Positions 1-64,000 of a stretch of 64,000 nucleotides of DNA are shown here, piece after piece. The stretch is taken from sequence record NZ_CP092111.1; one strand, written 5' to 3'. Positions within the stretch are counted from its first letter, which is position 1; each line of letters starts with the position of its first letter. A program made the position numbers and the translations under genes. The stretch comes from a plasmid. A model generated the notes under the pieces. The model did not search any database. It saw only the letters and a program-made list of their open reading frames with translations, and was not told the DNA's origin.

Positions 1-13
1 GAAGGAATATCTC

Positions 14-1669
14 ATGGAGATAAAATATAAAGTTTTACACCTTTTTTGCGGGATTGGCGGTGGCGCATTAGGATTTGACAATGCAAAAGGGGAATATAGA
101 GGGGTTAAGGGCAAATTTGAAACTATTTGTGGCATTGATGTAGATCCTGAAGCATGCGAAGATTTTCGAAATTTAACCGGGCGAAGAATTGAAAAAATGG
201 ATCTCTTCGATAGAGAACAATATATACAATTTCATGGACAGGAGCCCCCAGCTGGGTGGAAAGAGGTTACTCCAAAAATGTTAAGGGATACGGTGCATGA
301 GATACCGGACGTTGTGTTTACAAGTCCGCCGTGTAAAGGATTTAGTGGCCTGCTTCCTGAGAAGTCCGCAAAAACACAAAAATACCAGGCGTTAAACAAA
401 TTAACAGTCAGAAGTATCAAGCTAACGCTAGAGGCTTTTCAGGACGATTTGCCGGCGCTTATCCTACTTGAAAATGTTCCCCGTATTGTGAGCCGCGGAA
501 GAGCATTGCTGCGTGAAATTAAACAGCAACTAGAGTTTTTTGGCTATGTAATTAATGAAGACAAAGATAATTACCATGATTGCGGGGAAATAGGTGGGCT
601 GGCGCAACACAGAAAAAGATTCTTATTGATTGCCAGAAATCCAAATAAATTAGATTCATTTGTTTATCAGCCTCCCAAACAACCAATGAAAACAATAGGT
701 GATGTAATTGGTCCGTTGCCTTTGCCTGGAGACAAACGATTTGGCAAGATTCATGCTTTGCCAAATTTGCAATGGAAAACATGGGTGCGTCTTGCCCTTA
801 TTCCGGCTGGCGGCGACTGGCGGGATTTAGAAAAAATAGATTGGAAAAAGTACCGAATTGGATATTTACCAAGAGCCGGCTGTGGTAAAGTAGCTGAATG
901 GGATAAACCATGTGGAACTATAACCGGGGCCGCAGGTGTAAGTCAAAGTAATAGCACAACTGCAATATCAGATCCGCGGACAGGGTTTAAGTTATCGACT
1001 CATCAGGCAATATACAGGGTTCAAAAATGGGAAGATGCTGGCCGCACTGTTACCGGGGCTATGAGGCCCAATAATGGCGCTTTATGTGTAAATGATCCGC
1101 GGTTGCCTATAAGAAAAAATCGGCATGCTGCCGTTTATCAAGTGGTTAAATGGGAGCAAACGGGGCCTTGTGTGACGGGAACAAGATTTGGGAGTGGAGC
1201 TCCCGCAATTTCCGATCCGCGGTTGGATTGTAAGCCCCGAGCTGGTACGATGGGGGTTCAACGGTGGGATAAACCTTCAAAAACCGTTACCGGGGCAAAC
1301 GATGTTCATGCAGGAACTTCAGCCGTCGCAGATCCGCGCATTCCGGAAGATAATGAGACGGGTGTATTTATTATCATATCTGAAGATGGAACGTGGCACA
1401 GGCCACTAACAACCTTAGAACTTGCTGTTTTACAAGGACTCCCTACGACCTTACCAGACGGAAGACCTCTTATTCTTGCAGGGAAAAGTGATGCAAGATG
1501 GAGGGAAAGGATCGGGAATATGGTTCCGGTAGCTGCCGCACAAGCAATCGCAGAAACCATGCTTAGAACCATGCTTGCTCAAGAAGTAGGCGAATGGCTT
1601 ATGTCAGCTGAAGATATTTGGGTTGTTCCTCTGAAAAGAGAAAATGAAGTTTCTTTTCGGCAATCTTAG
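14..1669 (+). CDS. DNA (cytosine-5)-methyltransferase, orphan (no adjacent restriction enzyme); C-terminal variable region contains 4 tandem ~40-aa repeats
   Basis: C5-MTase motifs seen in translation: FCGIGG (motif I), SPPCKGFS (motif IV, catalytic Cys), ENV (motif VI), QHRKRFLLIAR (VIII), ELAVLQGLP (IX), IGNMVPV (X). Between VIII and IX are repeated modules W[DE]xxxxTVTGx(11)DPR. Confidence 0.85.
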   Translation: MEIKYKVLHLFCGIGGGALGFDNAKGEYRGVKGKFETICGIDVDPEACEDFRNLTGRRIEKMDLFDREQYIQFHGQEPPAGWKEVTPKMLRDTVHEIPDVVFTSPPCKGFSGLLPEKSAKTQKYQALNKLTVRSIKLTLEAFQDDLPALILLENVPRIVSRGRALLREIKQQLEFFGYVINEDKDNYHDCGEIGGLAQHRKRFLLIARNPNKLDSFVYQPPKQPMKTIGDVIGPLPLPGDKRFGKIHALPNLQWKTWVRLALIPAGGDWRDLEKIDWKKYRIGYLPRAGCGKVAEWDKPCGTITGAAGVSQSNSTTAISDPRTGFKLSTHQAIYRVQKWEDAGRTVTGAMRPNNGALCVNDPRLPIRKNRHAAVYQVVKWEQTGPCVTGTRFGSGAPAISDPRLDCKPRAGTMGVQRWDKPSKTVTGANDVHAGTSAVADPRIPEDNETGVFIIISEDGTWHRPLTTLELAVLQGLPTTLPDGRPLILAGKSDARWRERIGNMVPVAAAQAIAETMLRTMLAQEVGEWLMSAEDIWVVPLKRENEVSFRQS

Positions 1670-1689
1670 AGGGTAGTCAAATCGAAATT

Positions 1690-1833
1690 TTCAAAAAAAA
1701 TATATTGAATTATTAGTTTTCAATTGTTATAATAAAAACGAAAGGAGGAAAGAAAAAACTGGATCAGCTGGTAAATAAAAATCAGCCGGCATAAAGCGTA
1801 GCAATCAAAATTTCATACAAAAGGAGATTTAAA
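1690..1833 (+). promoter_or_regulatory. Strong sigmaA-type promoter (TTGAAT-17-TATAAT with TG extension) plus conserved ~100-nt leader; near-identical copy at 4425..4553
   Basis: Direct sequence comparison of 1690-1833 with 4425-4553: conserved blocks tattgaaNtattagttt..aattgttataat, ggaggNaaga, ggtaaatNaaa, ccggcataNgcgtagcNatcaaaatttcaNacaaaaggaga. Confidence 0.5.
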
Positions 1834-2181
1834 ATGGAAAAGGTCAAGGTGACAGAAATCCAGTTAACAAGGCTAGAAGGTAGGTTTGTTACGGAGGAAG
1901 ATAAGGTGGCCGTAGATACTTGGGAAAAGGCAGAACGAGTTCTAAGAGCGTGGGCTCTTACGGCTCCGAGAAATGGCGCTTATGACAAGGTGAATTTTCA
2001 TATTAAGTGGGAAGATGGCCATGAATACTCAGGACGTTTTAATTTGAAAGCGCAGCATTACAATTTGCGTAAGATCCCGCATTTAGCCAACCATGTAAGA
2101 CGGGATCTCTGGTATTTATTTGAACAATTAGAGCTAGAAGAAGCGAAGGAAATGCTGGATAAAAGCCAAATTGGAGCATAA
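1834..2181 (+). CDS. hypothetical protein (115 aa)
   Basis: ORF with SD (aaaaggagat) directly upstream; driven by the conserved leader. Confidence 0.4.
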   Translation: MEKVKVTEIQLTRLEGRFVTEEDKVAVDTWEKAERVLRAWALTAPRNGAYDKVNFHIKWEDGHEYSGRFNLKAQHYNLRKIPHLANHVRRDLWYLFEQLELEEAKEMLDKSQIGA

Positions 2182-2245
2182 GAGGGATACCCCTCTTTGC
2201 TCTCCTCAATCTTTAAAAAGGTTAAAAATAATTGGAGGGATTAAG

Positions 2246-2623
2246 ATGGAAATGACAAACCAAGAAAAACTTGATTTAATTAACAGCCTGGAGATCGTTG
2301 ACGTTGATATGGACTGTGAAGGACTTATATATGCTCATGTTGAATATTCTCCTGAAAACCTTGCTATATTGGGAAAAGTAGTTCCCAATGTAGAGGATTA
2401 TTTGGACGATTATGGAGACCCAGAACATGAAGGGGAAGTATTTGATATTTCATGGGCCGCGTTTGAATATGCAAAAGCTGATACTTTTCAACGTGAGCAA
2501 GGAAAATTCGCGATTTTTTCAAAAGAGGAAGTCATGGATATGTATGTGGAAGAACGAGAGAAGCGCCTAAATTTAGAAAGTCGATATCAAAAATTGAAGC
2601 GTCAAATTGAGGCTGTTGGGTAA
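2246..2623 (+). CDS. hypothetical acidic protein (start chosen at ATG after ggaggg SD)
   Basis: ORF, strongly acidic composition (D/E-rich), SD ggaggg 7 nt upstream of ATG 2246. Confidence 0.4.
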   Translation: MEMTNQEKLDLINSLEIVDVDMDCEGLIYAHVEYSPENLAILGKVVPNVEDYLDDYGDPEHEGEVFDISWAAFEYAKADTFQREQGKFAIFSKEEVMDMYVEEREKRLNLESRYQKLKRQIEAVG

Positions 2624-2708
2624 AAGTTTACCAGCCGCGGATTATGGAGTTTTAACCTCATGTAAGGAGGAGAATGAGTGACGATTTACCGTTCTGAGAG
2701 GTGTCAGG

Positions 2709-3167
2709 ATGAAGCACATCATAAAGTCATTGGAGAAGGCCTATAGGCTATACAAACAGCCGCATAAGATTGGCGATCTCATAGAATTTCAACAAAAACA
2801 ATGGATTATTATAGGCATTGAAGCTGTTTCGATTGACTTAAATAAACTGAGGGTTATTTACACAGTTCAAAACGCCGAAGAGGTATACGCGTATCAGCCA
2901 CCTATTTCAGACAGCGGGAAAACAGTCGAGATAATAGCTCGAGTTAGAACCGGAAAAGAGGCTATTTTAGAAAAAATACAGGTTGGTCGCTTAGTTTGGA
3001 TTGATAATAAGCCATATCAATCGGTTGGGTTTATAGATATAGATATTGAATTCACTGATGTTGTCATTACGTTTCTAGGGCGACCAGTTCGCCCTATTCC
3101 GATAAAGGAAGTAAGGGCAAAGGTGCTAAACGAGCGAAAGAAAAAGCTGAATTTACAAGTCTTGTAG
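2709..3167 (+). CDS. hypothetical protein (152 aa)
   Basis: ORF in co-directional gene string. Confidence 0.35.
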   Translation: MKHIIKSLEKAYRLYKQPHKIGDLIEFQQKQWIIIGIEAVSIDLNKLRVIYTVQNAEEVYAYQPPISDSGKTVEIIARVRTGKEAILEKIQVGRLVWIDNKPYQSVGFIDIDIEFTDVVITFLGRPVRPIPIKEVRAKVLNERKKKLNLQVL

Positions 3168-3251
3168 GGATGGTCGGTCGAAACGTAGGGGACTTCAGGT
3201 GGTTGATCATTTGAAATATGAGAATTACTATGTCATATCAGGAGGAAATTT

Positions 3252-3932
3252 ATGGCCAGGTTTGCTTTACATCCTAAAACAAATGAAAAAATATCTATAG
3301 AGGATTGGGAGTTATATCATAAAGAGGAAACACCCATATGCATTATTTGTGGACATAATTTATATGTTAGAGCAAACAGTTCCCCTGGTTCTTCAGCTCA
3401 CTTTGCTCACTATCCTGGATCTAATTGTCCATCAATTCAATATAATCGAGAAAAATATGATAGTCTCCAGCCGGTTGAAAAAGACTATCAGAATGCTAAA
3501 AAGTTAAAAAAGCATTTGATCAATAACATGTGGCCAGTTTATCAAAAATGCAAAAGCATATTTGGTCAAGGGTTTAGACAAAAAGATTTTCAAAAAATGA
3601 TTTTAAAAGCGTCTGAAAGAAGTATTTGGTTCTATAAAGGTATGACACTAAAATATTTACCGTATGTTCTGTTAGTAAACTATGGTGTTTTTCAAAAAGA
3701 GGACCATCGAAAAAATAAAGTTTATTTTGTATTTGATTCTAAACTATCAAACTATGAAGATCTGTGGATTAAGCCAAAAATAAAACAAAAAATGTGGAAG
3801 GTATACCCAGAGGAAGGTCAAATTGAGGAAGTCGAGATTGATTTCGATACTTCTTCTTTGTCACCTGAATATTTTTTGTTTTGGGCCACAGGTTTACAAG
3901 GAAAAAAAGAAAATGAATTCTTAGATTGGTAG
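3252..3932 (+). CDS. CoiA-like (competence protein CoiA family) N-terminal zinc-finger/HFAH-motif protein, short form
   Basis: N-terminus CIICGHNLYVRANSSPGSSAHFAHYPGSNC resembles the CoiA signature CxxC...HFAH...C; SD ggagga upstream. Confidence 0.45.
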   Translation: MARFALHPKTNEKISIEDWELYHKEETPICIICGHNLYVRANSSPGSSAHFAHYPGSNCPSIQYNREKYDSLQPVEKDYQNAKKLKKHLINNMWPVYQKCKSIFGQGFRQKDFQKMILKASERSIWFYKGMTLKYLPYVLLVNYGVFQKEDHRKNKVYFVFDSKLSNYEDLWIKPKIKQKMWKVYPEEGQIEEVEIDFDTSSLSPEYFLFWATGLQGKKENEFLDW

Positions 3933-3947
3933 CTAAGGAGGTGAAAA

Positions 3948-4139
3948 ATGTTAGTGGATGAATATATCAGCTTTTTAGAAAAAGCCAAAGAAAATGCACA
4001 TGGAATGAGTGCTTATCGGATATTCAGCGATTTAAAAATGGCCAAAGAACTTCAATCCAAAGGACAAAAGGAGCTTCTAGTGATTGATCCAAAAAAAGAA
4101 ATCGCGGCGGTCTTTTCTCCGATTAACAAAAATCGATAA
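3948..4139 (+). CDS. small hypothetical protein (63 aa)
   Basis: ORF with SD aaggaggtg upstream. Confidence 0.35.
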   Translation: MLVDEYISFLEKAKENAHGMSAYRIFSDLKMAKELQSKGQKELLVIDPKKEIAAVFSPINKNR

Positions 4140-4420
4140 CACTTTGCATTTACGGCCGACTATAAGAGCGTAATAGAAGATGGATTGAAACCGGCCCCGC
4201 CGCGTGCGTCAGCAGCAGGAACAATCTGGCGGGATCCCGGCGATCGCTGAAAAAACGCGAGGCGTTCATGGCCGTATACAGAAGCGTGGTAGCTGAAGAT
4301 GAACGGAAACCGGTGCTGATCGGAGAGGAGCCGGTTTTTTATGGCCAGGAATGCTCTGCCGCGGTCGTCAGCAGCAGGGTGTTCCCCGCCGTTTCAGAGA
4401 AAAGATTTTTAAAAAAACCT
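4140..4420. repeat. REP-like GC-rich palindromic element(s), family 1
   Basis: Shares gccggttttttatggccagg / gaaaacgcgaggcgttca hairpin blocks with the arrays at 10770, 11560, 15420, 36115, 45780, 52800, 53640 and 60540. Confidence 0.7.
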
Positions 4421-4424
4421 ATTG

Positions 4425-4553
4425 AAATATTAGTTTCTAATTGTTATAATGTAATCAAGGAAGGGAGGTAAGAACAAAAACGGTTAGCTTGGTAAATCAA
4501 ACTACCGGCATACGCGTAGCGATCAAAATTTCACACAAAAGGAGACATGTCGA
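4425..4553 (+). promoter_or_regulatory. Second copy of the conserved promoter-leader module (TTGAAA-17-TATAAT)
   Basis: See 1690..1833. Confidence 0.5.
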
Positions 4554-5003
4554 ATGGAACCTATTTTCGAAATTATCAGCCTCAAACAAGAAAAAAAAGA
4601 ATCAGATTTGATAGGAGCTTTTGAACAGGTTGTAGATGCTGAAGCCCTTGCGAACGTGGTTAAATACTACATCCAGAATGAAGATCGTGAGGTTTTCTTA
4701 GTTATCATTTATAACAACAAGTTGAGAATAACAGCAATTCATCGATGCAGCATTGGGGCGCTAAATGCGGCGATTGTTACTCCGAGAGAAGTGTTTAAAG
4801 CAGCGATATTGAACAATGCGGCAGCGATTGCAGTAGCTCACAACCACCCCAGTTCTGATCCTACAGCAAGCAAGGAGGATATCGAAGTAACAAAGCGGCT
4901 TCACCAAGCCGGGGACATCCTCGGCATTGAATTGCTGGATCATATCATTGTAGCTGCACACACTGACCGATACGTAAGCCTTAGAGAAAAAGGGATAATA
5001 TAA
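4554..5003 (+). CDS. RadC-like JAB/MPN domain protein
   Basis: HNHPSSDPTASKEDIEVTKRL...GIELLDHIIV: JAMM-like HxHxxxxxxxS/D motif typical of RadC/UPF0758. Confidence 0.8.
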   Translation: MEPIFEIISLKQEKKESDLIGAFEQVVDAEALANVVKYYIQNEDREVFLVIIYNNKLRITAIHRCSIGALNAAIVTPREVFKAAILNNAAAIAVAHNHPSSDPTASKEDIEVTKRLHQAGDILGIELLDHIIVAAHTDRYVSLREKGII

Positions 5004-5168
5004 AAGAAGGGGGGCTCCCCCCCCTTCTGCAAAAGAAAAAAATGATAAAGAGCAGCAAAATTGAATTTCGTTTCCTGAATTCGAATAAGAAAACCTTTTG
5101 AATAGGGGCTACTTCCTGTATAATTGATATGCACCTTCGTTTTGTGTGAACGATGGTTGCTACGCGAA

Positions 5169-5199
5169 GGCCCCGACTGATCCTCGGGGCTGTTTTTTT
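5169..5199 (+). terminator. rho-independent terminator (ggccccga...tcggggc + T7)
   Basis: Perfect GC stem followed by tgttttttt. Confidence 0.6.
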
Positions 5200-5253
5200 G
5201 TCCTCATATTGAAAAATGTGCTTTTTAAAACAAAAAAAGGGAGATGTTTTTAA

Positions 5254-5640
5254 ATGGAATTTCAATATTTGAGTCGAGAGCATAAGCAGGATTTTCTTGA
5301 AATGAGGCGGAATATTCCTGAATATTACCGTTTTAATAAGGAGTTTCTATCGGTGCTTTATTTAATCTCAGGAAATGAGGAATTAAAACAGAAAGTTGAG
5401 CCTTATTTTAATGGGAACAGCGGTATGTTTGATACGGAAAAAATGTTTGAAGAGCAAGATTTTTCAGCGGGATTAAGCATATTGGCAAAACTGGCCGTCA
5501 ATCTATTCAATGCAAATGAAAAAATTAATCCGTTGCAGCTTATGATTCTGGATGATGAAAATTTTGAGTTAGCTATGAATGCGATTATATTAAGAAGACA
5601 AGGAATTTCAACAGAATATAAATTAAGTCAAAAAAATTAG
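5254..5640 (+). CDS. hypothetical protein (128 aa)
   Basis: ORF with SD aagggag. Confidence 0.4.
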   Translation: MEFQYLSREHKQDFLEMRRNIPEYYRFNKEFLSVLYLISGNEELKQKVEPYFNGNSGMFDTEKMFEEQDFSAGLSILAKLAVNLFNANEKINPLQLMILDDENFELAMNAIILRRQGISTEYKLSQKN

Positions 5641-5645
5641 TGTAG

Positions 5646-6425
5646 GTGAATGATTTGAAAGGCATCTTTTTATTATCCGTTTCTTTATTTGAAGGGCAGC
5701 TTCAGGAGGCCCAAAATGTAGCACAATCATCCGGAGGTCTGGGCGCAGATCTTAGCCACTTCATCATGTTTGAATACAAGTTACCTAGTTCATTGGAGCC
5801 GATCCTTTCAAAATCGGATAATGATGTGTTATCAGCTGAACAACTTAGAATCAGTATAGAAGCGAGGGATCACCTTGACTCTATAATTGATAAACTCAAA
5901 AAGGAATATCCAAGATCGAGGGAAAGCTATGGTTTGAATCGCTCTTCTCTTATGAGGGATATTCTCAAGCAATTTATTTTAAAGCGACAAGATCTCGAAA
6001 AGAGGGAGGTTCACCATTCGTCTTTTTCGTTCGAAGCAGATAAGATTTCGTTTTTGCAAAGTGTTCTCCCATTCAAGGAGAGAGATCGGACTATTGAGCA
6101 CTTTATTCTTAATTCTTATGCCCCCTCTGAAACAGAACCTCCAGAGTCTCACAAGCCAAAGAACATGAGCCAGATAAGAATAAAAATGGATGTGAGAGCA
6201 TTTGAAAAGCTGGATAATATTGTTGACCAGTTTAAAGGAAAAGGTCTGACGAGAGCAGATGTAATGCGTCATGTTGTTGATCAACTTATAAAAGAATTAT
6301 CTACTACGGACAATGTTAAAGCCTTTACGGAGGAAAAATTAGATGAGGCTGTCCGGAACTTCAGAGAGGTACACGGGGCAGATAGACTAAAGGAAAAATT
6401 AACTGAATATGACAGACGGCAATAA
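5646..6425 (+). CDS. hypothetical protein with two ribbon-helix-helix-like segments (possible tandem-RHH DNA-binding protein)
   Basis: Segments RISIEARDHLDSIIDKL...SRSSLMRDIL and IRIKMDVRAFEKLDNIVDQF...TRADVMRHVVDQL have the beta-strand/helix/helix pattern of RHH (Arc/CopG) folds. This is inference from pattern only. Confidence 0.35.
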   Translation: MNDLKGIFLLSVSLFEGQLQEAQNVAQSSGGLGADLSHFIMFEYKLPSSLEPILSKSDNDVLSAEQLRISIEARDHLDSIIDKLKKEYPRSRESYGLNRSSLMRDILKQFILKRQDLEKREVHHSSFSFEADKISFLQSVLPFKERDRTIEHFILNSYAPSETEPPESHKPKNMSQIRIKMDVRAFEKLDNIVDQFKGKGLTRADVMRHVVDQLIKELSTTDNVKAFTEEKLDEAVRNFREVHGADRLKEKLTEYDRRQ

Positions 6426-6466
6426 GTAAGCAGCTTTCCGGATCCAGCTATGGAAAGGAGCCTTTT

Positions 6467-6679
6467 ATGAATATGTGTGGAATAACTGACTGGGGAAGTG
6501 CATTTTATGCTTTCGTTGAGACGACTCAAAAGCATAATTTACCCTTCCCGGAGGATGCAGCTGATTGGAGTACGGCCAAGTTGATAGCCGAAATAGAGAG
6601 GATAAACAAGGGGGAGATGGGGTTGTTAAAGAGATCCAGGCGACTGAGGCAATCCAACAGGAAGGAGAGAAAAGCATAA
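6467..6679 (+). CDS. small hypothetical protein (70 aa)
   Basis: ORF, stop overlaps start of next gene (taaaATG). Confidence 0.3.
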
Positions 6680-6680
6680 A

Positions 6681-7136
6681 ATGAAAAAGTTACTTACTGC
6701 TGTATGCACTCTTCTTCTAATTTCAATTGGAGCTTATGTAACTGGAAATTCGCCAATAGATTTACTATCGCATCACCAAAACACAACTGCAGCTGAAGAA
6801 AATTCAACCTCATATGATCAAAAGATCTATTTTCCTGCTGATAAGTACCCTGAAACCGCTAAACACATAAAAACGGCCATTAAAGAAGGCCATTCGAAAA
6901 TCTGTACAATTGATCGAGATGGTGCCGATGAAAACCGCGAGGAATCTTTGAAGGATGTCCCAACCAAAAAAGGGTATGATCGTGATGAATGGCCAATGGC
7001 AATGTGTCAGGAGGGCGGAGCCGGTGCCGATATTGAATACATAGAGCCATCAGATAACCGCGGGGCGGGATCCTGGGTTTCTCATCAGTTAGATGATTTT
7101 CCAGACGGAACTAGAGTATTATTTGTTGTGAAATAG
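6681..7136 (+). CDS. NucA/NucB-family secreted/membrane-anchored DNase
   Basis: N-terminal signal/anchor; [14 protein letters not shown]...[75 protein letters not shown] closely matches B. subtilis NucB/NucA core from memory. Confidence 0.8.
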
Positions 7137-7247
7137 ATGGAAGAGCAGCTGCTGGCATTTTATTTCGTTCGTGAGTGATCAAAGATCGGAAGATGGCCAT
7201 AATTTCTTGTTCGTGTTTGTTGAATCCAGAATCACTAAAAACAAAGG

Positions 7248-8422
7248 AGATGCTTATGGAATTTATAAAGAGCCTCTTATTCATCGTCTATGCGATCTTG
7301 CTACATGTGTATTCAAAAGATTCAGCCAGCAAACTTCAACGGCATGTCTATAATTTTTTCATCCTTGTCGCTATTGTATGGTTGATTACCTTTAGTTTTT
7401 TTCCGTATTGGAAAATGGTTATTACTTTTAGTTTTTTGGTCGTTAATATCTATGCAGTCAAGACAATATTAACAAAAATCAAAACTGGGAAATTTGTTGC
7501 CCCACCGGCTTGGATTCCCTTGATGACAGTCGCTGGCATTTGTACAGCAGGCATCATTATTCCAAGTTGGGAATCAACGCTAGTCACTGTGGCGTTTGGT
7601 GTTTTTCTATTCAGCATTCTTATCGTTTTAGAAAAGGTGCAGCAGCAGAATGAGATTTACGAAAATCGAAAATCCACTTCCGAGCTAAATGACCGGGAAA
7701 AAATAGTAGAACGGATTAAAAAAGAAAACATCATCCTTGAGCAAAAAAATTCTCATTCACCTAATCTTTATACTTTTGTTCATGAAATAAATGTGGCTGA
7801 CAACAGTGTACTTCGCAACTATATTATTGAGCCCCTTCATCCAGAAACCAGCATCAATAGACAAGCACATTCCTTAGCGCATGAGTTAGGGCATTATTAT
7901 AACTCCATCGAGAGAAAACGTTCCTTCCATAGTTTTATTTTAGATTGTCGTAAAGCGAAAAGACTGAAACCGATTTGCGGATTATTTGTTTTATACGATG
8001 AATGGAGTGCCTGGAATCGCGCAAAGCAAATCTGCCTTGAAGAAGGTGTAGACATTAGCTTTTTTCATTTTTCGAGAAAAACAGCTTTTTCAACTTATGT
8101 TAAAGCATACTGGGAGTCCATCATAAGGCCATTTAAAACATTGATAGGTACGTATATTTTTAGCGTGGCAATCGTGCTGTTTTCTGTGTTGCTAACTGAC
8201 GCAGACATTCACCTTCCTTTTAAATTAGATGCTTTGACAAATTCTATTGCAATTACAACTGATAGGACAGGAGCAGTAAATTTCATTTTCTTCATCATCA
8301 TGCAGATTCGCTTTTTGAGATGGGTGTTTGGACTGTTTTTTAAAAAATCTGTTACAGACTATCAATATGCACCAGAAGATGGTTTTGTAACAACGGGAAA
8401 TGCAAAAAAGATTAAGGACTAA
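7248..8422 (+). CDS. polytopic membrane protein with internal HELGH (HExxH) zinc-metallopeptidase-like motif
   Basis: Multiple hydrophobic helices at N and C termini; LAHELGHYYNS in the central soluble region; SD aaaggag before ATG 7248. Confidence 0.45.
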
Positions 8423-8585
8423 GAGCAATTCCTCATGATAACATAAAGGAGAATCGGACAGTCGAAAGGCAGCCGTTTTTCTTAGCCATAGGTCGCTTGC
8501 TGCGGGCGCCAGTTAAATGATTGAGAAACCTGGACATAATTAGAGGAGTTTGCACTTAGCAAGGCCTAAGATTGAATGACAGCCT

Positions 8586-8999
8586 TTGGGCTGGACCTTG
8601 AAAGGAGGTGGTTATTTGCGTATCTCCAGTGAAATTTATGTAGGTGAACCTAAAATACCGATATGGGTTAAATTCGTTATTATTTGGAATATCATTATGA
8701 TTACAGTTGGCGTGATTGTATATCAGATTGCACCTTTTAATCTTGGCCGATATATTCTGATCTATATTCTTCTTTGGTGGTTTACTGGGTTCCCATTTGT
8801 CGCTGAAAAATTTATGCATGGTTTCTCTAAAGAAGAAACACGCATTGACTCGATGTATAAGAAGAAGCTGATTAAACGTCATATCGGTGGTGAAGTTCTT
8901 TCATATGATCGGAAAGAAAAAACATATAAGGTACTAGACAGAGGGAAATTTCTGAAGGTGAAATATTATAAAGGACACTTGCTTGTGGAAGAAGATTAA
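8586..8999 (+). CDS. hypothetical membrane protein (137 aa)
   Basis: ORF with SD aaaggagg; three hydrophobic segments. Confidence 0.4.
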   Translation: MGWTLKGGGYLRISSEIYVGEPKIPIWVKFVIIWNIIMITVGVIVYQIAPFNLGRYILIYILLWWFTGFPFVAEKFMHGFSKEETRIDSMYKKKLIKRHIGGEVLSYDRKEKTYKVLDRGKFLKVKYYKGHLLVEED

Positions 9000-9056
9000 G
9001 TAAGGGTGATCCGTCGTCTTTCTTTGAATCAATTACTAATAACAAAGGAGAATATC

Positions 9057-9632
9057 ATGGAATTCACAATTTCAGAGCGTCCAAATAATATCTTTTACGG
9101 CGATATATGTAAGATTAACGGACAAGGTTGCCTGATCTTTGGTTTTGGCAAGTCAAAGGCTGCCCAAATAGCTTCCTCCGACAATATGATTGCTTATGAT
9201 ATGGCATGTCTTACAAAAGATGATGAGGGAACTTTATATGGTCACTTTGAAACCGAAATTCGAGCCAAAGGAATTAGTGATCCAATAAAAGAAAGAATTG
9301 AGATTAAACACTTTTTAAGAATGCTTGATCAGGAAGAAACAAACAAATTGCTTTGGATCAACCCTCATTTAAAGGAACTTGATAGACTAATTGAAATACC
9401 TTATGAGAACTTCATTGAAATTTCTCAATTCAATATTACTTTTACAGCCCCAGCTGATTTTCCATTTAGACCCGAAGGATTGCCTGAAATTGAAAGAGAT
9501 CCTCAAAAGAGAATAGAACACTTTATCAAGCTGTCAAAGGATTCAAATGTCCGTACTTTTGTGGTACCGTGGAGAGAAACTGTTGAGGAAAAAGCTGTAA
9601 TGATTAAAGAGGCTTTTGGTTTGCAGCCTTAA
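9057..9632 (+). CDS. hypothetical protein (191 aa)
   Basis: ORF; SD aaaggag 8 nt upstream of ATG 9057. Confidence 0.4.
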   Translation: MEFTISERPNNIFYGDICKINGQGCLIFGFGKSKAAQIASSDNMIAYDMACLTKDDEGTLYGHFETEIRAKGISDPIKERIEIKHFLRMLDQEETNKLLWINPHLKELDRLIEIPYENFIEISQFNITFTAPADFPFRPEGLPEIERDPQKRIEHFIKLSKDSNVRTFVVPWRETVEEKAVMIKEAFGLQP

Positions 9633-9660
9633 AGGATTGGAGGGATTCTGTCGCTTGTCC

Positions 9661-9795
9661 AAAAAAAGTAAGAACGCCCCAGACTCCGACATCTAGGCGT
9701 TCCTACCGTTGATTGGAATAAAAGCCGACTCCCTTACAGGAGCTATTCTATTGCCGATCGGAGATGTTAGCAGCATCTTCGATCTTTTTGTATTA
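9661..9795. repeat. Left arm of ~135-bp imperfect inverted repeat (partner 11325..11460)
   Basis: Reverse complement of 11325-11460 aligns. Conserved core: aaagccgaNctcccttacNggagc...ctattgccgatcggagatgttagcNgcatcttcgatcttttt plus the terminal gtaagaNcgcccc. Confidence 0.7.
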
Positions 9796-9962
9796 CAGTA
9801 TACTCTTATTGTATCAACGAACCTTTAAGCATGTCTATATTTATTACAGGTGTTTTCTGCTGATTGATGAGAAAATGCTGTACGTTCATAGCCGTCTATG
9901 GAAGCGTGGTAGGAGTTGATTTCCTTAGAAATGTGTTACTATCTTGGGTGAAGGTGAGGATT

Positions 9963-10397
9963 ATGAAACAAGTAAATTTATATATAAGGACTCATCAAGT
10001 AAGGAATTTAGAAAATGTAAGAATAAAATACATAGGCTGTCTGTTACTAGAATATAAGGGGAAACGTAAGTACGTGTTCATTGATAATGTGGGGGAACGT
10101 GATCAAAGGGCTTCAATGTTGAGGTTGGTATGTAGTGGACTGAAAATGTTGAAAGAACCTTGTGAGATACTGGTTTTGACGCTAAATGATATTGAAAAGA
10201 AGTGGAAGAAATATAGTGACTTATGGAATGAAGTAAATGAGCGTGTAGTTGCTGGAGGGCATGATTTAAGTTTTAAGGTCTGTAAAAATTCTGATGAGGA
10301 TACAGGAGAAGTATTCAAAATATTTAAGAGTAAGTTAGATCGTTATAAGAGGTCATATAAAAACAGGCTCAAGCTTCATTTGATGCATAGCAAATAA
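9963..10397 (+). CDS. hypothetical protein
   Basis: ORF inside the IR-flanked cassette; start chosen at ATG after aaggtgagg. Confidence 0.35.
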   Translation: MKQVNLYIRTHQVRNLENVRIKYIGCLLLEYKGKRKYVFIDNVGERDQRASMLRLVCSGLKMLKEPCEILVLTLNDIEKKWKKYSDLWNEVNERVVAGGHDLSFKVCKNSDEDTGEVFKIFKSKLDRYKRSYKNRLKLHLMHSK

Positions 10398-10496
10398 ATT
10401 CTATGTTAAGATAAAAAAAACAAAAGAGTTAAGTTTTCCATGGAAGAAGAGATGTTTTTTCATCTTGCCGATTCTATTTTTTTGTGAGGTGATTTT

Positions 10497-10748
10497 ATGG
10501 CGACTGCAGAAAGGCAAGCAAAGCAATCAGAAGTAAAAAAGAAACCTTCTCAACATAGTGTTCAGAATCAATATTTACAAAGGCATGTGGGTCATACGCT
10601 TGTATGCTTGTTAAATTCTAAAACTAAAGTGAAAGGAAAGCTTCTGGAATATGATACATACACACTGTTACTGGAAACGCCAGAAGGTGAAGAGTTTTTA
10701 GTGTTTAAACACCATATTGAGCTTATTAAAAAGATCAAGGCGGAATAA
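10497..10748 (+). CDS. hfq: Hfq-like Sm-fold RNA chaperone paralog
   Basis: LQRHVGHTLVCLLNSKTKVKGKLLEYDTYTLLLETPEGEEFLVFKHHIELI matches the Hfq Sm1/Sm2 pattern (FLN..R...V.v.L.NG..l.G.i..fD.ftvLL....q.L.yKHAIst). Confidence 0.7.
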   Translation: MATAERQAKQSEVKKKPSQHSVQNQYLQRHVGHTLVCLLNSKTKVKGKLLEYDTYTLLLETPEGEEFLVFKHHIELIKKIKAE

Positions 10749-10769
10749 AAGCCGTTTTTTTATAGTTAG

Positions 10770-11060
10770 TAAATGGCTCTCCGCGGGCGACAGCTCCAGG
10801 AGTCTGCCGGTGGCCACCGGCCATCGATGAAAAAACGCCAGGCGTTCACGGTCCGCCTTGTGGAAGCGTGGCAGCTGAATATGAAGAACAGCCGGCTTTT
10901 TTTGTGGCCAGGAAGGGCTCTCTTCGGGCGACAGTTGCAGGAATTCCGCCGGTGCCCCCGGTGATCGATGAGAAAACGCGGGGCGTTTACGGTTGCCTGC
11001 GAAGTTCAGCAGCTGAAGGTGAAAGGAAGACGGGAATACCCCGCTAGAGGCCGCCGCCAG
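10770..11060. repeat. REP-like elements, family 1
   Basis: Same family-1 hairpin blocks as 4140..4420. Confidence 0.7.
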
Positions 11061-11066
11061 TAAGGA

Positions 11067-11100
11067 AAGACCCCTGCCTCACATGAGACAGGGGTCTTAA
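11067..11100 (+). terminator. stem-loop terminator (agacccctg...caggggtct)
   Basis: 9-bp perfect stem. Confidence 0.45.
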
Positions 11101-11214
11101 ATTTCCTCAGCCGGCTGGTTTTTAGGTTCCTCGTTTTGTTCTTCTATTGGTACACTTTTTGGGGTGATTTTTGGAACATCAAATACGTCTAGCTTCTGGA
11201 CATGCTGTGATTTT

Positions 11215-11285
11215 GTTGATACAATCAATGTGTAAATGAATACAATGTATGTAAATGAATACAATGTATGTAAATGAGTATAATG
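11215..11285. repeat. tandem repeat, ~22-bp unit x3 (atgtaaatgaatacaatgt)
   Basis: Seen directly in the sequence. Confidence 0.8.
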
Positions 11286-11324
11286 TATACAAAAGAGACT
11301 ATAATAAAGAAAAAGATCGAAGAT

Positions 11325-11460
11325 GCGGCTAACATCTCCGATCGGCAATAGGAGGCTCCGGTAAGGGAGTTCGGCTTTTTCCAAAGTTTAATTTAAAGTG
11401 AGAACGTCATGATTGGTAGTCGGGGCGTCTTACTTTTTTTGTTCGAGAAACTATGGGCAA
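11325..11460. repeat. Right arm of the inverted repeat pair (partner 9661..9795)
   Basis: See 9661..9795. Confidence 0.7.
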
Positions 11461-11559
11461 GCGTCAAAATCCCAACAATCAGGATTCCAAATTGAAACAT
11501 CAATCCAAGTGCGCTTTCTACTGCCATATTCTCACTTCCCCTCTTTCTGGAGGTGACTC

Positions 11560-11900
11560 CTATCCTTTTAGGTGGGGGTTATCAATGCTCGCCAGATGAA
11601 GGAACTGACGGCGCCCTTGGCGATTGATGAGAAAACACTAGGCGTTCAGGGCCTGCCTGCAGAAGAGAACAGCTGAATGTGAACGAGAGCCGGTGCCCGT
11701 TGAAGGGCAGCCGGCTTTTTTATGGCCAAGAACGCCCTGCCGCGGTCGCCTGCTGAAGGAATCTGCCGGTGCCCCCGGTGATCGATGAGAAAACGCGGGG
11801 GGGTCAAAGTCCGTCTGTAGAAGCGAATAGCTGAATATGAACGAGAGCCGGTGCCCGCTGGAGGGCAGCCGGCTTTTTTGTGGCCAGGAACGCCTCGCCG
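11560..11900. repeat. REP-like elements, family 1
   Basis: Same family-1 hairpin blocks as 4140..4420. Confidence 0.7.
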
Positions 11901-12102
11901 TGGTCGCCAGCAGCCAGAAATCTGCTCGGTATATGCGTGTCAATAGGTGCGGGGGTGACTCACATCGCTTGCCCCGTATCTATTGGATAAGTCGACTAAT
12001 CATAATGTTTGTAAAAAAAGAGCGAATGACGGGGATTCACCTTTGATAATGTCAACTGAAAATAAAAGGTAAAGTGTCTTTACCATTGAATTATAAAATG
12101 AG

Positions 12103-12669
12103 GTGATGAACGCAATGATAAACGATAAGGAACATATGAATGAGTACGGCTATTTTGCTAAGGATGTTGCAGCCGATTTGAGTGTGACATCTTCAACACT
12201 AAGGCGGTGGTCCCTGGAGTTAGAGAAGCATGGATATGTATTTGAAAGAAATGAAAAGGAGCAGAGGATTTATTTTGAACGCGATTTTAAAACGTTCAGA
12301 GAACTTAAAAGACTTTTATCAAACTCTGTCCCGTTTGTAGACGCAATAAAAGCTGTTGCAGTAACCAAAACTGACGAGACAAACGCGTCAAGAACGCAAG
12401 GCGTTTTTTTCGATAGGCGTTTATCAGAGCAACAATTTAGAGAGATTATAAACGAAGAAGTAAAGGCAGCTATGGCGGAAGAGAGAGAAATGATGTTTCG
12501 AGCATTTGAAAAGAAGTTAGATAACATTATCGAACGTCGGGACCGTTCCCTAATGCATGAGATTCGAAAAAATAGAGAAAGGCAGCTTCTTGAAACGGCA
12601 GCTACTGTGGAGACTCCAAGTAAGTCTGCAGAGAAAAAGTCTTTTTGGAGGCGTATATTTTACAAATAA
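12103..12669 (+). CDS. MerR/excisionase-type HTH DNA-binding protein; paralog of 14783..15343
   Basis: YGYFAKDVAADLSVTSSTLRRWSLELEKHGYVFERNEKEQRIYFERD is HTH-like; the N-terminal 100 aa are about 55% identical to the other copy. Confidence 0.55.
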   Translation: MMNAMINDKEHMNEYGYFAKDVAADLSVTSSTLRRWSLELEKHGYVFERNEKEQRIYFERDFKTFRELKRLLSNSVPFVDAIKAVAVTKTDETNASRTQGVFFDRRLSEQQFREIINEEVKAAMAEEREMMFRAFEKKLDNIIERRDRSLMHEIRKNRERQLLETAATVETPSKSAEKKSFWRRIFYK

Positions 12670-12898
12670 GAGTATGGTCAAGAAAAAAAGCCCCAGAGGG
12701 CTTTTAATCTTCAGTGAAATTTTTAGATGAGAATGCTTGCCCGAATTGTGGCAACTTCTTTTTGGGTGATTTCTTTTGATTCTTTGTTGTTTTTGATGAT
12801 TTTTTATTTACTTGGTTATCAGTTGTTTTAGTTTTTGGAGAGGAAGACTCCATACCAGCATTTTTTACGTATTCATGCAGTACGTGGCGTACAAAGCC

Positions 12899-13927
12899 TC
12901 ATTCAAATACTAAAGACTTTGCGGTTTGAACGAGGCTGCTTATCCCTCTACTATCTGTCAAAGTGAATGGTTTTTCATACTTTTTTGCAAATTCTTTTGC
13001 TTTTTCTGCTGTGGGATGATTGATGTTTAATTTCATAGTGATTAACATGTCACAACTTTTAACCATACTTTCAAGCCGTTTGGTATTTTCATTGCCGTAA
13101 GCATGGATAAGCACTCCTCCGACACTCGTTATTGCTTTTTCAAATTCACTCGTTCTGGTACCACCTAACACTAGTACCTTTTTTCCGTTCAATTCATTTG
13201 TTATTGTGGTATCTAATTTAGGATTTTTAGTTTTATAATGGGAAGAAGGAGAAGGTGGAGCATGTTTGATTTCATCCGTATTATGTTTCCATATCACTTT
13301 GAACACATCTACATTGTCACTGTAATAAGCTATATCAACAACTGAACCGATCTCAAGATCCTCCCTTGTTCTTGTATCGTCATTGATAAGAAAAGTATGT
13401 GGTGCATCATTATATTTTATGGATTTGATTTTTCCATCGTTATCTAAGTATTCAGAGGCAACTAGCATAGAATCGCGATTTGATAGAACACAATAATTTA
13501 ATTGAATTCGGTTTGTTTGCTTGCGTTTTTTGGCCTTTTCTATTAACTCAAAATAAAATTTTTCGTTTCCTAAATGGACTGCTGAAATTAAATCTCCATC
13601 TTCAAATTGTTGTTTTCGTATAATGTTTTCGGGAACATATAAATTAATCTCTTCTATAATTCCTCCTTTTAAAAGTCTTTTAAATTCATAACAATTTATC
13701 TGTTTTGCTTTTTCGTCTGTCTCTTCTAGTTGAATATGTTCCACATCATTTTTTGAGCATGGTTCTAATTCATGTGAAACCGATACTTTTAAAGCAGCTA
13801 AGCTCTTAATAAAATGAAAATAGGTGGATAATTCACCTTCAATTTCTTCCACGTTGTCCAGTGTCAGTTTTTGAATTATCTTTCCCATCTCACAAACGGC
13901 TTCCTGAGCTATATTTTGTCTGTTCAT
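12899..13927 (-). CDS. hypothetical protein with C-terminal DUF2325-like domain; paralog of 63126..63986
   Basis: C-terminus KKVLVLGGTRTSEFEKAITSVGGVLIHAYGNENTKRLESMVKSCDMLITMKLNINHPTAEKAKEFAKKYEKPF recalls the DUF2325 pattern. Family assignment is from memory. Confidence 0.45.
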   Translation of the reverse strand: MNRQNIAQEAVCEMGKIIQKLTLDNVEEIEGELSTYFHFIKSLAALKVSVSHELEPCSKNDVEHIQLEETDEKAKQINCYEFKRLLKGGIIEEINLYVPENIIRKQQFEDGDLISAVHLGNEKFYFELIEKAKKRKQTNRIQLNYCVLSNRDSMLVASEYLDNDGKIKSIKYNDAPHTFLINDDTRTREDLEIGSVVDIAYYSDNVDVFKVIWKHNTDEIKHAPPSPSSHYKTKNPKLDTTITNELNGKKVLVLGGTRTSEFEKAITSVGGVLIHAYGNENTKRLESMVKSCDMLITMKLNINHPTAEKAKEFAKKYEKPFTLTDSRGISSLVQTAKSLVFE

Positions 13928-14782
13928 GGCTATCCCCTCTCTTTAATTTAATAACTTCACTTTAAGAATACAGTATCTACATGAGATATGATACTTCATA
14001 AATGAAGAGAAGCCCTTGATAAAGGGCAATGAATCTTTAATGAATAAGGTCGTGATAAATGATAAAAATAATTATATAATTGAACTGCACACAATCATGG
14101 CCAATGGTGGTCAGACCTTTGGCCATATAGAATACTTATCTTTTTTTAAAGGAAAAACTGATTTTGAACTCAGTTTCTCCTTTTTTTATTTGTTTTAATG
14201 TCTGTGCTAAGTATAAAAGCATTACTAAAAACAAAAGGATAAACACAGCCCACCAGGGCATATCTGATACTCTAGATAACAGCGATTCTATGAAAATTTG
14301 AAAACCATTGAACATTTCTTCACCTCCCATAATATTATTATATTGGTTTTTGAGAAATTCAAAAAAAGAAACCGTTTACTTCCGGATGGGGAAATGTATT
14401 TATTTTGAAATAGTCAACTGGTAGTATATATTACAGGGGGGGTGATTTGGGGGTGACGAAAGGGGCCTCGAAAGATAAGAATAGATTTACTGAATGGAAA
14501 AGCTCTTTTTGCCTATTTATTTTCCTTTTAGACTTAAAGAAGCTTCCTCTTCCTTCAGAAGCTTTAAATTGGGAGTTGAATAAGCTGAGAACTGAAATCC
14601 GTTTGATGCTTGAAAAACATAACGAAATATCAAATGAAAATTAAGGTGTTTGGTGTGATTAATTTAAAAAAGGGCCATACAGCCGAAGTTAAGATATTTA
14701 GTCTTTGGCCCGCTCTTATTTTGGTAAGGAAAGGGTCAAGAAGGGTTTTATAAGGTGTGAGTGTTCTGAAGAAAAGGGTGAA

Positions 14783-15343
14783 CTAAGTTTTTGAAAATAA
14801 ACGTTTCCAAAAACCGGATCTTTTTTTAGAATCGACGGCAGCTGCTATTTCAGGTTTTTTCTGTGCTCTATTTTCTTGGATTGCCTTTAATAATTGGCGA
14901 TCTCTTCTTTCAATTTCATTATTCATTTTGGATTCTAAGATCGTAAGAAATGTTTCTCTTTCCTCTTCTAATGCTGTTTTCAACTGTTCGCTAATCAGTT
15001 GTCTTAGCTCATTGCTAGAAAGGACAATATGTTTTTCATTGCTATCATGTAACTCAGTGGAGTTATAGTGTTGCTCCTTTTTGGCGACTGTACTCCTAAC
15101 AGCATTATTAAGTGGCACTGACGATGATAGGAGTTGCTGAAGTGATTTTAAACAGTTAATATCATTTTGAAAATATATTCGTTGATCCTGGTCGTTCCGT
15201 GTAAAAGTGTAGCCGGCCTTTTCCATTTCAATGGACCATCTTCTAAGTGTAGAGGGTGTTATTTTTAATTTATGTGCCACGTCTTTTGAAAAAAAGCCAT
15301 ATTCTCCTCTATGATTAGTTTCACTTGACATAAAATAAATCAC
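14783..15343 (-). CDS. MerR/excisionase-type HTH DNA-binding protein, paralog of 12103..12669
   Basis: YGFFSKDVAHKLKITPSTLRRWSIEMEKAGYTFTRNDQDQRIYFQND. Confidence 0.55.
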   Translation of the reverse strand: MIYFMSSETNHRGEYGFFSKDVAHKLKITPSTLRRWSIEMEKAGYTFTRNDQDQRIYFQNDINCLKSLQQLLSSSVPLNNAVRSTVAKKEQHYNSTELHDSNEKHIVLSSNELRQLISEQLKTALEEERETFLTILESKMNNEIERRDRQLLKAIQENRAQKKPEIAAAVDSKKRSGFWKRLFSKT

Positions 15344-15419
15344 CTCATTTATCTATTCAACCTTATTTTTACTATCCCTTTAAATCCTAATAAAATAGAC
15401 ATATTTGAGTGGTACTCCA

Positions 15420-16210
15420 AAAGAAAACGCCCCCCGTTTACGGGGCGATCGGGAAAGCACTGGCAGCGCCGCGCCATGAAATCTCTGCGGCTCATTGAAG
15501 CTGCGGGGCAGCCGGATTCCGGAGCCGGCCAGGCGCTGGCTTTTTTGTGGGCAGGGCAGGCAACGGGCTGCCCTGGCTGCAGCTGAAGGAGATCCGCGGC
15601 TGTCGGTTCCGATGTGGCGCCGGCAGGAGAGCATCTAAGGCGAGAACGCCCCGCGTTTACGAAGCGATCGGGAATGTACCGGCAGCGCCGCGCCGTGAAA
15701 TCTCCGCGGCTCATTGAAGCTGCGGGGCAACCGGATTCCGGAGCCGGCCAGGCGCTGGCTTTTTTGTGGGCAGGGCAGGCAACGGGCCGCTCTGGCTGCA
15801 GCTGAAGGAGATCCGCGGCTGTCGGTTCCGATGTGGCGCCGGCAGGAGAGCATCTAAGGCGAGAACGCCCCGCGTTTACGAAGCGATCGGGAATGTACCG
15901 GCAGCGCCGCGTCGTGAAATCTCCGCGGCTCATCAAAGCTGCGGGCAACCGGATTCGGGAACCGCCCAGGCGCCGACAGGAGAGCATCTGAAGGCGAAAA
16001 CACCCCGCGTTTACGGAGCGATCAGGGCTGCATCAGAGCGCGCCGCGCCGTAAAATCTCCGCGGCTCATTGAAGCTGCGGGGCAGCCGGATTCCGGAGCC
16101 GGCCAGGCACTGGCTTTTTTGTGGGCAGGGCAGGCAACGGGCTGCCCTGGCTGCGGCTGAAGGAGATCCGCGGCCGTCGGTCCTGATACGGCGCCGGCAG
16201 GACGGGATTA
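15420..16210. repeat. REP-like array, family 1, ~220-bp period, about 3.5 units
   Basis: The block gagaacgccccgcgtttacg recurs at 15641, 15861 and 15986; gccggcttttttgtgggcagggcaggcaacggg recurs likewise. Confidence 0.8.
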
Positions 16211-16319
16211 GCCGTCAATTGCATAAAATAAAATATAGACCAGCAGAAAAAGAGCATATTTAAACCCAATATGCTCTAGTGCTGAACGGAATATAAGTCA
16301 TCTATAAAGGAGGGATGTA

Positions 16320-17075
16320 TTACCGTTTAACTAAGGTTTCATTACAGTCTCCGCACACAATGTTGACATTTTCCTTATATGAAATAACTCTTATTTCGCA
16401 ATTAGGACACAACCATTTATGGGATTTAGATTTTGTTTTCAAAAGAGCCGGTTGCTGCTCTGATGATTCGCAGATCTGTGCTGCTTGTTCAGGCGTTTTT
16501 CCATCTGCTAATAACTGAAAATACATATAGCCGCGTTTTGATATAGAAAAGATTTTTTGATTGATATCCATTTTTGATATACACTCTTTCAAAGCCGGGC
16601 CTATACGTGCGAAGGTCCAACCCATTCTTGGATGCGGCCTGTTGTCTGAATATTCGAACCCTAATTCAAGTACCTTATCTCTAAATATTTTGTTGTGATA
16701 TTCCCCTTTTCGGCTAGTGTCTTTAATGCCTTTTACTTTGTGGTATAAGTGAACCATTTCATGAAGCAAGGTATCCATGGTTTCAAAGAAATCTAAGTCT
16801 AGAAATTCAGCAGCCAAATTCAATTCATACATTTGGTGTTTTCCATCTTTTGTTCCCCAGTTAGGTACCGTGGAACACCATCCCATTGCATTTCTGTTAT
16901 TCTTGTTTGTTTGGATTGTAATAGCTGGAACAGGAAGTATTCCAGCAAAAAAATGATTGTTGAATATATCAAAGGCTTTATGTAGTTCAGAGGTGACGTC
17001 TTCAATTGTTATTAGCTGATCTGAGGGCGATACTTCGTTCATAAAGAAAACTTCTCCCCTTTCTTTTGAGAGCAA
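16320..17075 (-). CDS. SprT-like zinc metallopeptidase domain protein with C-terminal zinc ribbon
   Basis: LHEMVHLYH (HExxH) in SprT-like context; C-terminal CPNC...CGDC. Confidence 0.65.
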   Translation of the reverse strand: MLSKERGEVFFMNEVSPSDQLITIEDVTSELHKAFDIFNNHFFAGILPVPAITIQTNKNNRNAMGWCSTVPNWGTKDGKHQMYELNLAAEFLDLDFFETMDTLLHEMVHLYHKVKGIKDTSRKGEYHNKIFRDKVLELGFEYSDNRPHPRMGWTFARIGPALKECISKMDINQKIFSISKRGYMYFQLLADGKTPEQAAQICESSEQQPALLKTKSKSHKWLCPNCEIRVISYKENVNIVCGDCNETLVKR

Positions 17076-17180
17076 GGTCTCAAAATTTTGGAATAAAATA
17101 GGGTGTTACTGAGGGCGATTGTAGTGCAATTATCTTTTCCTTTTACGTATATCCAGTTTAGAGTGGCTTATTTCTTTTGT

Positions 17181-17213
17181 ATAAAAAGCCTCTTCCATAG
17201 AGGCTTTTTATAC
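17181..17213. terminator. bidirectional stem-loop terminator (aaagcctct...agaggcttttt)
   Basis: Perfect stem flanked by A and T runs. Confidence 0.5.
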
Positions 17214-17218
17214 ATTGA

Positions 17219-17608
17219 TTAAAAATCATTAGGATCTACTGCATTATCATAATCTAGTTCTGGAACGTCATCTTCATCAATATTGAGGTTAGATACAGTT
17301 TTCTTCGGTGTTTCCATTTCTTGTGTTCCAGTCGGTGTTTCTTCAGCTTGCGATCCGATGTTGGAATTAAAATTCAAGCTTGGTAAATCTCCATGTAGTA
17401 AGCGTTCTGTATCTAGCGTGATTTTTTTTCTGATTTCATAAGATGTAATATCAGCTTCAGAACCGAAGCGATCAATGAAAGCCCTTATCATTAAAGTCAA
17501 GGATTCGGCGATATTGGATTGACTCTCTAACCACTCATTTACAGGTTCTCGATCCTCTTCTTTTATTCGATACAGATAACTTTTCCGCGGCTCTTTCTCT
17601 TTTCCCAT
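17219..17608 (-). CDS. putative partition adaptor / centromere-binding protein (Alp7R-like position), acidic C-terminus
   Basis: Directly downstream of the actin-like ATPase in the same operon; size 129 aa. Confidence 0.4.
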   Translation of the reverse strand: MGKEKEPRKSYLYRIKEEDREPVNEWLESQSNIAESLTLMIRAFIDRFGSEADITSYEIRKKITLDTERLLHGDLPSLNFNSNIGSQAEETPTGTQEMETPKKTVSNLNIDEDDVPELDYDNAVDPNDF

Positions 17609-17612
17609 AGGA

Positions 17613-18914
17613 TTATACCTCTAGTTTTTTAGTTTCTTCTTTAGTCTCTGGTTTGAATTTCTTCTTTGTTTTTAAGAAGATACGCTTATTCATTATGTTA
17701 AGACCAAGGACATTCATATCTGCGGCATATTCTTCGGGAATCCATAGTAATTGTGCCTTCACTTCATCAGCAAATTCCTTCAATTCTTTATAAAGCTCGT
17801 CTTTAAAAGTAACGCTGCCGCCGCCATAAACAGCAAATATCTCAGCTTGCGAAGATGTGTTTCTGATATATGTCTCTTGAATATCTTCAAGGATTAGCGT
17901 TGCTTGTGAAATAATTGCTTCATCCATACAATTTCTTGCCTCGGCATAATACTTATCCATCTTATTACGTAGTGTTTCCGCAAGCTGTTGTCTATTCAAT
18001 TCTACATTTCCATTGAATTGATCTTTTAACAGCTCAGAGGCTTCTTCGAGTGCGTGTCCTACCCCTCTCCTTGCCCCAGTACATGCATCTGAAATAGGTT
18101 GCATGCCTTCCGTATAAATGTATTCACTTGTTCCATCTCCAATATCAGCATGGAGAATCTTTTTTTTCGCGAAGAATTTCCCACCTATGTTCTTTTCGCT
18201 TTCTTTATGATATGTCTTATTGAATTCTTCAAAATATTCATTAGGGCCTTCCAATATAGCATATAACGATGGAACTCCTTCTCTTGTTACTTTTACAAAT
18301 TTGAAGAAGATTTGCACTGTTACTTGTTTATCACCAATATAAAGCACTACAGTGTGGCCATCTTTTTTGAAACGTCCTTCAAGTATCCCCGCTTTTTCAG
18401 CTGAGTATTCGGAGGCCGGTATCGCTGTTGATAGATCACATTGGACATGTAAAGCACTTGGAATAACTGAATTTGCATCGTAATGATCCTTGGTTGCTTT
18501 AGCAGCAATATATGTGAGCAAGTTTATGATGGGGAGGTCTTCTTTATACTTTTTGCCAAGATTTATATTCATGTTTTGAAGAGTTCCGCCTGTTGAGGTT
18601 AATGCCCTCTTTCCGACCATGAAAGAGCCGGCTCTTTTTATAGAAGGACTAGAAACGTTTGCGAACAATTGATCAAAGATATTGGCCATAAGTTTTTTTT
18701 CATTTGTTTCGGTAATTTCCGGTTGTTTAATGATTCTTCTCATAACAGATGGTTCTCGGAGAATAAACTTTTCATCTCGATCAAAAATCATTTTCATTTT
18801 GGAGTTGCCCAAGTCTGCAGCTACCTCAAGCTCTACGTTTGGCACGCTTACAATATTATTATCTTTTTCCGTAATTAGGTTATTCATTGAAAAATACAAC
18901 CACCTTTCGACCAA
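17613..18914 (-). CDS. actin-like ATPase of ParM/Alp7A family (plasmid segregation)
   Basis: Actin-fold phosphate motifs: AADLGNSKMK (phosphate 1), HADIGDGTSE (phosphate 2), VYGGGS (adenosine). Located next to an iteron array. Confidence 0.7.
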   Translation of the reverse strand: MVERWLYFSMNNLITEKDNNIVSVPNVELEVAADLGNSKMKMIFDRDEKFILREPSVMRRIIKQPEITETNEKKLMANIFDQLFANVSSPSIKRAGSFMVGKRALTSTGGTLQNMNINLGKKYKEDLPIINLLTYIAAKATKDHYDANSVIPSALHVQCDLSTAIPASEYSAEKAGILEGRFKKDGHTVVLYIGDKQVTVQIFFKFVKVTREGVPSLYAILEGPNEYFEEFNKTYHKESEKNIGGKFFAKKKILHADIGDGTSEYIYTEGMQPISDACTGARRGVGHALEEASELLKDQFNGNVELNRQQLAETLRNKMDKYYAEARNCMDEAIISQATLILEDIQETYIRNTSSQAEIFAVYGGGSVTFKDELYKELKEFADEVKAQLLWIPEEYAADMNVLGLNIMNKRIFLKTKKKFKPETKEETKKLEV

Positions 18915-18959
18915 TTTTTAATTTTGTTTAGGAATTTTTTTAACTTTTTTCGACTTTTT

Positions 18960-19200
18960 TTTATTGCTTTAAATGATATCAAGGTGATATCAACTCAACA
19001 AAATTTTAAAACAACTTGTCTAAAAATGCAAGAATTAATGAAAGAAATGATATCAATTTGATATCAAATTGATATCGAATTTAAAAATGTATTTGAAGAG
19101 CTTTTTTTATTTGATGAAATGATATCAAAATGATATCATGTTGTTAATGGTTTTGATATCATTTTGATCAATATTATTGACTGGTATAAAATTCACTGGT
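18960..19200. promoter_or_regulatory. centromere-like iteron array: about 9 copies of the palindromic octamer TGATATCA
   Basis: Seen directly: tgatatcaaggtgatatca, gaaatgatatcaatttgatatcaaattgatatcg, gaaatgatatcaaaatgatatcatg...ttgatatcattttgatc. Confidence 0.65.
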
Positions 19201-19645
19201 CGGTTCTAGGGTAGACGTAGGAAAAAAAATCTTGTATAGTCATTATTAACATATCGAAATTATCTGAGATTAAGAGACATAAACAAACAAAAAATATGAT
19301 CATCATTAAATTTGAATATTCTGAAAACAGAACAAACAAGAAAAAAGATCAGTGCTACCAACACTGACCTTTTGGATTCAAGCTCCCAAGGCGTCCAAAC
19401 CAATGAGCTTGAAGATACATATTGATTTATTGGTATTACTCATGTACTTATAATATCAGTATGTAGGAAAAGTTGCAAGGTATTTAGACTTCAAAATATC
19501 TGCAAATTTTTTCGCGCATTTCGAGAAACCCTCATGTGCGTGTGCCTACCTGTATCTTCATAATTGTTGGTTTAATATGGGCCGTTGGTGAGCGAATCCG
19601 CTTATTAACGGCTCTTTTTGTGCTGGAAAAATGGAGGTATAGACC

Positions 19646-21760
19646 GTGGCCACTTCACTGTTAACCGATTATACGTTGAACATGTACAAAGATGATACGA
19701 AACAATATAAAGCTACCGAAAAAAAGGCCAAGCTATTGTCAATTCCAACACCCGTGGAAGCGATCTTCAGAGGGCAAATGACAGAGAAACCAAAAGGTAC
19801 TGCTCAATCTCGTAAAAATGACTATCAAAATAAATTCTCAAAGGATTATGGGTTTGCTTTTCTTGTGCCGGAGGGGAATTTCTCTCAAGAATTTGGTGTT
19901 CGTACATATGAAACTTTGAAAAAACACTTAAAAAAGAGCAATATAACGCACATTACATATAACACATTTTATAGGAATGACAGGAAAACAAGGAAAAATC
20001 TTCGTTGGTTGAATGCTATGTGTGTTGAAATTGATGTAAAAGGTAAAGAGAATGCTGATAATGCCGGTCTGATACTTCCAGATGTTCTCGACCGTGTTTC
20101 CGTTGCCGGATTGCCGTATCCAACAACAATCCTACAAAGTCCTAGTGGCGGTTTTCACTTGCTATGGATCTATAAAACTCCATTTAGAGCAACCAGGAAG
20201 GCTGTAAAAGTTTATGGACGTATTCAAAAATGTATTGCTGAAGCTGTAGGAGGCGATTTGGACGCAATCGGTGCGGAGCACTACTTTAGAGCGCCTAATC
20301 CGGAGAATGTTGTATATGAAGGTAATAGCGTGCATTCTAGCAGTCTTACAGATTGGTATGCCCTTGAATGTGAGCGTAAATTTGCGGAGAGGGGAGAACA
20401 ATTTAAAGGAGTAATCAATTTTTCTACATACAATGGTGCTTTAATGCAGTCAAAAGCCTTTAGAGACGTACAAAATGGCGGTTTTGATGACATGAGAGAT
20501 CGGGTGTCATTTAGTTTGGCATGTGCTTATAAAATCGCAGGTATGACACAGAGGGAGGCACGTGTACGCCTTTTAAGCTGGAATGAAAATAATAAGAAGA
20601 AGATGAGCCGAAGAGAGCTATTAGGTAAGATTAAATCTGTTTATCGCTCTGAGAATCGTTATGTAAGCTATAGTTTCATCAGAAAGGCAGCTGAATACCT
20701 CACAGGTGAGGAATATCCAGAGAAGATATATTGGAACAGCCGTGTTGCAAAGCCTCGCTCTGAACGAGTTAGAAGCCATTTTAGTGAACATGAGCAAGAC
20801 ATTATTGATTATTTAAAGGAAAACGAGGCGCTTATAGGCTCACAAAGATCAATTGCTGCTGCGCTAAAAAAACCATTCAGTACATTCTGCAAAGTCCTTA
20901 AAGACATGATTTTAAAGGGCTTATTGATTGTGGAAACAAAAAAAGGGCGTGGAGGTTTCACACTCATTACATTAGCTTCTGACGACAGTGCACCTACAAA
21001 AACACCTGATCAGGATGCAAGAAGCTCTGAGAGCCATTTAAAAGATTCTGAGTCGGCTAAACAACAATCTAATACGACCAGACAAAAAAAAGCTGCTGAA
21101 TCCCTCTGCGGCCAAATAAATGTCCCACTCTCTAATAACAGTGGGAAGGGTGTGGGTGGGCAGGCTCGTCTCTCTCCTATCCCGTCCGTTCCCAGGACTG
21201 TGTCACCTACGATTTCCTTCTCCGGCCGCGCTCCTGTCCCGGCTAATGTTCCGGGACGATTTATTAGCGCTTTATTTAATCGCGGTTTTATCGATGGGCG
21301 TTTCGTCTTTGCCGCTTGGGGTCGCGTGCAACTGGCCTTTAATCAGTTTCATATTAGGTCTTCGTCTATTCCTGTTGTTCAAGACTATATGAACCTAGTG
21401 GTTGAGGCAGTCTCTTTAACTGTAGGCAAGAAGGGTTCCCCCACTGTAGGAGAATATTCTGGTCAAGACTCATTCCTAAAGTATCTTTTTGGAACTGTGA
21501 AAGGTCTGTTGTCTAATTACCGTGCTTCGGAGATTACTGAATTTGTATTGGATATCGGCAAGGTGAGCGAGATCAAATTGCTCTGTTTGAGACAAAAATA
21601 TCTCGATGAGTTACGTGAAAATGACTGTCATGACATAGAGAAAATAAAGGAATTTCTGGAAGAAATTGAACTAGAGATAAGTGCGAGAGTGCGAAAAAAA
21701 TCGAGTGGGAAGTTAGGATTGTTTAAGCGTTTTTCTTCTCATTTTAAACATGATTTTTGA
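19646..21760 (+). CDS. putative plasmid replication initiator (large Rep with C-terminal winged-helix region)
   Basis: GTG start with SD ggaggt. Preceded by 450 bp of AT-rich DNA. The internal region SFSLACAYKIAGMTQREARVRLLSWN resembles primase-C-terminal-type Rep domains. Position next to the partition locus as in pLS20-type plasmids. Inference. Confidence 0.5.
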   Translation: MATSLLTDYTLNMYKDDTKQYKATEKKAKLLSIPTPVEAIFRGQMTEKPKGTAQSRKNDYQNKFSKDYGFAFLVPEGNFSQEFGVRTYETLKKHLKKSNITHITYNTFYRNDRKTRKNLRWLNAMCVEIDVKGKENADNAGLILPDVLDRVSVAGLPYPTTILQSPSGGFHLLWIYKTPFRATRKAVKVYGRIQKCIAEAVGGDLDAIGAEHYFRAPNPENVVYEGNSVHSSSLTDWYALECERKFAERGEQFKGVINFSTYNGALMQSKAFRDVQNGGFDDMRDRVSFSLACAYKIAGMTQREARVRLLSWNENNKKKMSRRELLGKIKSVYRSENRYVSYSFIRKAAEYLTGEEYPEKIYWNSRVAKPRSERVRSHFSEHEQDIIDYLKENEALIGSQRSIAAALKKPFSTFCKVLKDMILKGLLIVETKKGRGGFTLITLASDDSAPTKTPDQDARSSESHLKDSESAKQQSNTTRQKKAAESLCGQINVPLSNNSGKGVGGQARLSPIPSVPRTVSPTISFSGRAPVPANVPGRFISALFNRGFIDGRFVFAAWGRVQLAFNQFHIRSSSIPVVQDYMNLVVEAVSLTVGKKGSPTVGEYSGQDSFLKYLFGTVKGLLSNYRASEITEFVLDIGKVSEIKLLCLRQKYLDELRENDCHDIEKIKEFLEEIELEISARVRKKSSGKLGLFKRFSSHFKHDF

Positions 21761-22204
21761 TTAAAACGGCCAAAATCCCACAAGAGAATTTTGGCCAACT
21801 ACACAACCTGATCGCCCTGATAAAACGATCAAAATATATAATACAACACTTGAAGATTAATGTGAGTTTTATACTATGTTTTTGCGAAGGATATAAGAAG
21901 GTCATGGTAAGAAAGTACCCTTTTGAATAGAATACCATAAACATAGGATAAAAATAGGCTTGAGACGTTGATACAAAAGTGTTTTGGGTGTAACATATAG
22001 TTACAGCTATTTTTAAAGATTCTCTTCCTGCAGAGTACATATTAAAACCCTTTTTAATATGTACAGCTGCTGGAAGTGAAAAAAGAACTTCTGCAATTCG
22101 GATTTTAATCAATATATGAGCAGGACGACCGGGCAATCAAACCCCTACCTCCTTCTTTTTGAAATCCACTGAATTGTATGCTGATCTTTACTCCATATAG
22201 AGCT

Positions 22205-22300
22205 GCAAACACCAAGACCTAACTACCCAAAATCAAGACAGCAACATCAAGACTTACACCTATCCAGTCTTAAATCGGGACATCAAGACAGAGCTATTTT
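22205..22300 (+). promoter_or_regulatory. direct repeats of ATCAAGAC (4 copies) upstream of the conjugation operon
   Basis: accaagacc, aatcaagacag, acatcaagact, acatcaagacag. Confidence 0.4.
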
Positions 22301-22378
22301 ATATGGATCTGATCTTTGATAATTGAATATCTCTCTTTTGCTTTTGTTTCTTCTGATGTAAGGAGGCAATGTTTTTTG

Positions 22379-25204
22379 ATGCCTAATCAGCAGAAAAGAC
22401 AAAGGAATATATTGGATGATGTTTTGGACCATTTTTTAGATCACCCTTTACGATTAATCTCTGTAGTAATTTTGATTGGGATTTTCTTTGGATATTGGAA
22501 GTGGGATGTTTTATTAACATCGCTTTCAATTTCAGAGGATGTTTTACATTACTGGTTGAAGACAATCCAACGTTTTGTTTTTTACTTTTTGATTCTTGCC
22601 GCGGTACTTATGGTTTTGAGGAAAATTTTCTATGTGTTAAGGATTCAAAAAAGTTATGAATATGTTCATATACTCCCGCATGCTGATGATGGAGTCTCCG
22701 CAGAAGACTTATCAAATTTAATGAGACGTATTCACGGTTCGAAACGAAAAATTCTTGAGCGGTTATTTTTAGGTCGTGAGTGGTACTCATTTGTTATTTA
22801 TCGCAGTTCTCCAGAAGAGGGTGCGGGATACAACTTTTATCTTGGTGCTGAGAGTTCGCAATTAGAGACTTTGAAAGCAAACTTTAAAAGTGTTTATGGT
22901 AGAATGCAATTTTTTGACGTAGAGGATTTGCCAATACCGAGTAAAAAAGCGGTAGGAGGAAGATTGAAACTACGGAATAACTCTTTGAAGAAATCTCTCC
23001 CATTAAGGCGGTATCGTTCTGATCAGCTATCTGGAATTCTGTCTACAATGGAAAATGAGACTTGGGTACAAGTCGCTTTTAGCCCGAATGACGGATGGCG
23101 TTTAAGAAAAGGCATTCTAAAATTAGAAGAGGAAATCAAAGGGGATCGTAAGGCAAGTGATCAAAGCAGTTTTGAAAAAGAAGAACTAAATAGTTTAAAA
23201 CATCGTTTCTCAGGTAATGAGGTTGCTTTTGATTGCACTGTTTCTATGGCAACAGAACATTATCCAGGAGTTCGAATCATCAAAAATGTTGGAAACACTA
23301 TAAGTTCTATTGCTAATGACACGAACGAATTACGTTATAAAAAGCTAAAACGATCAGTACAATGGTTTCCTACAAATAAGCCGTATCGTATGGTGTGGAC
23401 AGGCAGCGAGTTGGCTAACCTCATTCATATGCCGAATTTTAAAAGTGATCATATGAAGAGTTTGTCGAAACTTATTGCGCATGCGGGGAAAGGAACTGAA
23501 CTTCTCCCTGCTAATGTGTTAAGCAGTCCTGAAGGAATTACGTTTGGTTATCAATACCATCCTTTTGTGAAAAATCGAGAGGTGAAGGTTTCGCCGGATG
23601 TATTGGGGAAACATTGGCTTTTAACTGGTTTAAACGGATCTGGGAAGTCAACATTAATTAATGCTGTTTTGAAAAGTTTTATTGATGGATTTATTGCTAA
23701 CGGGAAGGGGCCAGGTTTTTCTTTTGTTGATCCGGCCATAGAAACTGCTCTTGTTTTACTTAACCAAATTTGCAAAGCGGAGCTGGATGGAAAAGAAATT
23801 GATTGGAGTAAGGTGCATTGGGTTTCATTCAAAAATACTGATTATCCTCCTGCAATGAATCTGCTTCATCGCATGGAAGGAGAATCAGCTGAGTTTGTCA
23901 CTGATATTGTTATGCGGATCATTAGAGAAAACTTTTCTGTTGCTCCTCAAGCTGAAAGGCTGCTTCGAAATTGTATAAAAACCCTTGTGATTGATCCAGA
24001 TGAAACACATACCATCTTAGGTGTGAAACAGCTGATTAATGACGAGGTGTTCCGGATGCGTGTTGTATCTAGGCTTTCGAAAGTTCCAGAAGCATATGAT
24101 TTAGTTGATTTTTGGAATTTTGAAGCCCCTGACTTAATTGAGTTAAGTCGGATTCCTCTTTTTAATCGTTTGGATATTTTCACTTCAAATGACCTATTTA
24201 GACGGATGTTTGGTCAAAAAGAGTTTGCTTTTCCAGTCCGTAAGTGGATGGATGAAGGACATTTTATTTTCTTTGATTTTAGTGGTATGGGGGAGCAAGA
24301 AATCAGCTTAATTGGAAGTAATTTAACATATCTATTCTATCGGGTAGCAGAACAAAGACCTGGACGACCTTTGTTGCATCAATTAACTGTTGATGAAGCA
24401 GCAAAGGTTAAAGCTTCAATATTTCCTTATATTGTGCGAGAAATGAGGAAGAAAGGACTTTCAGCCGGAATTGCAACCCAATCTATTAAAGACCTTCCCG
24501 ATGATTTGCAAAAAGCAATGACAAATGTTCAAGGTAATTTCTTTGTTTGTCGACAAGGACAAGATGATGCAAAGGTAACTACACCGTTTTTCAGGACAAA
24601 AGAGTCCAATCAACCTATCTACTCAGAAAGTTTTTTACAATCACTTCCCGATCGAGTTGCTGTAGTTCGCACTCAAGATAACATAGATGGTGTCGATCAA
24701 ACAGTGACCTGCTTAGTGGAAGTACCTCCTTTGGATCGTTATTTACCTGATGGAACGGTTGCTAACTATAGAAGAGAGGACGAGGTTGCCGCAGCCAATG
24801 CGTGGACATTAGAAAAGGCAAAGGAGCTTTCTTCACAAAATGGTTTCCATTACTCGGAAATTGATTTGATTATAAAAGCTTATCTGAAGGGTGAAGAGTA
24901 TGTTCCGCAAAAAAGAAAAGAAAGTCCGCGGAAATTGAAGGCTCCTATTACTAAACAACCAGAAACCCCTTTGCATCTTATGAGAACAAAAAAAATTCAT
25001 GAGGAACAGATGGAAACTGAGGCAGAAACGATTCCTCTTACACTTCAAAAGAAGGAAGATACTAAACAATTAAATAATCAGAAAGAGCATAAGACAGAAG
25101 AGAGAAGACCCAAAATCGAAGGTGAAACAGAGAATCAAAATTTCTCTACTGGATCAATATTACAAAGGATGAAGGCAAAAGCCGATGATCAAAAGGAGGA
25201 ATAA
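22379..25204 (+). CDS. type IV coupling protein (VirD4/TraG-like ATPase)
   Basis: N-terminal TM helices; Walker A GLNGSGKST; Walker B LTVDEAAK. Large (about 940 aa) with K/E-rich tail. Confidence 0.7.
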   Translation: MPNQQKRQRNILDDVLDHFLDHPLRLISVVILIGIFFGYWKWDVLLTSLSISEDVLHYWLKTIQRFVFYFLILAAVLMVLRKIFYVLRIQKSYEYVHILPHADDGVSAEDLSNLMRRIHGSKRKILERLFLGREWYSFVIYRSSPEEGAGYNFYLGAESSQLETLKANFKSVYGRMQFFDVEDLPIPSKKAVGGRLKLRNNSLKKSLPLRRYRSDQLSGILSTMENETWVQVAFSPNDGWRLRKGILKLEEEIKGDRKASDQSSFEKEELNSLKHRFSGNEVAFDCTVSMATEHYPGVRIIKNVGNTISSIANDTNELRYKKLKRSVQWFPTNKPYRMVWTGSELANLIHMPNFKSDHMKSLSKLIAHAGKGTELLPANVLSSPEGITFGYQYHPFVKNREVKVSPDVLGKHWLLTGLNGSGKSTLINAVLKSFIDGFIANGKGPGFSFVDPAIETALVLLNQICKAELDGKEIDWSKVHWVSFKNTDYPPAMNLLHRMEGESAEFVTDIVMRIIRENFSVAPQAERLLRNCIKTLVIDPDETHTILGVKQLINDEVFRMRVVSRLSKVPEAYDLVDFWNFEAPDLIELSRIPLFNRLDIFTSNDLFRRMFGQKEFAFPVRKWMDEGHFIFFDFSGMGEQEISLIGSNLTYLFYRVAEQRPGRPLLHQLTVDEAAKVKASIFPYIVREMRKKGLSAGIATQSIKDLPDDLQKAMTNVQGNFFVCRQGQDDAKVTTPFFRTKESNQPIYSESFLQSLPDRVAVVRTQDNIDGVDQTVTCLVEVPPLDRYLPDGTVANYRREDEVAAANAWTLEKAKELSSQNGFHYSEIDLIIKAYLKGEEYVPQKRKESPRKLKAPITKQPETPLHLMRTKKIHEEQMETEAETIPLTLQKKEDTKQLNNQKEHKTEERRPKIEGETENQNFSTGSILQRMKAKADDQKEE

Positions 25205-25224
25205 AGAAGAAAAGGTGATTTGAG

Positions 25225-26127
25225 TTGGACATTATTACTACACAACCTGATACAATCCCTGAAAAAAAGAAAAAGGGGAAAAAAATGAAGCAAAAAAGAT
25301 ATGCCGTTTTATCGGAAAGTGACAAAAACTTGCTTCTGTCCCTTCATCAATTCATATATATGGACACTGATTTTATACATCAATATATCATGACAGACTA
25401 CCCTACAAAAAAAACCCTAACTCAAAGGTTATTAAGGTTAAAAGATGTGGGATATTTAGTAAGTTTCACCGTCCCGATTGATGGGATGTCCAGGCCGGCT
25501 AACATCTACACTCTTACTGATTTTGGTTTGCAAAATGTTGAGCAATTGCAAGGTGTTGTTAAATGGAATCCGAGGTGGTCCCAAAGGGTGCCACCTTGGT
25601 ATCAACATCAATTAATGCTGAACCGAATTGTTATGAAATACACTAAACAAGCTGAACAAATTGGATTAGAAGTTAAAGAGTGGATACCAGAGGCTAGAGC
25701 AACCTGGCAATATACAAATGATAAAACGGATGTAATAAAGCCTGATGGAATATTGGTTTTTGGCGGGAAAGGGTCTAATGATAACATTGGGCTTTTTATG
25801 GAGCTGGAACGTAGTGTTGCAAAAAGGCAAAATACAATAAAAAAAGTGATCCGATATAATGATTTTTTGAATAGAGACAAGAAGATTTTAAAAGACTATG
25901 ATATGCATGTGGGGTTTGAAGCTCCTATTTCAGACTGGAGAGTCCTGTTTATTGGTGGGAATGAACCTAATACTAGGAAAACAATAAATGATATTTTGAG
26001 TATTCATAACATGGACATTAAAGCCCCAATATTAGTCGCAAGTAAAGCAGATGTTGAAAGGCATGCATTTGATCCGATATATCATCACATTTTGAGTGAT
26101 GATCCAATGATAAAAAAAGAATTATAG
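25225..26127 (+). CDS. putative winged-helix DNA-binding protein (possible replication-relaxation family / relaxosome accessory)
   Basis: TQRLLRLKDVGYLVSF is wHTH-like; position between the T4CP and T4SS genes. Confidence 0.3.
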   Translation: MDIITTQPDTIPEKKKKGKKMKQKRYAVLSESDKNLLLSLHQFIYMDTDFIHQYIMTDYPTKKTLTQRLLRLKDVGYLVSFTVPIDGMSRPANIYTLTDFGLQNVEQLQGVVKWNPRWSQRVPPWYQHQLMLNRIVMKYTKQAEQIGLEVKEWIPEARATWQYTNDKTDVIKPDGILVFGGKGSNDNIGLFMELERSVAKRQNTIKKVIRYNDFLNRDKKILKDYDMHVGFEAPISDWRVLFIGGNEPNTRKTINDILSIHNMDIKAPILVASKADVERHAFDPIYHHILSDDPMIKKEL

Positions 26128-26137
26128 GGAGGTCTCA

Positions 26138-26362
26138 GTGTATATGTTTCGCGGAATTTTTAAAGCGCTCATATATATTGCAGGAATTTGTTTTGTGGGA
26201 AGTTTCATTCTCACTCAATTTCCAGGGACCAGAGATGTTTGGGAGACTGTCAAAGTACAGGGCTCCCATTTTTATTCTCAATTGGTCGCAAAATATGGCT
26301 TGCTTGGAGCTTTAATTATAATCGCTTGCGCAATATTTATATTTTCAGGAAAGAAGAGGTGA
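26138..26362 (+). CDS. small membrane protein (2 TM)
   Basis: Hydrophobic helices; T4SS operon context. Confidence 0.4.
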   Translation: MYMFRGIFKALIYIAGICFVGSFILTQFPGTRDVWETVKVQGSHFYSQLVAKYGLLGALIIIACAIFIFSGKKR

Positions 26363-26368
26363 AGTAAT

Positions 26369-27553
26369 TTGAATAAATGGGGCAAAAAGAAAAGCTCTTC
26401 TTCAGAAAAACCAAAAAAGGACAAAAAAAGTTTCAAAAATCTAGTGAGTGAATGGAAAACGAAAAAAGCTGAAAAAAAAATATATGATCCGGCTGCCTTA
26501 AAAAAAGACCAAAAAGAAAAAGCATACCAAGTAAAAAGGGCACGAAGGGTAGCTCTAAAGCCGTCCACTTTTCAGCGCGCAATGAATATAGGTTTGATTT
26601 TATTACTTGTGATTGTGCTCTTAGGGTCTTTTAATGCATTTCGGCATAATGGAGTCATTCACAGTATGGAAGAAAAAGTAAATGCTGCAACTGCTGAAGA
26701 AAATAAAGTGAAAGATGATTATGCTGAAAGACCTGGTATTACTTATTTCGTTCAGAATTTTCTTAATGATTACTTTGATATCCAACCAGGAGAAGACAAT
26801 CAGAAAAAACGTCAAGACAGATTGAAAAAATATTTAGCTAATGGTTTGGACCCGGATGGAGGGATAGATTATACCTCCGTGCAAGGAGAACAAACTTTAA
26901 CAGGAAGTAGGATCATGGAAGTGAAAGGGATTACTAAAACAACGGCTGACGTTTATGTAGACGCAGATATTAAGTCTGTAATTAAAACAGAACGAATTGA
27001 AAAAGTAAAGGAGAAAAAGAAAGATAAAAAAGGAAAGAAAAAAGAAGTAGAGGTCGAGAAAAAGGTAACTGATACAGATGAAAAATCAGGAAAACTATAT
27101 TATGTGATACGTGTTCACGCAGATGATACTGGATATACAGTAATTGATCTGCCGCAACCGTATGTTCCAAAGGAATCTGAGAAGAAAACGGTTGATAACT
27201 ATTATGCTGATCTTACAGAAGATAAAGCTGCTACGAATAATGTAAGAACATTTTTAGAATCGTTTTTTAACTCTTATGTCAATAAAGATAGAGCAGATGA
27301 TATGAAATTTTTCTTTAAAAATTCCAATGATGCGCAGTCACTAGAGGGCTCTTATGAGTTTGTGAGAATCGAAGATTTGAAAGTATATCCTGGAGAAAAG
27401 AAAAAACAATATATTGTCCGTAGCGATGTAAAATTAAAACAATCTGTTTCAGGTATTCAAAGTCTTTATGGATATGAATTTATTTTAAATCATGAGGGGG
27501 CGGATAAATATGAAATTGTAGAGATGAGAAACCTATCTGCCAAAGTTGAATAA
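26369..27553 (+). CDS. conjugation protein, bitopic (K-rich N-terminus, one TM, extracytoplasmic domain); VirB8/TcpC-like by architecture
   Basis: TM NIGLILLLVIVLLGSFNAF; context. Confidence 0.35.
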   Translation: MNKWGKKKSSSSEKPKKDKKSFKNLVSEWKTKKAEKKIYDPAALKKDQKEKAYQVKRARRVALKPSTFQRAMNIGLILLLVIVLLGSFNAFRHNGVIHSMEEKVNAATAEENKVKDDYAERPGITYFVQNFLNDYFDIQPGEDNQKKRQDRLKKYLANGLDPDGGIDYTSVQGEQTLTGSRIMEVKGITKTTADVYVDADIKSVIKTERIEKVKEKKKDKKGKKKEVEVEKKVTDTDEKSGKLYYVIRVHADDTGYTVIDLPQPYVPKESEKKTVDNYYADLTEDKAATNNVRTFLESFFNSYVNKDRADDMKFFFKNSNDAQSLEGSYEFVRIEDLKVYPGEKKKQYIVRSDVKLKQSVSGIQSLYGYEFILNHEGADKYEIVEMRNLSAKVE

Positions 27554-27585
27554 AAGAAAATCTTAATATATTAGGAGGAATTTAT

Positions 27586-27879
27586 ATGCTTTCAGTATTT
27601 TTTGATTATGTTCAAAACTCAGGTCATTTAGATTTTATATTGGGCGCTGTTAATATTGATGGAATTCAAAGTAAGGGGGATAGCAATGTACAAGGGACTA
27701 TTCAAACCATTTACGGATGGGTAGCGCTTGCAATTCTAGTTATGTTGCTTGCCTTTAAAAAATTTAGAGCTGCATTCGGTGCTTTGGTAGTGTTAGCTAT
27801 ACTATCGGTTTTTGTTTACGGTGTTAGCAATATTAAGAGCTTAGGGGAGTCCATTCTTCGATTCTTGGGTCTAATGTAA
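27586..27879 (+). CDS. small 2-TM membrane protein (pilin/VirB2-like by size and topology)
   Basis: Hydrophobic helices. Confidence 0.3.
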   Translation: MLSVFFDYVQNSGHLDFILGAVNIDGIQSKGDSNVQGTIQTIYGWVALAILVMLLAFKKFRAAFGALVVLAILSVFVYGVSNIKSLGESILRFLGLM

Positions 27880-28346
27880 TGTGGGAGGTGTCTATCACCA
27901 TGATAAGAGGAAGATGTACCACAGCTGTGTTCAAAATTCCAAATGTGATTCGTGGGCTAGCAGGATCGAGTGACGGAGGGATATCTCTTCCGTTCTCTGC
28001 CACGACTACGCAGGCAATTTTAGCGTTTGTCTTTCTATTAATGGGTATTCCAGCGTATTTAATTTCTAATTGGCTTTTTCCGTTTGTTCCAGCGATTGCC
28101 CGTTTCTTGATATTAATTATTATTGTCCCACTTGCATTAGGCTATAAATTGGGAATGCAACAGAGGGAAAGCATGAGCATGATTCGTTACTGGATCATCA
28201 AATGGAAAACCAAATATGAGCCTAATGAAATGATAAGATTTGAAGAGGTTGAACAAGATAAAGAAATTCGATTCGAACAAAAAATCAGAATGAAGCGACA
28301 TTTCAAATATCCGAAAGAGGTGAAAAATATTGAAATACGAGAGTGA
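27879..28346 (+). CDS. VirB3-like membrane protein
   Basis: Two long hydrophobic helices, immediately upstream and overlapping VirB4-like gene. Confidence 0.4.
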   Translation: MWEVSITMIRGRCTTAVFKIPNVIRGLAGSSDGGISLPFSATTTQAILAFVFLLMGIPAYLISNWLFPFVPAIARFLILIIIVPLALGYKLGMQQRESMSMIRYWIIKWKTKYEPNEMIRFEEVEQDKEIRFEQKIRMKRHFKYPKEVKNIEIRE

Positions 28347-30876
28347 TATTCTAGCCGTGTGCGAAAACGTCATCTATACAAAAGATAAGAGGCAACAATT
28401 ATGGGTAGAATTCAAAGGATTTCATACCAGCTTTGATTCTGAAGCTCAATTGATAGGACGTTTCAACCAATTGAAACGTCTTTTTAAAGAAATGAAAAGA
28501 GAGCTTCATTGCCTTGTGGTTCCCGTCCGTCAATCTTTAAACGATGTTTATGAAAGATACACACGGGAGTTTCGAGGGAATTTAAAATCAGTTGGAATTG
28601 AGCATACAAAAGCTATTTTTGACTACTTGCAGGACAGTGACGAATTAGGTTCAGAAGAAAATAAAATGAAATTTTATGTAGGCATAGAGCTCGGCCAAGA
28701 TACCATGAATGATCAAAATGTAGAAGATATGAGTTATAGTGAGATATTTGCAAATATTAAAGAGTATCTGTCAAATATAACTGATCGGTTAAGGGGGCAA
28801 CACTCAGTTTATTTAGGGCAGGAACTTTTAGAAAAAACAAGAAGGAGTGCTAGAAAAGTACAGAGCATTTTAGATAGCTTTGAAATGTCATATAAAAAGC
28901 TTTCTACAGAGGAAATGTCTGAACTGTTGCCTTGGATTTTTAATATAGGTATTAGACATCTGCCTGATAATAAAGGGTGGGCGGAGAAGTATACACCGGT
29001 TTATGGAAAAGGTGGCGAAGTAGTTGCACGTGTTCAAACAGAAGAAGAAGTTATGAAATTGCAAATGACCGGTATTGAAAATTCCAAAGATCGTCTCCAC
29101 CTTGTACTTAATCAAACGGATGCTTACGGAAATAATCAAAAAACCTATATTTCTTTTCTGCATATGACAACAATGGACGATATTGTATATTTTCCTGAAA
29201 CGAGATGGCTTGAACCATTAAGACATTTAGAGTTTAGTGTTGGTGTTAGTCTGAAAATGAGCTATCAAAATGTTGATAAAAGGATCAGTAAGTTGCGTTT
29301 GAAAAAATCGAATTTGGAGGACCAGGCTAATCATTTAGCTCAATTTGGAGAAGATGCTGGTTCTAATGTATATGATGGAATTGCAACAGCGAATCAGACT
29401 ATTGCAGAGGAAGAAAAGCAGAGAGAAGGCAGCTTTTTAATGAGCGCTATCTTTGTGGTAAGCGCAAGCAGTAGAGAACAACTAGATGTTAATGTGACAA
29501 GCTTAATAGAAGAATATAGCTCAGTAGGCGGGATACAGCTTCAAAATACATTTGGTTTACAGTTGAGAAGTCTTATGGAGTGCCTTCCTGGATCACGTAG
29601 GTACGTTACGGAATTTATACAGGATGTGGATGTTAACGCTGTTACATCAAGCTTTTTTGGGAATCGTCAAGAATTAGGTGATGATTACGGAAGTTACATC
29701 GGTAGGACTGCCAGCGGCACTTCTGTGTTTATGCGGCCTGGTCGAGCAGCATCAGCACAAACATCAACCCAATCTTTAGTTAGGGTTCTATCAGGTAAGA
29801 CTGGTGCTGGAAAATCAATGGCTGGGAACTCTTTAATTTATGAAGGTGCATTGTACGGAACAAAAGTGTTGCTCATAGATCCGAAGAGTGAAAGGAAAGA
29901 CATTTTGCACTGGGATGAAAAATTGACTGAGCTTGGTACGGAGTTAAATTTTATTTCATTTACAACAAAAGATGAAGATGCCGGGAAGCTTGACCCGTGG
30001 CTTATTTTTGAAAACCGACAGGATGCTTCAGATGTTGCTAGGGAAATTATTAACTATTTATTAAACATCAGTATTAGAAAAGATGTTAAGAAAAGTACGT
30101 TGGTAGCCAAGGCATGCACACGAGTTTCACAAAGAAAACAGCCTGCCATTCGATTTGTTAAAACAGAGCTTAGAGAAGCAGTGAAAAGTGATCCAGAGTT
30201 GACTGAGGATGATAGAGAAATTGCAAAAGACTTGGCCAATATTTTGGAACAGTTTGAATCTATTTCACTGGCTCGGCTCTTCTTTGCAGAAAGGACCAAT
30301 TCAGAAAATCACTTGGATGCTACGAAACAGTTCAACATTTTACAAGTAGCAGATCTTGCACTTCCACCTAAAGGCTTGCCAGAGGAAGAATACTCAGAAC
30401 AAAATATTATTTCAGTTGCTGTTTTGTTTGGGCTTTCAAGTTATATGATTAAGTTTTTGCGCATGTTCCCAAATGATTTAACAGAAATCGTTATAGAAGA
30501 AGCCTGGAATTTCTTCAATAATGCAGCAGGAACACGTTTGATTGATAAAATATTTAGAGAAGGACGCAGTTTGTTATCTCCCGTCACATTGATGACACAA
30601 AACATTAAAGATATACCGAAAGAACTTAGGGGACAAATTGGTGCTGCTTATTGCTTCAAGGCTGATAATAAAGATGAAATAAAAGCTATCCAAGAATTTT
30701 TGCAACTTGATGATTCTGCGGGCATTGAACAATTGCTCCCATCACTCCCTTCCGGTTGGTGTCTCCATCGCGATTTAGACAATAGGGTTGGATTAATGCA
30801 ATTCAGAGTATTGCAGGATCATCTATATAATGCGTTTGACACATCAAAAGACCTTAGCGAAATGGTGAACGCTTAA
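28330..30876 (+). CDS. VirB4-like conjugation ATPase
   Basis: Walker A SGKTGAGKS; Walker B EEAWNFF (DEAW-type); about 850 aa. Confidence 0.85.
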   Translation: MKYESDILAVCENVIYTKDKRQQLWVEFKGFHTSFDSEAQLIGRFNQLKRLFKEMKRELHCLVVPVRQSLNDVYERYTREFRGNLKSVGIEHTKAIFDYLQDSDELGSEENKMKFYVGIELGQDTMNDQNVEDMSYSEIFANIKEYLSNITDRLRGQHSVYLGQELLEKTRRSARKVQSILDSFEMSYKKLSTEEMSELLPWIFNIGIRHLPDNKGWAEKYTPVYGKGGEVVARVQTEEEVMKLQMTGIENSKDRLHLVLNQTDAYGNNQKTYISFLHMTTMDDIVYFPETRWLEPLRHLEFSVGVSLKMSYQNVDKRISKLRLKKSNLEDQANHLAQFGEDAGSNVYDGIATANQTIAEEEKQREGSFLMSAIFVVSASSREQLDVNVTSLIEEYSSVGGIQLQNTFGLQLRSLMECLPGSRRYVTEFIQDVDVNAVTSSFFGNRQELGDDYGSYIGRTASGTSVFMRPGRAASAQTSTQSLVRVLSGKTGAGKSMAGNSLIYEGALYGTKVLLIDPKSERKDILHWDEKLTELGTELNFISFTTKDEDAGKLDPWLIFENRQDASDVAREIINYLLNISIRKDVKKSTLVAKACTRVSQRKQPAIRFVKTELREAVKSDPELTEDDREIAKDLANILEQFESISLARLFFAERTNSENHLDATKQFNILQVADLALPPKGLPEEEYSEQNIISVAVLFGLSSYMIKFLRMFPNDLTEIVIEEAWNFFNNAAGTRLIDKIFREGRSLLSPVTLMTQNIKDIPKELRGQIGAAYCFKADNKDEIKAIQEFLQLDDSAGIEQLLPSLPSGWCLHRDLDNRVGLMQFRVLQDHLYNAFDTSKDLSEMVNA

Positions 30877-30917
30877 AGGGGAGAATATCTCTCCCTCTAT
30901 TAGAAAGGAGATACAAC

Positions 30918-31448
30918 ATGAAAAGGATTATTACTTCTGTAATGTTGCTAGGGGTTCTTCTATTGTCTGGATGCGGAAAAGAAAAATGTGAAGATACAGA
31001 ATCGTGTAAAAGGGCTTTAGAATACGTCACATATGATAATCAAAATGCTTATGACAAGATGTATTCAATGGAGATAGGGGGCAACGGTGGTAAAACATCA
31101 AGTAGCTTAGAGGACGCAAAGAGTAAGCTCCCAGATGACTATGAAAACGTGAAAGAAAAATCTGTTGAAAAGTATGCTGCTATCGAATATGAAATTAAGC
31201 CAGGCAGTGAATATATTTATAAGTTTGTGTTTTTTGATTTGAGAAGCAATGAAAAAAAAGTTACTTCTGTGAAGATGGAAAAAGTTAAGAATCAATATTT
31301 AGCAAAACAAATTTTTGGATCTATAAAAGCTGGCAGTATAGAAAAAGAGAATGAAGAGCTAATCACTCCTAAATATTATTTCTCCGACAGTTTGACTGAG
31401 AAGGAGAAAGACGAATTAAAACCGACACCTGTCAAAAAAGATGAATAA
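30918..31448 (+). CDS. lipoprotein (LSGC lipobox)
   Basis: MKRIITSVMLLGVLLLSGCGKE. Confidence 0.55.
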   Translation: MKRIITSVMLLGVLLLSGCGKEKCEDTESCKRALEYVTYDNQNAYDKMYSMEIGGNGGKTSSSLEDAKSKLPDDYENVKEKSVEKYAAIEYEIKPGSEYIYKFVFFDLRSNEKKVTSVKMEKVKNQYLAKQIFGSIKAGSIEKENEELITPKYYFSDSLTEKEKDELKPTPVKKDE

Positions 31449-31462
31449 GGGAGAAGGTATAA

Positions 31463-33709
31463 ATGAGAAAAAAGAGGCGGCTTCTTATCCGCTGCGGTTT
31501 ATTAATGTTCTGTATACTGATGCTTATTCCTTGTTCTGCTGCATCAGCTAAACCTAATGTTATGGATGATTTATCACCAGAATCGGACTTGCCAGATACT
31601 TCTGCGCCGGTAGTTAAATATAATGAGTATCCGATCGAAAATTATGATTTAGATATCTATGCTGAGGATGAGGATGAGGATGAGGGAGGAATTTTAGATG
31701 CTATTAAGTCATTAAACCCCTTTAATATCAAGGATGAAGTAATAGAGAGTATTCTGGCGTTTCAACAAACCATTCTTTCGGGTCTTTGGTATGGATATAC
31801 TGTAGTCGTGAACTCAGGATTATATTTTATAGAGCAAGCTTTTACTTTTGATCTGATAGGTTCTATGATTGGCTACATCGCTGACCTTATTGCAGAGATT
31901 GGCGGTCCATATGGGATTGGCCAATTTATGGGTTTTATGCTCATTTTGACTTCAGCTTGGCTAGTGTATACAACTGCAAAAAAACAATTTAGACATGCTA
32001 TTGGTGGACTTCTAATTGCTGCGCTATTATCAGGTTTTTTCACCTTGTATGTTCAGAATAGTGAATCAGTTCTTGGTTTTATGAATGACAAACGATTGGC
32101 AGTATCAAACGCTGTTTTAAGTTCTTCAACATACTCATTAGATAGTCAGGATTCTGATGGGCAAGTTAAAGGCAAAGATACACCAAGATACACAGACGCT
32201 GCGTCATCGCGTTATGGTTTGTCAAGAATTCGAAACTTACTGCATGATTTGCTGATTGTTAAGCCTTATATGTTAATGGAATTTGGATCAACTAATTTAG
32301 CAGTTGTTGGGGGAGCAAAAAGTAAAAATGACTTTACACAGAAGGATATAGATGCTGGTAAAGAAAAGTTGCGAACGCTTTTAAAAGCTAAACCAGGAAG
32401 TGACGAACGGAAGAAATTTATTAAAGAAAATTTGGATGAAACTATGTTTTCAGCTGAGTATACCAATCAAAGAACTGTATTATCATTCCTCATTTGGGTT
32501 CCGGCCGTATTAATTTTGGCTTTTGCTGGGCTAGTGTCTTTTCTAGTTCAAATATACAGTGCTGGTTTCTTAATACAAGCTTCAATAGGTGTTTTCATTA
32601 TAATGGCTGCGATTATGCCTACTTTTCGATCGTTTGCAAGTCAATGGGCGCTTAAATTGTTAAATTTTCTTGCGATGTCAGTAGCATTTACTTTTTCACT
32701 CATATTGATGTTCAGCCTTGTAAATATAGTTTATAAAGTAGCAGAGGATAAAAACTGGAATTACTTATCTATCGTTACAGGAGTGGCCATAGTTGTTATT
32801 ACAATGATTGTACTTTCATCTAAACTTTGGGGATATCAAATTGTTAAACAAAACTTAGAAAAAGCACGAGAATTTACGCAAAAGATGGTCCAAAATTCAA
32901 AAGAACAACAAATGGCAAAAGATCGTATTCAAGAAGCTGGTGGTGGGAGTGGATGGTATTCCCCTGGAAGAACTGCATCATCAGGAAGTCCGAATAGACT
33001 TCAAAAAAACATTAACAGGTTGAATAAATCAGATAAAGCCCCAATAAAAGGTTCTGAGGATACAGGTAACAATATAGCTGCTGCTGATCTAAACAAGAAA
33101 GCTGATAATAAAGCAGCAGATAAACTTTTGAAAAATGTTAATAGTAAGAAAAACAAAAAAGATAATCGTATTAAGAAACAACCAGGTCATAAGGATTTGG
33201 AACAACTGTCAGCAGGAAAACTGTCTAATGATCAGAATGGTAATGGCCAAAACGGAGATGAAAAACAGTCTGGCAACAAGAATCAGCATTTAATCAATCA
33301 TATGCAGAAAAAACAGGCTGATGGAGAACGAATCAAGCAGCAGCCAGGACAGAAGGAGAATGAAAATGTTGCTGTGCAAAAGAGACCCCAAGGAGAAGAA
33401 GCTTTACAAAGAATACGCAGGCAAGAAGCACAAGAAAAACGGAGAATCCATAAACAGCCGCAAACTCCTGAAAACTTAAAACCAGAAAATGAACGTGGGC
33501 AAACAGGAGAATATCAAACCGTAGCTCGTGAGAAAGCTAAAATGAAAGCGATGGAGCAAAGAACGCGCGAAAACAATTCTGCTGATAATATTGTTCAGCT
33601 GCCTAGAAGAGATGAAACAGCCGCTTCTAGTGAAACTAATCAACAAAATTCTCATTCAAGAGAGTTGGACCAAATGAGAAAAAGGATGAATGAAAATAAA
33701 GGAGAGTGA
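31463..33709 (+). CDS. VirB6-like polytopic membrane protein with long Q/K/N-rich low-complexity C-terminal tail
   Basis: At least 6 hydrophobic helices; T4SS context. Confidence 0.5.
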   Translation: MRKKRRLLIRCGLLMFCILMLIPCSAASAKPNVMDDLSPESDLPDTSAPVVKYNEYPIENYDLDIYAEDEDEDEGGILDAIKSLNPFNIKDEVIESILAFQQTILSGLWYGYTVVVNSGLYFIEQAFTFDLIGSMIGYIADLIAEIGGPYGIGQFMGFMLILTSAWLVYTTAKKQFRHAIGGLLIAALLSGFFTLYVQNSESVLGFMNDKRLAVSNAVLSSSTYSLDSQDSDGQVKGKDTPRYTDAASSRYGLSRIRNLLHDLLIVKPYMLMEFGSTNLAVVGGAKSKNDFTQKDIDAGKEKLRTLLKAKPGSDERKKFIKENLDETMFSAEYTNQRTVLSFLIWVPAVLILAFAGLVSFLVQIYSAGFLIQASIGVFIIMAAIMPTFRSFASQWALKLLNFLAMSVAFTFSLILMFSLVNIVYKVAEDKNWNYLSIVTGVAIVVITMIVLSSKLWGYQIVKQNLEKAREFTQKMVQNSKEQQMAKDRIQEAGGGSGWYSPGRTASSGSPNRLQKNINRLNKSDKAPIKGSEDTGNNIAAADLNKKADNKAADKLLKNVNSKKNKKDNRIKKQPGHKDLEQLSAGKLSNDQNGNGQNGDEKQSGNKNQHLINHMQKKQADGERIKQQPGQKENENVAVQKRPQGEEALQRIRRQEAQEKRRIHKQPQTPENLKPENERGQTGEYQTVAREKAKMKAMEQRTRENNSADNIVQLPRRDETAASSETNQQNSHSRELDQMRKRMNENKGE

Positions 33710-34314
33710 GGCGGGTGAGTGTTCGTCATAAAAAGTTGGTTACTCTTGCTGTCGGTGTCGCTCTGTTTTTAGTATCTGGACTGGCTATTTTCTTTAGCTC
33801 AAATGAATCTGTGTCCAAAGATGATGGCGCATCAGCCAAGCAGAATAACATTAATAAGCCCGCTGAAGATGATTTATCCTCAGAAGGAGCTATGAGTCTT
33901 GAAGAGGATAAATCATCCTTAGATCAAGCTGAAAGACTTTCTGAAGAGGAAAAAAAAGAAACGAAAAAAACAGCTGAAGAATTTGTGAAACGGTATGCTG
34001 CTTTTAATGCTGAAAATCCTATTGATAACATAGAAAATGCAAAAGATTATATGACCGAAGAGCTTTATAATGCTTTGAAAAAACATCCAACTAGAGGGAC
34101 GTTGACCCATTATAAAGTTAAACCCGAAAAAATATATATTACTGACGTTTCTAATGATAATAAAGATCTTGTCCGATGGAACGTAGTTATGCAAGGGAAG
34201 GTTTTTGATAAAGAGGGTAAATCAAAGTCAGAAGAAGATTGGTACCTTGTTACAATAAAGGATGTTTCAGGAGAAAAAAAGGTGAGTGATGTTAGTGTCA
34301 ACCTTCCAAGTTAA
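33706..34314 (+). CDS. bitopic membrane protein, conjugation operon
   Basis: N-terminal [22 protein letters not shown]. Confidence 0.4.
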
Positions 34315-35434
34315 GGCTCTAAACACTCTATATAATTATAAAAAAAAGAAAATCAAGATCTACATTGGTTTAGGGATCAGCGCAGCTATATTAGTAATTT
34401 CGGGAATTGTTATGGCGGTCATTTTGGTAATGGGTGCTTTTGGAGTTTTAACAAATCAAAAAGAATTAGTTCCCACCAGTGATTATTCTGATATCAATAT
34501 ATCAGAAATTGGTGAGAATCAAATACCAGCAGAATATATCCCACTATATAAAAAGGCAGCTGAAAAATATAAGTTACCTTGGACATTACTTGCTTCTATC
34601 CATAGAATTGAAACAAGATTTTCATCAATTAAAAAGATGGAATCAAATGTGGGGGCTCAAGGCCCTGCTCAGTTTATGCCATGTACTTGGGTGGGATGGG
34701 GACATCCTTCTTGTAGTGGACTTGGGAAAGGTAATATTCCAAAAAGTCAAATGTCTGATTTGAAAACGATTAAAAAATATGGCGGTTATGGAGTCGATGC
34801 TAATGGTGATGGCAAGGCTGATATATGGGACTTAGAAGATTCTATTTATTCCGCGGCAAACTATCTTGCTGCTAGTGGGGCAGCAAAGGGTGACTTTCAA
34901 AAAGCCATTTTTGCTTACAATAACGCTGACTGGTATGTCCAAGAAGTAATTCAATATATGGATTTGTATGGATCAGGGAAAGCTGAAGAAGTTAATTTTG
35001 GCAATATGAATCCTGGAAAAGATAAAGGTCCTGAAGCAGCTGAAAAGGCCATTAAAGCAGGATTAGAGCTTGTTGGGAAAAGCCCTTACAATTGGGGGGG
35101 AGGAAGAAATCAATTTGATATCAACAGAAGGTCGTTTGATTGTTCTTCTTTTGTCCATTGGATGTATGCTCAAGGCGGCGTAAATCTTGGTGACGTTTCA
35201 TCAGTTGTTACTGATTCACTTGTGAAATTCGGGAAAAAAGTTGACGCTAAAGACATGAAACGCGGTGATCTTGTCTTTTTTGATACTTATAAGACTAATG
35301 GCCACGTGGGTATTTACTTGGGGGATGGGAAGTTTTTAAATGATAATAGTTCACATGGTGTCCAGGTAGATAAGATGAACAATACCTATTGGCGTGCTCA
35401 TTTTAGTGGTGTTGTACGGCGTGTGGTGAACTAG
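34286..35434 (+). CDS. CwlT-like bifunctional cell-wall hydrolase (lytic transglycosylase/muramidase + NlpC/P60 endopeptidase), VirB1 analogue
   Basis: [12 protein letters not shown] (SLT-like); C-terminal FDCSSFVHW...NGHVGIY (NlpC/P60 Cys/His). Confidence 0.8.
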
Positions 35435-35446
35435 GAAGGAGAAGGT

Positions 35447-35944
35447 GTGAATATTAAGTTATTTTTAAATGATGTGAAAACTCTATCTAAAGATTTTTTA
35501 AATAAGCATTGGATCACGATACTAGCAGTAGTAACCTTGATCTTTTCGTGCTACATGTATCTCTATACCTTCAGTGCAATGTTACTGCCTTTTATGTTTG
35601 TGCCAATGTGGTATATTTCTGCAATTGCATTTAGTAATCATAAAATGCATAAATCAATTAATGGGTTATTTCGAAAGGATAAAACGAAAAAATTCACTAT
35701 TTTAAGAGTTTATACTAACGATCACAATTTTGTTGAACGAATGACAGATGCCGATTATTTAGCAACGCAATCTATAGATTCCGAAAAAGGTATGGTGAAT
35801 ATATCAAAAGATATTCCATCTCAGATACCATATTATGTTGATGAAGAATTTCGTTATTGCTACCATATATTGATTGATGATAATAATAATATGTACATTG
35901 CAGGACAATATGAAAACCAAGAAGTTGATCAAATTGACGACTAA
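35447..35944 (+). CDS. membrane protein, hypothetical
   Basis: Two TM helices. Confidence 0.4.
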   Translation: MNIKLFLNDVKTLSKDFLNKHWITILAVVTLIFSCYMYLYTFSAMLLPFMFVPMWYISAIAFSNHKMHKSINGLFRKDKTKKFTILRVYTNDHNFVERMTDADYLATQSIDSEKGMVNISKDIPSQIPYYVDEEFRYCYHILIDDNNNMYIAGQYENQEVDQIDD

Positions 35945-36114
35945 ATTAATTATAATGGTTGTATGCTTAATATTGGTTCCTTCTTGCTGGTATAGTGCTG
36001 ATCGGAGATTTAGAATTTTGAGCGTGGTAGCTGGAATTGTTGTGCTTTACTGTTTTGGCAGTTTACTTGATAGTTTTTTCCATAATCTTTTTTCACCTTT
36101 TAAATGATAGTAGA

Positions 36115-36850
36115 GACAGAGCCGGCTGAAAGGAACCGGCTCTTTTTTGCAGCCAGAGAGACAACGGGCCGCCCTGGCAGCTGAAGGAGATCCGCGGCCG
36201 TCGGTTCCGATGCAGCGCCGGCTTTTTTTTGTGTCCTGGCCAAGCCGGGCCGCCCTGATAGCTGAAGGAGATCCGTGGCCGTCGGTTCCGTGCGGTTCCA
36301 GAAGGAGAGCATCTGAAGGAGAAAACGCCCCGCGTTTACGGGGCGATTGGGAAAGCACCGGCAGCGCCGCGCCATGAAATCTCTGCGTCTCATCGAAGCT
36401 GCGGGGCAGCCGGATTCCGGAGCCGATCAGGCGCCGGCTTTTTTTGTGTCCTGGCCAAGCCGGGCCGCTCTGGTAGCTGAAGGAGATCCGCGGCCGTCGG
36501 TTCCGTGCGGTTCCAGAAGGAGAGCATCTGAAGGAGAAAACGCCCCGCGTTTACGGGGCGATTGGGAAAGCACCGGCAGCGCGCCGCGTCGTGAAATCTC
36601 CGCGTCTCATCGAAGCTGCGGGGCAGCCGGATTCCGGAGCCGACCAGGCGCCGGCTTTTTTTGTGTCCTGGCCAAGCCGGGCCGCCCTGGCTGCTGAAGG
36701 AGCTCCGCTCAGACCTTGCAGCTGCATCAGCACATGACGAGTTGCTTAGAGCGAAGAGAGAAAGAGCGCGCCGCGCTTACCATGGTGCTTAGGAGCCGCT
36801 GTAGCTGCAGGTGATCCAGAGCCGATAGAAAGGAACCGGCTCTTTTCACC
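36115..36850. repeat. REP-like array, family 1
   Basis: Same family-1 hairpin blocks as 4140..4420. Confidence 0.8.
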
Positions 36851-36954
36851 AAATAAGAAAAGACGGCTGCTTCAGCAATCCGTCTTTTTCGTTATTATTT
36901 ATTTTAGTGAAGTCTAATAGCATATTTACATCAAAGTCGAAATGTAAACTTAAA

Positions 36955-37170
36955 TTATTCGTAATGTTTTAAGCTTGCTTCAATAGATTTAATGTTACTG
37001 GTTAATTTTCGAATTTGTCTTCGGAGAGTATCATTAACAACAGTAGGAATATTACCTTCTTGTTTATTTATGAAGCTTTGAACAACCTCTTTTTCTTCAA
37101 CTGATTGTTTCAATTCAGACTTTAGTTCGTTTATTCTTTCTTTCATGAGTTCTTTTGTTTGTTCATCCAT
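36955..37170 (-). CDS. small coiled-coil protein (71 aa)
   Basis: ORF downstream of the nuclease gene. Confidence 0.3.
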   Translation of the reverse strand: MDEQTKELMKERINELKSELKQSVEEKEVVQSFINKQEGNIPTVVNDTLRRQIRKLTSNIKSIEASLKHYE

Positions 37171-37254
37171 TTTAAAATGCTTCTTCTGTAAATAATTGAT
37201 TTAACAATCAAACTTTTTAAAGCTACACCGCCTTTTTTGTTCATCCATTTTTGA

Positions 37255-37758
37255 TTACTCTATTGTAAATAAGACTCTAGTTCCGTCTGGGTAATCAGAA
37301 AGCTTATGTGATACCCAGGAACCTGCCCCGCGGTTATCAGAAGGGGTTATGTATTCGATGTCTGCTCCGCTTCCTCCTTCAGCGCAAAAAGCCATTGGCC
37401 ATTCATCACGATCATATCCTTTTTTTGTTGGGATATCTTTCAATGATTGAGATCGATTATTTTCCGCTCCATCACGGTCGATAGTACACACAGCTGATTT
37501 GCCCTTGGAAATTGCATTTTCTATATGTTTGGCAGTCTCAGGGTATTTATCAGCCGGAAAATAAATTACCTTGTCGGCTTTCTTATTTGAATTGTTGTTT
37601 TTGTCTGAAGAAACATCGATAGCTTTATCATGGGTGAATTCAGAAATAAGACGGTTTATATCCTTTATGATTGGACGAATAGGTGTATTTGGGACAAAGT
37701 TGCCCAAGGCATAAAGGCTAATTATAACGGCTCCTAATAACCCTAGAAATTTTTTCAT
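37255..37758 (-). CDS. NucA/NucB-family DNase, second copy
   Basis: [101 protein letters not shown]; N-terminal signal peptide. Confidence 0.8.
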
Positions 37759-37812
37759 CTTTCCCGCTCCTCATAAGGGATTTTTATAAGCATGAAAGCT
37801 GCTTTGCTAATC

Positions 37813-38058
37813 TCACTCAGGTTTCTTGTAATAAAACTTGGAGCTATCAGAGATTAAGGTGTTACTTACTCTACGGATTGTTTCCGAATTTCTTTGAAAT
37901 TTATTAAAAGGGGTATTGTCGATTTTATACTTTTTTCTCAATTCTTTAATCTTACCGGCGATTATAAAAAGGTCATCTTCCTTCAAATTTGCAATATCAC
38001 ATAATATTTCGAGATATAGTTTTTCGGTCATTTTTAATTTCACCATCCTGCTCGTCAT
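37813..38058 (-). CDS. hypothetical protein (81 aa)
   Basis: ORF. Confidence 0.3.
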   Translation of the reverse strand: MTSRMVKLKMTEKLYLEILCDIANLKEDDLFIIAGKIKELRKKYKIDNTPFNKFQRNSETIRRVSNTLISDSSKFYYKKPE

Positions 38059-38846
38059 TTTGTTTTATCAACAAAATCAAAAATGCTTTGATCAAGAGGC
38101 TTTTCCCCTTGCCCTTGAAACAGCCAATTTTTTGTTTCGCGGTTATATTCCCAACCAGCTTTTTTTAAAGCCGCGCTTAATTGCTCTAAGTTAATGCTTG
38201 GTATCTTTTTAGCAATGCTTGCTAATGTTATACCTGGTTGTCTGGTTGCGGAGAGAACTTCACGTAAGGTTGGGTTTTCACCTATATTGATTGAATTTAG
38301 TTCACTCAACTCTTTATGCCATTTCTTTATATCCGATCTGTCGAACCCTTCCTGGGTTAGAGTAGAAGGGATTTCATTAGGGGTATCCAAATAATATTGC
38401 AACTGTTTTAACGCTTCGGGTAGGGGACCGAAACTGTGTATTGTTTTGTGTCTTTGCCCTTTCCCTGGGACTGTCACGCCTTTTTTAATGTACACATAAA
38501 TTTTCCCTTGTTTTTTTAATTTGACTAAGAAGCCGCTCTTTTTAAAGTCTGTCGGAGTGGCGTTACTCTTCGAAGCATATCTATGATTTACTTTGTTTCT
38601 GTCAATTTTGTCTTTCTGTAAATAAGCTTCTAAATCAGACTTTAGGTAACGATCAGCAATAGCTTGGATTTCTCCCTTATGCACTCTGTTATAAAATGTC
38701 ACATGAGAAATGTTCATGTATGCCGCAGCCGCTTTGGGATCAAGGAGTTGCTCGGAGAGGTAATTTCTTATTTTCTGTTCTTTTTCCTTATCAGAAATGG
38801 GTTCATTTGCGATTTTTATTATCTCGTACATAGTAAACCTCCACAT
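38055..38846 (-). CDS. HTH DNA-binding protein (excisionase/MerR-like N-terminal HTH) with C-terminal domain of unknown function
   Basis: AAAYMNISHVTFYNRVHKGEIQA. Confidence 0.5.
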   Translation of the reverse strand: MWRFTMYEIIKIANEPISDKEKEQKIRNYLSEQLLDPKAAAAYMNISHVTFYNRVHKGEIQAIADRYLKSDLEAYLQKDKIDRNKVNHRYASKSNATPTDFKKSGFLVKLKKQGKIYVYIKKGVTVPGKGQRHKTIHSFGPLPEALKQLQYYLDTPNEIPSTLTQEGFDRSDIKKWHKELSELNSINIGENPTLREVLSATRQPGITLASIAKKIPSINLEQLSAALKKAGWEYNRETKNWLFQGQGEKPLDQSIFDFVDKTK

Positions 38847-38949
38847 TGTTTGGGTATTGTTTCTCTAATTTTCCGTCCTAAACCCTAATAATATCCTCTT
38901 ATTCTGAATGTTGAAAGTTCCAAAGGGAGGATGCGGGCAAGACATAAGA

Positions 38950-39000
38950 GAGAACTTTCCCTTGTGTTAAGTATAACATATGCTATAGTAATTGTATAGC
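38950..39000. promoter_or_regulatory. Variant copy (E6) of the palindromic operator: aacatatgctata-N-tatagcatatgtt, with compensatory change in both arms
   Basis: Seen in sequence. Confidence 0.5.
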
Positions 39001-39015
39001 ATATGTTATACAAAA

Positions 39016-39702
39016 TTAGTGAAGGTTCGACATTGCTTTTGAAATTTCCTTATCAGTTGCACGTATAACGGATTCAACAAACTTTTCACAATGTCTTTCG
39101 TCCGAAAAAGAACGGCTATCGAAGTTTATATTTAACGTATATGAAAACTGTTTTTGATTTACCTTGTAAATCAGAGTTGTTACACATTCATAATTACAAA
39201 TATCTTCGGTCTTATCATATTCCAGCTCCATATCATCGTACTGAGATTTAATACATTCGTCCGCAGTGTGAATCTGCCGCTCCTTTATATACTCACAAGC
39301 AATAGCTTCTATGACATGATGTATAGTCCGTTTGACAGCTGAAAGATAAAGGTCACAGTGAACGGATGGGTTTTTAACGGTTGTTATAAAAGTTGGGTGA
39401 GCATGCGTTTGAGCCGCTATTTCTGAGTGGATGATATCCTTGAATTCAGTTTCTGCTATACCTGCAACTTCATCCAATGTCAGGAAATCAAGCGTTTGAG
39501 AATGGTCACTATTGTTTAAAAACATATTCTTATTTTTTCTCACCTCGATGCTGAGTGAAGCTAACGCATAATAGCGCATCTGCTGCTGAACACGATCACC
39601 TAGACATGCCATAATTTTTTCTTTGTTTTCTTGAGTGGCAGGCAAACCATTGCTTTCTAATACTGCCGAAAGGTCTTCTGCTTTAAGTTTTGTTAATAAC
39701 AT
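39016..39702 (-). CDS. hypothetical protein; weak paralog of 40509..41174
   Basis: Shared N-terminal motif LP/IPATxENxxxI. Confidence 0.45.
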   Translation of the reverse strand: MLLTKLKAEDLSAVLESNGLPATQENKEKIMACLGDRVQQQMRYYALASLSIEVRKNKNMFLNNSDHSQTLDFLTLDEVAGIAETEFKDIIHSEIAAQTHAHPTFITTVKNPSVHCDLYLSAVKRTIHHVIEAIACEYIKERQIHTADECIKSQYDDMELEYDKTEDICNYECVTTLIYKVNQKQFSYTLNINFDSRSFSDERHCEKFVESVIRATDKEISKAMSNLH

Positions 39703-39776
39703 AAGAACAGCTCCTTATTTTCGATTATGGAGAGCATTCACGCGGGGAATGAACCACGCGTGAATGCAACTAAGCA

Positions 39777-39977
39777 TTAATCATTAATAATGGTGCCGCA
39801 AAATATATGAATTCGATTATTGGTGTGCTGGATCATTCTGACTTGGACATCCTCTTGTTTAGAGATCGAAAGGTTTTTAGCTTTCTTAAAGACGCTTGCA
39901 ATGCTAATTGGGCTTTCGATTGTTTCCTCCAATTGATCTTTTACAAACAAATTTGCTTCGAAAACTCTTGTTTTCAT
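39777..39977 (-). CDS. small hypothetical protein (66 aa)
   Basis: Immediately downstream of element copy E1. Confidence 0.35.
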   Translation of the reverse strand: MKTRVFEANLFVKDQLEETIESPISIASVFKKAKNLSISKQEDVQVRMIQHTNNRIHIFCGTIIND

Positions 39978-40082
39978 CTGAACCGCTCCTTTTCAAATTT
40001 ATTGTGTGAATGTCACCATCATCTGATGACAATTCAAGTATAACATATGCTTTACTGATATTAAAGCATATGTTAGAAATGT
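39978..40082 (-). promoter_or_regulatory. Conserved promoter/operator/5'UTR element, copy E1
   Basis: On the minus strand: palindrome taacatatgcttta-N7-taaagcatatgtta overlapping an extended -10 (TGtTATACT). Then the CATCA-N2-TGATG palindrome. Then conserved UTR attcacacaataaatttgaaaaggag. Confidence 0.6.
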
Positions 40083-40424
40083 TTATTTATCTTTTTGATA
40101 TAACGTGTAACCGCATTTGCAAAACTCAGCTATTTGTACAGGTGACAACCCGATTGTTTCGCCCTGATCGTTGACTGATGCGACAAAAAATGGGCCGTGG
40201 ATACAATGTGTCTTACCGTTTTCAGTAATTTTGCAATAGTATTGGGAATTGTAGAAGCCCTCTTCGTCGAACCAAATGTCAATGTTATTATTGAGTCTCA
40301 AACATTCGAGGTTATCGGCTCCTACAAGATTTTGCCGTTCTTCAAGGGTTTGCGGCAGTTCAACAAATCTGTTGTTCTGATGATCAAACAAAATGATTTT
40401 TTCCATAAAACTACTTCCTTTCAA
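40083..40424 (-). CDS. hypothetical protein (113 aa)
   Basis: ORF downstream of E2. Confidence 0.4.
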   Translation of the reverse strand: MKGSSFMEKIILFDHQNNRFVELPQTLEERQNLVGADNLECLRLNNNIDIWFDEEGFYNSQYYCKITENGKTHCIHGPFFVASVNDQGETIGLSPVQIAEFCKCGYTLYQKDK

Positions 40425-40508
40425 ATTTTATTGTGTGAATGTCACCATCACCTGATGATAATTTAAGTATAACATATTCTTTACCGATAGTAAAGCATAT
40501 GTTATAAA
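40425..40508 (-). promoter_or_regulatory. element copy E2
   Basis: Same architecture as E1. Confidence 0.6.
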
Positions 40509-41174
40509 TTATTTTTTGAAATTTCCATCCGGCACTCTCAGCTGACAGATAACATGGTTTACGAATTCTTGGAAAGTACCTTCGCTACTTAGATCATGAC
40601 CTTTTATGTTAGTCATAACGGCGTACCATTTTCCGCTCTTAGGGAAATAAACATTGTTAATCATATTAAAAGGATCGTCATTCTTTTCAAAGTTTTTTCC
40701 TAACATTTGAGAAGGTTTTACAAAGGATACATTACATTCTTCGTCCACATACTTATTGATCGAGTTAAAGTATCTTTTTGCAATGACTTTAATCAGGTAA
40801 CAAATAGTTTCTGCCGTTTCAAAAAAAGGGGGTTCCGTTATGGAATCGAATTGCATCTCAGAAAGAAATTCTATAGTTGCAGTGAAAGAAAAACTGCCTT
40901 TAGTTCTCTCTTCCGCTATTTCAGTGAACTCATTAAGAGTAATCAACTTCGCTCTCTTCCGATACACATCATCAGAAGTAAAAACTATTTTGTTATCCTC
41001 GATGTGATTCAGCAAAGTTTCAAAGGCATCGTGCCGAATCGTTTCTTGAATTTCTGCTGTGTCCAACTCTTGAAAGATCAATCTTATGTTTTCCTTAGTT
41101 GCCGGTATGTTGTTTCTTCGAAGAGCTTCAATAAAATCCGCTTGTGCCAGTGTGACCTGAAACGTAAAATTCAT
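40509..41174 (-). CDS. hypothetical protein (221 aa)
   Basis: ORF downstream of E3. Confidence 0.45.
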   Translation of the reverse strand: MNFTFQVTLAQADFIEALRRNNIPATKENIRLIFQELDTAEIQETIRHDAFETLLNHIEDNKIVFTSDDVYRKRAKLITLNEFTEIAEERTKGSFSFTATIEFLSEMQFDSITEPPFFETAETICYLIKVIAKRYFNSINKYVDEECNVSFVKPSQMLGKNFEKNDDPFNMINNVYFPKSGKWYAVMTNIKGHDLSSEGTFQEFVNHVICQLRVPDGNFKK

Positions 41175-41285
41175 TTTAATTCTCCTTTACAAAATTTATT
41201 GTGTGAATGCCGCCATCACCTGATGACAATTTAAGTATAACATATGCTTTATATAAGGTAAAGCATATGTTATACATTTTTTTGT
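41175..41285 (-). promoter_or_regulatory. element copy E3
   Basis: Same architecture as E1. Confidence 0.6.
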
Positions 41286-41321
41286 TTTGATAAAATCATT
41301 CCTTTTCTTTATAATGAAATT

Positions 41322-41406
41322 AATGATTTGTAAGGACTTTACCTCCTTAACAAATTTATTGTGTGAATAGGTTGCGGTGTGCGGAAACATGCCGCAACTC
41401 TTTTCT
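41322..41406 (+). ncRNA. candidate small RNA (about 85 nt). Promoter is TTGATA(41287)-17-TATAAT(41310); terminator is gttgcgg...ccgcaac + tcttttct. The body is antisense to the conserved 5'UTR/SD of the element-driven genes
   Basis: Promoter, terminator and complementarity all seen directly. Transcript segment ccuccuuaacaaauuuauugugugaau is complementary to mRNA leaders auucacacaauaaauuug(a/u)aaaggag of genes 39777-39977, 40083-40424, 40509-41174 (minus strand) and 41843-42307 (plus strand). Confidence 0.4.
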
Positions 41407-41412
41407 ATTATA

Positions 41413-41498
41413 TGCTTTACTATAATTAAAGAATATGTTAGAATTTAATTACCGTCAGTTGATGGTTTTCACACAATAAATCTTTTGGAGGGGTTAAA
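41413..41498 (+). promoter_or_regulatory. element copy E4 (degenerate palindrome tatatgctttac-N-ttaaagaatatgtta) driving gene 41499
   Basis: Seen in sequence. Confidence 0.45.
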
Positions 41499-41744
41499 TT
41501 GTTACCACATATCAGGAAAATGAGTCTTGTTCATGATTATCTTTATAATAATCGTGAAGTAGCTGAAAGATCGAATGATGGGAAGGATCAAGTGAGAGAC
41601 CGTTTTATCATTGTTACTACAGCAGAGGATCTCTTTGCTGAAGAAATACCCGCTGAAGAACATTATCTATATTCAGATTTTAATGAAGTGGTAAGTGAAC
41701 TGCGAAACACGGTAAATGATATGAAAGCTTTAAGGGAATTTTAG
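41499..41744 (+). CDS. hypothetical protein (81 aa, TTG start)
   Basis: SD ggagggg. Confidence 0.4.
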   Translation: MLPHIRKMSLVHDYLYNNREVAERSNDGKDQVRDRFIIVTTAEDLFAEEIPAEEHYLYSDFNEVVSELRNTVNDMKALREF

Positions 41745-41749
41745 AATAT

Positions 41750-41842
41750 TTTTTCTAACATATGCTTTACTATCAGTAAAGCATATGTTATACTTAAATT
41801 GTCATCAGGTGATGGTGGCATTCACACAATAAATTTGAAGGG
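41750..41842 (+). promoter_or_regulatory. element copy E5 (plus orientation) driving the second RadC-like gene
   Basis: taacatatgctttactatcagtaaagcatatgttatact...gtcatcaggtgatggtggcattcacacaataaatttgaaggg. Confidence 0.6.
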
Positions 41843-42307
41843 ATGAAGAAAATGGAGAAAGTGATTGAAGTTCTTACTCTGAAACAGGTAAAACATGAGG
41901 TTGACTGTCCAGTATCAGTCATAAGAAAGCCAGACGACGCTTTTAAGGTCTATGAATACTTTATAGCAGATGAAGCAAGAGAGGTGCCATTGGCTATCTA
42001 TCTTGACGTTAAAAACAACATTCTTGCCATATATAAAGTATCGATAGGGGATGTTCGCAGTGCTATCCTCTCTCCAAGACAAATTTATCAGGCGGCACTT
42101 TTAAATAATGCTTCGTCAGTAATCATTGGACATAATCATCCAGGCGGTGATGTTGCTCCTTCAAGGCAAGATATTGAAACCACTCAGAGGATATATGAAG
42201 CAGGAAAGCTACTAGGGATAGAACTTTTAGATCACATTATAGTGAGCATTGAAAATGGAGAAAAGAAACATCTTTCTTTGAAAGAGGCAGGATACATTAG
42301 GAATTAA
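41843..42307 (+). CDS. RadC-like JAB/MPN domain protein, second copy
   Basis: GHNHPGGDVAPSRQDIETTQRIYEAGKLLGIELLDHIIV. Confidence 0.8.
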   Translation: MKKMEKVIEVLTLKQVKHEVDCPVSVIRKPDDAFKVYEYFIADEAREVPLAIYLDVKNNILAIYKVSIGDVRSAILSPRQIYQAALLNNASSVIIGHNHPGGDVAPSRQDIETTQRIYEAGKLLGIELLDHIIVSIENGEKKHLSLKEAGYIRN

Positions 42308-42404
42308 AAGAAAAAAATTTAACCAATAGGTTCACAAAGTAAACCAAATTGTTTACTTTGTGAACTGAATGGTGTAAAATTAAGGTAAAGAAGGAGGTAG
42401 TAAT

Positions 42405-42872
42405 ATGAAAAAATCTCAACAATTTCTGAAAGGAACTTTTCCTTACTTGGGTCATCCTGATTATGATGGGAAGCCAACTAATGATACGCTCGAAACCTTT
42501 GATCAGTTGTTTTCTCATTTCCAAGACCATCACAAGAACGGCTTTGACCTCAGACGGCTGGGCAACCTGGAGCCATCGCTTATGTTACTTGCAGTGGAAG
42601 CCATTGCGATTTTCTACAAAGAGGATCTGTACAGAGAAAAGGAACCTGATACGGAATATATCAACCTTACAGATACCGCTAAGTTGCTTGGCATTTCAAA
42701 ACAAACTTTACGTAAGCGAATGGAAAAACAAAGTCCGCCAGTACCAAAACCAGATCACTATGTGAGCGGTGTACCGGCGTGGGAAAAGAAAGCTGTAGAA
42801 CAGTTCATATGGGACAACGGCCTTTATGATAATGATGGAGAATTCACTTATCCTATTCGAGAAGAAGACTAA
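42405..42872 (+). CDS. HTH DNA-binding protein (MerR/excisionase-like)
   Basis: LTDTAKLLGISKQTLRKRMEK. Confidence 0.5.
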   Translation: MKKSQQFLKGTFPYLGHPDYDGKPTNDTLETFDQLFSHFQDHHKNGFDLRRLGNLEPSLMLLAVEAIAIFYKEDLYREKEPDTEYINLTDTAKLLGISKQTLRKRMEKQSPPVPKPDHYVSGVPAWEKKAVEQFIWDNGLYDNDGEFTYPIREED

Positions 42873-42890
42873 AAAAGGAGAGAAATAATT

Positions 42891-43139
42891 ATGAAAAAAA
42901 ACCTTGCCACATTATTGGAAGAGCGGAAGCGATCACAGTCTCAGTTGGATAAAAACGAAGTGATACTAATTAAGGATGCGATAGAAGAGTTTTCTCACAG
43001 AGAAGAGTTTGAACCAGCTTTCTATTTACAGCGATTTTTGAGCTACCATGAACTATCCTCACGGTGGGGGTGGCTGCTTGTTGAGAAATTTCTTGTATAT
43101 GTGAGAAGGGAAGAAAAAAAGCTGTCTGCTTTCCGTTAA
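42891..43139 (+). CDS. hypothetical protein (82 aa)
   Basis: ORF. Confidence 0.35.
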   Translation: MKKNLATLLEERKRSQSQLDKNEVILIKDAIEEFSHREEFEPAFYLQRFLSYHELSSRWGWLLVEKFLVYVRREEKKLSAFR

Positions 43140-43143
43140 TTTA

Positions 43144-43548
43144 ATGATGCCGACACAATTGAAGGAGGATTTGACAATGAAAATGTTCGGCTATGTAAGA
43201 GGTCTGTATGATTTAGAAAGAATGGCGGAATTGTATGGGTGGCAGATCAATTCAAAGGATCATTGTAATAAGGGGTCAGACTTTGTTTATCTTTTTCATG
43301 AGGAACGGGATTTTTTGGTAGCGGTAAATACGATTAATGGTCGGTTCTTTGTTACACATCGATTAACGAAAAACCTTGTGGCTACGGATCAAAGTGTCAA
43401 ATTAAAAAGTGAAAAATGGTATGAGGATTTGCTTGAAATCCTTTATAAAGAGATTCCATGCCGTTTCTTAAATAAAAAAGAGTTCAGCCGCCAGCTGAAC
43501 CCTCTTGAAACCTTAAAAGCTTCTCACGCTAAAGAAGATTTCATGTAA
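43144..43548 (+). CDS. hypothetical protein; paralog of 44007..44309
   Basis: Shared motif GW...DxVYLF...D.xVAxNTxNGxFFV. Confidence 0.45.
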   Translation: MMPTQLKEDLTMKMFGYVRGLYDLERMAELYGWQINSKDHCNKGSDFVYLFHEERDFLVAVNTINGRFFVTHRLTKNLVATDQSVKLKSEKWYEDLLEILYKEIPCRFLNKKEFSRQLNPLETLKASHAKEDFM

Positions 43549-43590
43549 TTATAGCACAGATCCGTTTATTCCTGTATGGGAGGTGCACGA

Positions 43591-43752
43591 ATGACAGCCG
43601 CTGAAGTCGCGGTGATATTAGGAATTTTCCTGACATCTCTGCACATCTGTGAAAAGCTTCTCACGCTAGAAAAGATGTTAATAGAAAGAAAGTCACCAAA
43701 GAAAAAAAGTCCTCGGAAAGCAAGCCGCAACAGTAAGCGTAAGTTTGGATAG
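43591..43752 (+). CDS. small membrane peptide (53 aa) with basic tail
   Basis: SD gggaggtg 6 nt upstream; hydrophobic N-terminus then KSPKKKSPRKASRNSKRK. Not in the >=60-aa ORF track. Confidence 0.3.
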   Translation: MTAAEVAVILGIFLTSLHICEKLLTLEKMLIERKSPKKKSPRKASRNSKRKFG

Positions 43753-43781
43753 AGGGAGAGGGTTCGCCTCTCCCCGCCTAT

Positions 43782-43973
43782 ATGGGTTGTCAAAATGATA
43801 TGAAATTACTCAAAACTATAAAAGAGATTGTTTTCTGGCTATTCATCTTCACTTATGTCTTTGGTGTCCGCACAGCGGTTAGCGGCGGTATTCAAGAAGC
43901 TTTAGACATATTGATCATTATTTCTGTTGTTTGTTCGTTAATTGTATTTTGGATAAAAAGTAGACAAGCCTAA
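43782..43973 (+). CDS. small 2-TM membrane peptide (63 aa)
   Basis: Hydrophobic; followed by terminator. Confidence 0.35.
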   Translation: MGCQNDMKLLKTIKEIVFWLFIFTYVFGVRTAVSGGIQEALDILIIISVVCSLIVFWIKSRQA

Positions 43974-43990
43974 GCAGGCTTGTCTTGAAT
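43962..43990 (+). terminator. rho-independent terminator (agacaagcc taagc aggcttgtct)
   Basis: Perfect 9-bp stem. Confidence 0.55.
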
Positions 43991-44006
43991 TAAAGGAGCA
44001 GATAAT

Positions 44007-44309
44007 GTGAAAAAATTTGCCGGTGTAAGATCATTGGACGATATGAGAACACAAGCGATTGAAGCAGGGTGGAAATTTGATGAGAAGGCTTACCATAAGG
44101 AGAACAGTGACTATGTATTCCTTTATGGTAAAACAAAAGATGACATTATGGTTGCTATCAATACATTCAATGGCCATTTCTTTGTTTATAATAATGCAAC
44201 TGATGAAAGTATAGCTACGCATTTAAGTGAGCGATTTGATCAAGAATCTTGGTACGTTGAAATTCTGAATATTGTTAATAAGCCATATGTGAAAAAAGAG
44301 CGGCTTTAA
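44007..44309 (+). CDS. hypothetical protein; paralog of 43144..43548
   Basis: See 43144..43548. Confidence 0.45.
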   Translation: MKKFAGVRSLDDMRTQAIEAGWKFDEKAYHKENSDYVFLYGKTKDDIMVAINTFNGHFFVYNNATDESIATHLSERFDQESWYVEILNIVNKPYVKKERL

Positions 44310-44424
44310 TCACTCAGCACATACAGCAGGCGCAGCAGGTCTGCGCTCTCTTCACAAATGATACAACATTGAACATTTTTCGTTTTGAACCGGTTTAAAT
44401 TTTATCGGTGAGAGGTGTTTTGAA

Positions 44425-44700
44425 TTGCAGTATCCAGGAGATTACGTAACGATTGTAAAAAAGCCTTCTAATAGGTATGACCAAGGTCTTTTCGAGATCC
44501 GTGGTATACCCAATACCTTCTTTGAATTTTCATATCTTGGAGACAGAGGTTTTATAGAGATTAAAGAAAGCGGTACAGCGATATACTGTGTCAACCGGAA
44601 TGTTAAAGAGGGGAAACCTGTTTCATATAACTTTAGCAAGAAAAATATTGCATATCTCAGAGAGCAGATAAGATATCTGCTGGACAGACGACTATACTAA
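44425..44700 (+). CDS. hypothetical protein (91 aa)
   Basis: ORF. Confidence 0.35.
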   Translation: MQYPGDYVTIVKKPSNRYDQGLFEIRGIPNTFFEFSYLGDRGFIEIKESGTAIYCVNRNVKEGKPVSYNFSKKNIAYLREQIRYLLDRRLY

Positions 44701-44729
44701 AATATGTGGTTTATAATTGATGAATAGGA

Positions 44730-45254
44730 GTGTTAAATGTGTATGGCGGTAGCCTAAACGATATAGAAGCGAATTTAGAGCGGCTTTTAGAAGCTGAAGA
44801 GAAATCATTGTCTTGGAGCATTTCGTTTATGTGTGAGGAAGGAATAGAATTAGAATCAGTAGGAAGTGTGTATTATAGCGGGAACAGCTTTTATAATGCC
44901 GAGGATGCTTATCAATATTTAAAAGAAAAAAACCTTCTTTCAGAGTTTTCGCTTAGCCAGCAAGAAAAAATCATAGATCAGGTTAAAGCATTTGTGAATT
45001 TGCAGATTTTTGAAAACCCAAATTACTGCAGCCATTCAGGGTACAAAGCTTCTCCTGAATGTTATCGGGAAACGGAAAATAAAATAATGGTAGCTTTTAT
45101 AGATGATTCAGACCAACTCTATTTTGATGCTATTATAGACAAAATCTGTGGCAATGTGAGGTTTGAGTATCTGGGGCAATACGAGACAGAGGGAAGCCGC
45201 CCTTTTGAAAACAGATCGTTTAAGATAAGTGTAGAAAGTATTAGGGGGAAATAA
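44730..45254 (+). CDS. hypothetical protein (174 aa)
   Basis: ORF. Confidence 0.4.
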   Translation: MLNVYGGSLNDIEANLERLLEAEEKSLSWSISFMCEEGIELESVGSVYYSGNSFYNAEDAYQYLKEKNLLSEFSLSQQEKIIDQVKAFVNLQIFENPNYCSHSGYKASPECYRETENKIMVAFIDDSDQLYFDAIIDKICGNVRFEYLGQYETEGSRPFENRSFKISVESIRGK

Positions 45255-45255
45255 T

Positions 45256-45531
45256 ATGAAAAGTACAGGTGTTGTTCGCAAAGTTGACGAATTAGGGCGC
45301 GTTGTTTTACCGATTGAGATTAGAAGGATATTTGATATGAAACATAAAGATCCGATAGAAATTTTCACCGAGAATGATACGATAATTCTTAGAAAATACC
45401 AACCGCAGAAACAGTGTGCGATCACGGGCACAGTGTCAGATGAAAATATGACCTTTAGCGGAGGGATTGTTCTGAGTCCAGAAGGATGCGAGAGGTTAGT
45501 GTCTGAATTAATAGAATTAGGGCGCCGATAG
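45256..45531 (+). CDS. abrB: AbrB/Abh-family transition-state regulator paralog (swapped-hairpin N-domain)
   Basis: MKSTGVVRKVDELGRVVLPIEIRRIFDMKHKDPIEIF is nearly identical in pattern to B. subtilis AbrB N-terminus MKSTGIVRKVDELGRVVIPIELRR. Confidence 0.85.
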   Translation: MKSTGVVRKVDELGRVVLPIEIRRIFDMKHKDPIEIFTENDTIILRKYQPQKQCAITGTVSDENMTFSGGIVLSPEGCERLVSELIELGRR

Positions 45532-45582
45532 GGGTATCAAAACTCTTCTGTGTAAAGGGTTAATTAAGGAGATGCGGGTATT

Positions 45583-45771
45583 ATGACAATGGAACGTTAC
45601 TTAAAATTAAGATATAAAGGAACTACCGTGCAAGAAATTCAAAATGAATATGAATTAAGCGAAAGCACCGTTTGGACCCTTGAATTAGGTTATACTTGTT
45701 TTCTCAAAGGGATTCCGCTGGATGAAGCGATTAAAGCTATTTTTAGCATTGAGGGCCCACAAGTTCATTAA
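45583..45771 (+). CDS. small hypothetical protein (62 aa)
   Basis: ORF. Confidence 0.3.
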   Translation: MTMERYLKLRYKGTTVQEIQNEYELSESTVWTLELGYTCFLKGIPLDEAIKAIFSIEGPQVH

Positions 45772-45779
45772 TACGGCGT

Positions 45780-47440
45780 CAGCTAGCAATCTGAAGGCGA
45801 AAAACGCTTCGCGTTTACGGAGCGATCGGGAGAGTGCTGGATGCGCCTCTCCTATAAAATCTCCGCGACTCATCACAAGTTCGGGAGCAACCGGATTCCG
45901 GAGCCGGCCAGGCGCCGGCTTTTTTGTGGCCAGGTCAGGCAACGGATCGCCCTGGCTGTTGAAGGAGATACGCGGCCGCCGGTCCCGATATGGCGCCTGC
46001 AGGAGAGCATAGAAGGCGAAAACGCTTCGCGTTTACGGGGCGATCTGGTCTGCATGGGCAGCACCGCGCCATGAAATCTCTGTGTCACATCGAAGCTGCG
46101 GGGCAGCCGGATTCCGGAGCCGATCAGGCGCCGGCTTTTTTTGTGTCCTGGCCAGACGGGCCGCCCTGGTAGCTGAAGGAGCTCCGCGGCCGTCGGTTCC
46201 GATGCGGCGCCAGCAGGAGAGCGTCTGAAGGTGAAAACACACCGCGTTTACGGGGCGATCTGGTCTGCACCGGCAGCGCCGCGTCGTGAAATCTCCGCGG
46301 CTCATCGAAGCTGCGGAGGAAACCGGATTCCGGAGCCGGCCAGGTGCCGGCTTTTTTTGTGTCCAGAGCAGGAAACGGGCCGCCCTGGTAGCTGAAGGAG
46401 CTCCGCGGCCGTCGGTTCCGATGCGGCGCCAGCAGGAGAGCGTCTGAAGGTGAAAACACACCGCGTTTACGGGGCGATCTGGTCTGCACCGGCAGCGCCG
46501 CGTCGTGAAATCTCCGCGGCTCATCGAAGCTGCGGAGGAAACCGGATTCCGGAGCCGGCCAGGTGCCGGCTTTTTTTGTGTCCAGAGCAGGAAACGGGCC
46601 GCCCTGGCTGCTGAAGGAGATCCGCGGCCGTCGGTCCCGATATGGCGCCAGCAGGAGAGCATAGAAGGCGAAAACGCCCCGCGTTTACGAAGCGATCGGG
46701 AGTATACCGGCAGCGCCGCATCGTGAAATCTCCGCGGCTCATCGAAGCTGCGGGCAACCGAATTTGGGAACCGGCCAGGCGCAGGCTTTTTTGTGGCCAG
46801 GTCAGGCAACGGATCGCCCTGGCTGCTGAAGGAGATCCGCGGCCGCCGGTCCCGATATGGCGCCAGCAGGAGAGCATCTGAAGGCGAAAACGCCCCGCGT
46901 TTACGGGGCGATCGGGAGAGCATCTGCAGCGCGCCGCGCCATGAAATCTCTGCGGCTCATCGAAGCTGCGGGGGCTGCCAGATTCCGGAGCCGACCAGGC
47001 GCCGGCTTTTTGTGTTCTGGCCAGGACGGAACGCCCTGGCTGCAGCTGAAGGATATCCGCATCCGACGGCCCTAATACGGCGCCAGCAGGAGAGCGTCTG
47101 AAGGCAAAACGCCCCGCGTTTACGGGGCGATCGGGAGAGCATCTGCAGCGCGCCGCGCCATGAAATCTCTGCGGCTCATCGAAGCTGCGGGGGCTGCCAG
47201 ATTCCGGAGCCGACCAGGCGCTGGTTTTTTGTGTCCAGGGCAAGCTACGGGACGCCCTGGTTGCAGCTGAAGGATATCCGCATCCGACGGCCCTAATACG
47301 GCGCCAGCAGGAGAGCGTTGAAGGCAAAACGCCCCGCGTTTACGGGGCGATCAGGGATGCACCGGCAGCGCCGCCTCATGAAATCTCTGCGGCTCATCGA
47401 AGCTGCGGGGCATCCGGATTCCGGAACCGGCCGGTCGCCT
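45780..47440. repeat. Largest REP-like array, family 1 (about 7 units over 1.65 kb)
   Basis: Recurrent gaaaacgccccgcgtttacg, tgaaatctccgcggctcatcgaagctgcgg and gccggctttttttgtgtcc blocks. Confidence 0.85.
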
Positions 47441-47675
47441 GCAAGTTTCTAAAAGCAAAGGTAACTGGTGTCGTTAGCAAGCATGCTTTCATCGTCTGGG
47501 GTTATGAATAGAAGTTGAGAGGATACTGCACAGTGATAAAAAGTATCAAATACCATTTAATTAATTTGAAATCATTTCTCAGGGGTTTACAGGGTAATTG
47601 GAGTGTTGAGCCTGGTATTGCGGTGAAGTTCGGAGGAACATCCTGGGGAGCTGTATTAAGTACCATTTGAGTTTT

Positions 47676-47705
47676 TGATAAAAAAGCGAATTTATGTTAT
47701 AATAA
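47676..47705 (+). promoter_or_regulatory. orphan strong promoter TTGATA-17-TGtTATAAT with no ORF downstream for about 350 bp
   Basis: Seen in sequence. Confidence 0.35.
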
Positions 47706-48051
47706 CAGAACAATTAGTTAAACGAAAAAACAGAGAGACGTTCAAGTAACTTGGCTGCAGCTTTTACCCTACATTAAACGGTCAGGTTTAATGTTAGCCA
47801 GTTCTTGAAAGACCCTCTATTCCTATCTTGCTATTTTTATAATTCTTTAAGGAAGCAGAAAATTAATAAGAAGAGTCTGCCTAGAACGACAAACCATTCT
47901 AAGGTCTTCTTGATTTTCTCGCTTCTTTTTTTTATGTATGAAAAGAATTTTTTCACTGGCCTCCCCCCTTTACTGCTTGATCAGCTGCGGGATTTAGAGC
48001 AGTTTTAATTAGCCTCTCTACCGTCTGCTTTATTTCTCATAAATAAACGAG

Positions 48052-48264
48052 GTGGAATCAATGAATGGTATCGAATTTTTAGAATCTGTGGCGCACCTTG
48101 GCCAATTAGTTTTAGTGTTCTCTGGCTACGTCCTCTATTGGAAACTAGGTAAAACGAAAAGGGAGCGAAGGCTTACAAAATTTGAAACCTCCATTAGGTT
48201 CTCTGTAATGTTCGGTATATCTACATGGGCGCTTTCGTCTATTGCTTTGAATTTGTGGTCATAA
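48052..48264 (+). CDS. small membrane protein (70 aa)
   Basis: Two hydrophobic segments. Confidence 0.3.
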   Translation: MESMNGIEFLESVAHLGQLVLVFSGYVLYWKLGKTKRERRLTKFETSIRFSVMFGISTWALSSIALNLWS

Positions 48265-48337
48265 TCTTCCATTGATATTTGAATTAATAAAGAAAAGGCA
48301 TCTCTATAATGAGATGCTTTTTCTTTATTCAAAGGAA

Positions 48338-48450
48338 ATTTCATAATGTATGCTTTTACATAAAAGCATACATTATAATTGTTGAAAACACTGATTTTTT
48401 TTCGTTAGTGTGTTATAATCTATATAATAGAAAAAAGCATACATTTTTTT
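48338..48450 (+). promoter_or_regulatory. operator/promoter: palindrome aatgtatgctttta-cat-aaaagcatacatt, extended -10 tgtgttataat, third half-site aaaaaagcatacattttttt
   Basis: Seen in sequence; half-site related to that of the six-copy element. Confidence 0.45.
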
Positions 48451-48601
48451 CGTTGATTTTAAAGGGTTTAGATCAAGTGGAAGAAAGAAATGGATGCAGT
48501 CAATATCACTGGTTGGGAAAATGAAATAATTACATTATAAGGAAATTGGGGAGGGGATAATCAATTGAACCGATAAGGATTTAAATATGGGAGTTGATTA
48601 G

Positions 48602-48898
48602 ATGCTAAAGTGTAAAAATGCTCGAATTCATGAATTTAGGCTTCAAGCCGTTCATACAACGCCAGTCCTGTATGTCATAGAAGATTTCATGCAAGAATTT
48701 ACTCTTATTGCTATCCCACAGTGGGATTGGTCCTTTCAGATGACGCATACAGTTCCACGTGATCTGAATATAAAACAGTTACAGCAGTCATTATCAGTTG
48801 CCGGCTTTATAAATTACGATGAATCTGGTTTCGCTGCAAATACAATAGCTGATATCGTATTTAATGAAATACCGGTAAAAGCCGAATATATTGAATAG
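48602..48898 (+). CDS. hypothetical protein (98 aa)
   Basis: ORF with SD ggga. Confidence 0.4.
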   Translation: MLKCKNARIHEFRLQAVHTTPVLYVIEDFMQEFTLIAIPQWDWSFQMTHTVPRDLNIKQLQQSLSVAGFINYDESGFAANTIADIVFNEIPVKAEYIE

Positions 48899-48910
48899 AA
48901 GGAATTTGGA

Positions 48911-49453
48911 ATGAATCAGTTACAAGATGTTCAGCCAATACGCAGTTTAGAAAAAATAGAAGACATGAAGTGGGCCTTGAAGAGATTTTGTTCTGAAAGA
49001 GACTACATGTATTTTTTGATTGGGATTAACTGTGGTCTTCGTGGCGGTGATTTAGTTCAGTTGAAACAGTCTCAGTGTAGGAGAAAGAAGTTTCCTGTAA
49101 AGGAAGGGAAAACTAAGAAAAAAAGAAATATTAACCTGTCAGCAATATACGATGAAGTAGCTGCTTATATTGACAAGTATCCGAATGAGTGGATGTTCCC
49201 ATCTCAAAAGGGAGGACATATTACAAGGATTCAGGCTTACCGAATCTTACGGAAAGCTGCTGACATGGCTGGAATAGAAGGAATGGGCACTCACACCCTT
49301 AGAAAAAGCTTTGGTTATTGGCATTACAAGCAATTTAGGGATGTAGCCAAACTCCAAAGTATCTTTAATCATAATAATCCAGAAACGACATTGAGATATA
49401 TAGGAATAACAGAAGAAGAAATTGATCAGGATCTTGAAAATTTCAAATTGTGA
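48911..49453 (+). CDS. short tyrosine recombinase (catalytic domain only, 180 aa)
   Basis: R (GLRGGDL), HxxR (HTLRKSFG), catalytic Y (TTLRYIGI) all present. Confidence 0.65.
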   Translation: MNQLQDVQPIRSLEKIEDMKWALKRFCSERDYMYFLIGINCGLRGGDLVQLKQSQCRRKKFPVKEGKTKKKRNINLSAIYDEVAAYIDKYPNEWMFPSQKGGHITRIQAYRILRKAADMAGIEGMGTHTLRKSFGYWHYKQFRDVAKLQSIFNHNNPETTLRYIGITEEEIDQDLENFKL

Positions 49454-49561
49454 TCTGATCAAAAGAGTTAAAAAAACAGCCCTCTTGGGTTTTATGGCAG
49501 GCAATGGGCGATTTCATTCGGCCCCGCATGACATTGGCTGACTTGTCCGTCAACGGGTAGA

Positions 49562-49771
49562 ATGGATACAAAAAGGAAAGGCGGAGAATACATGGCATAT
49601 CGTATTGTGGGCGAGTTAGAAGGGACGGAAATTACGTTCACGAGTACACATCCAGACAGAGAGAAACGAGAGGAGACATTCGAGACGATTGAGGAAGCTG
49701 AGGAAGCTATGAAGACCTTTAAAATGTCTCTGCCTGAAGGAACAAAATTGACGATTGAACCTGCGGTGTAG
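49562..49771 (+). CDS. hypothetical acidic protein (69 aa)
   Basis: ORF. Confidence 0.3.
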   Translation: MDTKRKGGEYMAYRIVGELEGTEITFTSTHPDREKREETFETIEEAEEAMKTFKMSLPEGTKLTIEPAV

Positions 49772-49777
49772 AGGCAA

Positions 49778-49945
49778 ATGATTGATTTTGAAACGGCTAT
49801 GAGACACGTGAGAGCAACTCTTGGCTTTGAAGGTTTAGTGCTGACGGAAGAAGAGGAAGAGCTTTTAGAAAGACGGTTTCATGGAGAAATCACAGAGGAA
49901 GAATACATACGAAAAGCATTGGAACTGTCTTACTCCGGTGACTAA
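49778..49945 (+). CDS. small protein (55 aa) with VbhA/Fic-antitoxin-like inhibitory motif (S/T)xxxE(G/N)
   Basis: RATLGFEGLVLTEEEEELLERRFHGEITEEEY; TLGFEG fits [ST]xxxE[GN]. Not in the >=60-aa ORF track. Confidence 0.3.
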   Translation: MIDFETAMRHVRATLGFEGLVLTEEEEELLERRFHGEITEEEYIRKALELSYSGD

Positions 49946-50070
49946 TAAATAGGGCAGCGAGCAATTTTGGTGTGAGTCAACGGTTACTGGACCGTAGAGA
50001 GGATTGAGGGTAGAAGAAGAAAATGGAAAATCAGATCGTGAAATTTGTTTATTGGGAGTTGGTGTAGTCG

Positions 50071-50973
50071 GTGGAAGTTCTACAAGGTCGAGAAATGCCG
50101 GATGCTAAGTATTGGGATGAAAAAGAACAAGTTTACAAACCAGTATTAGCTGTTGATTTTACTCCGGAATTAAGAAAAGTAAAAACTGTATGTAAATACT
50201 GTGAGCAAAGTGTTATCTTCGTACAGGGTAATAAGAAAGAGGATTCTAAACCATTTTTTAGGAGATCTCCAGGTGTATATCACGTTGAGGGCTGCCCGTA
50301 TGGACAGAAGAAAACCCTAAAGGATGAATTGAGGGAAGTGGGTACTTTGGAAGGGCTACTGTATGGTGTAAAGCCGCCCCTTGCTGTTCAAAGGGTGAAA
50401 AATTCATCTGTCCAAGAAGGCGAAAAAAGCCAATCTGAAGAAAGACCAAGATCATTGGAGAAACAGCCTCGTCAGCAGGTGCCGAATAAAGATAAACCGC
50501 ATCAGAGGAATTTATTTGGTGTAGATGATTTATTTCATGAATTAAAGGATATAAGAAGTCAAGAGCCTTCATTAATGAGGAAACTATATGAAAGAATCAT
50601 TGGGAATGTATATTACCCTTATAAAGAGTATTCTCTCCTGTTGGAACATAGCAAGAAAGGAAAGCTAAGGAAATACTTTTACACCGCTGGAATATTCAAA
50701 GCAAAACTGGAATACGACATGATTGAGAATAAAGGATACATCTTTTTGTATGGAAAGGGTAATGGCTCAATTAAACTACGCCTTTATCCTGGAGATGAAA
50801 AGGTAATGACACAATTAAAAAGGTTCAGATACAAGGTAGCGAGGAAAGAAAAAAAGAAAACTGAATTTATTGGAGTCTTAGTTCAATTAAGGCAGATAAG
50901 TAATGAAGAAGGAGTTACATATATAGATCTTGATTTATACGACTTCTCTATAAATCACTATATGAATAGTTAG
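50071..50973 (+). CDS. hypothetical protein with N-terminal Cys4-like zinc ribbon (CKYCEQ...CPYG)
   Basis: ORF; contains degenerate Fic-like stretch FLYGKGNGSIKLR. Confidence 0.4.
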   Translation: MEVLQGREMPDAKYWDEKEQVYKPVLAVDFTPELRKVKTVCKYCEQSVIFVQGNKKEDSKPFFRRSPGVYHVEGCPYGQKKTLKDELREVGTLEGLLYGVKPPLAVQRVKNSSVQEGEKSQSEERPRSLEKQPRQQVPNKDKPHQRNLFGVDDLFHELKDIRSQEPSLMRKLYERIIGNVYYPYKEYSLLLEHSKKGKLRKYFYTAGIFKAKLEYDMIENKGYIFLYGKGNGSIKLRLYPGDEKVMTQLKRFRYKVARKEKKKTEFIGVLVQLRQISNEEGVTYIDLDLYDFSINHYMNS

Positions 50974-51097
50974 AAACTTTTACGGCGGGAAAATGCGCCG
51001 TTTTTTGTTTGGATTCCAAAATTTTCTTCGTTTTTCATTGGGTTTTTAATACTTTTGGAATAAAATTAGACTAAGTAATTAGCAGGAGGAACAATGG

Positions 51098-51583
51098 ATG
51101 TTACGAAATGACCTCGTTTTTAAAGAGCTAACGATTTTGCGACTCCAAGAATTTTACGAGAAAACCGGTAGATCACCAAAAAAGAAAGATATTGAAGGCA
51201 TAACAAGAATTGAGTCTGCTTTTGGGAGTTGGACTGAAGCTCTCATTGAAGCTGGTTTTTTCCGGAGGAGAAGAATAACTGAACAGCAAAAATTAGATAT
51301 TAAAAGAATGGTTAATGAAATTAATGAATCTCATAAAATACGATTAAAAAAGAACATAACGCCCCCACCTGAACTGGACACCATGGTATTAGCCTTGGCT
51401 ACAGTTAAGATATTGAAGGCGTCACCTAACGAATTATTCACGAGAAAGAAGATAAATTCCCTCTTAATTGATTGCGTTGGTTCAGGCCCCAGCCAGATTA
51501 CTCACATCTTTCCGGTTATGAACGAAATTGATTATAGGGTACTGAATCCAAGGAAGGGTGTTATGTCTTTTATCCAGCTGTAA
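51098..51583 (+). CDS. hypothetical protein (161 aa), upstream of rok
   Basis: ORF. Confidence 0.4.
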   Translation: MLRNDLVFKELTILRLQEFYEKTGRSPKKKDIEGITRIESAFGSWTEALIEAGFFRRRRITEQQKLDIKRMVNEINESHKIRLKKNITPPPELDTMVLALATVKILKASPNELFTRKKINSLLIDCVGSGPSQITHIFPVMNEIDYRVLNPRKGVMSFIQL

Positions 51584-51592
51584 AAGGAGGGG

Positions 51593-52063
51593 ATGGAAGT
51601 GTTTAATGAAAGAACAGCATTGAAAATGCGAATGGAGCAGCTTAATGAGAGAGAGCATATAATTATACGTGAATTTCAGGCTGAGCGAGACACTATTTAT
51701 AAACGGCTCCGCGAACTTGATAATGGTAAGCATGCATTGCCATGCCTACGTGAGTTAGCAAAACAAGAAAAATTTATAAATGATGCATATAAAAGTGGAG
51801 AAATTATCGTTCCTCATGTCAGCGCCGCCCGATCAGAAAATTCTGTTGTAAAAAAAATAGATCAGCGAAAACTTGCGATACAGTTTCTTGCTTCTCAAAT
51901 TGGTAAAGAAGTGAAAAGCGTTGACATAAAAAGGTATGTTGAAAGGATTCACGGTGAACCAATTCAAAACATGACCATGTTTATGGAAAGCTTGATGAGA
52001 AAGAATCCAAGACTGAAAAAGATTGGTCGAGGATTATATACGTACGCCGGGATTGGAGAATAG
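51593..52063 (+). CDS. rok: Rok-like repressor of comK (plasmid-encoded, cf. RokLS20 of pLS20)
   Basis: FNERTALKMRMEQLNEREHIIIREFQAERDTIYKRLRELD and C-terminal IQNMTMFMESLMRKNPRLKKIGRGLY match B. subtilis Rok (MFNEREALRLRLEQLNEAEVKVIREYQIERDKIYAKLRELD ... IPNMTTFMQSLIKMYPEVKKPYRGQY) from memory. Confidence 0.8.
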   Translation: MEVFNERTALKMRMEQLNEREHIIIREFQAERDTIYKRLRELDNGKHALPCLRELAKQEKFINDAYKSGEIIVPHVSAARSENSVVKKIDQRKLAIQFLASQIGKEVKSVDIKRYVERIHGEPIQNMTMFMESLMRKNPRLKKIGRGLYTYAGIGE

Positions 52064-52302
52064 GCAGAGAGCGAAATCCAATTCTGGCTTCAGGGAGATT
52101 GCCCGATATTGAAGGAGCGCAAGGTGACTGATGTTATCATCACTCCACACAACCAATAAATTTGGCATTACAGTAAGGATCGCGAGCACTAAAAATTTTT
52201 CAACAGAGACCGCTTCAAGAAATTAAGTAGTTACACCCTTGTATGGAATTTCCACCTGATTTATTGTTGGTATGAGTTAATTTACTCTATAGGGGGTAGT
52301 GC

Positions 52303-52743
52303 ATGGTACGCAGAGGAATCGTGTTCCTTTTCATGATAATGGTACTTTTAATAACAGCATGTAGTTCTCAATCCAGTTCGAATGTGGGGTATTGGGTTTT
52401 AGAAAAGAATAGAGTTAATGAAGATCACGATGTTAAAGAGTATGTTTCATATCTTCAAGAGCATAAAGACATTAGGGGATATAAAGAATTCACCATAGCA
52501 GAAGGAATGCAGATGGTAGTGGTTTCTTTAGGGAACAGCGATAAGGAAAAGCGACTTGATGTTGCTCATGTCAAAAATTCAAATGGAGACATAAAATTAA
52601 CTGTTGATGTACAAAAGAATGAATCAAATAAAACAAATGAGAAAAACCCTTATGTCATGATTGGCCTAAATAATAAGGAAGATCATAAATTAAGCCTGAC
52701 CGATCAAAAAGGGAATAAGTTTAAAGAGGTTGATTACAAATAA
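52303..52743 (+). CDS. lipoprotein (ITAC lipobox)
   Basis: MVRRGIVFLFMIMVLLITACSSQ. Confidence 0.5.
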   Translation: MVRRGIVFLFMIMVLLITACSSQSSSNVGYWVLEKNRVNEDHDVKEYVSYLQEHKDIRGYKEFTIAEGMQMVVVSLGNSDKEKRLDVAHVKNSNGDIKLTVDVQKNESNKTNEKNPYVMIGLNNKEDHKLSLTDQKGNKFKEVDYK

Positions 52744-52799
52744 AAAAATCTGGCGAGAAGCAGTTTTTTCACTGTTTCCAGCTTTTATGACCAGTGGCC

Positions 52800-53110
52800 A
52801 GGTAATGGGTGTCTTGGCAAAGAACCTGTGACCGTCGGCTCCGATGCGGCGCCGGCAGGAAGATCATCAGCGCAGAAGGCGGAAACGCCCTGTGTCTACG
52901 GAGCGATCAGGAATGCGTCGGCTACGCCTCTTCCATGAATTCTCCCCGGACTATCGCAGACTGCGGGTAGCAGGATTCCGGAACCGGCTAAGTGCCGGTT
53001 TTTTTGTGGCCAGGGCAGGCAACGGGCCGCCCTGGCTGCAGCCAAAGGAATTGTGCGGCCATTAGCCCCGATAGGGAGCCGATATGAGAGTGTCCATGCT
53101 GAGGCGAAAA
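52800..53110. repeat. REP-like elements, family 1
   Basis: Same family-1 hairpin blocks as 4140..4420. Confidence 0.7.
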
Positions 53111-53150
53111 AGCTCTGAGTTTAGGGAGCCAATCAGGAGTGCACCAGCTC

Positions 53151-53633
53151 CTACGACTTCCGTAAATCATTTTTAGAATCACTATTTTTTATTTTCTCTA
53201 ATTCTTCTATAGTGTATGTAGTAACAGGAGCAGCTTGATCACCATCTTTATCCCTCCATCCTTTCCACACTCGTTGATTGTAATTATCTTTTCTTTTTTG
53301 TTCCCATTTTTTTTGTTCCTTGCTAGTACCCGTTGTATACTTACCCTTTTGTGCGAATCTTTTTCTTGCTTTTTCGCTACTCGTGCTAAGTGTTGGTCTT
53401 ACATTATTCATCGAATTCAGTTCTTCCTGTCTAAATCTCATCTTTTTCTCTATAGCTTCAGGAGACTTCGCTCTGGCCCGTTGTTTTTCTCTAATCTCTC
53501 TCCTTTTTCTTTGACTCGGCGTTTCATTTTTTATTTGATTTTCTTCTTTCATTTTAAACCAGCCCCTTCTACCAGGATATTTATGCAAAACTTCAATCAT
53601 TTTTATTATAAACAAATGATATATTTCTCTCAC
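53151..53633 (-). CDS. possible highly basic K/R/E-rich protein (160 aa); uncertain
   Basis: ORF between two REP arrays; an overlapping plus-strand ORF also exists. Confidence 0.3.
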   Translation of the reverse strand: MREIYHLFIIKMIEVLHKYPGRRGWFKMKEENQIKNETPSQRKRREIREKQRARAKSPEAIEKKMRFRQEELNSMNNVRPTLSTSSEKARKRFAQKGKYTTGTSKEQKKWEQKRKDNYNQRVWKGWRDKDGDQAAPVTTYTIEELEKIKNSDSKNDLRKS

Positions 53634-53639
53634 TTATAT

Positions 53640-54890
53640 CTTGCCGTTGGTCCTGATATGGTGCCAGCAGGAAGAACTTCTGCACAGAAAGCCAAAACAC
53701 CCCCGCGTTTACGGGGGGTGATCATGAGTGAACTGGCTGTGGCTTCATCGCAGGCTGCTGAAGGAGCTCCGCGGCCGTTGGCCCTGATATAGCGTCGACA
53801 GGAGAGCGTCTGAAGCACAAAACGCCCCGCGTTTACGGAGCGATCGGGAGAGCACCGGCAGCGCCTCCGCCGTGAAATCTCCGCGGCTCATCGAAACTGC
53901 GAGGCAGCAGGATTCCGGAACCGGCCGGGTGCCGGCTTTTTGTGTCCAGGGCAGGTAACGGGGCGCCCTGGCTGCTGAAGGAGCTCCGCGGCCGTCGGTT
54001 CCGATGCGGCGCCGGCAGGAGAACGTCTGAAGGAGAAAATGCTCCGCGTTTACGCAGCGATCAGGGCTGCACCGGCAGCGCCGCGTCGTGAAATTTCCGC
54101 GCTCATCGAAGTTTCGGGGCAGCAGGATTCCGGCCGGCTAGGTGCCGGCTTTTTGTGTCCAGGCAGGCAACGGGGCGCCCTGGCTGCTGAAGGAGCTCCG
54201 CGGCCGTCGGTTCCGATGCGGCGCCGGCAGGAGAACGTCTGAAGGAGAAAATGCTCCGCGTTTACGCAGCGATCAGGGCTGCACCGGCAGCGCCTCCGCC
54301 GTGAAATCTCCGCGGCTCATCGAAACTGCGAGGCAGCAGGATTCCGGAACCGGCCGGGTGCCGGCTTTTTGTGTCCAGGGCAGGTAACGGGGCGCCCTGG
54401 CTGCTGAAGGAGCTCCGCGGCCGTCGGTTCCGATGCGGCGCCGGTAGGAGAACGTCTGAAGGAGAAAATGCTCCGCGTTTACGCAGCGATCAGGGCTGCA
54501 CCGGCAGCGCCGCGTCGTGAAATTTCCGCGCTCATCGAAGTTTCGGGGAAACAGGCTTCCGGAACCGGCCAGGTGCCGGCTTTTTGTGTCCAGGCAGGCA
54601 ACGGGGCGCCCTGGCTGCTGCGGCCGTCGGCCCGTCAGGAGAGTGTCTGATGTCAAAACGCCCCGCGTTTACGGAGCGATCGGGAGAGCACCGGCAGCGC
54701 CTCCGCCGTGAAATCTCCGCGGCTCATCGAAGTTTCGGGGAAACAGGCTTCCGGAACCGGCCAGGTGCCGGCTTTTTTGTGTCCTGGTCAGGCAACGGGC
54801 CGCCCAGGCTGCAGCTGAAGGAGCTCCGCGGCCGATCGCCTCGATACAATGCCGACAGTACTCCGGAGCCGGTGGTCGGTTAATTTTCAT
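53640..54890. repeat. REP-like array, family 1
   Basis: Same family-1 hairpin blocks as 4140..4420. Confidence 0.8.
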
Positions 54891-55031
54891 TGAGAGCCAC
54901 TTAAATATTTCTTTGATATTTGAATCTTGAGAAAATACCCAAAAAGGGGAATATTCTATTGATTTTTTAAACCCATTAAATAGAAATATGATAAAATATT
55001 AGGGGGTATCATATAAGGGAGGGAAAACGAT

Positions 55032-56183
55032 TTGGTGAGTAAAACGCTGGCATCTTCAGAGGTGGGACACCTTATAAATCAATGGTATGGTTATATTCGT
55101 TCTTTTAGTATTCCAGATTCAGAGTATTTAAAGAAAGAAATTGAGAATAAACTTGATCAAATGGAAGAAGACCAAGATCTGCTTTTGTACTATTCACTTA
55201 TGGAGTTTCGACATCGCTTAATGTTGGAATCCCTTGAACCATTAGAAAAATTAAGAATTGATCAGCAGCCGAACCTTTCAGATTTATTATCAGAAATTGA
55301 GAATAATCAGTCTCGTATCAAAGGAATGCTGGACTACTATTTTAATTTCTTTAAAGGACAATTTGAATTTTCTAGGAAGAATTATATTCAAGCGATACAA
55401 TATTATAAACGAGCAGAATTGAAGCTAGATCTAATTCCTGAAGAAGAGAAAATTGAAAAAGCAGAATTTCATTATAAAGTGGCAGCTGCTTATTATAGAA
55501 TCAAGCAGAATATGTTTTCGCTACATCATGCAGAGATCGCTTTAAATATGTTCGAAGCCAATAAACTCTATAGTACAAGTACCATAAGTTGTGAAATGAT
55601 GTTAGGCGCAAATAAGCTTGATCTTCTTCGATTTGATGAAGCAGAGGCCCATTATACAAATGCCATGAAGTTTGCTGAATTGACAAAGGATAATTATTCA
55701 AGAGGATTGGCTTGTCATAATATTGGGTTAAGCTATGCGCTTCAAAACAAAAGTGACTTAGCTGAAGAATATTTCCGAAAAGTCCTTGAAATACCAGAAT
55801 ATTATGAAACTGAACGTGGGTTAAGGACTGATTTTGAATTGACTTTTGTCTTGTATAAGAATGGTAAAATAGAAGAGGCACAAAAGCTTTTAGTAAAGGG
55901 CATCAAGAAAGCTGAAAAAGAAGGTGAAGCAGAGTATTTGGCGAAATTTAATATTGTCCATGCTCTTTACGGTGGCTTAGAGGCACAAAAGCGTGACGAT
56001 CTTATTCAGAGAGCATTCAAATATCTTGAAGAAAAGCAGCTATGGACAGATATTGAAGAATTGAGCCAAGATATCGCGGAACATTTTCGCATAATCAAGG
56101 ATTATGCGAATACTGTATTATATCTGGATAAGGTGATCTACGCGAAGAACAAAATTCTCAGCGTATCGGAGGAATTAATGTGA
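55032..56183 (+). CDS. rap: Rap-family response-regulator aspartate phosphatase / quorum-sensing receptor (TPR)
   Basis: N-terminus SSEVGHLINQWYGYIRSF...MEEDQDLLLYYSLMEFRHRLML is the Rap signature; 383 aa; TTG start with SD aagggaggg. Confidence 0.9.
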   Translation: MVSKTLASSEVGHLINQWYGYIRSFSIPDSEYLKKEIENKLDQMEEDQDLLLYYSLMEFRHRLMLESLEPLEKLRIDQQPNLSDLLSEIENNQSRIKGMLDYYFNFFKGQFEFSRKNYIQAIQYYKRAELKLDLIPEEEKIEKAEFHYKVAAAYYRIKQNMFSLHHAEIALNMFEANKLYSTSTISCEMMLGANKLDLLRFDEAEAHYTNAMKFAELTKDNYSRGLACHNIGLSYALQNKSDLAEEYFRKVLEIPEYYETERGLRTDFELTFVLYKNGKIEEAQKLLVKGIKKAEKEGEAEYLAKFNIVHALYGGLEAQKRDDLIQRAFKYLEEKQLWTDIEELSQDIAEHFRIIKDYANTVLYLDKVIYAKNKILSVSEELM

Positions 56184-56362
56184 AGAAAATAGTGGCTGTC
56201 GCAGTTCTCATCTCAATTATGGCTTTATTTTTCTCTGTATTTCATAATAAGCATGATGAGAAACGGTTGGCTGGCAGGGCCGAATATGCAATACAGGGAA
56301 CACATTATACGGCTTTAGCCGATGGACAGTTTGAAACCCAAGGTAGAGCTGAATTTGCATGA
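56180..56362 (+). CDS. phr: Phr signalling-peptide precursor (60 aa), overlapping rap stop (ATGTGA)
   Basis: Signal peptide MKKIVAVAVLISIMALFF; C-terminal region has duplicated GRAEYA / GRAEFA motif. Confidence 0.7.
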   Translation: MKKIVAVAVLISIMALFFSVFHNKHDEKRLAGRAEYAIQGTHYTALADGQFETQGRAEFA

Positions 56363-56470
56363 TCCTTTCCCTCCGACGAATGTTCGGAGGGTTTTACGTA
56401 TGACAAATTTTATATTTATCATCAAAAAATGATTCTAACGCAAAAACAAATTCAAAGGGAGAATGCCTGT

Positions 56471-57404
56471 ATGAATTTTAGAAGAGGCGTCTTTATCATT
56501 GTATCGACTATCGTATTAATGTCAGGGATCGGTCTAACTGCATCGGCCGTTTCATTAGATGGATCATATCAAGTTTCGTCTGATCGTAATCAAACCTAAG
56601 AAGGATCCTGCTCTCCAGGGAAGAGATGAATATCATACAACGCAACCAGATATAAATTTGGTTAAAGATAGTGACAAAATCAAGCCTAGTAAGAGTGGAA
56701 CCCCTGGATCGCCAGCTTATTATGAAAAAGGTGAAGCGAAGACTGGTTTTATTCAATATGAATTATCGGCTTCAGAATACAAAGAGTTTAAAAATGAAAA
56801 GACAAAACTAGTGATTTCCCCTCCTTCAAAAGATTCTATGTTCCGCGAGCATATCGGTGAAAAGCAAACCAGGGATCTCCCGCTGTCTGGAAATTCTTTA
56901 GAAATACAAAAGAGCGATAAAAAATTTTATGAGGATCAGATTATTCGCAAAGGTATTGCCGAAAAAACCATGATAGAACTCAAAGACGGTTTGGCTGACA
57001 AGAAAAGTGAAAATAAAGTTGAATTGACACTGGAAGGCTTTCAATTTACTAAGTTAGCTCCTTCAGTTAGTTTCAAAAAATCTTTTACTGGTTTTGGGAA
57101 TGAGGATATTGTTGCAGCTACCTTTAAGTTACATATAAAAAACAATCAAGGTGACACCCTGCCATTAGGACAGTTCAGCTCTTTTTTAGACACTGACAAG
57201 CGACATTATTTAAATCAAGGATCATTAGAGTATGATTCAGGAGACCTCCGGCCAGGACAGTCAGGCACAAAATATTTAGTGTTCTTGATGAAAAAGTCAG
57301 AACTTAACGAAAACCCAAAATTCAAATTGCGCATTAGACATATTGAAGGAAATAGTGGTGACGCGTTAAATGATCGAGAGGTTGACTTTAATCTGGTTCG
57401 TTAA
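56471..57404 (+). pseudogene. secreted protein gene interrupted by a +1 frameshift between signal peptide (56471-56596) and mature domain (56559-57404)
   Basis: MNFRRGVFIIVSTIVLMSGIGLTASA signal-peptide ORF ends at TAA 56596, while the long ORF continues in another frame from 56559. Confidence 0.4.
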
Positions 57405-57651
57405 TCGAAACTGAAGAGCTCTCTATTAACTACAAAATCATGATTGTTCTCATTAGACAAACATGATAAAGTAGAAAAGTAGAAAAGTAGAGAAATTTAA
57501 AAGTTGTTGTTTCTAAGGGATCAACTGATCCTTTAAGGAGGTGATTAAATCGATTCTGAAATACGGACAACTTAATACTTCGGTTTCTTTTATTGATACG
57601 AGTTAGAATTTTCCCTCTTTTCAAAAACCACTTATCTTAAAAAGAGGAGAA

Positions 57652-59574
57652 ATGTATATGTCAATAAAGAAACTATCGGTGCTGTTTAGTATTTTTTTGA
57701 TTGCTTTGAGCTCGATCTTCTCGTTTGCAGGGAACAAAGCTTTTGCAGATTCATTTGCGGGAGACCCTAATACTAAAGTTACTGGATGGGCGTTTGATGA
57801 GAGTATCGGCGGATACCTGCCTACCGAGCAAATCAAGTCAGTAAGTGATCCGACCAGATTTGCCTATTGCCTGGAGCCTGGAAAACACTCTCCTGACCAT
57901 GTAGATATGCCATCTGCAGGACAAATGAATGACAAGGTATATCGGGTTCTGTCATATGGATATCCAAACGCTACAGCGAGCGAATTAGGAGTTAGTAGCA
58001 ATGCCAAGGCTCATTATGCCACGCAAATTGCAATTTGGCTTACAATCGGTGAGGTGAAAGCTTCCAATCTTACCTACAGTGACAATAGCATCGAAAAGGC
58101 GGTTCAGCACCTTTTAAATAAAGCTGCAAGCGAAAAAGATACACAGAATGTCAGTGTTACAGTAACTCCGGACAATGCGAAAGCATCTGTGAAAGGAGAC
58201 TATCTCGTAACTGAGCCGTATACAGTAAAAAGCTCTGCAACAGGTACATACACTGTTTCTTTGTCTGGTGCTCCAAAGAATGCAGTTGTAACAGATGTAA
58301 ATGGGAAAGTAAAATCAACATTTTCAGCAAACGAGCAGTTTAAAATCCAGTTGCCAAAAAATACTCCGACAGACAAAGTCAAAGTTACTGTTAATACTGA
58401 AATGAACAAGCTTGTATCAATGCAATACAATTCAGATGGGACCTATCAAAACATTGTGTCTTTAAAAGAGGTTAAAAAGAATGTTGAGGTCGGTGTCTCT
58501 GCTTCATGGGAAACAACTGGTGCCCTTCAAATATTAAAAGTGACAGAGGACAATGCACCGTTAACGGGAGTTATCTTTGACATTTTTGATCAAAGTGGTG
58601 AGAAAGTAACTTCAGTTCAAACAGATAAAAACGGTAAAGCTACTGCTTCCAAATTGCCGATTGGTAAATATACAGCGGTGGAAACGAAAACTGCTGAGGG
58701 TTTCATTTTAGATCAAGAGCCCAAAACAGTTACCGTAAATGCAGATGAAACAACTACACTTTCCATCATAAACAAAAAAATTCGTGGAAATGTTGAATTG
58801 AAAAAAATTGATACTGATAGCAAGAATTCATTAGAAGGTGCTGTTTTCGAGCTCTTCAATAATAAAGGAAAAGCAATTGGCCAATACACAACTGATAAAG
58901 AAGGAAAAATCCTGATTAAGAATTTAGAATATGGATCATATTCATTTGTTGAAAAGAGCGCACCTAATGGCTATGTTTTAAACACTGAGCCAATTAATTT
59001 TGAAGTCAAAGAAAATAAAAAAACTGTGCAAATTCAAGCAGATAACAAAATGATTACCGGCTCGCTAGAAATTACGAAAACCGATGTGGCAGACGGTAAT
59101 ACTCGCTTAAAAGGTGCAGAATTTACTATCTTTAATGAAAATGGTGAAGAGGTTGCCAAGGGGAAAACAGATAAAGATGGTATAGCTCGTTTTGATAATT
59201 TACCATTTGGCCAATACACTTATAAAGAGACATTTGCGCCAAAAGGATATTTAATCAATGAGGAAACATTTTCTTTTGAGATCAAAGAAAATGGCCAAAT
59301 CATTAAACACATGGTGGCTGATAAGAAAAAAGCTGTTGCCGCAGCTCCAGTTTTCGAAAAAGCTTCACCTGTCGTGAAAACAGAAAAAGTGCAAACTGTT
59401 ATTAAACCGGTTCAGAATACTGTCAAAGAAGAACAGCCGGTTAAAGAAAACACATTGCCGAACACTGGAAATCCTAATCAGTACCGAGCTGTAATGATTG
59501 GCCTTTTCTTAATCATTATCGGTGCCGCATGGTATTTGTTAAAGCGTAAAAAGACACAATCTGATAGTGAGTAA
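57652..59574 (+). CDS. LPXTG-anchored surface adhesin with N-terminal thioester (TED) domain and 3 CnaB/SpaA-like repeats
   Basis: Signal peptide; YCLEPGK Cys and HYATQIAIW (TQxAIW) thioester signature; three repeats ...LEGAVFELFN.KG..I...TD.DG.....L..G.Y...E..AP.GY; C-terminal LPNTG + TM + KRKK. Confidence 0.75.
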   Translation: MYMSIKKLSVLFSIFLIALSSIFSFAGNKAFADSFAGDPNTKVTGWAFDESIGGYLPTEQIKSVSDPTRFAYCLEPGKHSPDHVDMPSAGQMNDKVYRVLSYGYPNATASELGVSSNAKAHYATQIAIWLTIGEVKASNLTYSDNSIEKAVQHLLNKAASEKDTQNVSVTVTPDNAKASVKGDYLVTEPYTVKSSATGTYTVSLSGAPKNAVVTDVNGKVKSTFSANEQFKIQLPKNTPTDKVKVTVNTEMNKLVSMQYNSDGTYQNIVSLKEVKKNVEVGVSASWETTGALQILKVTEDNAPLTGVIFDIFDQSGEKVTSVQTDKNGKATASKLPIGKYTAVETKTAEGFILDQEPKTVTVNADETTTLSIINKKIRGNVELKKIDTDSKNSLEGAVFELFNNKGKAIGQYTTDKEGKILIKNLEYGSYSFVEKSAPNGYVLNTEPINFEVKENKKTVQIQADNKMITGSLEITKTDVADGNTRLKGAEFTIFNENGEEVAKGKTDKDGIARFDNLPFGQYTYKETFAPKGYLINEETFSFEIKENGQIIKHMVADKKKAVAAAPVFEKASPVVKTEKVQTVIKPVQNTVKEEQPVKENTLPNTGNPNQYRAVMIGLFLIIIGAAWYLLKRKKTQSDSE

Positions 59575-59632
59575 GATGACATAGAGAGACAGCTGTTTGC
59601 TGTCTCTTTCTTATACGGAGGTTTTTTAAGAC

Positions 59633-60229
59633 ATGAAGTCTAAACTTTTTCCTGTTTTTTTGTTAATTGTTGGACTGTTGGTAGCTTGGTTTGGGGGCGG
59701 AAAAGACATAATATCGAGCAAGCAGAAAACAAACACATCTCTTGCTGAAGCGAAAGAAATCATAAAAGAAAGCAAGACAGAGAAAGCTTCTGAAAACAAT
59801 AAGCAAGAAGGAAAAAACGAATCATTCCAAGTGAAAAATGGTGAAACGGTTGGGATTCTCTCTATTCCCAAAATTGATGCTGAACTACCGATTGTGGAAG
59901 GTACTGCAGCAGAAGACCTGAGTAAAGGCGTTGGTCATTATAAAGGCAGCAGCTATCCGAATGAGAATGGGCAAATTGTTCTTTCGGGCCATCGGGATAC
60001 AGTTTTTCGGCGCACTGGTGAGCTAAAGCATGGCGATACTCTTAAACTAAGTTTGTCTTACGGAGAATTTGAATATAAGATTACAGATACTAAAATTGTT
60101 GATGAGAATGACACTTCTGTTATTACTCTGCAGCATAAAGAAGAAGAATTGATACTGACGACATGTTATCCATTTTCATACATAGGAGACGCACCAGAGC
60201 GTTATATCATATATGCTGCTCCTATTTAA
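59633..60229 (+). CDS. sortase (membrane-anchored transpeptidase)
   Basis: N-terminal TM; LSGHRD (His), LILTTCYP (TLxTC Cys), downstream Arg. Confidence 0.85.
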   Translation: MKSKLFPVFLLIVGLLVAWFGGGKDIISSKQKTNTSLAEAKEIIKESKTEKASENNKQEGKNESFQVKNGETVGILSIPKIDAELPIVEGTAAEDLSKGVGHYKGSSYPNENGQIVLSGHRDTVFRRTGELKHGDTLKLSLSYGEFEYKITDTKIVDENDTSVITLQHKEEELILTTCYPFSYIGDAPERYIIYAAPI

Positions 60230-60328
60230 TTAGGCGCTTATGAAATGTTTATTTGTATTGACAGACAGGTAGTGGAAAGATAAGATTTACACAATGATAA
60301 GTCAATTTCCACAAGGAAGGTAAGTTTT

Positions 60329-60490
60329 ATGTCTGCAAATAATGAAGTGACTGCAAAGATTTCGAAAAAAACGGACGATATGCTGGATGAGTTAAAATTG
60401 GAATCGAAAAAAAATGGTGAAAAAAAATACAAAAAAGAACTTATGGAGACTGCAGTTACTGAATATTACAATAAAATTTTTAAAAAATAG
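60329..60490 (+). CDS. small K/E-rich protein (53 aa), possible RHH-like
   Basis: SD ggaagg; followed by terminator. Not in the >=60-aa ORF track. Confidence 0.3.
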   Translation: MSANNEVTAKISKKTDDMLDELKLESKKNGEKKYKKELMETAVTEYYNKIFKK

Positions 60491-60501
60491 ATACTGTATT
60501 A

Positions 60502-60536
60502 AAAGGAAGCTGTCACCAAGATAGCTTCTTTTTTTA
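60502..60536 (+). terminator. rho-independent terminator (gaagctgtcaccaagatagcttc + T9)
   Basis: Seen in sequence. Confidence 0.6.
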
Positions 60537-60539
60537 CCT

Positions 60540-61260
60540 TTAGTAGCCAGGACGGTCCATTGCCTGCCCTGGACAAAAAAAGCCGGTGCTGGTCGGCTCC
60601 GGAATCCTGGTGCCCCGCAGCTTCGATGAGCCGCAGAGACTTCATGGCGCGGCGCTGCCGGTGCGGCCCTGATCGGCCCCGTAAACGCGGGGCGTTTTCT
60701 CCTTCAGATGCTCTCCTGCTGGCGCCGGATCGGGGCCGACGGCCGCGGAGCTCCTTCAGCAGCCAGGGTGTCCCGTTGCCTGCCCTGGACACAAAAAAGC
60801 CGGCGCCTGGCTGGTTCCGGAATCTGGTGCCCCGCAGCTTCGATGAGCCGCAGAGACTTCATGGCGCGGCGCTGCCGGTGCGGCCCTGATCGGCCCCGTA
60901 AACGCGGGGCGTTTTCTCCTTCAGATGCTCTCCTGCTGGCGCCGGATCGGGGCCGACGGCCGCGGAGCTCCTTCAGCGGTAAAGGGCGTCCCGTTGCCGG
61001 CCACAAAAAAGCCGGCGCCCGGCCGGTTCCGGAATCCGGTTGCCCGCAGCTTCGATGAGCCGCAGAGACTTCATGGCGCGGCGCTGCCCGTGTGGCCCTG
61101 ATCGCCCCGTAAACGCGGGGCGTTTTCTCCTTCAGATGTTGCCCTGCCGACGCCGATCGGACCGACGGCCGCGGATCTCCTTCAGCAGCCAGGGTGTCCC
61201 GTTGCCTGCCCTGGACACAAAAAAGCCGGCGCCTGGCCTGATCTGGAGTCTTGCTGCTCC
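60540..61260. repeat. REP-like array, family 1, opposite orientation
   Basis: Reverse complements of the family-1 blocks (cgtaaacgcggggcgttttc, ccgcagcttcgatgagccgcagagacttcatggcgcgg). Confidence 0.8.
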
Positions 61261-61492
61261 TGCCGCAAGGTCTACGATCTTTCCAAGAGGAACCATCCCC
61301 CTATGCATTCTTGAACGCCCTGTAAACGTGGTGTGTCTTTCGTCATCAGCGTGTACACTCCTTATTGTCGCGCTGTTCCTGTGCTGATGGTTCCTGAAAT
61401 AAGGATATTCCTTACTAAAAAAGAAAAGTAATGATAAAGTTATTCATACAAAGAGTGAAAAGAGGGATTTGAATTGGCAGATTTTATTGTGA

Positions 61493-62020
61493 ATAAGGCA
61501 GGAGCAAAGGTTTATAGTAATAGGCCTCAATTCCGGCTTCCGATATACCGAAGGTCTGTCACTTTTCAACCTCGGAATCTGTTTTGAACGACAAAAAATG
61601 TTCATCGAAGCTTCAAATTGCTTTAAACAAGCGATAAGGATTCCAGAGCACTTAGCATCTTATGTTGGTACACGCTCCACTTATATGTTGAGTAAAGTTC
61701 TATTTCAACTGGGAGCTTATGAAGCCGCCCAATCATGGTATGAAAAAGCTCTGAAAAGAGCCACGGATGAAGGAGAACAGGAGTATCTGGCGAAATTAAA
61801 ACTTGTATACTCTTTGTATGCGGAGCAAAATGACCAAGAAGTGAGAAAAAATCTTCATGTCCTTGATGATATGAAACTTTGGACAGAAACAGCCGATCTT
61901 TCACTCGAAATTGCTGAATACTATAAGAGTAAGGCTGATCTTGAAAAAGCCGCGTATTACTTTGAACACGGTCATTTTGCCAAGGACAAAATCATTAAAA
62001 TATCGGAGGCGTTATTATGA
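61493..62020 (+). pseudogene. rap: N-terminally truncated rap (C-terminal ~175 aa of a Rap TPR protein only)
   Basis: Open frame from stop at 61490; GICFERQKMFIEASNCFKQAIRIPEH...EQEYLAKLKLVYSLYAEQ aligns with residues about 215-383 of the intact Rap at 55032; no N-terminal Rap signature upstream. Confidence 0.6.
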
Positions 62021-62148
62021 AGAAAAAAACACTTCTGCTCACTCTGCTAACTGTGTCAGCTTTGTTGCTGGTCTCTCCTACCTTTGCGAACGATACAACC
62101 CTTTCAAGTAAACCCATTCAAATTGCAGAAAAAGCAGTATTTATTTGA
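62017..62148 (+). CDS. phr: Phr precursor (43 aa) overlapping the truncated rap stop (ATGA)
   Basis: MKKKTLLLTLLTVSALLLVSPTFANDTTLSSKPIQIAEKAVFI; same overlap geometry as the intact cassette. Confidence 0.55.
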   Translation: MKKKTLLLTLLTVSALLLVSPTFANDTTLSSKPIQIAEKAVFI

Positions 62149-62199
62149 GGTCTGACATTCAACAAAAAAGGCGGACTCTTGAAAAAAGAGCCTGTCTTT

Positions 62200-63110
62200 T
62201 TTGTTTTTTCCTCGCTTCTACGCTTCAGCAAACAATCGTGAATGCCTGGCATTTTCGTTCCGATCGGCCGGACCGCCCCCCGAACCTGCAAAATGCAGGT
62301 TCGTATCTGCAATGCGCTCGCCTTTCGGCTGGAGCCGTTTTCTCTCATCTTCAGCTGTACGCTTCCGCAGGTGGACTGTGAACGCCTGGCGGTTTCTCAT
62401 CAATCGCCAGGGGGGCTGCCAAGGTATTCCTGAGTTGACACCCACCGCAACCTACGACACATGGCCATGAAAAAAACGGACGTCTTCCCGCTGATCTGTG
62501 AAAAAATAGGATTGAACACTGACCGTTTAATTTTTGAAACGGTCGGAATGCTTTCGAAAGGATGGCACTTGGTCACGAAGAAGTGTTCTGGTATCCGAAT
62601 GCCACCGGCTCCAGTTTATCTTCAGCTACCAACTTCTGCAGGCGGGCCGTGATCGCCCATGTTTTACTTATCGATCACCGGGGACGCCGGTGGATTTCCT
62701 GAATTGATACCGTGTGGGGCGTTCCTGACCATGAAAAAGCCGGTTGCTCTCCGATCGGCCAAATCGGGTTGCTGAGACGCGATCCCCGAATCTGCAAAAT
62801 GAAGGTTCGTAACTGCAATGCGCCCGCTTTTCGGTCGTTTCCGGATTCTGTTCATCTCCAGCTGTCGGCAGCCGCAGCCTACGACACATGGCCATGAAAA
62901 AAACGGACGCCTTTCCGATGATCTGGACTGAAAAAATAGAATTGAACACTGACCGTTTAATTTTTGAAACGGTCGGAATGCTTTCACAGGAGGGCTGCTA
63001 TCGGATGTTCTACAGCTGTTGTCAGGCTGGCGCTTGGTCACGAAAAAGTGTTTTGGGCTCCGAATGCTACCAGATCCAGCCTATCTTCAGCTGCCGCGTC
63101 TCCACAGACG
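62200..63110. repeat. second repeat family: two ~430-510-bp units with perfect hairpins (gaacctgca-aaa-tgcaggttc; accgttt-N-aaacggt)
   Basis: Blocks acgacacatggccatgaaaaaaacggacg...gaacactgaccgtttaatttttgaaacggtcggaatgctttc occur at 62453 and 62878; ctgcaaaatgNaggttcgtaNctgcaatgcgc occurs at 62282 and 62797. Confidence 0.7.
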
Positions 63111-63125
63111 GTCACAAAGTGAATT

Positions 63126-63986
63126 TTATGCCTCTACACATAATGATTTTGCGGTTTGAACGAGGCTGCTTATACCCCTGCTGTCCATTAGACGAAAAGG
63201 TTTTTCGTACTTCTTAGCAAATTCTTTGGCTTTTTCAGCTGTGGGATGATTAATATTTAACTTCATCGTAATTAACATATCACAGCCTTTTATCATGCTT
63301 TCAAGCCGTTTCGTATCTTCATTTCCGTAAGCATGGATAAGCTCTCCTCCAATACTTACTATCGCTTTTTCAAATTCTGCTGTTCTTCCCTCTCCACCTA
63401 ATAATAAGACCTTTTTACCTTTCAATTCATTTGTTTCCTTGGTATCCGATTTAGGATTTTTGATTTTATAGTTAGAAGAAGGCAAAGGGGGCACGTGAGG
63501 CGATCCTTCTGTATTATGCTTCCATATCACTTTGAACACATCTATATTGTTACTATAATAAGCAATATCAACAATTGAGCCTACTTCAAGGTCTTCCTTA
63601 ATGCGCGCCTCGTTGTTGATAAGGAAAGTATGTGGAACATCATTATATTTAATCGATTTGATTTTCCCATCCTTATCTAAGTATTCAGAAGCAACCAGCA
63701 TTGAATCTCGCTTTGACAAAATACAATAATTTAATTGAACTCTATTCGTTGGTCTTTGTTCTGCGACTTTTTCAACTAATTCAAAATGATACTTATCGTT
63801 ACCTAAGTGGACTGCTGAAATGAAATCCCCATCTTCCAAACCCAGCTTCCGTATAATATTTTCAGGAACATATAAATCAATCTCTTCTAAATACCCTCCT
63901 TTTAACTGCCTTTTTAATTCATAGCGATTTTTACTCTTTGGTTTTGTTTCCTCTTCTGACGGAGTATTTTCCGGAACATCTTCCAA
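63126..63986 (-). CDS. DUF2325-like domain protein, paralog of 12899..13927; 5' end may lie beyond the window
   Basis: About 85% nucleotide identity over the C-terminal 600 bp with 12899-13500. Confidence 0.45.
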   Translation of the reverse strand: MEDVPENTPSEEETKPKSKNRYELKRQLKGGYLEEIDLYVPENIIRKLGLEDGDFISAVHLGNDKYHFELVEKVAEQRPTNRVQLNYCILSKRDSMLVASEYLDKDGKIKSIKYNDVPHTFLINNEARIKEDLEVGSIVDIAYYSNNIDVFKVIWKHNTEGSPHVPPLPSSNYKIKNPKSDTKETNELKGKKVLLLGGEGRTAEFEKAIVSIGGELIHAYGNEDTKRLESMIKGCDMLITMKLNINHPTAEKAKEFAKKYEKPFRLMDSRGISSLVQTAKSLCVEA

Positions 63987-64000
63987 GCAAGATTCAAAGT

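Follow-up and report, generated by a model that had tools for sequence, protein, structure and literature searches.

A plasmid-borne orphan C5-cytosine methyltransferase with a tandem array of candidate target-recognition cassettes

Why would a plasmid-encoded C5-cytosine DNA methyltransferase carry four related modules where ordinary enzymes of this kind have a single recognition segment? The question is raised by an orphan methyltransferase gene at positions 14..1669 (551 aa) of a 64,000-nucleotide stretch of plasmid DNA (NZ_CP092111.1), referred to below as the window. The gene lies on the + strand, as do all of its features described here. We consider it moderately likely that its product is an orphan, multispecific anti-restriction methylase with alternative recognition cassettes, protecting the plasmid.

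By its motifs and predicted fold, the gene is an intact C5-cytosine methyltransferase. The open reading frame matches Pfam PF00145 (E 1e-22, spanning aa 5-216 of the 551-aa protein) and TIGR00675 (E 5e-16), and >7260 homologues of the protein were found. A Foldseek search with the AF2 model matched DNMT1, MET1, and M.HaeIII (1dct) at E values of 1e-11 to 1e-13. An earlier, sequence-only reading of this DNA had reported all ten C5-methyltransferase motifs; of these, motifs I, IV, VI, VIII, IX, and X were located here by visual inspection and with the help of columns that are invariant among 121 aligned sequences. The catalytic core with motifs I-VIII (14..661; aa 1-216) is marked by such columns and was modeled by AF2 with pLDDT >90. 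Motif I, the AdoMet-binding motif, reads LFCGIGGG (aa 10-17), with G13, G15, and G16 nearly invariant. Motif IV, PPCKGFS (aa 105-111, nt 326-346), contains the catalytic Cys107, and its residues P106, C107, K108, G109, and S111 are invariant across the 121 sequences; most C5-methyltransferases have Q at the position of this K. Invariant in the same alignment are E153, N154, and V155 of motif VI (ENV; aa 153-155, nt 470-478), Q198 and R202 of motif VIII (QHRKR; aa 198-202, nt 605-619), H462, R463, P464, E469, and Q474 of motif IX (HRPLTTLELAVLQG; aa 462-475, nt 1397-1438), and G501, V504, and P505 of motif X (GNMVP; aa 501-505, nt 1514-1528). Motifs VI, VIII, IX, and X follow one another in the canonical order.

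Between the core and the repeats lies a helical region (662..856; aa 217-281) that includes LQWKTWVRLALIPAGGDWRDL, is common to all family members, and is near-invariant in columns 247-272 of the 121-sequence alignment; AF2 assigned its helices a pLDDT of 66-93. The repeats are followed by a segment (1340..1666) composed of a hairpin (VFIIISEDGTW), motifs IX and X, and the C-terminal tail, which has invariant residues and a predicted pLDDT of 77-97.

The array itself occupies aa 282-442 (nt 857-1339), between motifs VIII and IX, where four modules, each roughly 40 aa long and closed by DPR, follow one another in the order V-B-C-A. Module 1 belongs to type V, a first-position type, and includes AGCGKVAEWDKPCGTITGAAGVSQSNSTTAISDPR (aa 282-322, nt 857-979; module HMM E 9e-11). 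It is followed by module 2 of type B, TGFKLSTHQAIYRVQKWEDAGRTVTGAMRPNNGALCVNDPR (aa 323-363, nt 980-1102; E 8e-20), module 3 of type C, LPIRKNRHAAVYQVVKWEQTGPCVTGTRFGSGAPAISDPR (aa 364-403, nt 1103-1222; E 5e-18), and module 4 of type A, the near-universal last module, LDCKPRAGTMGVQRWDKPSKTVTGANDVHAGTSAVADPR (aa 404-442, nt 1223-1339). The family module HMM matched all four, with E values of 1e-10 to 1e-19, and local alignments of all six module pairs scored 5.6-15.9 standard deviations above 2000 shuffles. The four tandem repeats described in the sequence-only reading are thereby confirmed. The interval between motifs VIII and IX, given there as about 300 aa, is in fact about 259 aa long, and the proposed module pattern holds for four related modules except that its T[VI]TG element is loose in the third (WEQTGPCVTG).

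All cassettes have the scaffold aromatic-x-V-x2-W-x2-P-x2-T-[VI]-T-G...D-P-R. Columns D39, P40, and R41 of the module HMM are invariant, and W17, T23, and G26 are nearly so. Type-specific residues flank the T-[VI] dipeptide on both sides (HMM columns 3-11, 15, 27-31, and 35), and these columns are rich in R/K/H/N/Q/S/T (45%, compared with 31% in the core). The module region as a whole is basic (pI 9.8) and poor in hydrophobic residues, and 54% of its residues are small or turn-forming. Since only short conserved motifs are repeated among the modules at the DNA level, the modules are old paralogues, and recent tandem duplication was excluded as the origin of the array. Serial duplication of one TRD, which had been suggested from the sequence alone, is wrong for this gene: the four modules are distinct family-wide types, kept where the cores are only ~60% identical.

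What, then, do the modules correspond to in other enzymes? Profile and BLASTP matches identify them as homologues of the core of the TL-motif TRD in ordinary C5-methyltransferases, in agreement with their earlier placement in the target-recognition region. M_MAGs_10 and M_MAGs_51 are experimentally validated monospecific C5-methyltransferases (PMC11954522). The module HMM matched both of them with 18-20 bits (conditional E of about 2e-7), in the TL-motif region only. BLASTP against M_MAGs_10 produced one alignment that ran from the N-terminal core through the pre-module region into module V, which was paired with the TL segment (E 1e-10), and a second one in which module A and then motifs IX-X were paired with the TL segment and motifs IX-X (E 1e-3). 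Module C was likewise aligned with the TL segment of M_MAGs_10 (E 0.014).

The overall layout is shared as well. The pre-TRD 'GG-W-RD' region, TL segment, and motifs IX-X of M_MAGs_10-type enzymes all align with the window protein, and monospecific enzymes of the form ..PGGxWRDW.. / VYGRMxWDKPSPTITT..G..HPxxxR / motif IX have their elements in the same order, with a ..PGGTWRDW.. region that resembles the window protein's pre-module region (aa 217-281). There is one TL segment in M_MAGs_10/M_MAGs_51-type enzymes as opposed to four in the window protein, and the TL loop is followed by H-P in monospecific enzymes but by D-P-R in the window family. The published TL consensus, (YFW)X(RK)X5P(STCA)PT(ILV)(TASV)X5-16H(PFYWL), as quoted in PMC2413257, was matched in its strict form by none of 677 family modules; the departures are V instead of R/K at position 2, P-x-x-T for P-x-P-T, and D-P for H-P. 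The TL register aromatic(0)-P/A(8)-T(11)-[ILV](12), on the other hand, was found in 359 of the 677 modules, compared with 4.2 in shuffled sequences. The DNA-reading residues of TRDs have been placed at the same position as the type-specific columns of the modules (PMC2413257). Because no other TL segment is found between motifs VIII and IX, the array replaces this indispensable element. Among PDB sequences, the module profile found no solved C5-methyltransferase, giving chance matches to fatty-acid-binding proteins at E of about 1, and the full-length protein gave marginal matches only.

AF2 assigned the cassettes low confidence. In the AF2 model of the full protein, pLDDT was <50 across the array (aa 281-440), and a single module predicted from a 79-sequence alignment reached 59.6 and was devoid of secondary structure. 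Confidence was still <50 for modules C and A, where the input alignment was type-consistent (97 of 120 and 116 of 120 rows, respectively); misalignment is thus not the cause in these two modules. Predicted disorder of the repeat region, which the sequence-only reading had named as grounds against its own proposal, is formally what was found for aa 281-440. We do not take the low confidence as a refutation because of the strong type-specific purifying selection described below and the homology to the TL segment; the sequence evidence argues for a functional region that would become ordered on DNA binding.

We evaluated how the modules are distributed across the family. Members of the clade occur in Bacillota and Proteobacteria, where plasmids, prophages, and phages carry them; they have 1-11 modules each, and essentially all complete members possess the module region. 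The 121 closest proteins, which are not phylogenetically independent, display 97 different architectures of 2-9 modules. In a core-only search, 150 diverse representatives had 0-11 modules per protein, with a mode of 5. Clustering of 1327 modules at 50% identity yielded 424 clusters, 37 of which had at least five members. A type was repeated within one protein in only 2 of the 121 related proteins, compared with 53.7 +/- 4.4 expected from shuffling of the middle modules, and in 5 of 140 diverse representatives. Part of this lack of repetition could stem from a single long ancestral array whose descendants lost different modules.

Identity within a type, which is bounded from below by the 50% clustering threshold, was 0.64-0.79, as opposed to 0.63-0.82 for the cores of the same protein pairs and 0.37 between types. 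For most types it reached or exceeded the core value; type B, present in 99 of the 121 proteins, had a within-type identity of 0.66 and a core identity of 0.63. Every cassette type is, as judged by this conservation, under purifying selection. Certain types are always found in the first position, and order is conserved for most types (F before B/C before D; L before B/C; N before M), whereas B and C follow each other either way about equally often (38 versus 42). Such positional rules hint at structural constraints: the modules might operate together as a single assembly, or docking might be confined to the terminal one.

A relative of the window gene from B. haynesii (L005) illustrates how an array can change. 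This gene is devoid of exactly module C (V-B-A), the difference being a 120-nt indel with flanks that are ~99% identical. A 12-nt direct repeat, GATCCGCGGTTG, which codes for DPRL, marks the left boundary of the indel at 1094..1105, and a second copy marks the right boundary at 1214..1225; a repeat search of the window found these two copies, with 100% identity. From this one case we infer, as a general rule, that recombination at the conserved DPR-coding junctions adds or removes whole cassettes with exact boundaries. Selection for uniform DPR codons as recombination sites was also considered. In the window gene these codons are uniform, but those of three other loci are heterogeneous, and uniformity is therefore not claimed as a feature of the family.

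Close relatives of the locus are found on other Bacillus plasmids. An 8-kb stretch of the window is 97.6-97.9% identical to plasmids of B. velezensis and B. licheniformis, and 63% of this stretch is matched, at 95% identity, by a B. glycinifermentans plasmid. The region upstream of the methyltransferase gene falls outside the window; on a near-identical plasmid (L001), a promoter-like cassette (TTGAAT-17-TATAAT and a conserved leader) is located upstream of the methyltransferase gene, and this cassette recurs in the window at 1705-1733 and 4422-4450. GC-rich 219-nt repeats are present elsewhere in the window.

The sequence-only reading had viewed the gene as an orphan of a conjugative element, situated at the start of a candidate anti-defense block with no restriction partner nearby, and the context supports the orphan status, the conjugative plasmid, and the position at the head of a block. 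Conjugation genes are present: the window encodes TcpC, a VirB4-like ATPase, a Replic_Relax protein, a hydrolase of the cell wall, and an adhesin together with sortase. The methyltransferase gene heads a co-directional block with RadC/JAB, DUF6075, and NucA/NucB-like genes. No REase family was found among its neighbors in the window, none recurs among 145 immediate neighbors in 76 genomes, and no REase partner was present in the three prophage/phage contexts examined. The ORF at 3252-3932 was considered as a hidden restriction partner; its weak CoiA_N/DUF7830 matches were below the threshold, and it was dropped because it matched no nuclease family and had no comparable gene in the three prophage/phage contexts.

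Across the family, which is represented in about 500 species-representative genomes and occurs in prophages, phages, and 159 PLSDB plasmids, many of them from Pseudomonas and Burkholderia, the commonest neighbors are other orphan methylases, PAPS reductase, and SNF2 proteins; ArdC was found once. In phage loci, the gene sits in replication and recombination modules. In plasmids of the pLS20 family, C5-methyltransferases have been counted as putative establishment genes; genes of this class follow a conserved establishment-gene regulatory sequence, EGeRS1 or EGeRS2, and their expression is transient once the plasmid has been transferred (PMC8708921).

The nearest functional parallel comes from multispecific phage enzymes. 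For M.SPRI, M.Phi3TI, M.Rho11sI, and M.H2I of temperate Bacillus phages, Trautner and colleagues reportedly showed the specificity of each unit by experiment; in such enzymes, one specificity is lost when a unit is deleted. Like the window enzyme, these are orphans on Bacillus mobile elements. Like the family, they combine one core with tandem units of ~40-47 aa between motifs VIII and IX, each unit has a Y...T-[LIV]-T core, and unit types are shared in different combinations. The remark in the sequence-only reading that their modules are not obviously repeats of each other does not hold, since a unit Y-x3-G-x3-T-L-T recurs at aa 281, 328, and 369 of the rho11s and H2 enzymes. The arrays of TRDs used by Bacillus phages are presumed to protect against several restriction systems (PMC12707154).

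Direct comparison revealed no close relationship: BLASTP of the window protein against the rho11s enzyme gave no significant similarity (E 0.058 and 0.22), and the module HMM was not significant against the SPR, rho11s, and H2 enzymes (E >0.01 in a 3-sequence search). Motif IV contains PCK in the window family and PCQ in the phage enzymes. The spacing from the aromatic residue to T is 11 in the family, as in most monospecific enzymes, compared with 8 in the phage enzymes, and the invariant DPR at unit boundaries is likewise unlike them. Arrays reach 11 units as opposed to 3-4, and the repertoire, with dozens of frequent types and hundreds of clusters, is much larger. The clade also extends to plasmids and phages of Bacillota and Proteobacteria, unlike the Bacillus-phage enzymes. 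Independent specificity of the units is experimental in the phage enzymes, whereas for the window family we infer it, with indirect support from the non-redundant types, the type-specific conservation, and the clean unit indels. The best reading of these likenesses and differences is that the family would work like SPR/rho11s-type enzymes but belongs to a separate clade.

Another multispecific enzyme, M.BssHII of Bacillus (Geobacillus) stearothermophilus H3, recognizes about five targets. The enzyme was reportedly described by Schumann et al. in 1996 (J Mol Biol 257:949; cited in PMC4081073). Like the window enzyme, it is a non-SPbeta C5-methyltransferase from a Bacillota host; if it belongs to the window clade, the family already has one characterized member. 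Orphan methyltransferases of plasmid leading and establishment regions (leading regions are surveyed in PMC11541004) resemble the window gene in having no REase partner, in their anti-defense-type neighbors, and in their presumed role in protecting entry. M.EcoGIX and M.BceJIII are plasmid orphan N6-adenine methylases with relaxed or single-strand specificity (PMC7736820). In the window C5 enzyme, breadth would come from many discrete recognition cassettes.

In the window enzyme, four non-identical ~40-aa cassettes, V-B-C-A, have taken the place of the single TL segment of ordinary C5-methyltransferases. We propose that these cassettes are alternative target-recognition units. On DNA they would dock singly with the shared catalytic core, each reading its own short sequence and offering the cytosine to be methylated. 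A single polypeptide would on this model methylate several unrelated sites, in the window enzyme probably as many as four. Such pre-emptive or early methylation would shield the plasmid from several host restriction systems during its transfer and establishment, a strategy known from the multispecific methylases of phages SPR, phi3T, rho11s, and H2, and the multi-cassette design of the family probably guards its carriers against a large number of restriction enzymes simultaneously. To the broader proposal of a clade of 'cassette-array' C5-methyltransferases, with self-contained readers of short sequences that come in hundreds of types, number 2-11 per core, and are swapped whole by recombination at their junctions, we give about even chances.

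Several features of the array could be accommodated by other explanations. Type A closes the array in 115 of the 118 cases in which it occurs, arrays of distant members likewise finish with A-like types, and minimal family members retain an A-like module. These observations would fit a terminal type A cassette that alone is a working TRD, with the upstream cassettes acting as a flexible, basic DNA tether or sliding arm, or as a spacer, to increase affinity or processivity, and with one or a relaxed specificity; the basic, hydrophobic-poor composition and low predicted confidence of the array point the same way. We nevertheless find this unlikely, since a generic tether needs no dozens of conserved types with residues flanking T-[VI] and would not avoid repeats of a type (2 of 121 against about 54 expected). 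Modules V and C, moreover, match the monospecific TL segment just as A does. A joint action of the cassettes as one extended reader or programmable array, directed at one long composite site or at spaced half-sites, would account for the largely conserved module order and the existence of first- and last-position types, but it is made very improbable by the free order of B and C, by arrays that span 1 to 11 units, and by the clean deletion of a cassette in the near-identical B. haynesii gene. A long composite site would also be a poor protection against ordinary 4-6 bp restriction sites, and each cassette holds a whole TL-type segment, which is sufficient in monospecific enzymes. We find it hardly credible that the repeats are a non-functional, low-complexity or disordered insertion tolerated by the enzyme. 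The low AF2 confidence and the abundance of small or turn-forming residues agree with such an insertion, yet its conservation within types is at least that of the catalytic core in most of them, D39, P40, and R41 are invariant with W17, T23, and G26 nearly so, and the region is found in essentially every complete member, in the place of the indispensable TL segment.

A different kind of doubt concerns the purpose of methylation, which might mainly be epigenetic regulation, the marking of self DNA for replication or packaging, or attack on hosts via methyl-dependent (Type IV) systems. Orphan methylases can be regulatory (PMC12707154, PMC11602122), and the location of phage copies in replication and recombination modules is compatible with such roles. 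Regulation, however, predicts one conserved specificity and not 97 architectures in 121 proteins. The neighbors in the family are often other orphan methylases and in one case ArdC, and the window gene heads a block with RadC/JAB and establishment-type genes of the kind described in PMC8708921. A main role other than anti-restriction is in our estimate distinctly unlikely, and multispecific protection by alternative cassettes is the reading that we prefer.

Among the papers covered by a full-text search, none described the window clade or of DPR-delimited TRD repeats, and this large family on plasmids and phages has apparently been undescribed so far. If its cassettes are independent, the multispecific principle would extend from a few Bacillus phage enzymes studied in the 1980s-90s to a widespread clade with far larger arrays. 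If true, the enzymes of this clade would surpass all known DNA methyltransferases in multispecificity and would represent a natural plug-and-play library in which short peptide cassettes correspond to DNA targets. The regular 40-aa format of the cassettes, with DPR as delimiter, and the existence of natural variants one cassette apart would then offer an unusually clean route to cassette-target mapping, and designer multispecific methylases could be built. Routine SMRT methylomes cover m5C motifs poorly; hence, with independent cassettes, the family could account for m5C motifs that are presently unexplained. Should the cassettes not be independent, their conserved, non-redundant types would still need another explanation. 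If they are, plasmids and phages could gain cover against many restriction systems simultaneously from a single small enzyme, and this would help explain how these elements cross host barriers.

The window opens with a C5-methyltransferase gene (14..1669, positive strand) encoding a protein of 551 aa. The product matches PF00145 over aa 5 to 216 (Pfam; E = 1e-22) and TIGR00675 (E = 5e-16). From the protein sequence and the columns that are invariant in an alignment of 121 sequences, we assigned motifs I (LFCGIGGG), IV (PPCKGFS, containing Cys107), VI (ENV), VIII (QHRKR), IX (HRPLTTLELAVLQG), and X (GNMVP). AlphaFold2, supplied with the same alignment, modeled the core with a pLDDT of >90, and the model matched DNMT1, MET1, and M.HaeIII in Foldseek at E values of 1e-11 to 1e-13. 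Motif IV reads P-C-Q in most C5-methyltransferases; here it reads P-C-K (Cys107-Lys108, window 332-337), and the lysine is invariant among the 121 family members.

Between motifs VIII and IX, aa 282 to 442 (nucleotides 857 to 1339) consist of four consecutive units of 39 to 41 residues, each with W-x5-T-[VI]-T-G inside and Asp-Pro-Arg at its end. All six pairwise alignments of the units scored 5.6 to 15.9 standard deviations over shuffled controls, in agreement with the sequence-only reading of four tandem related modules in the recognition region; the interval between the two motifs, which that reading put at about 300 aa, is actually about 259 aa. At the DNA level, repetition within the gene is limited to short conserved motifs, and the protein scores are high; thus, the repeat is real but old. 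The region formed by the units has a basic pI of 9.8 and few hydrophobic residues (22% versus 33 to 35%). At all four DPR junctions (971-979, 1094-1102, 1214-1222, and 1331-1339), the codons are GAT-CCG-CG[G/C], and the junction DNA includes a CCGCGG site. In the rest of the gene, arginine is mostly encoded by AGA (15 of 35) and proline by CCG in 8 of 34 cases, and the DPR codons are mixed in three other family genes (loci L006 to L008). The uniform codons may reflect junction homogenization or the recombination history within this plasmid lineage.

A database search returned more than 7,260 homologues. The best 120 ranged from 473 to 766 aa in increments of about 40, and a 41-column unit HMM, in which a unit runs from the residue after one DPR through the next DPR, found 2 to 9 units in every one of the 121 closest proteins. 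The array is therefore a family trait rather than a peculiarity of the window gene. Clustered at 50% identity, the 677 units of these proteins fell into about 20 frequent discrete types, which were combined in 97 different architectures; that of the window enzyme is V-B-C-A. Type A, with the consensus LgCxPRsGtmGVQxWdePakTViGaGDiHaGaaAVADPR, occurred 118 times, 115 of them as the last unit; nine types were found essentially only at the first position, and the internal types included B, C, D, F, H, J, L, M, N, and P. Searching 1.84 billion representative proteins with the core alone (aa 1 to 281) delineated a distinct clade, with 782 matches at E ≤ 1e-3 and 337 at E ≤ 1e-30. The best 150 of these matches carried 0 to 11 units (mode, 5), with at least two in nearly every complete member. 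The 1,327 units of the 270 pooled proteins formed 424 clusters at the same 50% cutoff, and 37 of these had at least five members. Seven proteins (P0127, P0128, P0140, P0145, P0159, P0212, and P0252) are 830 to 1,200 aa long, and their methylase core begins near residue 470 to 510; the large N-terminal fusion may represent a further methylase or a domain of the polyvalent-protein kind.

Ordinary C5-methyltransferases carry a single TL recognition segment between motifs VIII and IX. A published consensus for the TL motif of their recognition domains, quoted in PMC2413257, is (YFW)X(RK)X5P(STCA)PT(ILV)(TASV)X5-16H(PFYWL); according to that paper, DNA is read by residues flanking the T-L dipeptide on both sides. 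The units follow the register of this consensus (aromatic at 0, P/A at 8, T at 11, and I/V at 12), with D-P in place of H-P 12 to 14 residues further on. None of the 677 units matched the strict consensus; 359 matched the register alone, compared to 4 in shuffled sequences. In M_MAGs_10 and M_MAGs_51, experimentally validated monospecific enzymes whose sequences are printed in PMC11954522, the unit HMM hit exactly the TL segment YPSVYGRMEWDKPSPTITT (18 to 20 bits; conditional E of about 2e-7). BLASTP of the window protein against M_MAGs_10 aligned this one segment three times: with unit V at the end of an HSP spanning the whole N-terminal core (E = 1e-10), with unit A at the start of an HSP that extends over motifs IX and X (E = 1e-3), and with unit C (E = 0.014). 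Multiplication of the single TL segment of an ordinary enzyme would be expected to produce such a pattern. The four cassettes of the window enzyme differ from one another, and all are homologous to the TL recognition segment. Positions V14, W17, T23, V24, G26, and D39-P40-R41 are universal among units. Those conserved within a type and varying between types (columns 3 to 11, 15, 27 to 31, and 35) flank the T-V dipeptide on either side and are enriched in R, K, H, N, Q, S, and T (45% versus 31% in the core).

Only 2 of the 121 proteins repeated a type, compared to 53.7 ± 4.4 when internal units were shuffled among proteins; among diverse representatives, 5 of 140 did so. Some of this non-redundancy could be due to the common ancestry of the proteins, with units lost differentially from a long ancestral array. 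In pairs of proteins sharing a type, within-unit identity was 0.64 to 0.79, with a floor set by the 50% clustering threshold, and in most types it equaled or exceeded that of the catalytic core (0.63 to 0.82); identity between types was 0.37. The order of types is partly fixed, with B and C found in either order about equally (38 versus 42). The closest named relative, a Bacillus haynesii protein with the architecture V-B-A, is 86% identical overall, and the DNA of its gene differs from that of the window gene by 120 nt, an indel matching unit C exactly, between flanks about 99% identical. A 12-nt direct repeat, GATCCGCGGTTG (window 1094-1105 and 1214-1225), flanks the indel. One clean cassette indel therefore separates two near-identical genes. 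The main rival explanation, that the terminal cassette alone is a true target-recognition domain and the others assist DNA binding, seems improbable to us. By these comparisons, the cassettes are under type-specific purifying selection and non-redundant within a protein.

AlphaFold2 argued against an autonomous fold of each repeat as a separate TRD-like unit. The array (aa 281 to 440) had a pLDDT of <50 and almost no secondary structure, and a lone unit predicted from a 79-unit alignment reached only 59.6 and lacked secondary structure. Misalignment does not fully account for the low confidence, since 97 and 116 of the 120 rows, respectively, had the same type in the columns under units C and A. 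The array may be flexible and rich in loops and become ordered upon contact with DNA and the core; such flexibility might be expected of several cassettes competing for a single docking site. We regard the low-confidence prediction as a genuine weakness of the cassette model.

The Bacillus phage methylases SPR, phi3T, rho11s, and H2, cited in PMC12707154 as having multiple TRDs arrayed in one polypeptide, serve as the functional model. Their modules had been held not to be obvious repeats of each other; repetition is nevertheless plain to see, and in rho11s and H2, Y-x3-G-x3-T-L-T recurs at aa 281, 328, and 369. The window enzyme falls outside their clade: BLASTP gave an E value of 0.058, the unit HMM had no significant match in SPR, rho11s, or H2, the aromatic-to-T spacing differs by three residues, and the phage enzymes have PCQ rather than PCK in motif IV. 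It would thus resemble them in function while belonging to a separate clade, one that is much larger and has longer and more regular arrays. Our sequence comparison covered SPR, rho11s, and H2. M.BssHII of Bacillus stearothermophilus, cited as multispecific in PMC4081073, would be a characterized member of the family if it belongs to the clade. We found no description of this clade in the open-access full text searched.

The first 8 kb of the window are 97.6 to 97.9% identical to plasmids of Bacillus velezensis and Bacillus licheniformis, and a Bacillus glycinifermentans plasmid is 95% identical over 63% of them. Genes for TcpC, a VirB4-like AAA_10 ATPase, and Replic_Relax bear out the proposed conjugative element; an NlpC/P60-SLT hydrolase and a thioester adhesin with sortase are also encoded. 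The methylase is followed on the same strand by small genes without assigned function, RadC/JAB, DUF6075, and a NucA/NucB-like gene. No nuclease partner was detectable among the window neighbors, as the claim of orphan status had it. On this conjugative plasmid, the C5-methyltransferase gene is thus intact and an orphan, and its product is predicted to methylate DNA. In plasmids of the pLS20 family, the putative establishment genes are reported to include one for a C5- or N6-methylase or for ArdC, and their regulatory sequences (EGeRS1) are 400 to 600 bp long and GC-rich, with many inverted repeats (PMC8708921). GC-rich intergenic arrays of a ~219-nt repeat, in many copies at 60 to 100% identity (15400-16215, 36244-36708, 45801-47543, 52882-54873, and 60576-61251), may, by description, correspond to EGeRS1.

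A promoter-like cassette (TTGAAT, 17 nt with TG, TATAAT) occurs before the methylase (11907-11935 in the near-identical plasmid L001), the next gene (window 1705-1733), and radC (window 4422-4450), which suggests a small co-regulated regulon; the first two copies have a common conserved leader, CCGGCATAAAGCGTAGCAAT... Two copies of a DUF2325 gene (12899-13927 and 63126-63986, both on the negative strand) are 79 to 82% identical in DNA; one is divergent, just upstream of the methylase block, an arrangement that recurs in L001 and in the B. haynesii locus L005. The 226-aa product of 3252-3932 (positive strand), conserved in the B. haynesii plasmid, has a Cys/His-rich region and weak, sub-threshold N-terminal matches to DUF7830 and CoiA_N, with nothing among its domain matches marking it as a nuclease. 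In L001, a gene annotated as the RNA chaperone Hfq (22571-22822) lies downstream of the methylase block.

Family members occur in prophage early regions of Brevibacillus and Paenibacillus, on one metagenomic phage contig, and in the sequenced phages phiCTX and H66 (Pseudomonas), PS3 (Marinobacter), and PBC5 (Sinorhizobium). PLSDB held them on 159 plasmids (91 from Pseudomonas, 17 from Roseomonas, and 15 from Burkholderia), 63 of which were typed conjugative, and a scan of one genome per species confirmed 508 loci. Among 145 immediate neighbors in 76 of these genomes, no restriction endonuclease family recurred; D12 N6-adenine methylases (8), SNF2 (5), PAPS reductase (5), and N6_N4 methylases (3) were commonest. 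The frequent PAPS-reductase-domain genes, one of them at 6874-8004 of locus L007, and adenine methylases of the D12 or N6_N4 type (11 of the 145) suggest small DNA-modification gene islands on phages and plasmids. Full-length members with 43 to 51% identity, found in Thermoplasmatales archaeon (L038) and Actinomycetes (L059) MAGs, could represent real mobile-element transfer or a binning artifact. Taken together, the enzymes form a widespread mobile-element family that combines TL-type cassettes. We lean, with moderate confidence, toward an explanation in which each cassette would recognize its own DNA target, one cassette would engage at a time, and the enzyme would protect its element from restriction at multiple targets.

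Follow-up and report, generated by a model that had tools for sequence, protein, structure and literature searches.

Two NucA/NucB-family DNase genes brought together on a mosaic Bacillus plasmid: a case for membrane tethering and a plausible role against transformation

Introduction

Why would a conjugative Bacillus plasmid carry two genes for DNases of the NucA/NucB family, where would these enzymes act, and how did both come to lie on the same molecule? These questions are raised by the plasmid record NZ_CP092111.1, of which we analysed a stretch of 64,000 nucleotides, referred to below as the window. A preliminary description of this DNA had reported two secreted nucleases, here termed Nuc1 and Nuc2, on an element that also encodes Rok, and had proposed that they may form a second layer of protection against incoming transforming DNA, or process extracellular DNA (eDNA) in biofilms. 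The NucA/NucB family is already known, and both genes are already annotated in RefSeq and are ordinary in themselves. What is new is the mosaic origin of the pair, the argument for a tethered architecture, and the apparent palindromic regulon that holds Nuc2. The explanation that we favour as a whole, and that we hold to be on balance, though only just, the probable one, is that of tethered DNases of mosaic origin, connected to a plasmid regulon, that would cut DNA at the cell surface and limit transformation.

Two intact genes of the NucA/NucB family

Both open reading frames were confirmed at their positions and on their respective strands (Table 1), and each of them is preceded by a strong Shine-Dalgarno sequence, which is GGAAGGAGAG in the case of Nuc1. 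The two proteins had been described as about 60% identical, and BLASTP indeed gives 58% over their full length (E=8e-68) and 76.6% over the 107 residues of the catalytic domain. The sequence block DRDEWPMA and a second block of ten residues, which had been pointed out as parts of the NucB core, are found in Nuc1 and Nuc2 alike. In phmmer searches, both proteins match the NucB entries of the PDB (5OMT, 6EJS and 9FJ7) over ~107 residues, with E=1.7e-48 for Nuc1 and E=6.2e-44 for Nuc2. The PF14040 profile, which is weak for this subgroup, gives 24.8 bits for Nuc1 and 23.3 bits for Nuc2, around its gathering score of 23.8, and a search of NCBIfam returned no informative match.

The residues on which the activity of NucB depends are well described: D93 and N117 are metal ligands, E94 is the general base, and R70, R77 and R92 contact the DNA, while H53 is structural and C66 and C100 form a disulphide (PMC5758888). 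We aligned Nuc1 and Nuc2 with the NucB of B. licheniformis (BlNucB), the numbering of which is used here, and found every one of these residues to be kept in both proteins. S108 of BlNucB is replaced by an aspartate in both, matching BsNucB (D102). The active-site residues and the cysteine pair are also those of NucA. AF2 models the catalytic domain of Nuc2 with a pLDDT of ~85-95, and the significant matches of this model in the PDB (Foldseek, E <= 0.001) are NucB entries only, with TM 0.85-0.87. The fold and the catalytic machinery are the same as in NucB of B. licheniformis and B. subtilis (PDB 5OMT), a secreted, sporulation-associated and biofilm-dispersing enzyme. These comparisons support the membership of Nuc1 and Nuc2 in the NucA/NucB family with an intact active site. 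Both would work as non-specific DNases in the way of NucA and NucB, which are beta-beta-alpha metal nucleases of the Glu-type His-Me finger kind, with a glutamate as general base.

The dN/dS of the domain between plasmid copies is about 0.07 (0.06-0.09), and selection acts on nuc1 and nuc2, both of which are intact. A phylogeny based on the 107 residues of the domain does not resolve the NucA and NucB clades, the sequences being too conserved; closest to Nuc1 and Nuc2 in the tree are other plasmid copies and homologues from Paenibacillus and Brevibacillus, at similar distances. Neither the nucleases nor their operon partners had a match in PADLOC, which was used to look for members of anti-phage defence systems.

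Table 1. Features of the window discussed in the text, with their positions and strands
Feature	Position	Strand	Description
Nuc1	6681..7136	+	151-aa NucA/NucB-family DNase; apolar helix ~4-20, linker 21-43, catalytic domain 44-151
Nuc2	37255..37758	-	167-aa NucA/NucB-family DNase; in the AF2 model, helix at 2-19, short helix at 30-41 and disorder at 42-60; domain 61-167
Promoter element TATTGAAnTATTAGTTTnnAATTGTTATAAT	4420..4450	+	Upstream of JAB gene 1; second copy at 1703-1733
RadC-like JAB gene 1	4554..5003	+	PF04002, E=8.6e-40
Candidate promoter and leader	5098..5198	+	TTGAAT-15 nt-TATAAT, then GC-rich hairpin and U7 leader/terminator, ahead of the DUF6075-Nuc1 operon
DUF6075 gene	5254-5640	+	Upstream gene of the Nuc1 operon
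259-aa ORF	5646-6425	+	Upstream gene of the Nuc1 operon
hyp70	6467..6679	+	Ends 1 nt ahead of the Nuc1 start; two-helix core and basic tail; lineage-restricted; not Nin-like
Intrinsic terminator	36850..36886	-	Closes the HTH-ORF81-Nuc2-ORF71 operon; dG -16.4 kcal/mol, z=-3.6
ORF71	36955..37170	-	Small coiled-coil-like ORF 3' of Nuc2; relatives have no nearby nuclease gene
ORF81	37813..38058	-	Overlaps the stop of the HTH gene; conserved only in sister plasmid L005
HTH_17 DNA-binding protein	38055..38846	-	First gene of the Nuc2 operon; candidate autoregulator
Palindromic promoter-operator, copy 1	38974..39008	-	Directly 5' of the HTH-Nuc2 operon
Palindromic promoter-operator, five further copies	40041-40075, 40470-40504, 41238-41272, 41410-41440, 41756-41790		
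DUF3846 gene	40083..40406	-	In the Nuc2 island
RadC-like JAB gene 2	41843..42307	+	E=1.9e-36
Rok-like protein	51593..52063	+	WH_Rok 54.6 bits (cutoff 27.6); 34% identical to Rok_LS20
pTAB7A-like imported block, part 1	1..12898		C5-MTase, RadC/JAB1, DUF6075, Nuc1, Hfq and MerR genes
pTAB7A-like imported block, part 2	61534..64000		Rap remnant, phr, second DUF2325 gene

Tethering or release

The first account of these proteins had them secreted with the help of signal peptides. The hydrophobic N-termini are indeed there: Nuc1 and Nuc2 open with MKK and an apolar segment of 16-19 residues, and in both a polar linker of 25-40 residues separates this segment from the domain. Judging from this layout, their export from the cytoplasm is supported, but cleaved signal peptides and secretion are not established, and the arrangement matches that of the membrane-anchored NucA. 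In NucA, an N-terminal helix anchors the protein in the membrane and leaves the domain outside (PMC8262900), and the same succession of hydrophobic helix, polar linker and extracytoplasmic domain is found in the NucA proteins of the B. subtilis group. The domains are 74% (Nuc1) and 69% (Nuc2) identical to that of NucA, versus 63% and 60% to that of B. licheniformis NucB. NucB also differs in its N-terminus, as its mature chain begins ~2 residues before the aligned region (position 3 of the chain corresponds to residue 44 of Nuc1), whereas the plasmid enzymes carry the 25-40 residues of the linker after the hydrophobic segment.

The family at large points in the same direction. An N-terminal apolar helix is present in 99 of the best 120 homologues, and a lipobox takes its place in at least nine; a lipobox-like motif, LLNGC, is also seen in the copy from a B. 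altitudinis plasmid. It is this prevalence of the helix, together with the existence of lipoprotein variants, that suggests a selection for tethering. Most likely, a helix and a flexible linker hold Nuc1 and Nuc2 on the outside of the membrane: the hydrophobic segment would export them and leave both in place there, as it does for NucA.

A serious rival is that both genes are cargo of benefit to the host, encoding freely secreted NucB-like DNases for the recycling of eDNA as a nutrient or for the remodelling and dispersal of biofilms, with no link to competence or conjugation. Free secretion after cleavage by signal peptidase, in the manner of NucB, is possible, and weak signal-peptidase-like sites can be found in both proteins (possibly between IGA and Y in Nuc1, and between ALG and N in Nuc2). 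The nearest solved relatives are the biofilm-dispersing NucB enzymes (PMC5758888), the hosts are biofilm-forming isolates from fermented food and compost, and in B. subtilis biofilms, secreted nucleases are reported to recover eDNA (PMC11458576). However, the helix and linker layout and the lipoprotein variants favour tethering over release, and the nuc genes lie in islands of RadC, DUF3846 and methyltransferase genes with shared operator-promoters, which is not the setting of metabolic cargo. We take this reading seriously and consider it somewhat unlikely.

Mosaic origin of the pair

The claim that the nucleases lie on a conjugative element is borne out by the conjugation module of the window, which encodes a VirB4-like AAA_10 ATPase, a Replic_Relax protein and a wall hydrolase with SLT and NlpC/P60 domains. 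Plasmids related to the window are found in B. velezensis, B. licheniformis and B. amyloliquefaciens. Its sibling is the B. velezensis plasmid NZ_CP116015.1, with which it shares >99.5% identity for the most part, but only 95.8% over positions 1-4378; an IS256-like element of this plasmid is absent from the window.

Two sources can be recognised. Both ends of the window together form a block of ~15.4 kb (Table 1) that corresponds to positions 22319-38035 of pTAB7A, a plasmid of B. licheniformis, at 96-99.6% identity, and the remainder matches the B. amyloliquefaciens plasmid NZ_CP143959.1. In the latter, which has one nuc gene, the points corresponding to the junctions of the block lie only 450 bp apart. 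The parents are single-nuc plasmids, since those of the pTAB7A type carry Nuc1 only and NZ_CP143959.1 carries Nuc2 only, and the RadC/JAB, MerR and DUF2325 genes were also duplicated by the acquisition of the block. The presence of two copies would then be explained because a pTAB7A-type block with Nuc1 was recently gained by a conjugative backbone of the B. amyloliquefaciens/velezensis type that already had Nuc2. These comparisons argue for an ancient divergence of the two nuc genes and for their recent co-residence through recombination between plasmids. The proposal that they are old paralogs and do not stem from a recent duplication holds as far as the age of the divergence is concerned, the dS between Nuc1 and Nuc2 being about 2.3, which is saturated. 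It does not hold in the sense of paralogs of one element, as there is one nuc gene per parental lineage.

We also considered, and rejected, a further case of a plasmid with a nuc pair. Besides the plasmid studied here, the only PLSDB record with two nuc matches is NZ_MF996509.1, from B. glycinifermentans, and it results from an untrimmed assembly overlap in which identical protein accessions recur 42 kb apart.

The inhibitor question

In B. subtilis, NucA is paired with the inhibitor Nin, and it had been remarked that no Nin-like gene is obvious on the plasmid. We searched the ORFs of all six frames, in the window as well as in related plasmids, with phmmer and with an HMM of 24 Nin sequences (--max); even at full sensitivity, no Nin homologue was found in them (best E=3.5). 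This absence is not special to the plasmids, since most chromosomal loci do not have Nin either: of 80 loci, 24 have it after the nuclease gene and 56 are without it. What does differ from the NucA-Nin pair of B. subtilis is that the plasmid nuc genes, besides having no adjacent nin, lie in RadC/DUF3846 islands and away from competence genes.

The small ORFs that flank the nuclease genes, hyp70 and ORF71, are present as reported, but the suggestion that they could be the inhibitors found no comparative support, as they are lineage-restricted and not common to both modules. There are only six near-identical relatives of hyp70 among 5.8 billion proteins. Its AF2 model, a two-helix hairpin, has no significant Foldseek match in the PDB (best E=2.1), and the Nin entry 4MQD is absent from the 19 matches listed. 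With 13 representatives, the ORF71 family is small, and no nuclease gene lies within ~3 kb on either side of its relatives. Moreover, no relationship exists among hyp70, ORF71 and ORF81, nor between any of them and the neighbours of nuc on other plasmids, and when these neighbours were compared on seven plasmids by all-against-all BLAST, the HTH protein alone was shared. The distribution of hyp70 and ORF71 and the seven-plasmid comparison exclude the flanking ORFs as conserved partners of nuc.

These results bear on a different history of the pair, according to which Nuc1 and Nuc2 would be long-resident paralogues of a single element, each accompanied by a small ORF that encodes a substitute for Nin. 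Such a history would agree with the ancient divergence and with the small ORFs that abut both genes. It conflicts with the Nuc1 block being 99.6-100% identical to plasmids of another species and with the existence of single-nuc relatives of both parents, and the inhibitor part of it conflicts with everything found for hyp70, ORF71 and ORF81. We regard it as extremely unlikely, and keep to a pair assembled by recombination between plasmids.

Gene islands and their promoters

The Nuc1 operon consists, in order, of the DUF6075 gene, the 259-aa ORF, hyp70 and Nuc1, and the order of the first two is kept in pTAB7A and in the B. glycinifermentans plasmid. In its vicinity, the promoter element TATTGAAnTATTAGTTTnnAATTGTTATAAT is found in two copies in the window, ahead of JAB gene 1 and of a neighbouring operon. 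It has four copies in pTAB7A, where it also precedes a C5-methyltransferase gene. This repeated element is not found directly ahead of the Nuc1 operon itself. An Rfam scan of the window detected no families.

In the operon HTH_17-ORF81-Nuc2-ORF71, Nuc2 comes third. The promoter of this operon has a TTTACT-like -35 box separated by 17 nt from TGtTATACT, and it lies inside a palindrome, TATAACATATGCTTTAC-N5-GTAAAGCATATGTTATA, the arms of which are 18 bp long. Six such sites are found at 38.9-41.8 kb, versus 0 expected by chance, and the five that follow copy 1 are upstream of, in order, a gene for a hypothetical protein, the DUF3846 gene, two further hypothetical genes and the RadC/JAB2 gene. 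The amyloliquefaciens plasmid L005 and the 54-kb B. subtilis plasmid L087 have seven sites each, and in both of them one site is upstream of an HTH-nuc operon; the HTH_17 homologue upstream of nuc in L087 is 59% identical. Beyond these three plasmids, the palindrome was found nowhere in PLSDB, and a scan of metagenomes for the operator gave no matches. The set of six palindromes looks like a repressor-controlled regulon, within which Nuc2 would be transcribed together with its three operon partners from the promoter buried in the palindrome.

Both nuc genes are in islands of RadC/JAB, DUF3846 and C5-methyltransferase genes, of the kind used for settling in new hosts. On other plasmids of Bacillus and Priestia, nuc adjoins RadC/JAB, DUF3846, recombinase/YueH or T4SS genes. 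Each nuc gene would therefore be part of a plasmid island in which RadC/JAB, DUF3846, methyltransferase and HTH genes share repeated promoter elements.

Comparison with establishment regulons

Clustered short operons behind a repeated regulatory sequence are also seen in EGeRS1 and EGeRS2, the establishment regulons of the pLS20 family, the genes of which include an SNase-like thermonuclease (PMC8708921). In p576, the Reg/EGeRS2 regulon is expressed transiently after transfer (PMC8708921, PMC6294495). The resemblance extends to the content, as both kinds of islands combine genes of the anti-restriction or methylase type, many unknowns and a probably membrane-tethered nuclease: in pLS20, a gene of the thermonuclease family lies in the region of the establishment operons, and its product opens with the lipobox LLSGC.

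The resemblance does not extend to the sequences. Membership of the pLS20 family was ruled out: when its core proteins were compared with the window by tblastn, Rap and Rok alone were matched, plus a local match of 48 residues for the TOPRIM/DUF3991 protein, and the conjugation core gave no homologue of the MobL relaxase, the CD1115-type VirD4 or p028; the conjugation module of the window is instead of the Replic_Relax and AAA_10 type. Regulation by EGeRS1 or EGeRS2 was likewise ruled out, the repeated elements being unrelated in sequence. The EGeRS1-B region of pLS20 has no blastn match in the window, and neither the window nor L088 contains the pattern of the Reg operator, TTATCCCnnTTATCCC. 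Clustered operons with a shared upstream sequence are present in both islands, and the palindrome and the TATTGAAnTATTAGTTTnnAATTGTTATAAT element are new sequence types.

This architecture brings in an establishment function as another possible reason for carrying the genes. On entry into a recipient that is free of repressor, a burst of DNase would, for example, clear competing incoming DNA or exclude further uptake. Nuc2 belongs to the apparent six-promoter regulon together with RadC/JAB and DUF3846 genes and with an HTH protein at its head, the layout is analogous to that of the p576 Reg/EGeRS2 regulon (PMC8708921, PMC6294495), and the lipobox thermonuclease-family gene of pLS20 lies in the region of its establishment genes. 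On the other side stands the lack of any sequence relation to EGeRS1 or EGeRS2, and we consider this function unlikely as the main explanation. By analogy with p576, the nuc islands may nevertheless be expressed transiently after transfer. Whatever the role, the six-promoter palindromic regulon offers a compact system in which to test zygotic induction, in a plasmid family without studied regulation.

Rok, transformation and the inferred role

We now return to the tethered DNases of our favoured explanation and to what they would do. The Rok-like gene that had been noticed on the same element is there, with a WH_Rok score well above the cutoff (Table 1), and an anti-transformation reading fits its presence. 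DNases of mobile elements that act against transformation are known: IdeA of ICE VchInd5, SxnA of SXT, and Dns, CJE0566 and CJE1441 of integrated elements in C. jejuni, all of them from Gram-negative bacteria; the 2025 review of such enzymes includes no DNase of a Bacillus plasmid (PMC12378983). The situation is similar in that a mobile genetic element encodes a probably exported and non-specific DNase, placed where it would meet incoming DNA, that the host species is naturally competent, and that the element carries a further anti-competence factor, here the Rok-like protein. It differs in that all the known cases are Gram-negative; the comparison with the Bacillus enzymes concerns their possible role. 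On this analogy, an anti-transformation role of the plasmid nuc genes is plausible. In plasmid carriers, double-stranded DNA would be cut at the cell surface; without Nin and with a Rok-like repressor, natural transformation would become rarer and extracellular DNA would be cleared, following the same logic as IdeA, SxnA and Dns.

The nuclease activity of the chromosomal NucA aids DNA uptake and promotes transformation (PMC8262900), so that the sign of any effect of the plasmid nuc genes on competence is uncertain. The plasmid copies could even be NucA-like DNA-entry nucleases that raise or restore the DNA uptake of the host, a possibility to which the 69-74% identity of the catalytic domain to NucA and the common topology lend some weight. 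Yet the same plasmid encodes a homologue of the comK repressor Rok, nuc is linked neither to nin nor to other com genes, and, according to the review of these systems, no mobile element is known to promote the competence of its host in this way (PMC12378983). We therefore hold a pro-transformation role to be very unlikely.

If the anti-transformation role of the surface DNases is true, Bacillus conjugative plasmids would have two independent layers against transformation, a Rok-like repressor of comK and a surface DNase, and the range of a mechanism that has until now been described solely for ICEs and prophages of Gram-negative bacteria (PMC12378983) would be extended. A function would also be given to one among the many unknown genes of establishment islands. 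As fermented-food and biocontrol strains of Bacillus carry such plasmids, the poor transformability of these strains could be explained in this way.

One may also ask whether such enzymes are recruited repeatedly. The thermonuclease of pLS20 belongs to another fold family than NucA/B, and a tethered nuclease both there and in the islands described here would be a case of convergence. We advance only tentatively the wider and somewhat doubtful idea that surface-tethered DNases are a recurrent, convergently recruited part of repressor-controlled establishment or anti-defence islands on conjugative Bacillus plasmids, induced on entry into a new cell and, in carriers, destroying transforming DNA; were it true, the plasmid enzymes would be the first Gram-positive counterpart of IdeA and SxnA, alongside the plasmid-borne Rok. 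As for the types of enzyme, the nucleases here and on other Bacillus plasmids are of the NucA/B type, and that of pLS20 is a lipoprotein of the SNase type. Homologues of NucA/NucB occur on 93 PLSDB plasmids and in 15 phages of Bacillus and Listeria. About 40 pLS20-type plasmids have Rok without a NucA/B gene, and a Rok-like gene and nuc are found together on at least nine other PLSDB plasmids.

A candidate establishment-type regulon

A palindromic promoter-operator, with the core ATATGCTnTA-N7-TAnAGnATATGTTA, is found upstream of six or seven short operons, which include RadC/JAB, DUF3846, HTH and Nuc genes. This element is kept in three plasmids only, namely that of the window, a B. amyloliquefaciens plasmid (L005) and a 54-kb B. 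subtilis plasmid (L087), and we consider the set to be a candidate for a new establishment-type regulon. Its repressor is likely the HTH_17 protein encoded by the first gene of the operon of Nuc2, the second of the two NucA/NucB-family DNases. In pLS20, a thermonuclease-family gene is located within the establishment-operon region; since its product starts with the lipoprotein signal LLSGC, it would be a surface-tethered nuclease, and in this predicted tethering it would resemble the NucA/B copies of the window.

Coordinates of the features discussed (window unless another plasmid is named)
Feature	Coordinates	Strand	Remarks
Palindromic promoter-operator sites	38974-41790; L005 4554-8358; L087 1525-4798		
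259-aa ORF	5646-6425	+	Upstream of hyp70-Nuc1; two ribbon-helix-helix-like segments, LNRSSLMRDILKQFI and LTRADVMRHVVDQLI
Multi-pass membrane protein, 388 aa	7256-8422	+	Next gene after Nuc1; HELGH zinc-protease motif
Rok-like protein	51593-52063	+	WH_Rok domain; 34% identical to Rok_LS20
DUF2325 genes (two)	12899-13927; 63126-63986	both -	Flank the pTAB7A-like imported block
Tandem repeat arrays	15422-16203; 36207-36708; 45789-47442; 52832-53148; 53753-54835; 60537-61260		Last array inverted
pLS20 thermonuclease-family gene	L089 (pLS20) 43186-43695		N-terminal lipoprotein signal

Genes around Nuc1 and the Rok-like gene

The 259-aa ORF, for which no family match was obtained, may encode a DNA-binding regulator of the operon that contains Nuc1 and hyp70, the small ORF preceding Nuc1. 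Among the relatives of hyp70, conservation is limited to hyp70 residues about 3-52, and in some of them (P0124, P0125) the C-terminal tail is frameshifted where it overlaps the Nuc1 ribosome-binding site. For the 388-aa membrane protein, Pfam gave no match and PADLOC only faint ones, at E about 2e-3, with RmrA and CapP; in the B. glycinifermentans plasmid Nuc1 is not followed by this gene, and hence the two are not coupled.

According to earlier work cited in a 2025 review (PMC12378983), rokLS20 homologues had been found on chromosomes only. The Rok-like gene of the window is carried by a plasmid outside the pLS20 family, and Rok-like genes were found on 63 PLSDB plasmids.

Imported block and repeats

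The two DUF2325 genes are 79% identical at the DNA level, and they may have supplied the homology for recombination of the pTAB7A-like block. Repeats of ~100-180 bp, 74-83% identical (10700-12050, 62340-62750 and also 4194-4378), surround a locus annotated elsewhere as a 'putative holin-like toxin'. This locus is likely a type I toxin-antitoxin region, and it adjoins a plasmid hfq gene (about 10497-10748).

Six arrays of a tandem repeat unit of ~217-219 bp, with 2-7.6 copies each, are also present in the window, one of them starting ~140 bp past the Nuc2 operon terminator. They reach 58-63% GC, versus 40% for the plasmid, and in every unit the - strand contains a hairpin (CGCCCCGTAAACGCGGGGCG) which, together with the T-run after it, resembles a terminator; the ORFs called within the arrays are spurious. 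An Rfam search with the arrays gave no match. They probably correspond to the 'long direct repeats of unknown function' that PMC8557374 mentions for plasmids of B. velezensis/amyloliquefaciens.

As for the B. glycinifermentans plasmid (NZ_MF996509.1), about 19.5 kb are repeated at both ends of the public record, where the same protein accessions recur at a distance of 42 kb. Apparently the circular assembly was left untrimmed, which would make the true size about 42 kb.

Follow-up and report, generated by a model that had tools for sequence, protein, structure and literature searches.

Plasmid p576 of Bacillus pumilus carries the Reg576/EGeRS2 establishment regulon, and for Reg576 zygotic induction has been demonstrated experimentally (PMC6294495, PMC8708921); the Aca-type autorepressors of phage anti-CRISPR operons are treated in the second of these papers (PMC8708921). 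In p576, several strong sigma-A promoters (TTtACt-N14-TGnTATAAT) precede small establishment operons beside the conjugation operon, and the operator is a direct dual heptamer, TTATCCC-NN-TTATCCC, that is bound by two ribbon-helix-helix dimers. Another repeated regulatory sequence upstream of the establishment operons of Bacillus conjugative plasmids, EGeRS1 (the pLS20 type), is 420-750 bp long and GC-rich (51%), contains many inverted repeats, has no sigma-A promoter and prevents read-through. In the leading regions of F and ColIb-P9, the inverted repeats before early plasmid genes are Frpo elements, i.e. long imperfect hairpins that rebuild -35 and -10 on the transferred strand, in a single orientation, for transient expression after entry. 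Aca and the ArdK/KorA proteins of the IncN, IncW and IncP leading regions are HTH dimers that sit on an inverted repeat over a strong anti-defence promoter and limit its burst. At the RNA level, FinP-traJ and further plasmid antisense systems that mask a ribosome binding site employ a short, structured and constitutive plasmid RNA with a terminator hairpin, which pairs with leader and Shine-Dalgarno (SD) and blocks translation. In the exchange of immunity regions between lambdoid phages, finally, repressor and operator specificity are swapped as a unit while the surrounding architecture stays fixed.

The locus described here lies at 38.0-42.3 kb of the window (i.e. the whole 64-kb stretch of DNA that was analysed), directly beyond the conjugation operon of a Bacillus conjugative plasmid. 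The window represents nearly the entire 67-kb plasmid of B. velezensis SRCM124633. The cargo genes of the cluster are small and encode a DUF3846 protein, a RadC/JAB protein and unknowns; their position and gene families suggest that they are likely establishment or anti-defence genes. The same architecture is present in plasmids of B. amyloliquefaciens, B. subtilis (two), B. atrophaeus and the B. altitudinis/safensis group, and the relatives compared represent some five independent lineages, all from the B. subtilis and B. pumilus groups. Our main reading, to which we assign a probability of roughly 0.6, is that the cluster is under two-layer control, namely by a plasmid repressor that would bind a palindrome and by an antisense sRNA that would act on a shared leader. 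The analysis is computational throughout; where transcripts start, where the sRNA begins and ends and that the repressor binds are predictions. The elements, their conservation, the covariation in the terminator and 5' hairpin and the plasmid-specific matching of operators and boxes come from sequence comparison; what we infer is that the sRNA is expressed and in which direction it acts, which protein is the repressor, and that the genes serve establishment and when they do so.

The initial annotation had recognised a repeated element in this cluster, and its existence is beyond chance: the inverted repeat AACATATGCTTTA-N7-TAAAGCATATGTT occurs in six copies, with left arms that begin at 38975, 40042, 40471, 41239, 41407 and 41757, while the 18-mer TAAAGCATATGTTATACT (up to 3 mismatches) yields 11 half-site matches where 0.09 are expected and the 13-mer arm 16 where 3.5 are expected. 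The overlap with an extended -10 that had been reported holds as well, since all six repeats coincide with a sigma-A promoter-like site of the EGeRS2 type, TTTACT-17-TATACT with TG upstream of the -10 (a match at the level of sequence). The symmetric change in both arms (GCTATA/TATAGC) is indeed present at copy 38975. The spacer had been described as varying by 2 nt, yet the starts of the left and right arms are 20 nt apart in 6/6 copies, and likewise in 14/14 further copies from two related plasmids; the only difference among copies is the reach of the complementarity into the centre (13-7-13 versus 14-5-14). Because the spacing is invariant, the argument for a hairpin that had been drawn from it falls.

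Each cargo gene appears to be wired to a copy of one expression cassette of about 90 bp, with a putative sigma-A promoter of the type TTTACT-N14-TGTTATACT under a 33-bp palindrome; the dyad is placed 16.5 nt upstream of the first -10 base, so that the palindrome would cover about -45 to -12. Four genes on the minus strand and two on the plus strand lie behind the repeats, rather than the five and two counted originally. On the minus strand, operator O1 (AACATATGCTATA-N7-TATAGCATATGTT, 38975..39007) is a perfect palindrome with an inner TATA variant and overlaps promoter P1 (-35 at 38998-38993, -10 TATACT at 38975-38970), which leads to the gene for the candidate repressor HTH17 (38055..38831, 258 aa) via a leader of about 130 nt that has neither the leader box nor the CATCA 5' hairpin discussed below. 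Cassette 2 (39978..40079, minus strand; operator 40042-40074, -10 40042-40037), with a leader composed of a hairpin (40030-40012), the box (40011-39994) and then the SD, is predicted to drive the 66-aa gene at 39777-39977 and probably also drives the 228-aa gene at 39016-39702. Cassette 3 (40407..40508, minus strand; operator 40471-40503, -10 40471-40466, hairpin 40459-40441, box 40440-40423) is predicted to control the DUF3846 gene (40083-40406), and cassette 4 (41175..41276, minus strand; operator 41239-41271, -10 41239-41234, hairpin 41227-41209, box 41208-41191) the 221-aa gene at 40509-41174, the product of which is distantly paralogous to the 228-aa protein. On the plus strand, cassette 5 (41407..41498) has a degenerate operator (41407-41439, ATTATATGCTTTA / TAAAGAATATGTT), a -10 TAGAAT at 41439-41444, a hairpin at 41452-41465 and the box at 41467-41484, and is predicted to precede the 81-aa gene at 41499-41744 as its promoter. 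Cassette 6 (41757..41851; operator 41757-41789, -10 TATACT 41789-41794, hairpin 41801-41819, box 41820-41837) is predicted to do so for the RadC-like JAB gene (41852-42307), the start of which is most likely 41852, matching the RefSeq annotation, and not 41843 as first given.

The regulon was found again in related plasmids, in line with the conservation that had been anticipated. The position of the dyad relative to the -10 is identical in every lineage and the half-sites are plasmid-specific (AACATATGCTTTA in the window, ..GCTGTA in B. subtilis, ATCACACACTTTA in B. atrophaeus and ACCTTTATGTT in B. altitudinis), a combination that fits the operator of a dimeric repressor. For instance, the B. 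subtilis and B. atrophaeus plasmids share a RadC-HTH155 cassette at 91-98% identity, yet in each it carries the operator of its own plasmid. Arm mismatches are mostly non-wobble (28, versus 9 wobble, in 325 cells), as expected if protein half-sites decay independently. Of the three cassettes in B. altitudinis-type plasmids, only one has a good palindrome. Taken together, the palindrome is probably a repressor operator. The initial annotation had also considered promoters activated in single-stranded DNA, in which the inverted repeat on the incoming strand would fold and recreate a promoter, as in Frpo, until complementary-strand synthesis puts an end to it. The repeats can fold on either strand (16-18 bp, dG -14 to -15 kcal/mol, z -5 to -7), the cluster adjoins the transfer operon and the promoters are of the extended -10 type, which requires little -35 contact. 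Nevertheless, the cassettes lie on both strands whereas a recipient receives only one, and the stem is too short for a -35 and a -10 that are 17 bp apart, with the -35 inside the stem in none of the copies. The stem of the plus-strand repeat IR6 holds only the first two -10 bases; as the -10 lies mostly outside it, the non-template bases that are read by sigma-A would be absent on the single strand. Moreover, the arm mismatches are not enriched in wobble pairs, the elements are by sequence complete and good double-stranded promoters, and a hairpin does not require half-sites that change between plasmids around a fixed dyad. For genes of pLS20 that face against the conjugation operon, the strand transferred is the non-template one (PMC8708921), a rule that, given the same orientation, would fit four of the six genes here. 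We consider activation in single-stranded DNA very improbable.

Three proteins had been put forward as binders, and the HTH protein at 38055, i.e. HTH17, emerges as the best candidate: its gene has a perfect operator of its own, and changes in its recognition helix go along with changes in the operator. The N-terminus is a MerR/excisionase-like winged HTH (PF12728, HTH_17; Xis/MerR-like fold), which is followed by a conserved beta-alpha domain and a C-terminal domain of 78 aa, which relatives encode in an ORF of its own; the structural model is of moderate quality (pLDDT 68.8, pTM 0.37, from a 5-sequence alignment). The layout of a MerR-type activator, with the dyad in an over-long spacer of 19-20 bp and a winged HTH with a coiled-coil dimer, was not found. 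In five plasmids a perfect operator, and never the leader box, precedes the HTH17 gene, which in the B. altitudinis-type plasmids is without a recognisable operator. The identity of HTH17 is 62% between the window and B. subtilis and 61% between B. subtilis and B. atrophaeus, and only for the latter pair do the operators differ strongly. We give HTH17 a little better than an even chance of being the repressor. The operators could also be real and be bound by another protein, be it HTH155 (42405), the AbrB paralog (45256), an unrecognised small protein or a host factor. Homologs of HTH155 and AbrB are present in every cassette-carrying plasmid, and the missing auto-operator of the B. altitudinis-type HTH17 would agree with this. 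However, HTH155 is 98% identical between plasmids with completely different operators, and it has a distinct palindrome and promoter of its own that covary with it, while the DNA-binding N-terminus of the AbrB paralog is near-invariant across operator types, which makes both of these earlier candidates unlikely. A host factor would leave the plasmid-specific half-sites within the B. subtilis group unexplained, and the LexA (SOS, Cheo) box, from which the half-site had already been distinguished, is absent between 38900 and 42400 (GAAC-N4-GTTC, up to 1 mismatch). A binder other than HTH17 is on the whole unlikely.

The five cargo mRNAs have a common leader, AUUCACACAAUAAAUUUG, that adjoins the SD, and its conservation, as claimed at the outset, is evident from the six copies of the box ATTCACACAATAAATTTG against 0.22 expected. 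The CATCA..TGATG element in the leader had been described as a second palindrome; it behaves as a 5'-terminal RNA hairpin rather than as a second operator, and is located at the predicted +1 with a dG of -7 to -9 in most copies. Within it 95% of cells are paired, both sides change in four of the six pairs, and the non-canonical cells comprise 12 G.U against 5 other non-pairs. It is probably an mRNA stabiliser. The box is single-stranded in the predicted leader folds.

An ORF-less box copy (41351-41368, minus sense) had been counted as a seventh promoter. The notion of a coordinated regulon with a palindromic operator stands, but this seventh copy is not a gene promoter: read in that sense, it lacks both an ORF and a usable promoter. 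Instead it forms the body of a putative plus-strand sRNA of about 85 nt (approximately 41322-41408, both ends predicted), in which the anti-box spans 41343-41370. Its promoter, TTGATA-17-TATAAT (41287..41315, plus strand, 11/12 matches), is the top sigma-A match in the 8.3 kb scanned, is without an operator and lies 87 nt from the top-ranked terminator. The RNA would consist of a 5' stem-loop SL1 with the anti-SD CCUCCUU, the single-stranded seed UAUUGUGUG and, as intrinsic terminator, a stem (41370-41399) with a U tract. Promoter and terminator are kept in 7/7 distinct relatives (an eighth locus, near-identical to the window, was counted apart), at a spacing of roughly 60-95 nt. Six of the 12 terminator pairs show double compensatory changes and none is broken, and its G.U pairs are valid on the sRNA strand only. 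All homologs fold into SL1, single-stranded seed and terminator (z -4.3 to -5.8), with SL1 unalignable in sequence. At the sRNA locus no conserved ORF was found, nor an ORF in the box-sense direction in any lineage. Rfam 15 gave no match at gathering score in the whole window, and at E up to 1 the only match between 38800 and 42400 was to a miRNA model, below threshold (E 0.59), at the O1 palindrome. Judged by its conservation, the sRNA is probably made.

The same observations bear on the idea that there is no dedicated trans control, i.e. that the cassette is a portable strong promoter plus leader spread by duplication or recombination, with the palindrome insulating back-to-back units or ending transcription between them, the ORF-less copy being a decayed cassette and the promoter and terminator matches on its opposite strand being fortuitous. 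Cassette copies within one plasmid are near-identical, as a recent duplication or gene conversion would leave them, the cargo genes have been reshuffled from plasmid to plasmid, and the repeat at 41235-41275 scores terminator-like on the plus strand. Fortuitous signals would not, however, be expected to recur with their spacing in all lineages, to show compensatory changes and strand-specific G.U pairs or to keep the SL1 structure in spite of diverged sequence, and a decayed cassette sits poorly with the lack of a box-sense ORF in every lineage. In addition, the HTH17 gene retains the operator and never the leader box, which is hard to explain without separate regulators at the DNA and RNA level. 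We regard an absence of trans control as quite improbable.

Returning to the sRNA as a regulator, it is complementary to the box and SD of the five cargo mRNAs, and an antisense sRNA would explain the conservation of the leader. Among 634 candidate starts the five cargo starts are its five best predicted targets (-26 to -31 kcal/mol, against a median of -8.8 and -21.4 for the next unrelated start), and the seed follows the box plasmid by plasmid. Concerted evolution, i.e. gene conversion among the cassettes including the copy in the sRNA gene, could make box and seed match within each plasmid even if their pairing were not under selection. The predictions comprise what characterizes a trans-acting antisense sRNA, namely an own promoter and Rho-independent terminator, a short non-coding transcript and replicon-specific complementarity to the SD/start regions of targets. 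That the sRNA represses translation of the cargo is fairly likely. It could, alternatively, activate or stabilise the cargo mRNAs, or the box could mainly be a site for a protein or a ribosome enhancer, for which the sRNA would be a competitor or decoy; the direction of its effect is deduced, CA-rich leaders can raise translation, and the box is accessible in the leaders as folded. Against this, the anti-SD (CUCC or UCCC in relatives) is contiguous with the anti-box, so that pairing would cover the ribosome binding site in the classical inhibitory arrangement, and the predicted duplexes of the best targets take in the SD. A non-repressing sRNA is in our view decidedly improbable.

Under two-layer control, a dimeric plasmid-encoded repressor on the palindrome would block RNA polymerase, and HTH17, as the most likely repressor, would shut its own promoter via the variant, perfect operator. 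Upon transfer into a repressor-free cell all promoters would fire until the repressor has accumulated, i.e. zygotic induction. The sRNA, made from its own operator-free promoter, would pair with the leader and SD of the five mRNAs; given this complementarity it should block ribosome binding there, and the repressor mRNA would be spared because it is without the box. In established cells the sRNA would mop up leaky transcripts, and after entry it may set a threshold for the pulse or sharpen it, although an inhibitor that is made constitutively could also dampen the pulse that it is meant to shape. If true, small and probably early-acting genes would be kept off at two levels, transcription and translation.

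Compared with p576, the cluster shares the row of strong sigma-A promoters before small operons beside the conjugation operon, the (candidate) self-controlling plasmid repressor and the transient expression expected after transfer. It differs in its operator, a 33-bp palindrome in place of the direct heptamers (TTATCCC-NN-TTATCCC has 0 matches in the 64-kb window at up to 2 mismatches), in its candidate repressor, which is MerR/Xis-like, and in the antisense RNA and shared leader box, neither of which has been described for p576. With EGeRS1 the cassette has in common that it is repeated upstream of putative establishment operons, but it is about 90 bp long, AT-rich (local GC 0.32-0.37) and itself a promoter; a 420-750-bp, GC-rich, promoterless sequence directly upstream of the RBS is not what the cassette represents. 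Assignment of the cassette to a published pLS20-family regulatory type (EGeRS1 or EGeRS2) was considered and found unsupported by operator, length and promoter. Elsewhere in the window there are GC-rich 217-bp repeat arrays, which may be the EGeRS1 counterpart. Like Frpo, the inverted repeats stand before presumed early genes with transient expression after entry; unlike Frpo, the stems are 16-18 bp, occur in both orientations and accompany complete double-stranded promoters, and a duplex -35/-10 rebuilt in a hairpin of single orientation was not found among the cassette stems. The predicted HTH dimer at an inverted repeat over a strong promoter resembles Aca and ArdK/KorA, whereas protein family and operator are different and many separate promoters plus an RNA layer are involved. 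The predicted sRNA is similar to FinP in being a short, structured and presumably constitutive RNA with a terminator hairpin that is complementary to leader and SD and would block translation. FinP, however, is cis-encoded opposite a single target, while the sRNA here derives from an ORF-less inverted cassette copy, would act in trans on at least five mRNAs and matches no Rfam family. As in lambdoid immunity regions, the specificity of (candidate) repressor and operator appears to have been swapped together within a fixed architecture, but here it has to be kept over six to seven dispersed operators and, in addition, between one sRNA and five to six leaders. As far as can be judged from sequence, the regulon is a variant of the repressor-controlled establishment regulons, to which the putative sRNA adds a layer that is new.

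The window matches the 67.3-kb circular plasmid NZ_CP116015.1 of Bacillus velezensis SRCM124633 at 99.9% identity and has a sister in a plasmid of B. amyloliquefaciens Fad 108 (98.8% identity). Gram-positive conjugation genes were seen both by Pfam and by annotation, and in the annotated record a conjugation operon (encoding a conjugal transfer protein, a PrgI-family protein, a VirB4-like ATPase and a lytic transglycosylase/C40 peptidase) directly precedes a cluster of genes that share a ~90-bp promoter/operator/leader unit, i.e. the cassette. That such a repeated element exists, as proposed in the initial annotation, is borne out by the counts: TAAAGCATATGTTATACT, with at most three mismatches, occurs 11 times, all within 38970-41794, against 0.09 expected, and the conserved leader motif beside the Shine-Dalgarno sequence (SD), the box ATTCACACAATAAATTTG, occurs six times against 0.22 expected. 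The six inverted repeats start at 38975, 40042, 40471, 41239, 41407 and 41757. In all six the right arm begins exactly 20 nt after the left arm, and the repeats differ only in how far the complementarity reaches into the centre (13-7-13 or 14-5-14); the spacer of 6-8 nt that had been claimed, and the argument built on it, were thus wrong. The aligned copies have a common order of elements, in which an A/T-rich flank is followed by the palindrome, a -10 TATACT with TGT in front of it, the sequence TAAATTG, a short palindrome (GTCATCAGGTGATGG), the box, the SD and finally the start codon. According to a consensus scan, all six repeats have a promoter with a TG ahead of the -10, and they account for six of the eight TG-type matches in 8.3 kb.

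Four genes on the minus strand and two on the plus strand are driven by a cassette, instead of the five and two counted earlier. They include the gene for HTH17, a 258-aa HTH_17 protein (38055-38831, minus strand), and the cargo genes, which encode a 66-aa protein, a DUF3846 protein, a 221-aa protein, an 81-aa protein and a RadC-like JAB protein; the gene for a second HTH protein, HTH155, follows at 42405. The 221-aa protein and a 228-aa protein of the cluster are distant paralogs (23% identity, E 1e-8), and homolog searches with the 81-aa protein gave near-identical sequences only. Two copies depart from the common order: the one in front of the HTH17 gene (38975) has the palindrome and the promoter with a different leader of ~130 nt, devoid of hairpin and box, and the sixth box copy (41351-41368, minus sense) has an SD that is not followed by a start codon. 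Between the 66-aa and 228-aa genes (~39728-39762) lies an 11-bp GC-rich stem-loop, GCATTCACGCG...CGCGTGAATGC, which lacks a T tract and has no counterpart at this junction in the plasmid of B. atrophaeus; within the operon it could serve in the processing or stability of the RNA. On the minus strand 3' of the HTH17 gene (36955-38058) we observed an 81-aa ORF, a NucA/NucB-type DNase gene (37255-37758; the N-terminus of the product resembles a signal peptide) and a 71-aa ORF, which probably share an autoregulated operon with HTH17. A NucA/NucB gene is also found near the cassette cluster in a B. subtilis plasmid, directly after the HTH17 gene, and in plasmids of the B. altitudinis type.

The dyad axis of the palindrome lies 16.5 nt upstream of the first -10 base, a distance that is constant across lineages, and if the transcript is assumed to start ~7 nt past the -10, the palindrome spans roughly -45 to -12. 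Scored against the consensus arm, the spacer between the 13-nt arms is 7 in 20 copies from three plasmids, and the B. atrophaeus copies, read by eye, fit the same 13-7-13 frame. The half-site itself is specific to the plasmid. The window has AACATATGCTTTA, both B. subtilis plasmids have AACATATGCTGTA or its TATA or TTTA variants, and ATCACACACTTTA and ACCTTTATGTT are the forms of B. atrophaeus and B. altitudinis, respectively. Between plasmids the half-site changes symmetrically in both arms, and in the weak copies within one plasmid each arm decays independently (28 non-wobble versus 9 wobble mismatches in 325 arm cells). This combination is predicted for a dimeric DNA-binding protein but not for a selected RNA or ssDNA hairpin, and by this comparison the palindrome behaves as the operator of such a protein. 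It is unlikely that the repeats work instead as hairpin promoters on the entering single strand, which in pLS20 is reported to be the non-template one for genes running opposite to the transfer operon (PMC8708921). They do fold as ssDNA, at -14 to -15 kcal/mol, but the stems measure only 16-18 bp, no copy holds a -35 placed 17 bp upstream, just the first two -10 bases fall inside the stem of the plus-strand copy IR6, and the cassette is found on both strands. The operator reading also relates to a gene pair shared by the yak B. subtilis plasmid and the B. atrophaeus plasmid: RadC and HTH155 are 91% and 98% identical at the protein level and their leaders are near-identical, and in each plasmid the pair carries that plasmid's own operator, so that the operator is matched to a factor which another part of that plasmid encodes. 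LexA control is excluded, and the earlier remark that the half-site is not a LexA box holds, as there is no GAAC-N4-GTTC in the region. A palindrome with a half-site similar to that of the operator and a spacer of 4 nt (AATGTATGCTTTT-ACAT-AAAAGCATACATT, then ATAAT) was observed at 48345-48374; a third half-copy, AAAAGCATACATT, follows 60 nt 3' (48433-48446), both being upstream of a small tyrosine-recombinase-like ORF (48911-49453), and the sister plasmid has the palindrome too.

Three DNA-binding proteins, each named initially as a possible binder, go with the cassettes in all plasmids: HTH17, HTH155 and an AbrB paralog (45256). The DNA-binding N-terminus of the AbrB paralog is almost invariant across plasmids, which argues against this protein, and HTH155 is made unlikely by its 98% identity between plasmids with unrelated operators. 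HTH155 moreover has a perfect palindrome of its own just 5' (GTTCACAAAGTAAAC-N6-GTTTACTTTGTGAAC, 42330-42365), which overlaps a TTTACT-17-TAAAAT promoter and is unrelated to the cassette operator; in the B. subtilis and B. atrophaeus plasmids the corresponding elements are TTCAAAAAGTGAACT-N4-AGTTCACTTTTTGAA and TTCACT-17-TAAAAT, the same in both (the region covers 42330-42380 of the window, and ~6935-6975 and ~4310-4350, minus strand, of the compared loci L002 and L008). HTH155 probably controls itself through this palindrome, at the head of a distinct operon (42405-45771) with the AbrB paralog last, and looks like the regulator of that separate unit. HTH17, on the other hand, diverges (62%, 53% and 34% identity to the window protein), including its predicted recognition helix (HVTFYNR, RTTFYSK, RPTFNIK), and no other gene consistently combines a perfect operator with a leader devoid of the box (as seen in the window, the sister plasmid, both B. 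subtilis plasmids and B. atrophaeus). Compared to the cargo consensus, its auto-operator has the same symmetric inner change, TTTA to TATA, in the window, the sister plasmid and B. atrophaeus. These observations make HTH17 the best candidate for the operator-binding repressor, an assignment we hold at slightly better than even odds. Binding by another protein we deem unlikely; to be weighed here are that whole-protein HTH17 identity does not track operator difference, and that the B. altitudinis type has a good palindrome in one cassette only and no visible HTH17 auto-operator. A PDB sequence search with the HTH17 profile yielded nothing significant, nor did Foldseek with the whole model (its PC4/Pur-alpha-like matches to the middle domain, at E 0.5-1.2, are too weak to be used). 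The last 78 residues of HTH17 (181-258; window 38055-38294) correspond to an independent 96-aa ORF that follows the HTH gene in the plasmids of B. subtilis and B. atrophaeus, so that the window gene is a fusion; the same part is also a free-standing small protein on other Bacillales plasmids.

The second palindrome noted initially is present in the sequence, but its pairing pattern is that of the 5' hairpin of the mRNA. In 17 distinct versions a 6-bp helix begins at the predicted +1, with 95% of cells paired and four of the six pairs changing on both sides; exceptions are mainly G.U (12, versus 5 other), and the signal is lost when the partner columns are slid. The hairpin folds at -7 to -9 kcal/mol in most of 28 cassettes, and some lineages have another helix in its place (e.g. 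UCACU/AGUGA or UCACC/GGUGA). In B. subtilis a paired 5' end guards mRNA against 5'-end-dependent decay, and by analogy the hairpin may stabilise the cassette mRNAs.

The box copy without an ORF had been taken for a seventh promoter, and here the initial annotation, largely right in what it observed, was right only in part in its interpretation: a plus-strand promoter and terminator, together with the missing start codon, point to a gene for a small antisense RNA (sRNA). The promoter is the best sigma-A match in the 8.3 kb scanned (TTGATA-17-TATAAT, 41287-41315, plus strand, 11/12), and 55 nt downstream follows the top-ranked intrinsic terminator (stem at 41370-41399, plus strand, GGTTGCGGTGTGCGGAAACATGCCGCAACT, then CTTTTCT), for which there is no plus-strand gene upstream that needs it. 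The predicted transcript (~41322-41408) includes CCUCCUUAACAAAUUUAUUGUGUGAAU, the exact complement of SD and box, and is predicted to fold into a 5' stem-loop with the anti-SD (SL1), a single-stranded UAUUGUGUG and the terminator (-29.2 kcal/mol, z -5.7). Every related plasmid keeps this arrangement, in the same direction as a cassette gene and always on the same side of it; in four lineages (window plus sister plasmid, the two B. subtilis plasmids, B. atrophaeus) that gene is the homolog of the 81-aa gene. The promoter reads TTGAAA-17-TATAAT in the two B. subtilis plasmids, TTGATA-17-TATAAT in B. atrophaeus and TTGTAA- or TTGAAA-17-TATATT in the B. altitudinis type. Among five aligned versions of the 12-bp terminator stem, six pairs show double compensatory changes and none is broken; several pairs are G.U, which on the opposite strand would give C.A, and the helix is therefore selected on the sRNA strand. 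SL1 is unalignable between lineages, although each version still folds to the same three-part shape (z -4.3 to -5.8), and the region contains no conserved ORF in the related plasmids. The single-stranded seed and the box covary between plasmids: AAAUUUAUUGUGUGAA with AATAAATTT in the window, AAAUGUAUUGUGUGAA with AATACATTT in B. subtilis, AAAUGUAGUGUGAA with CTACATTT in B. atrophaeus and GGGAAUGUGUGUGAA with CACACACATTC in B. altitudinis. As duplexfold (ViennaRNA), applied to whole leaders and the full-length sRNA, yielded structures with many loops and no ready interpretation, target prediction rests on ranking the sRNA core against all 634 candidate translation starts of the window. The top five are the five cargo genes (-26 to -31 kcal/mol; median -8.8, best unrelated start -21.4), and HTH17 falls outside them. 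An alternative by which the cassette is a purely passive duplicated promoter, and the ORF-less copy a decayed one, conflicts with the conserved sRNA promoter and with a terminator that covaries in a strand-specific manner. At the palindrome at 41407 an alignment read by eye has no conserved -10 in the box-sense direction, so that an mRNA from that side is unlikely. The terminator sits where the mRNA 5' hairpin sits in the cassette alignment, which suggests that the sRNA gene arose from an inverted cassette copy. No Rfam family matches the sRNA, and no description of an sRNA in such a context was found in the literature searched, the coverage of which is incomplete.

The cassette recurs in related elements, where it had been proposed to look for it. 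At the blastn level only three of 72,556 plasmid records carry it, namely the two sister plasmids and the 54.5-kb B. subtilis yak plasmid NZ_CP114900.1 (87.6% identity, six places); homologs of HTH17 led to further carriers, i.e. contigs of B. subtilis SC09 and B. atrophaeus, ~30-37-kb plasmids of B. altitudinis, B. safensis and Bacillus sp. JNUCC-24, and two more relatives of the B. altitudinis type. A 65-kb B. subtilis plasmid considered as a stand-in for pLS20 was rejected as an unrelated Tcp/Flp-type plasmid. The exact palindrome pattern gave three single matches in unrelated phyla, taken as chance, in GTDB (one genome per species) and none in a metagenome scan; a second metagenome scan, with hairpin plus box, gave seven isolated matches outside any cassette context, and a scan of viral contigs gave none. 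As these scans added chance matches only, the family is rare and so far limited to plasmids of the B. subtilis and B. pumilus groups. Cargo order and orientation differ in B. subtilis. In the sister plasmid of B. amyloliquefaciens the 81-aa gene and RadC are separated by one further cassette and two additional cargo genes (8011-8982 of locus L003; products of 80 and 193 aa), and the B. subtilis plasmids have two tandem DUF3846 genes with a cassette each; cargo thus seems to be gained and lost cassette by cassette.

From these elements and their comparative behaviour we infer the following scheme of expression, binding, sign of the sRNA effect, timing and role in establishment. In established cells HTH17 would hold all six promoters shut, its own included. 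The sRNA promoter lies ~15 bp outside the nearest operator and is therefore probably unrepressed, and the sRNA would pair with leaked cargo mRNA and block its ribosome binding site. Upon entry into a new cell, all promoters would fire together after synthesis of the complementary strand; cargo mRNA would then exceed the sRNA and be translated until enough repressor and sRNA had accumulated. As the box is missing from the repressor mRNA, the RNA layer could not block the return of repression. A gene put behind a cassette copy would gain both controls, which matches the shuffling of cargo between plasmids. Taken together, we give a probability of roughly 0.5 to the reading that an ORF-less inverted cassette copy became the gene of a trans-acting antisense sRNA that silences every establishment/anti-defence cargo gene through the shared 5' leader and spares the repressor gene, and that this sRNA and a swappable repressor/operator pair form a two-key, plasmid-specific 'immunity' system, in which captured cargo becomes pulse-controlled once behind a cassette. 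If the sRNA layer is true, it shows how a single post-transcriptional switch can give a mobile element control over many unrelated and often exchanged cargo genes. Possession of the cassette would also flag small proteins (66, 81, 221 and 228 aa, DUF3846, RadC/JAB) as candidate early-acting plasmid functions. The design is easily testable, with an operator short enough to be synthesised, a single candidate repressor and an 85-nt RNA whose seed is defined, and the sister plasmids supply natural specificity variants.

Few systems are known that time early establishment and anti-defence genes in Gram-positive conjugative plasmids. The pLS20-family literature examined describes exactly two regulatory types, EGeRS1 and EGeRS2 (PMC6294495, PMC8708921). 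EGeRS1 sequences are GC-rich, 420-750 bp long and without a sigma-A promoter, and their mechanism is not established (PMC6294495, PMC8708921); the cassette differs from them in length, composition and content, and neither RadC/JAB nor DUF3846 has an entry in the published EGeRS1 gene lists. We observed in the window, which is otherwise 35% GC, five GC-rich (~0.64) tandem-repeat arrays with units of ~217-219 bp and 2.3 to 7.6 copies per array (15426-16108, 36215-36708, 45789-47439, 53753-54620 and 60560-61238; one is inverted), two of which flank the cassette region on both sides; they have blastn matches in the two sister plasmids only and may be the counterpart of EGeRS1. In EGeRS2 of p576, TTtACt-N14-TGnTATAAT promoters are flanked by TTATCCC-NN-TTATCCC, this operator is bound by the ribbon-helix-helix repressor Reg576, and transient post-transfer expression has been demonstrated (PMC6294495, PMC8708921). 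The cassette is like EGeRS2 in its working and promoter shape, but it lacks the motif that defines the operator, which excludes a Reg576 operator, and its repressor likely comes from another protein family. Judged by sequence comparison, the cassette cluster is a conserved two-component regulatory design, a putative repressor-controlled establishment regulon with a predicted antisense-RNA layer for which we found no report, and beside the two pLS20-family modes in the literature searched it would be a third.
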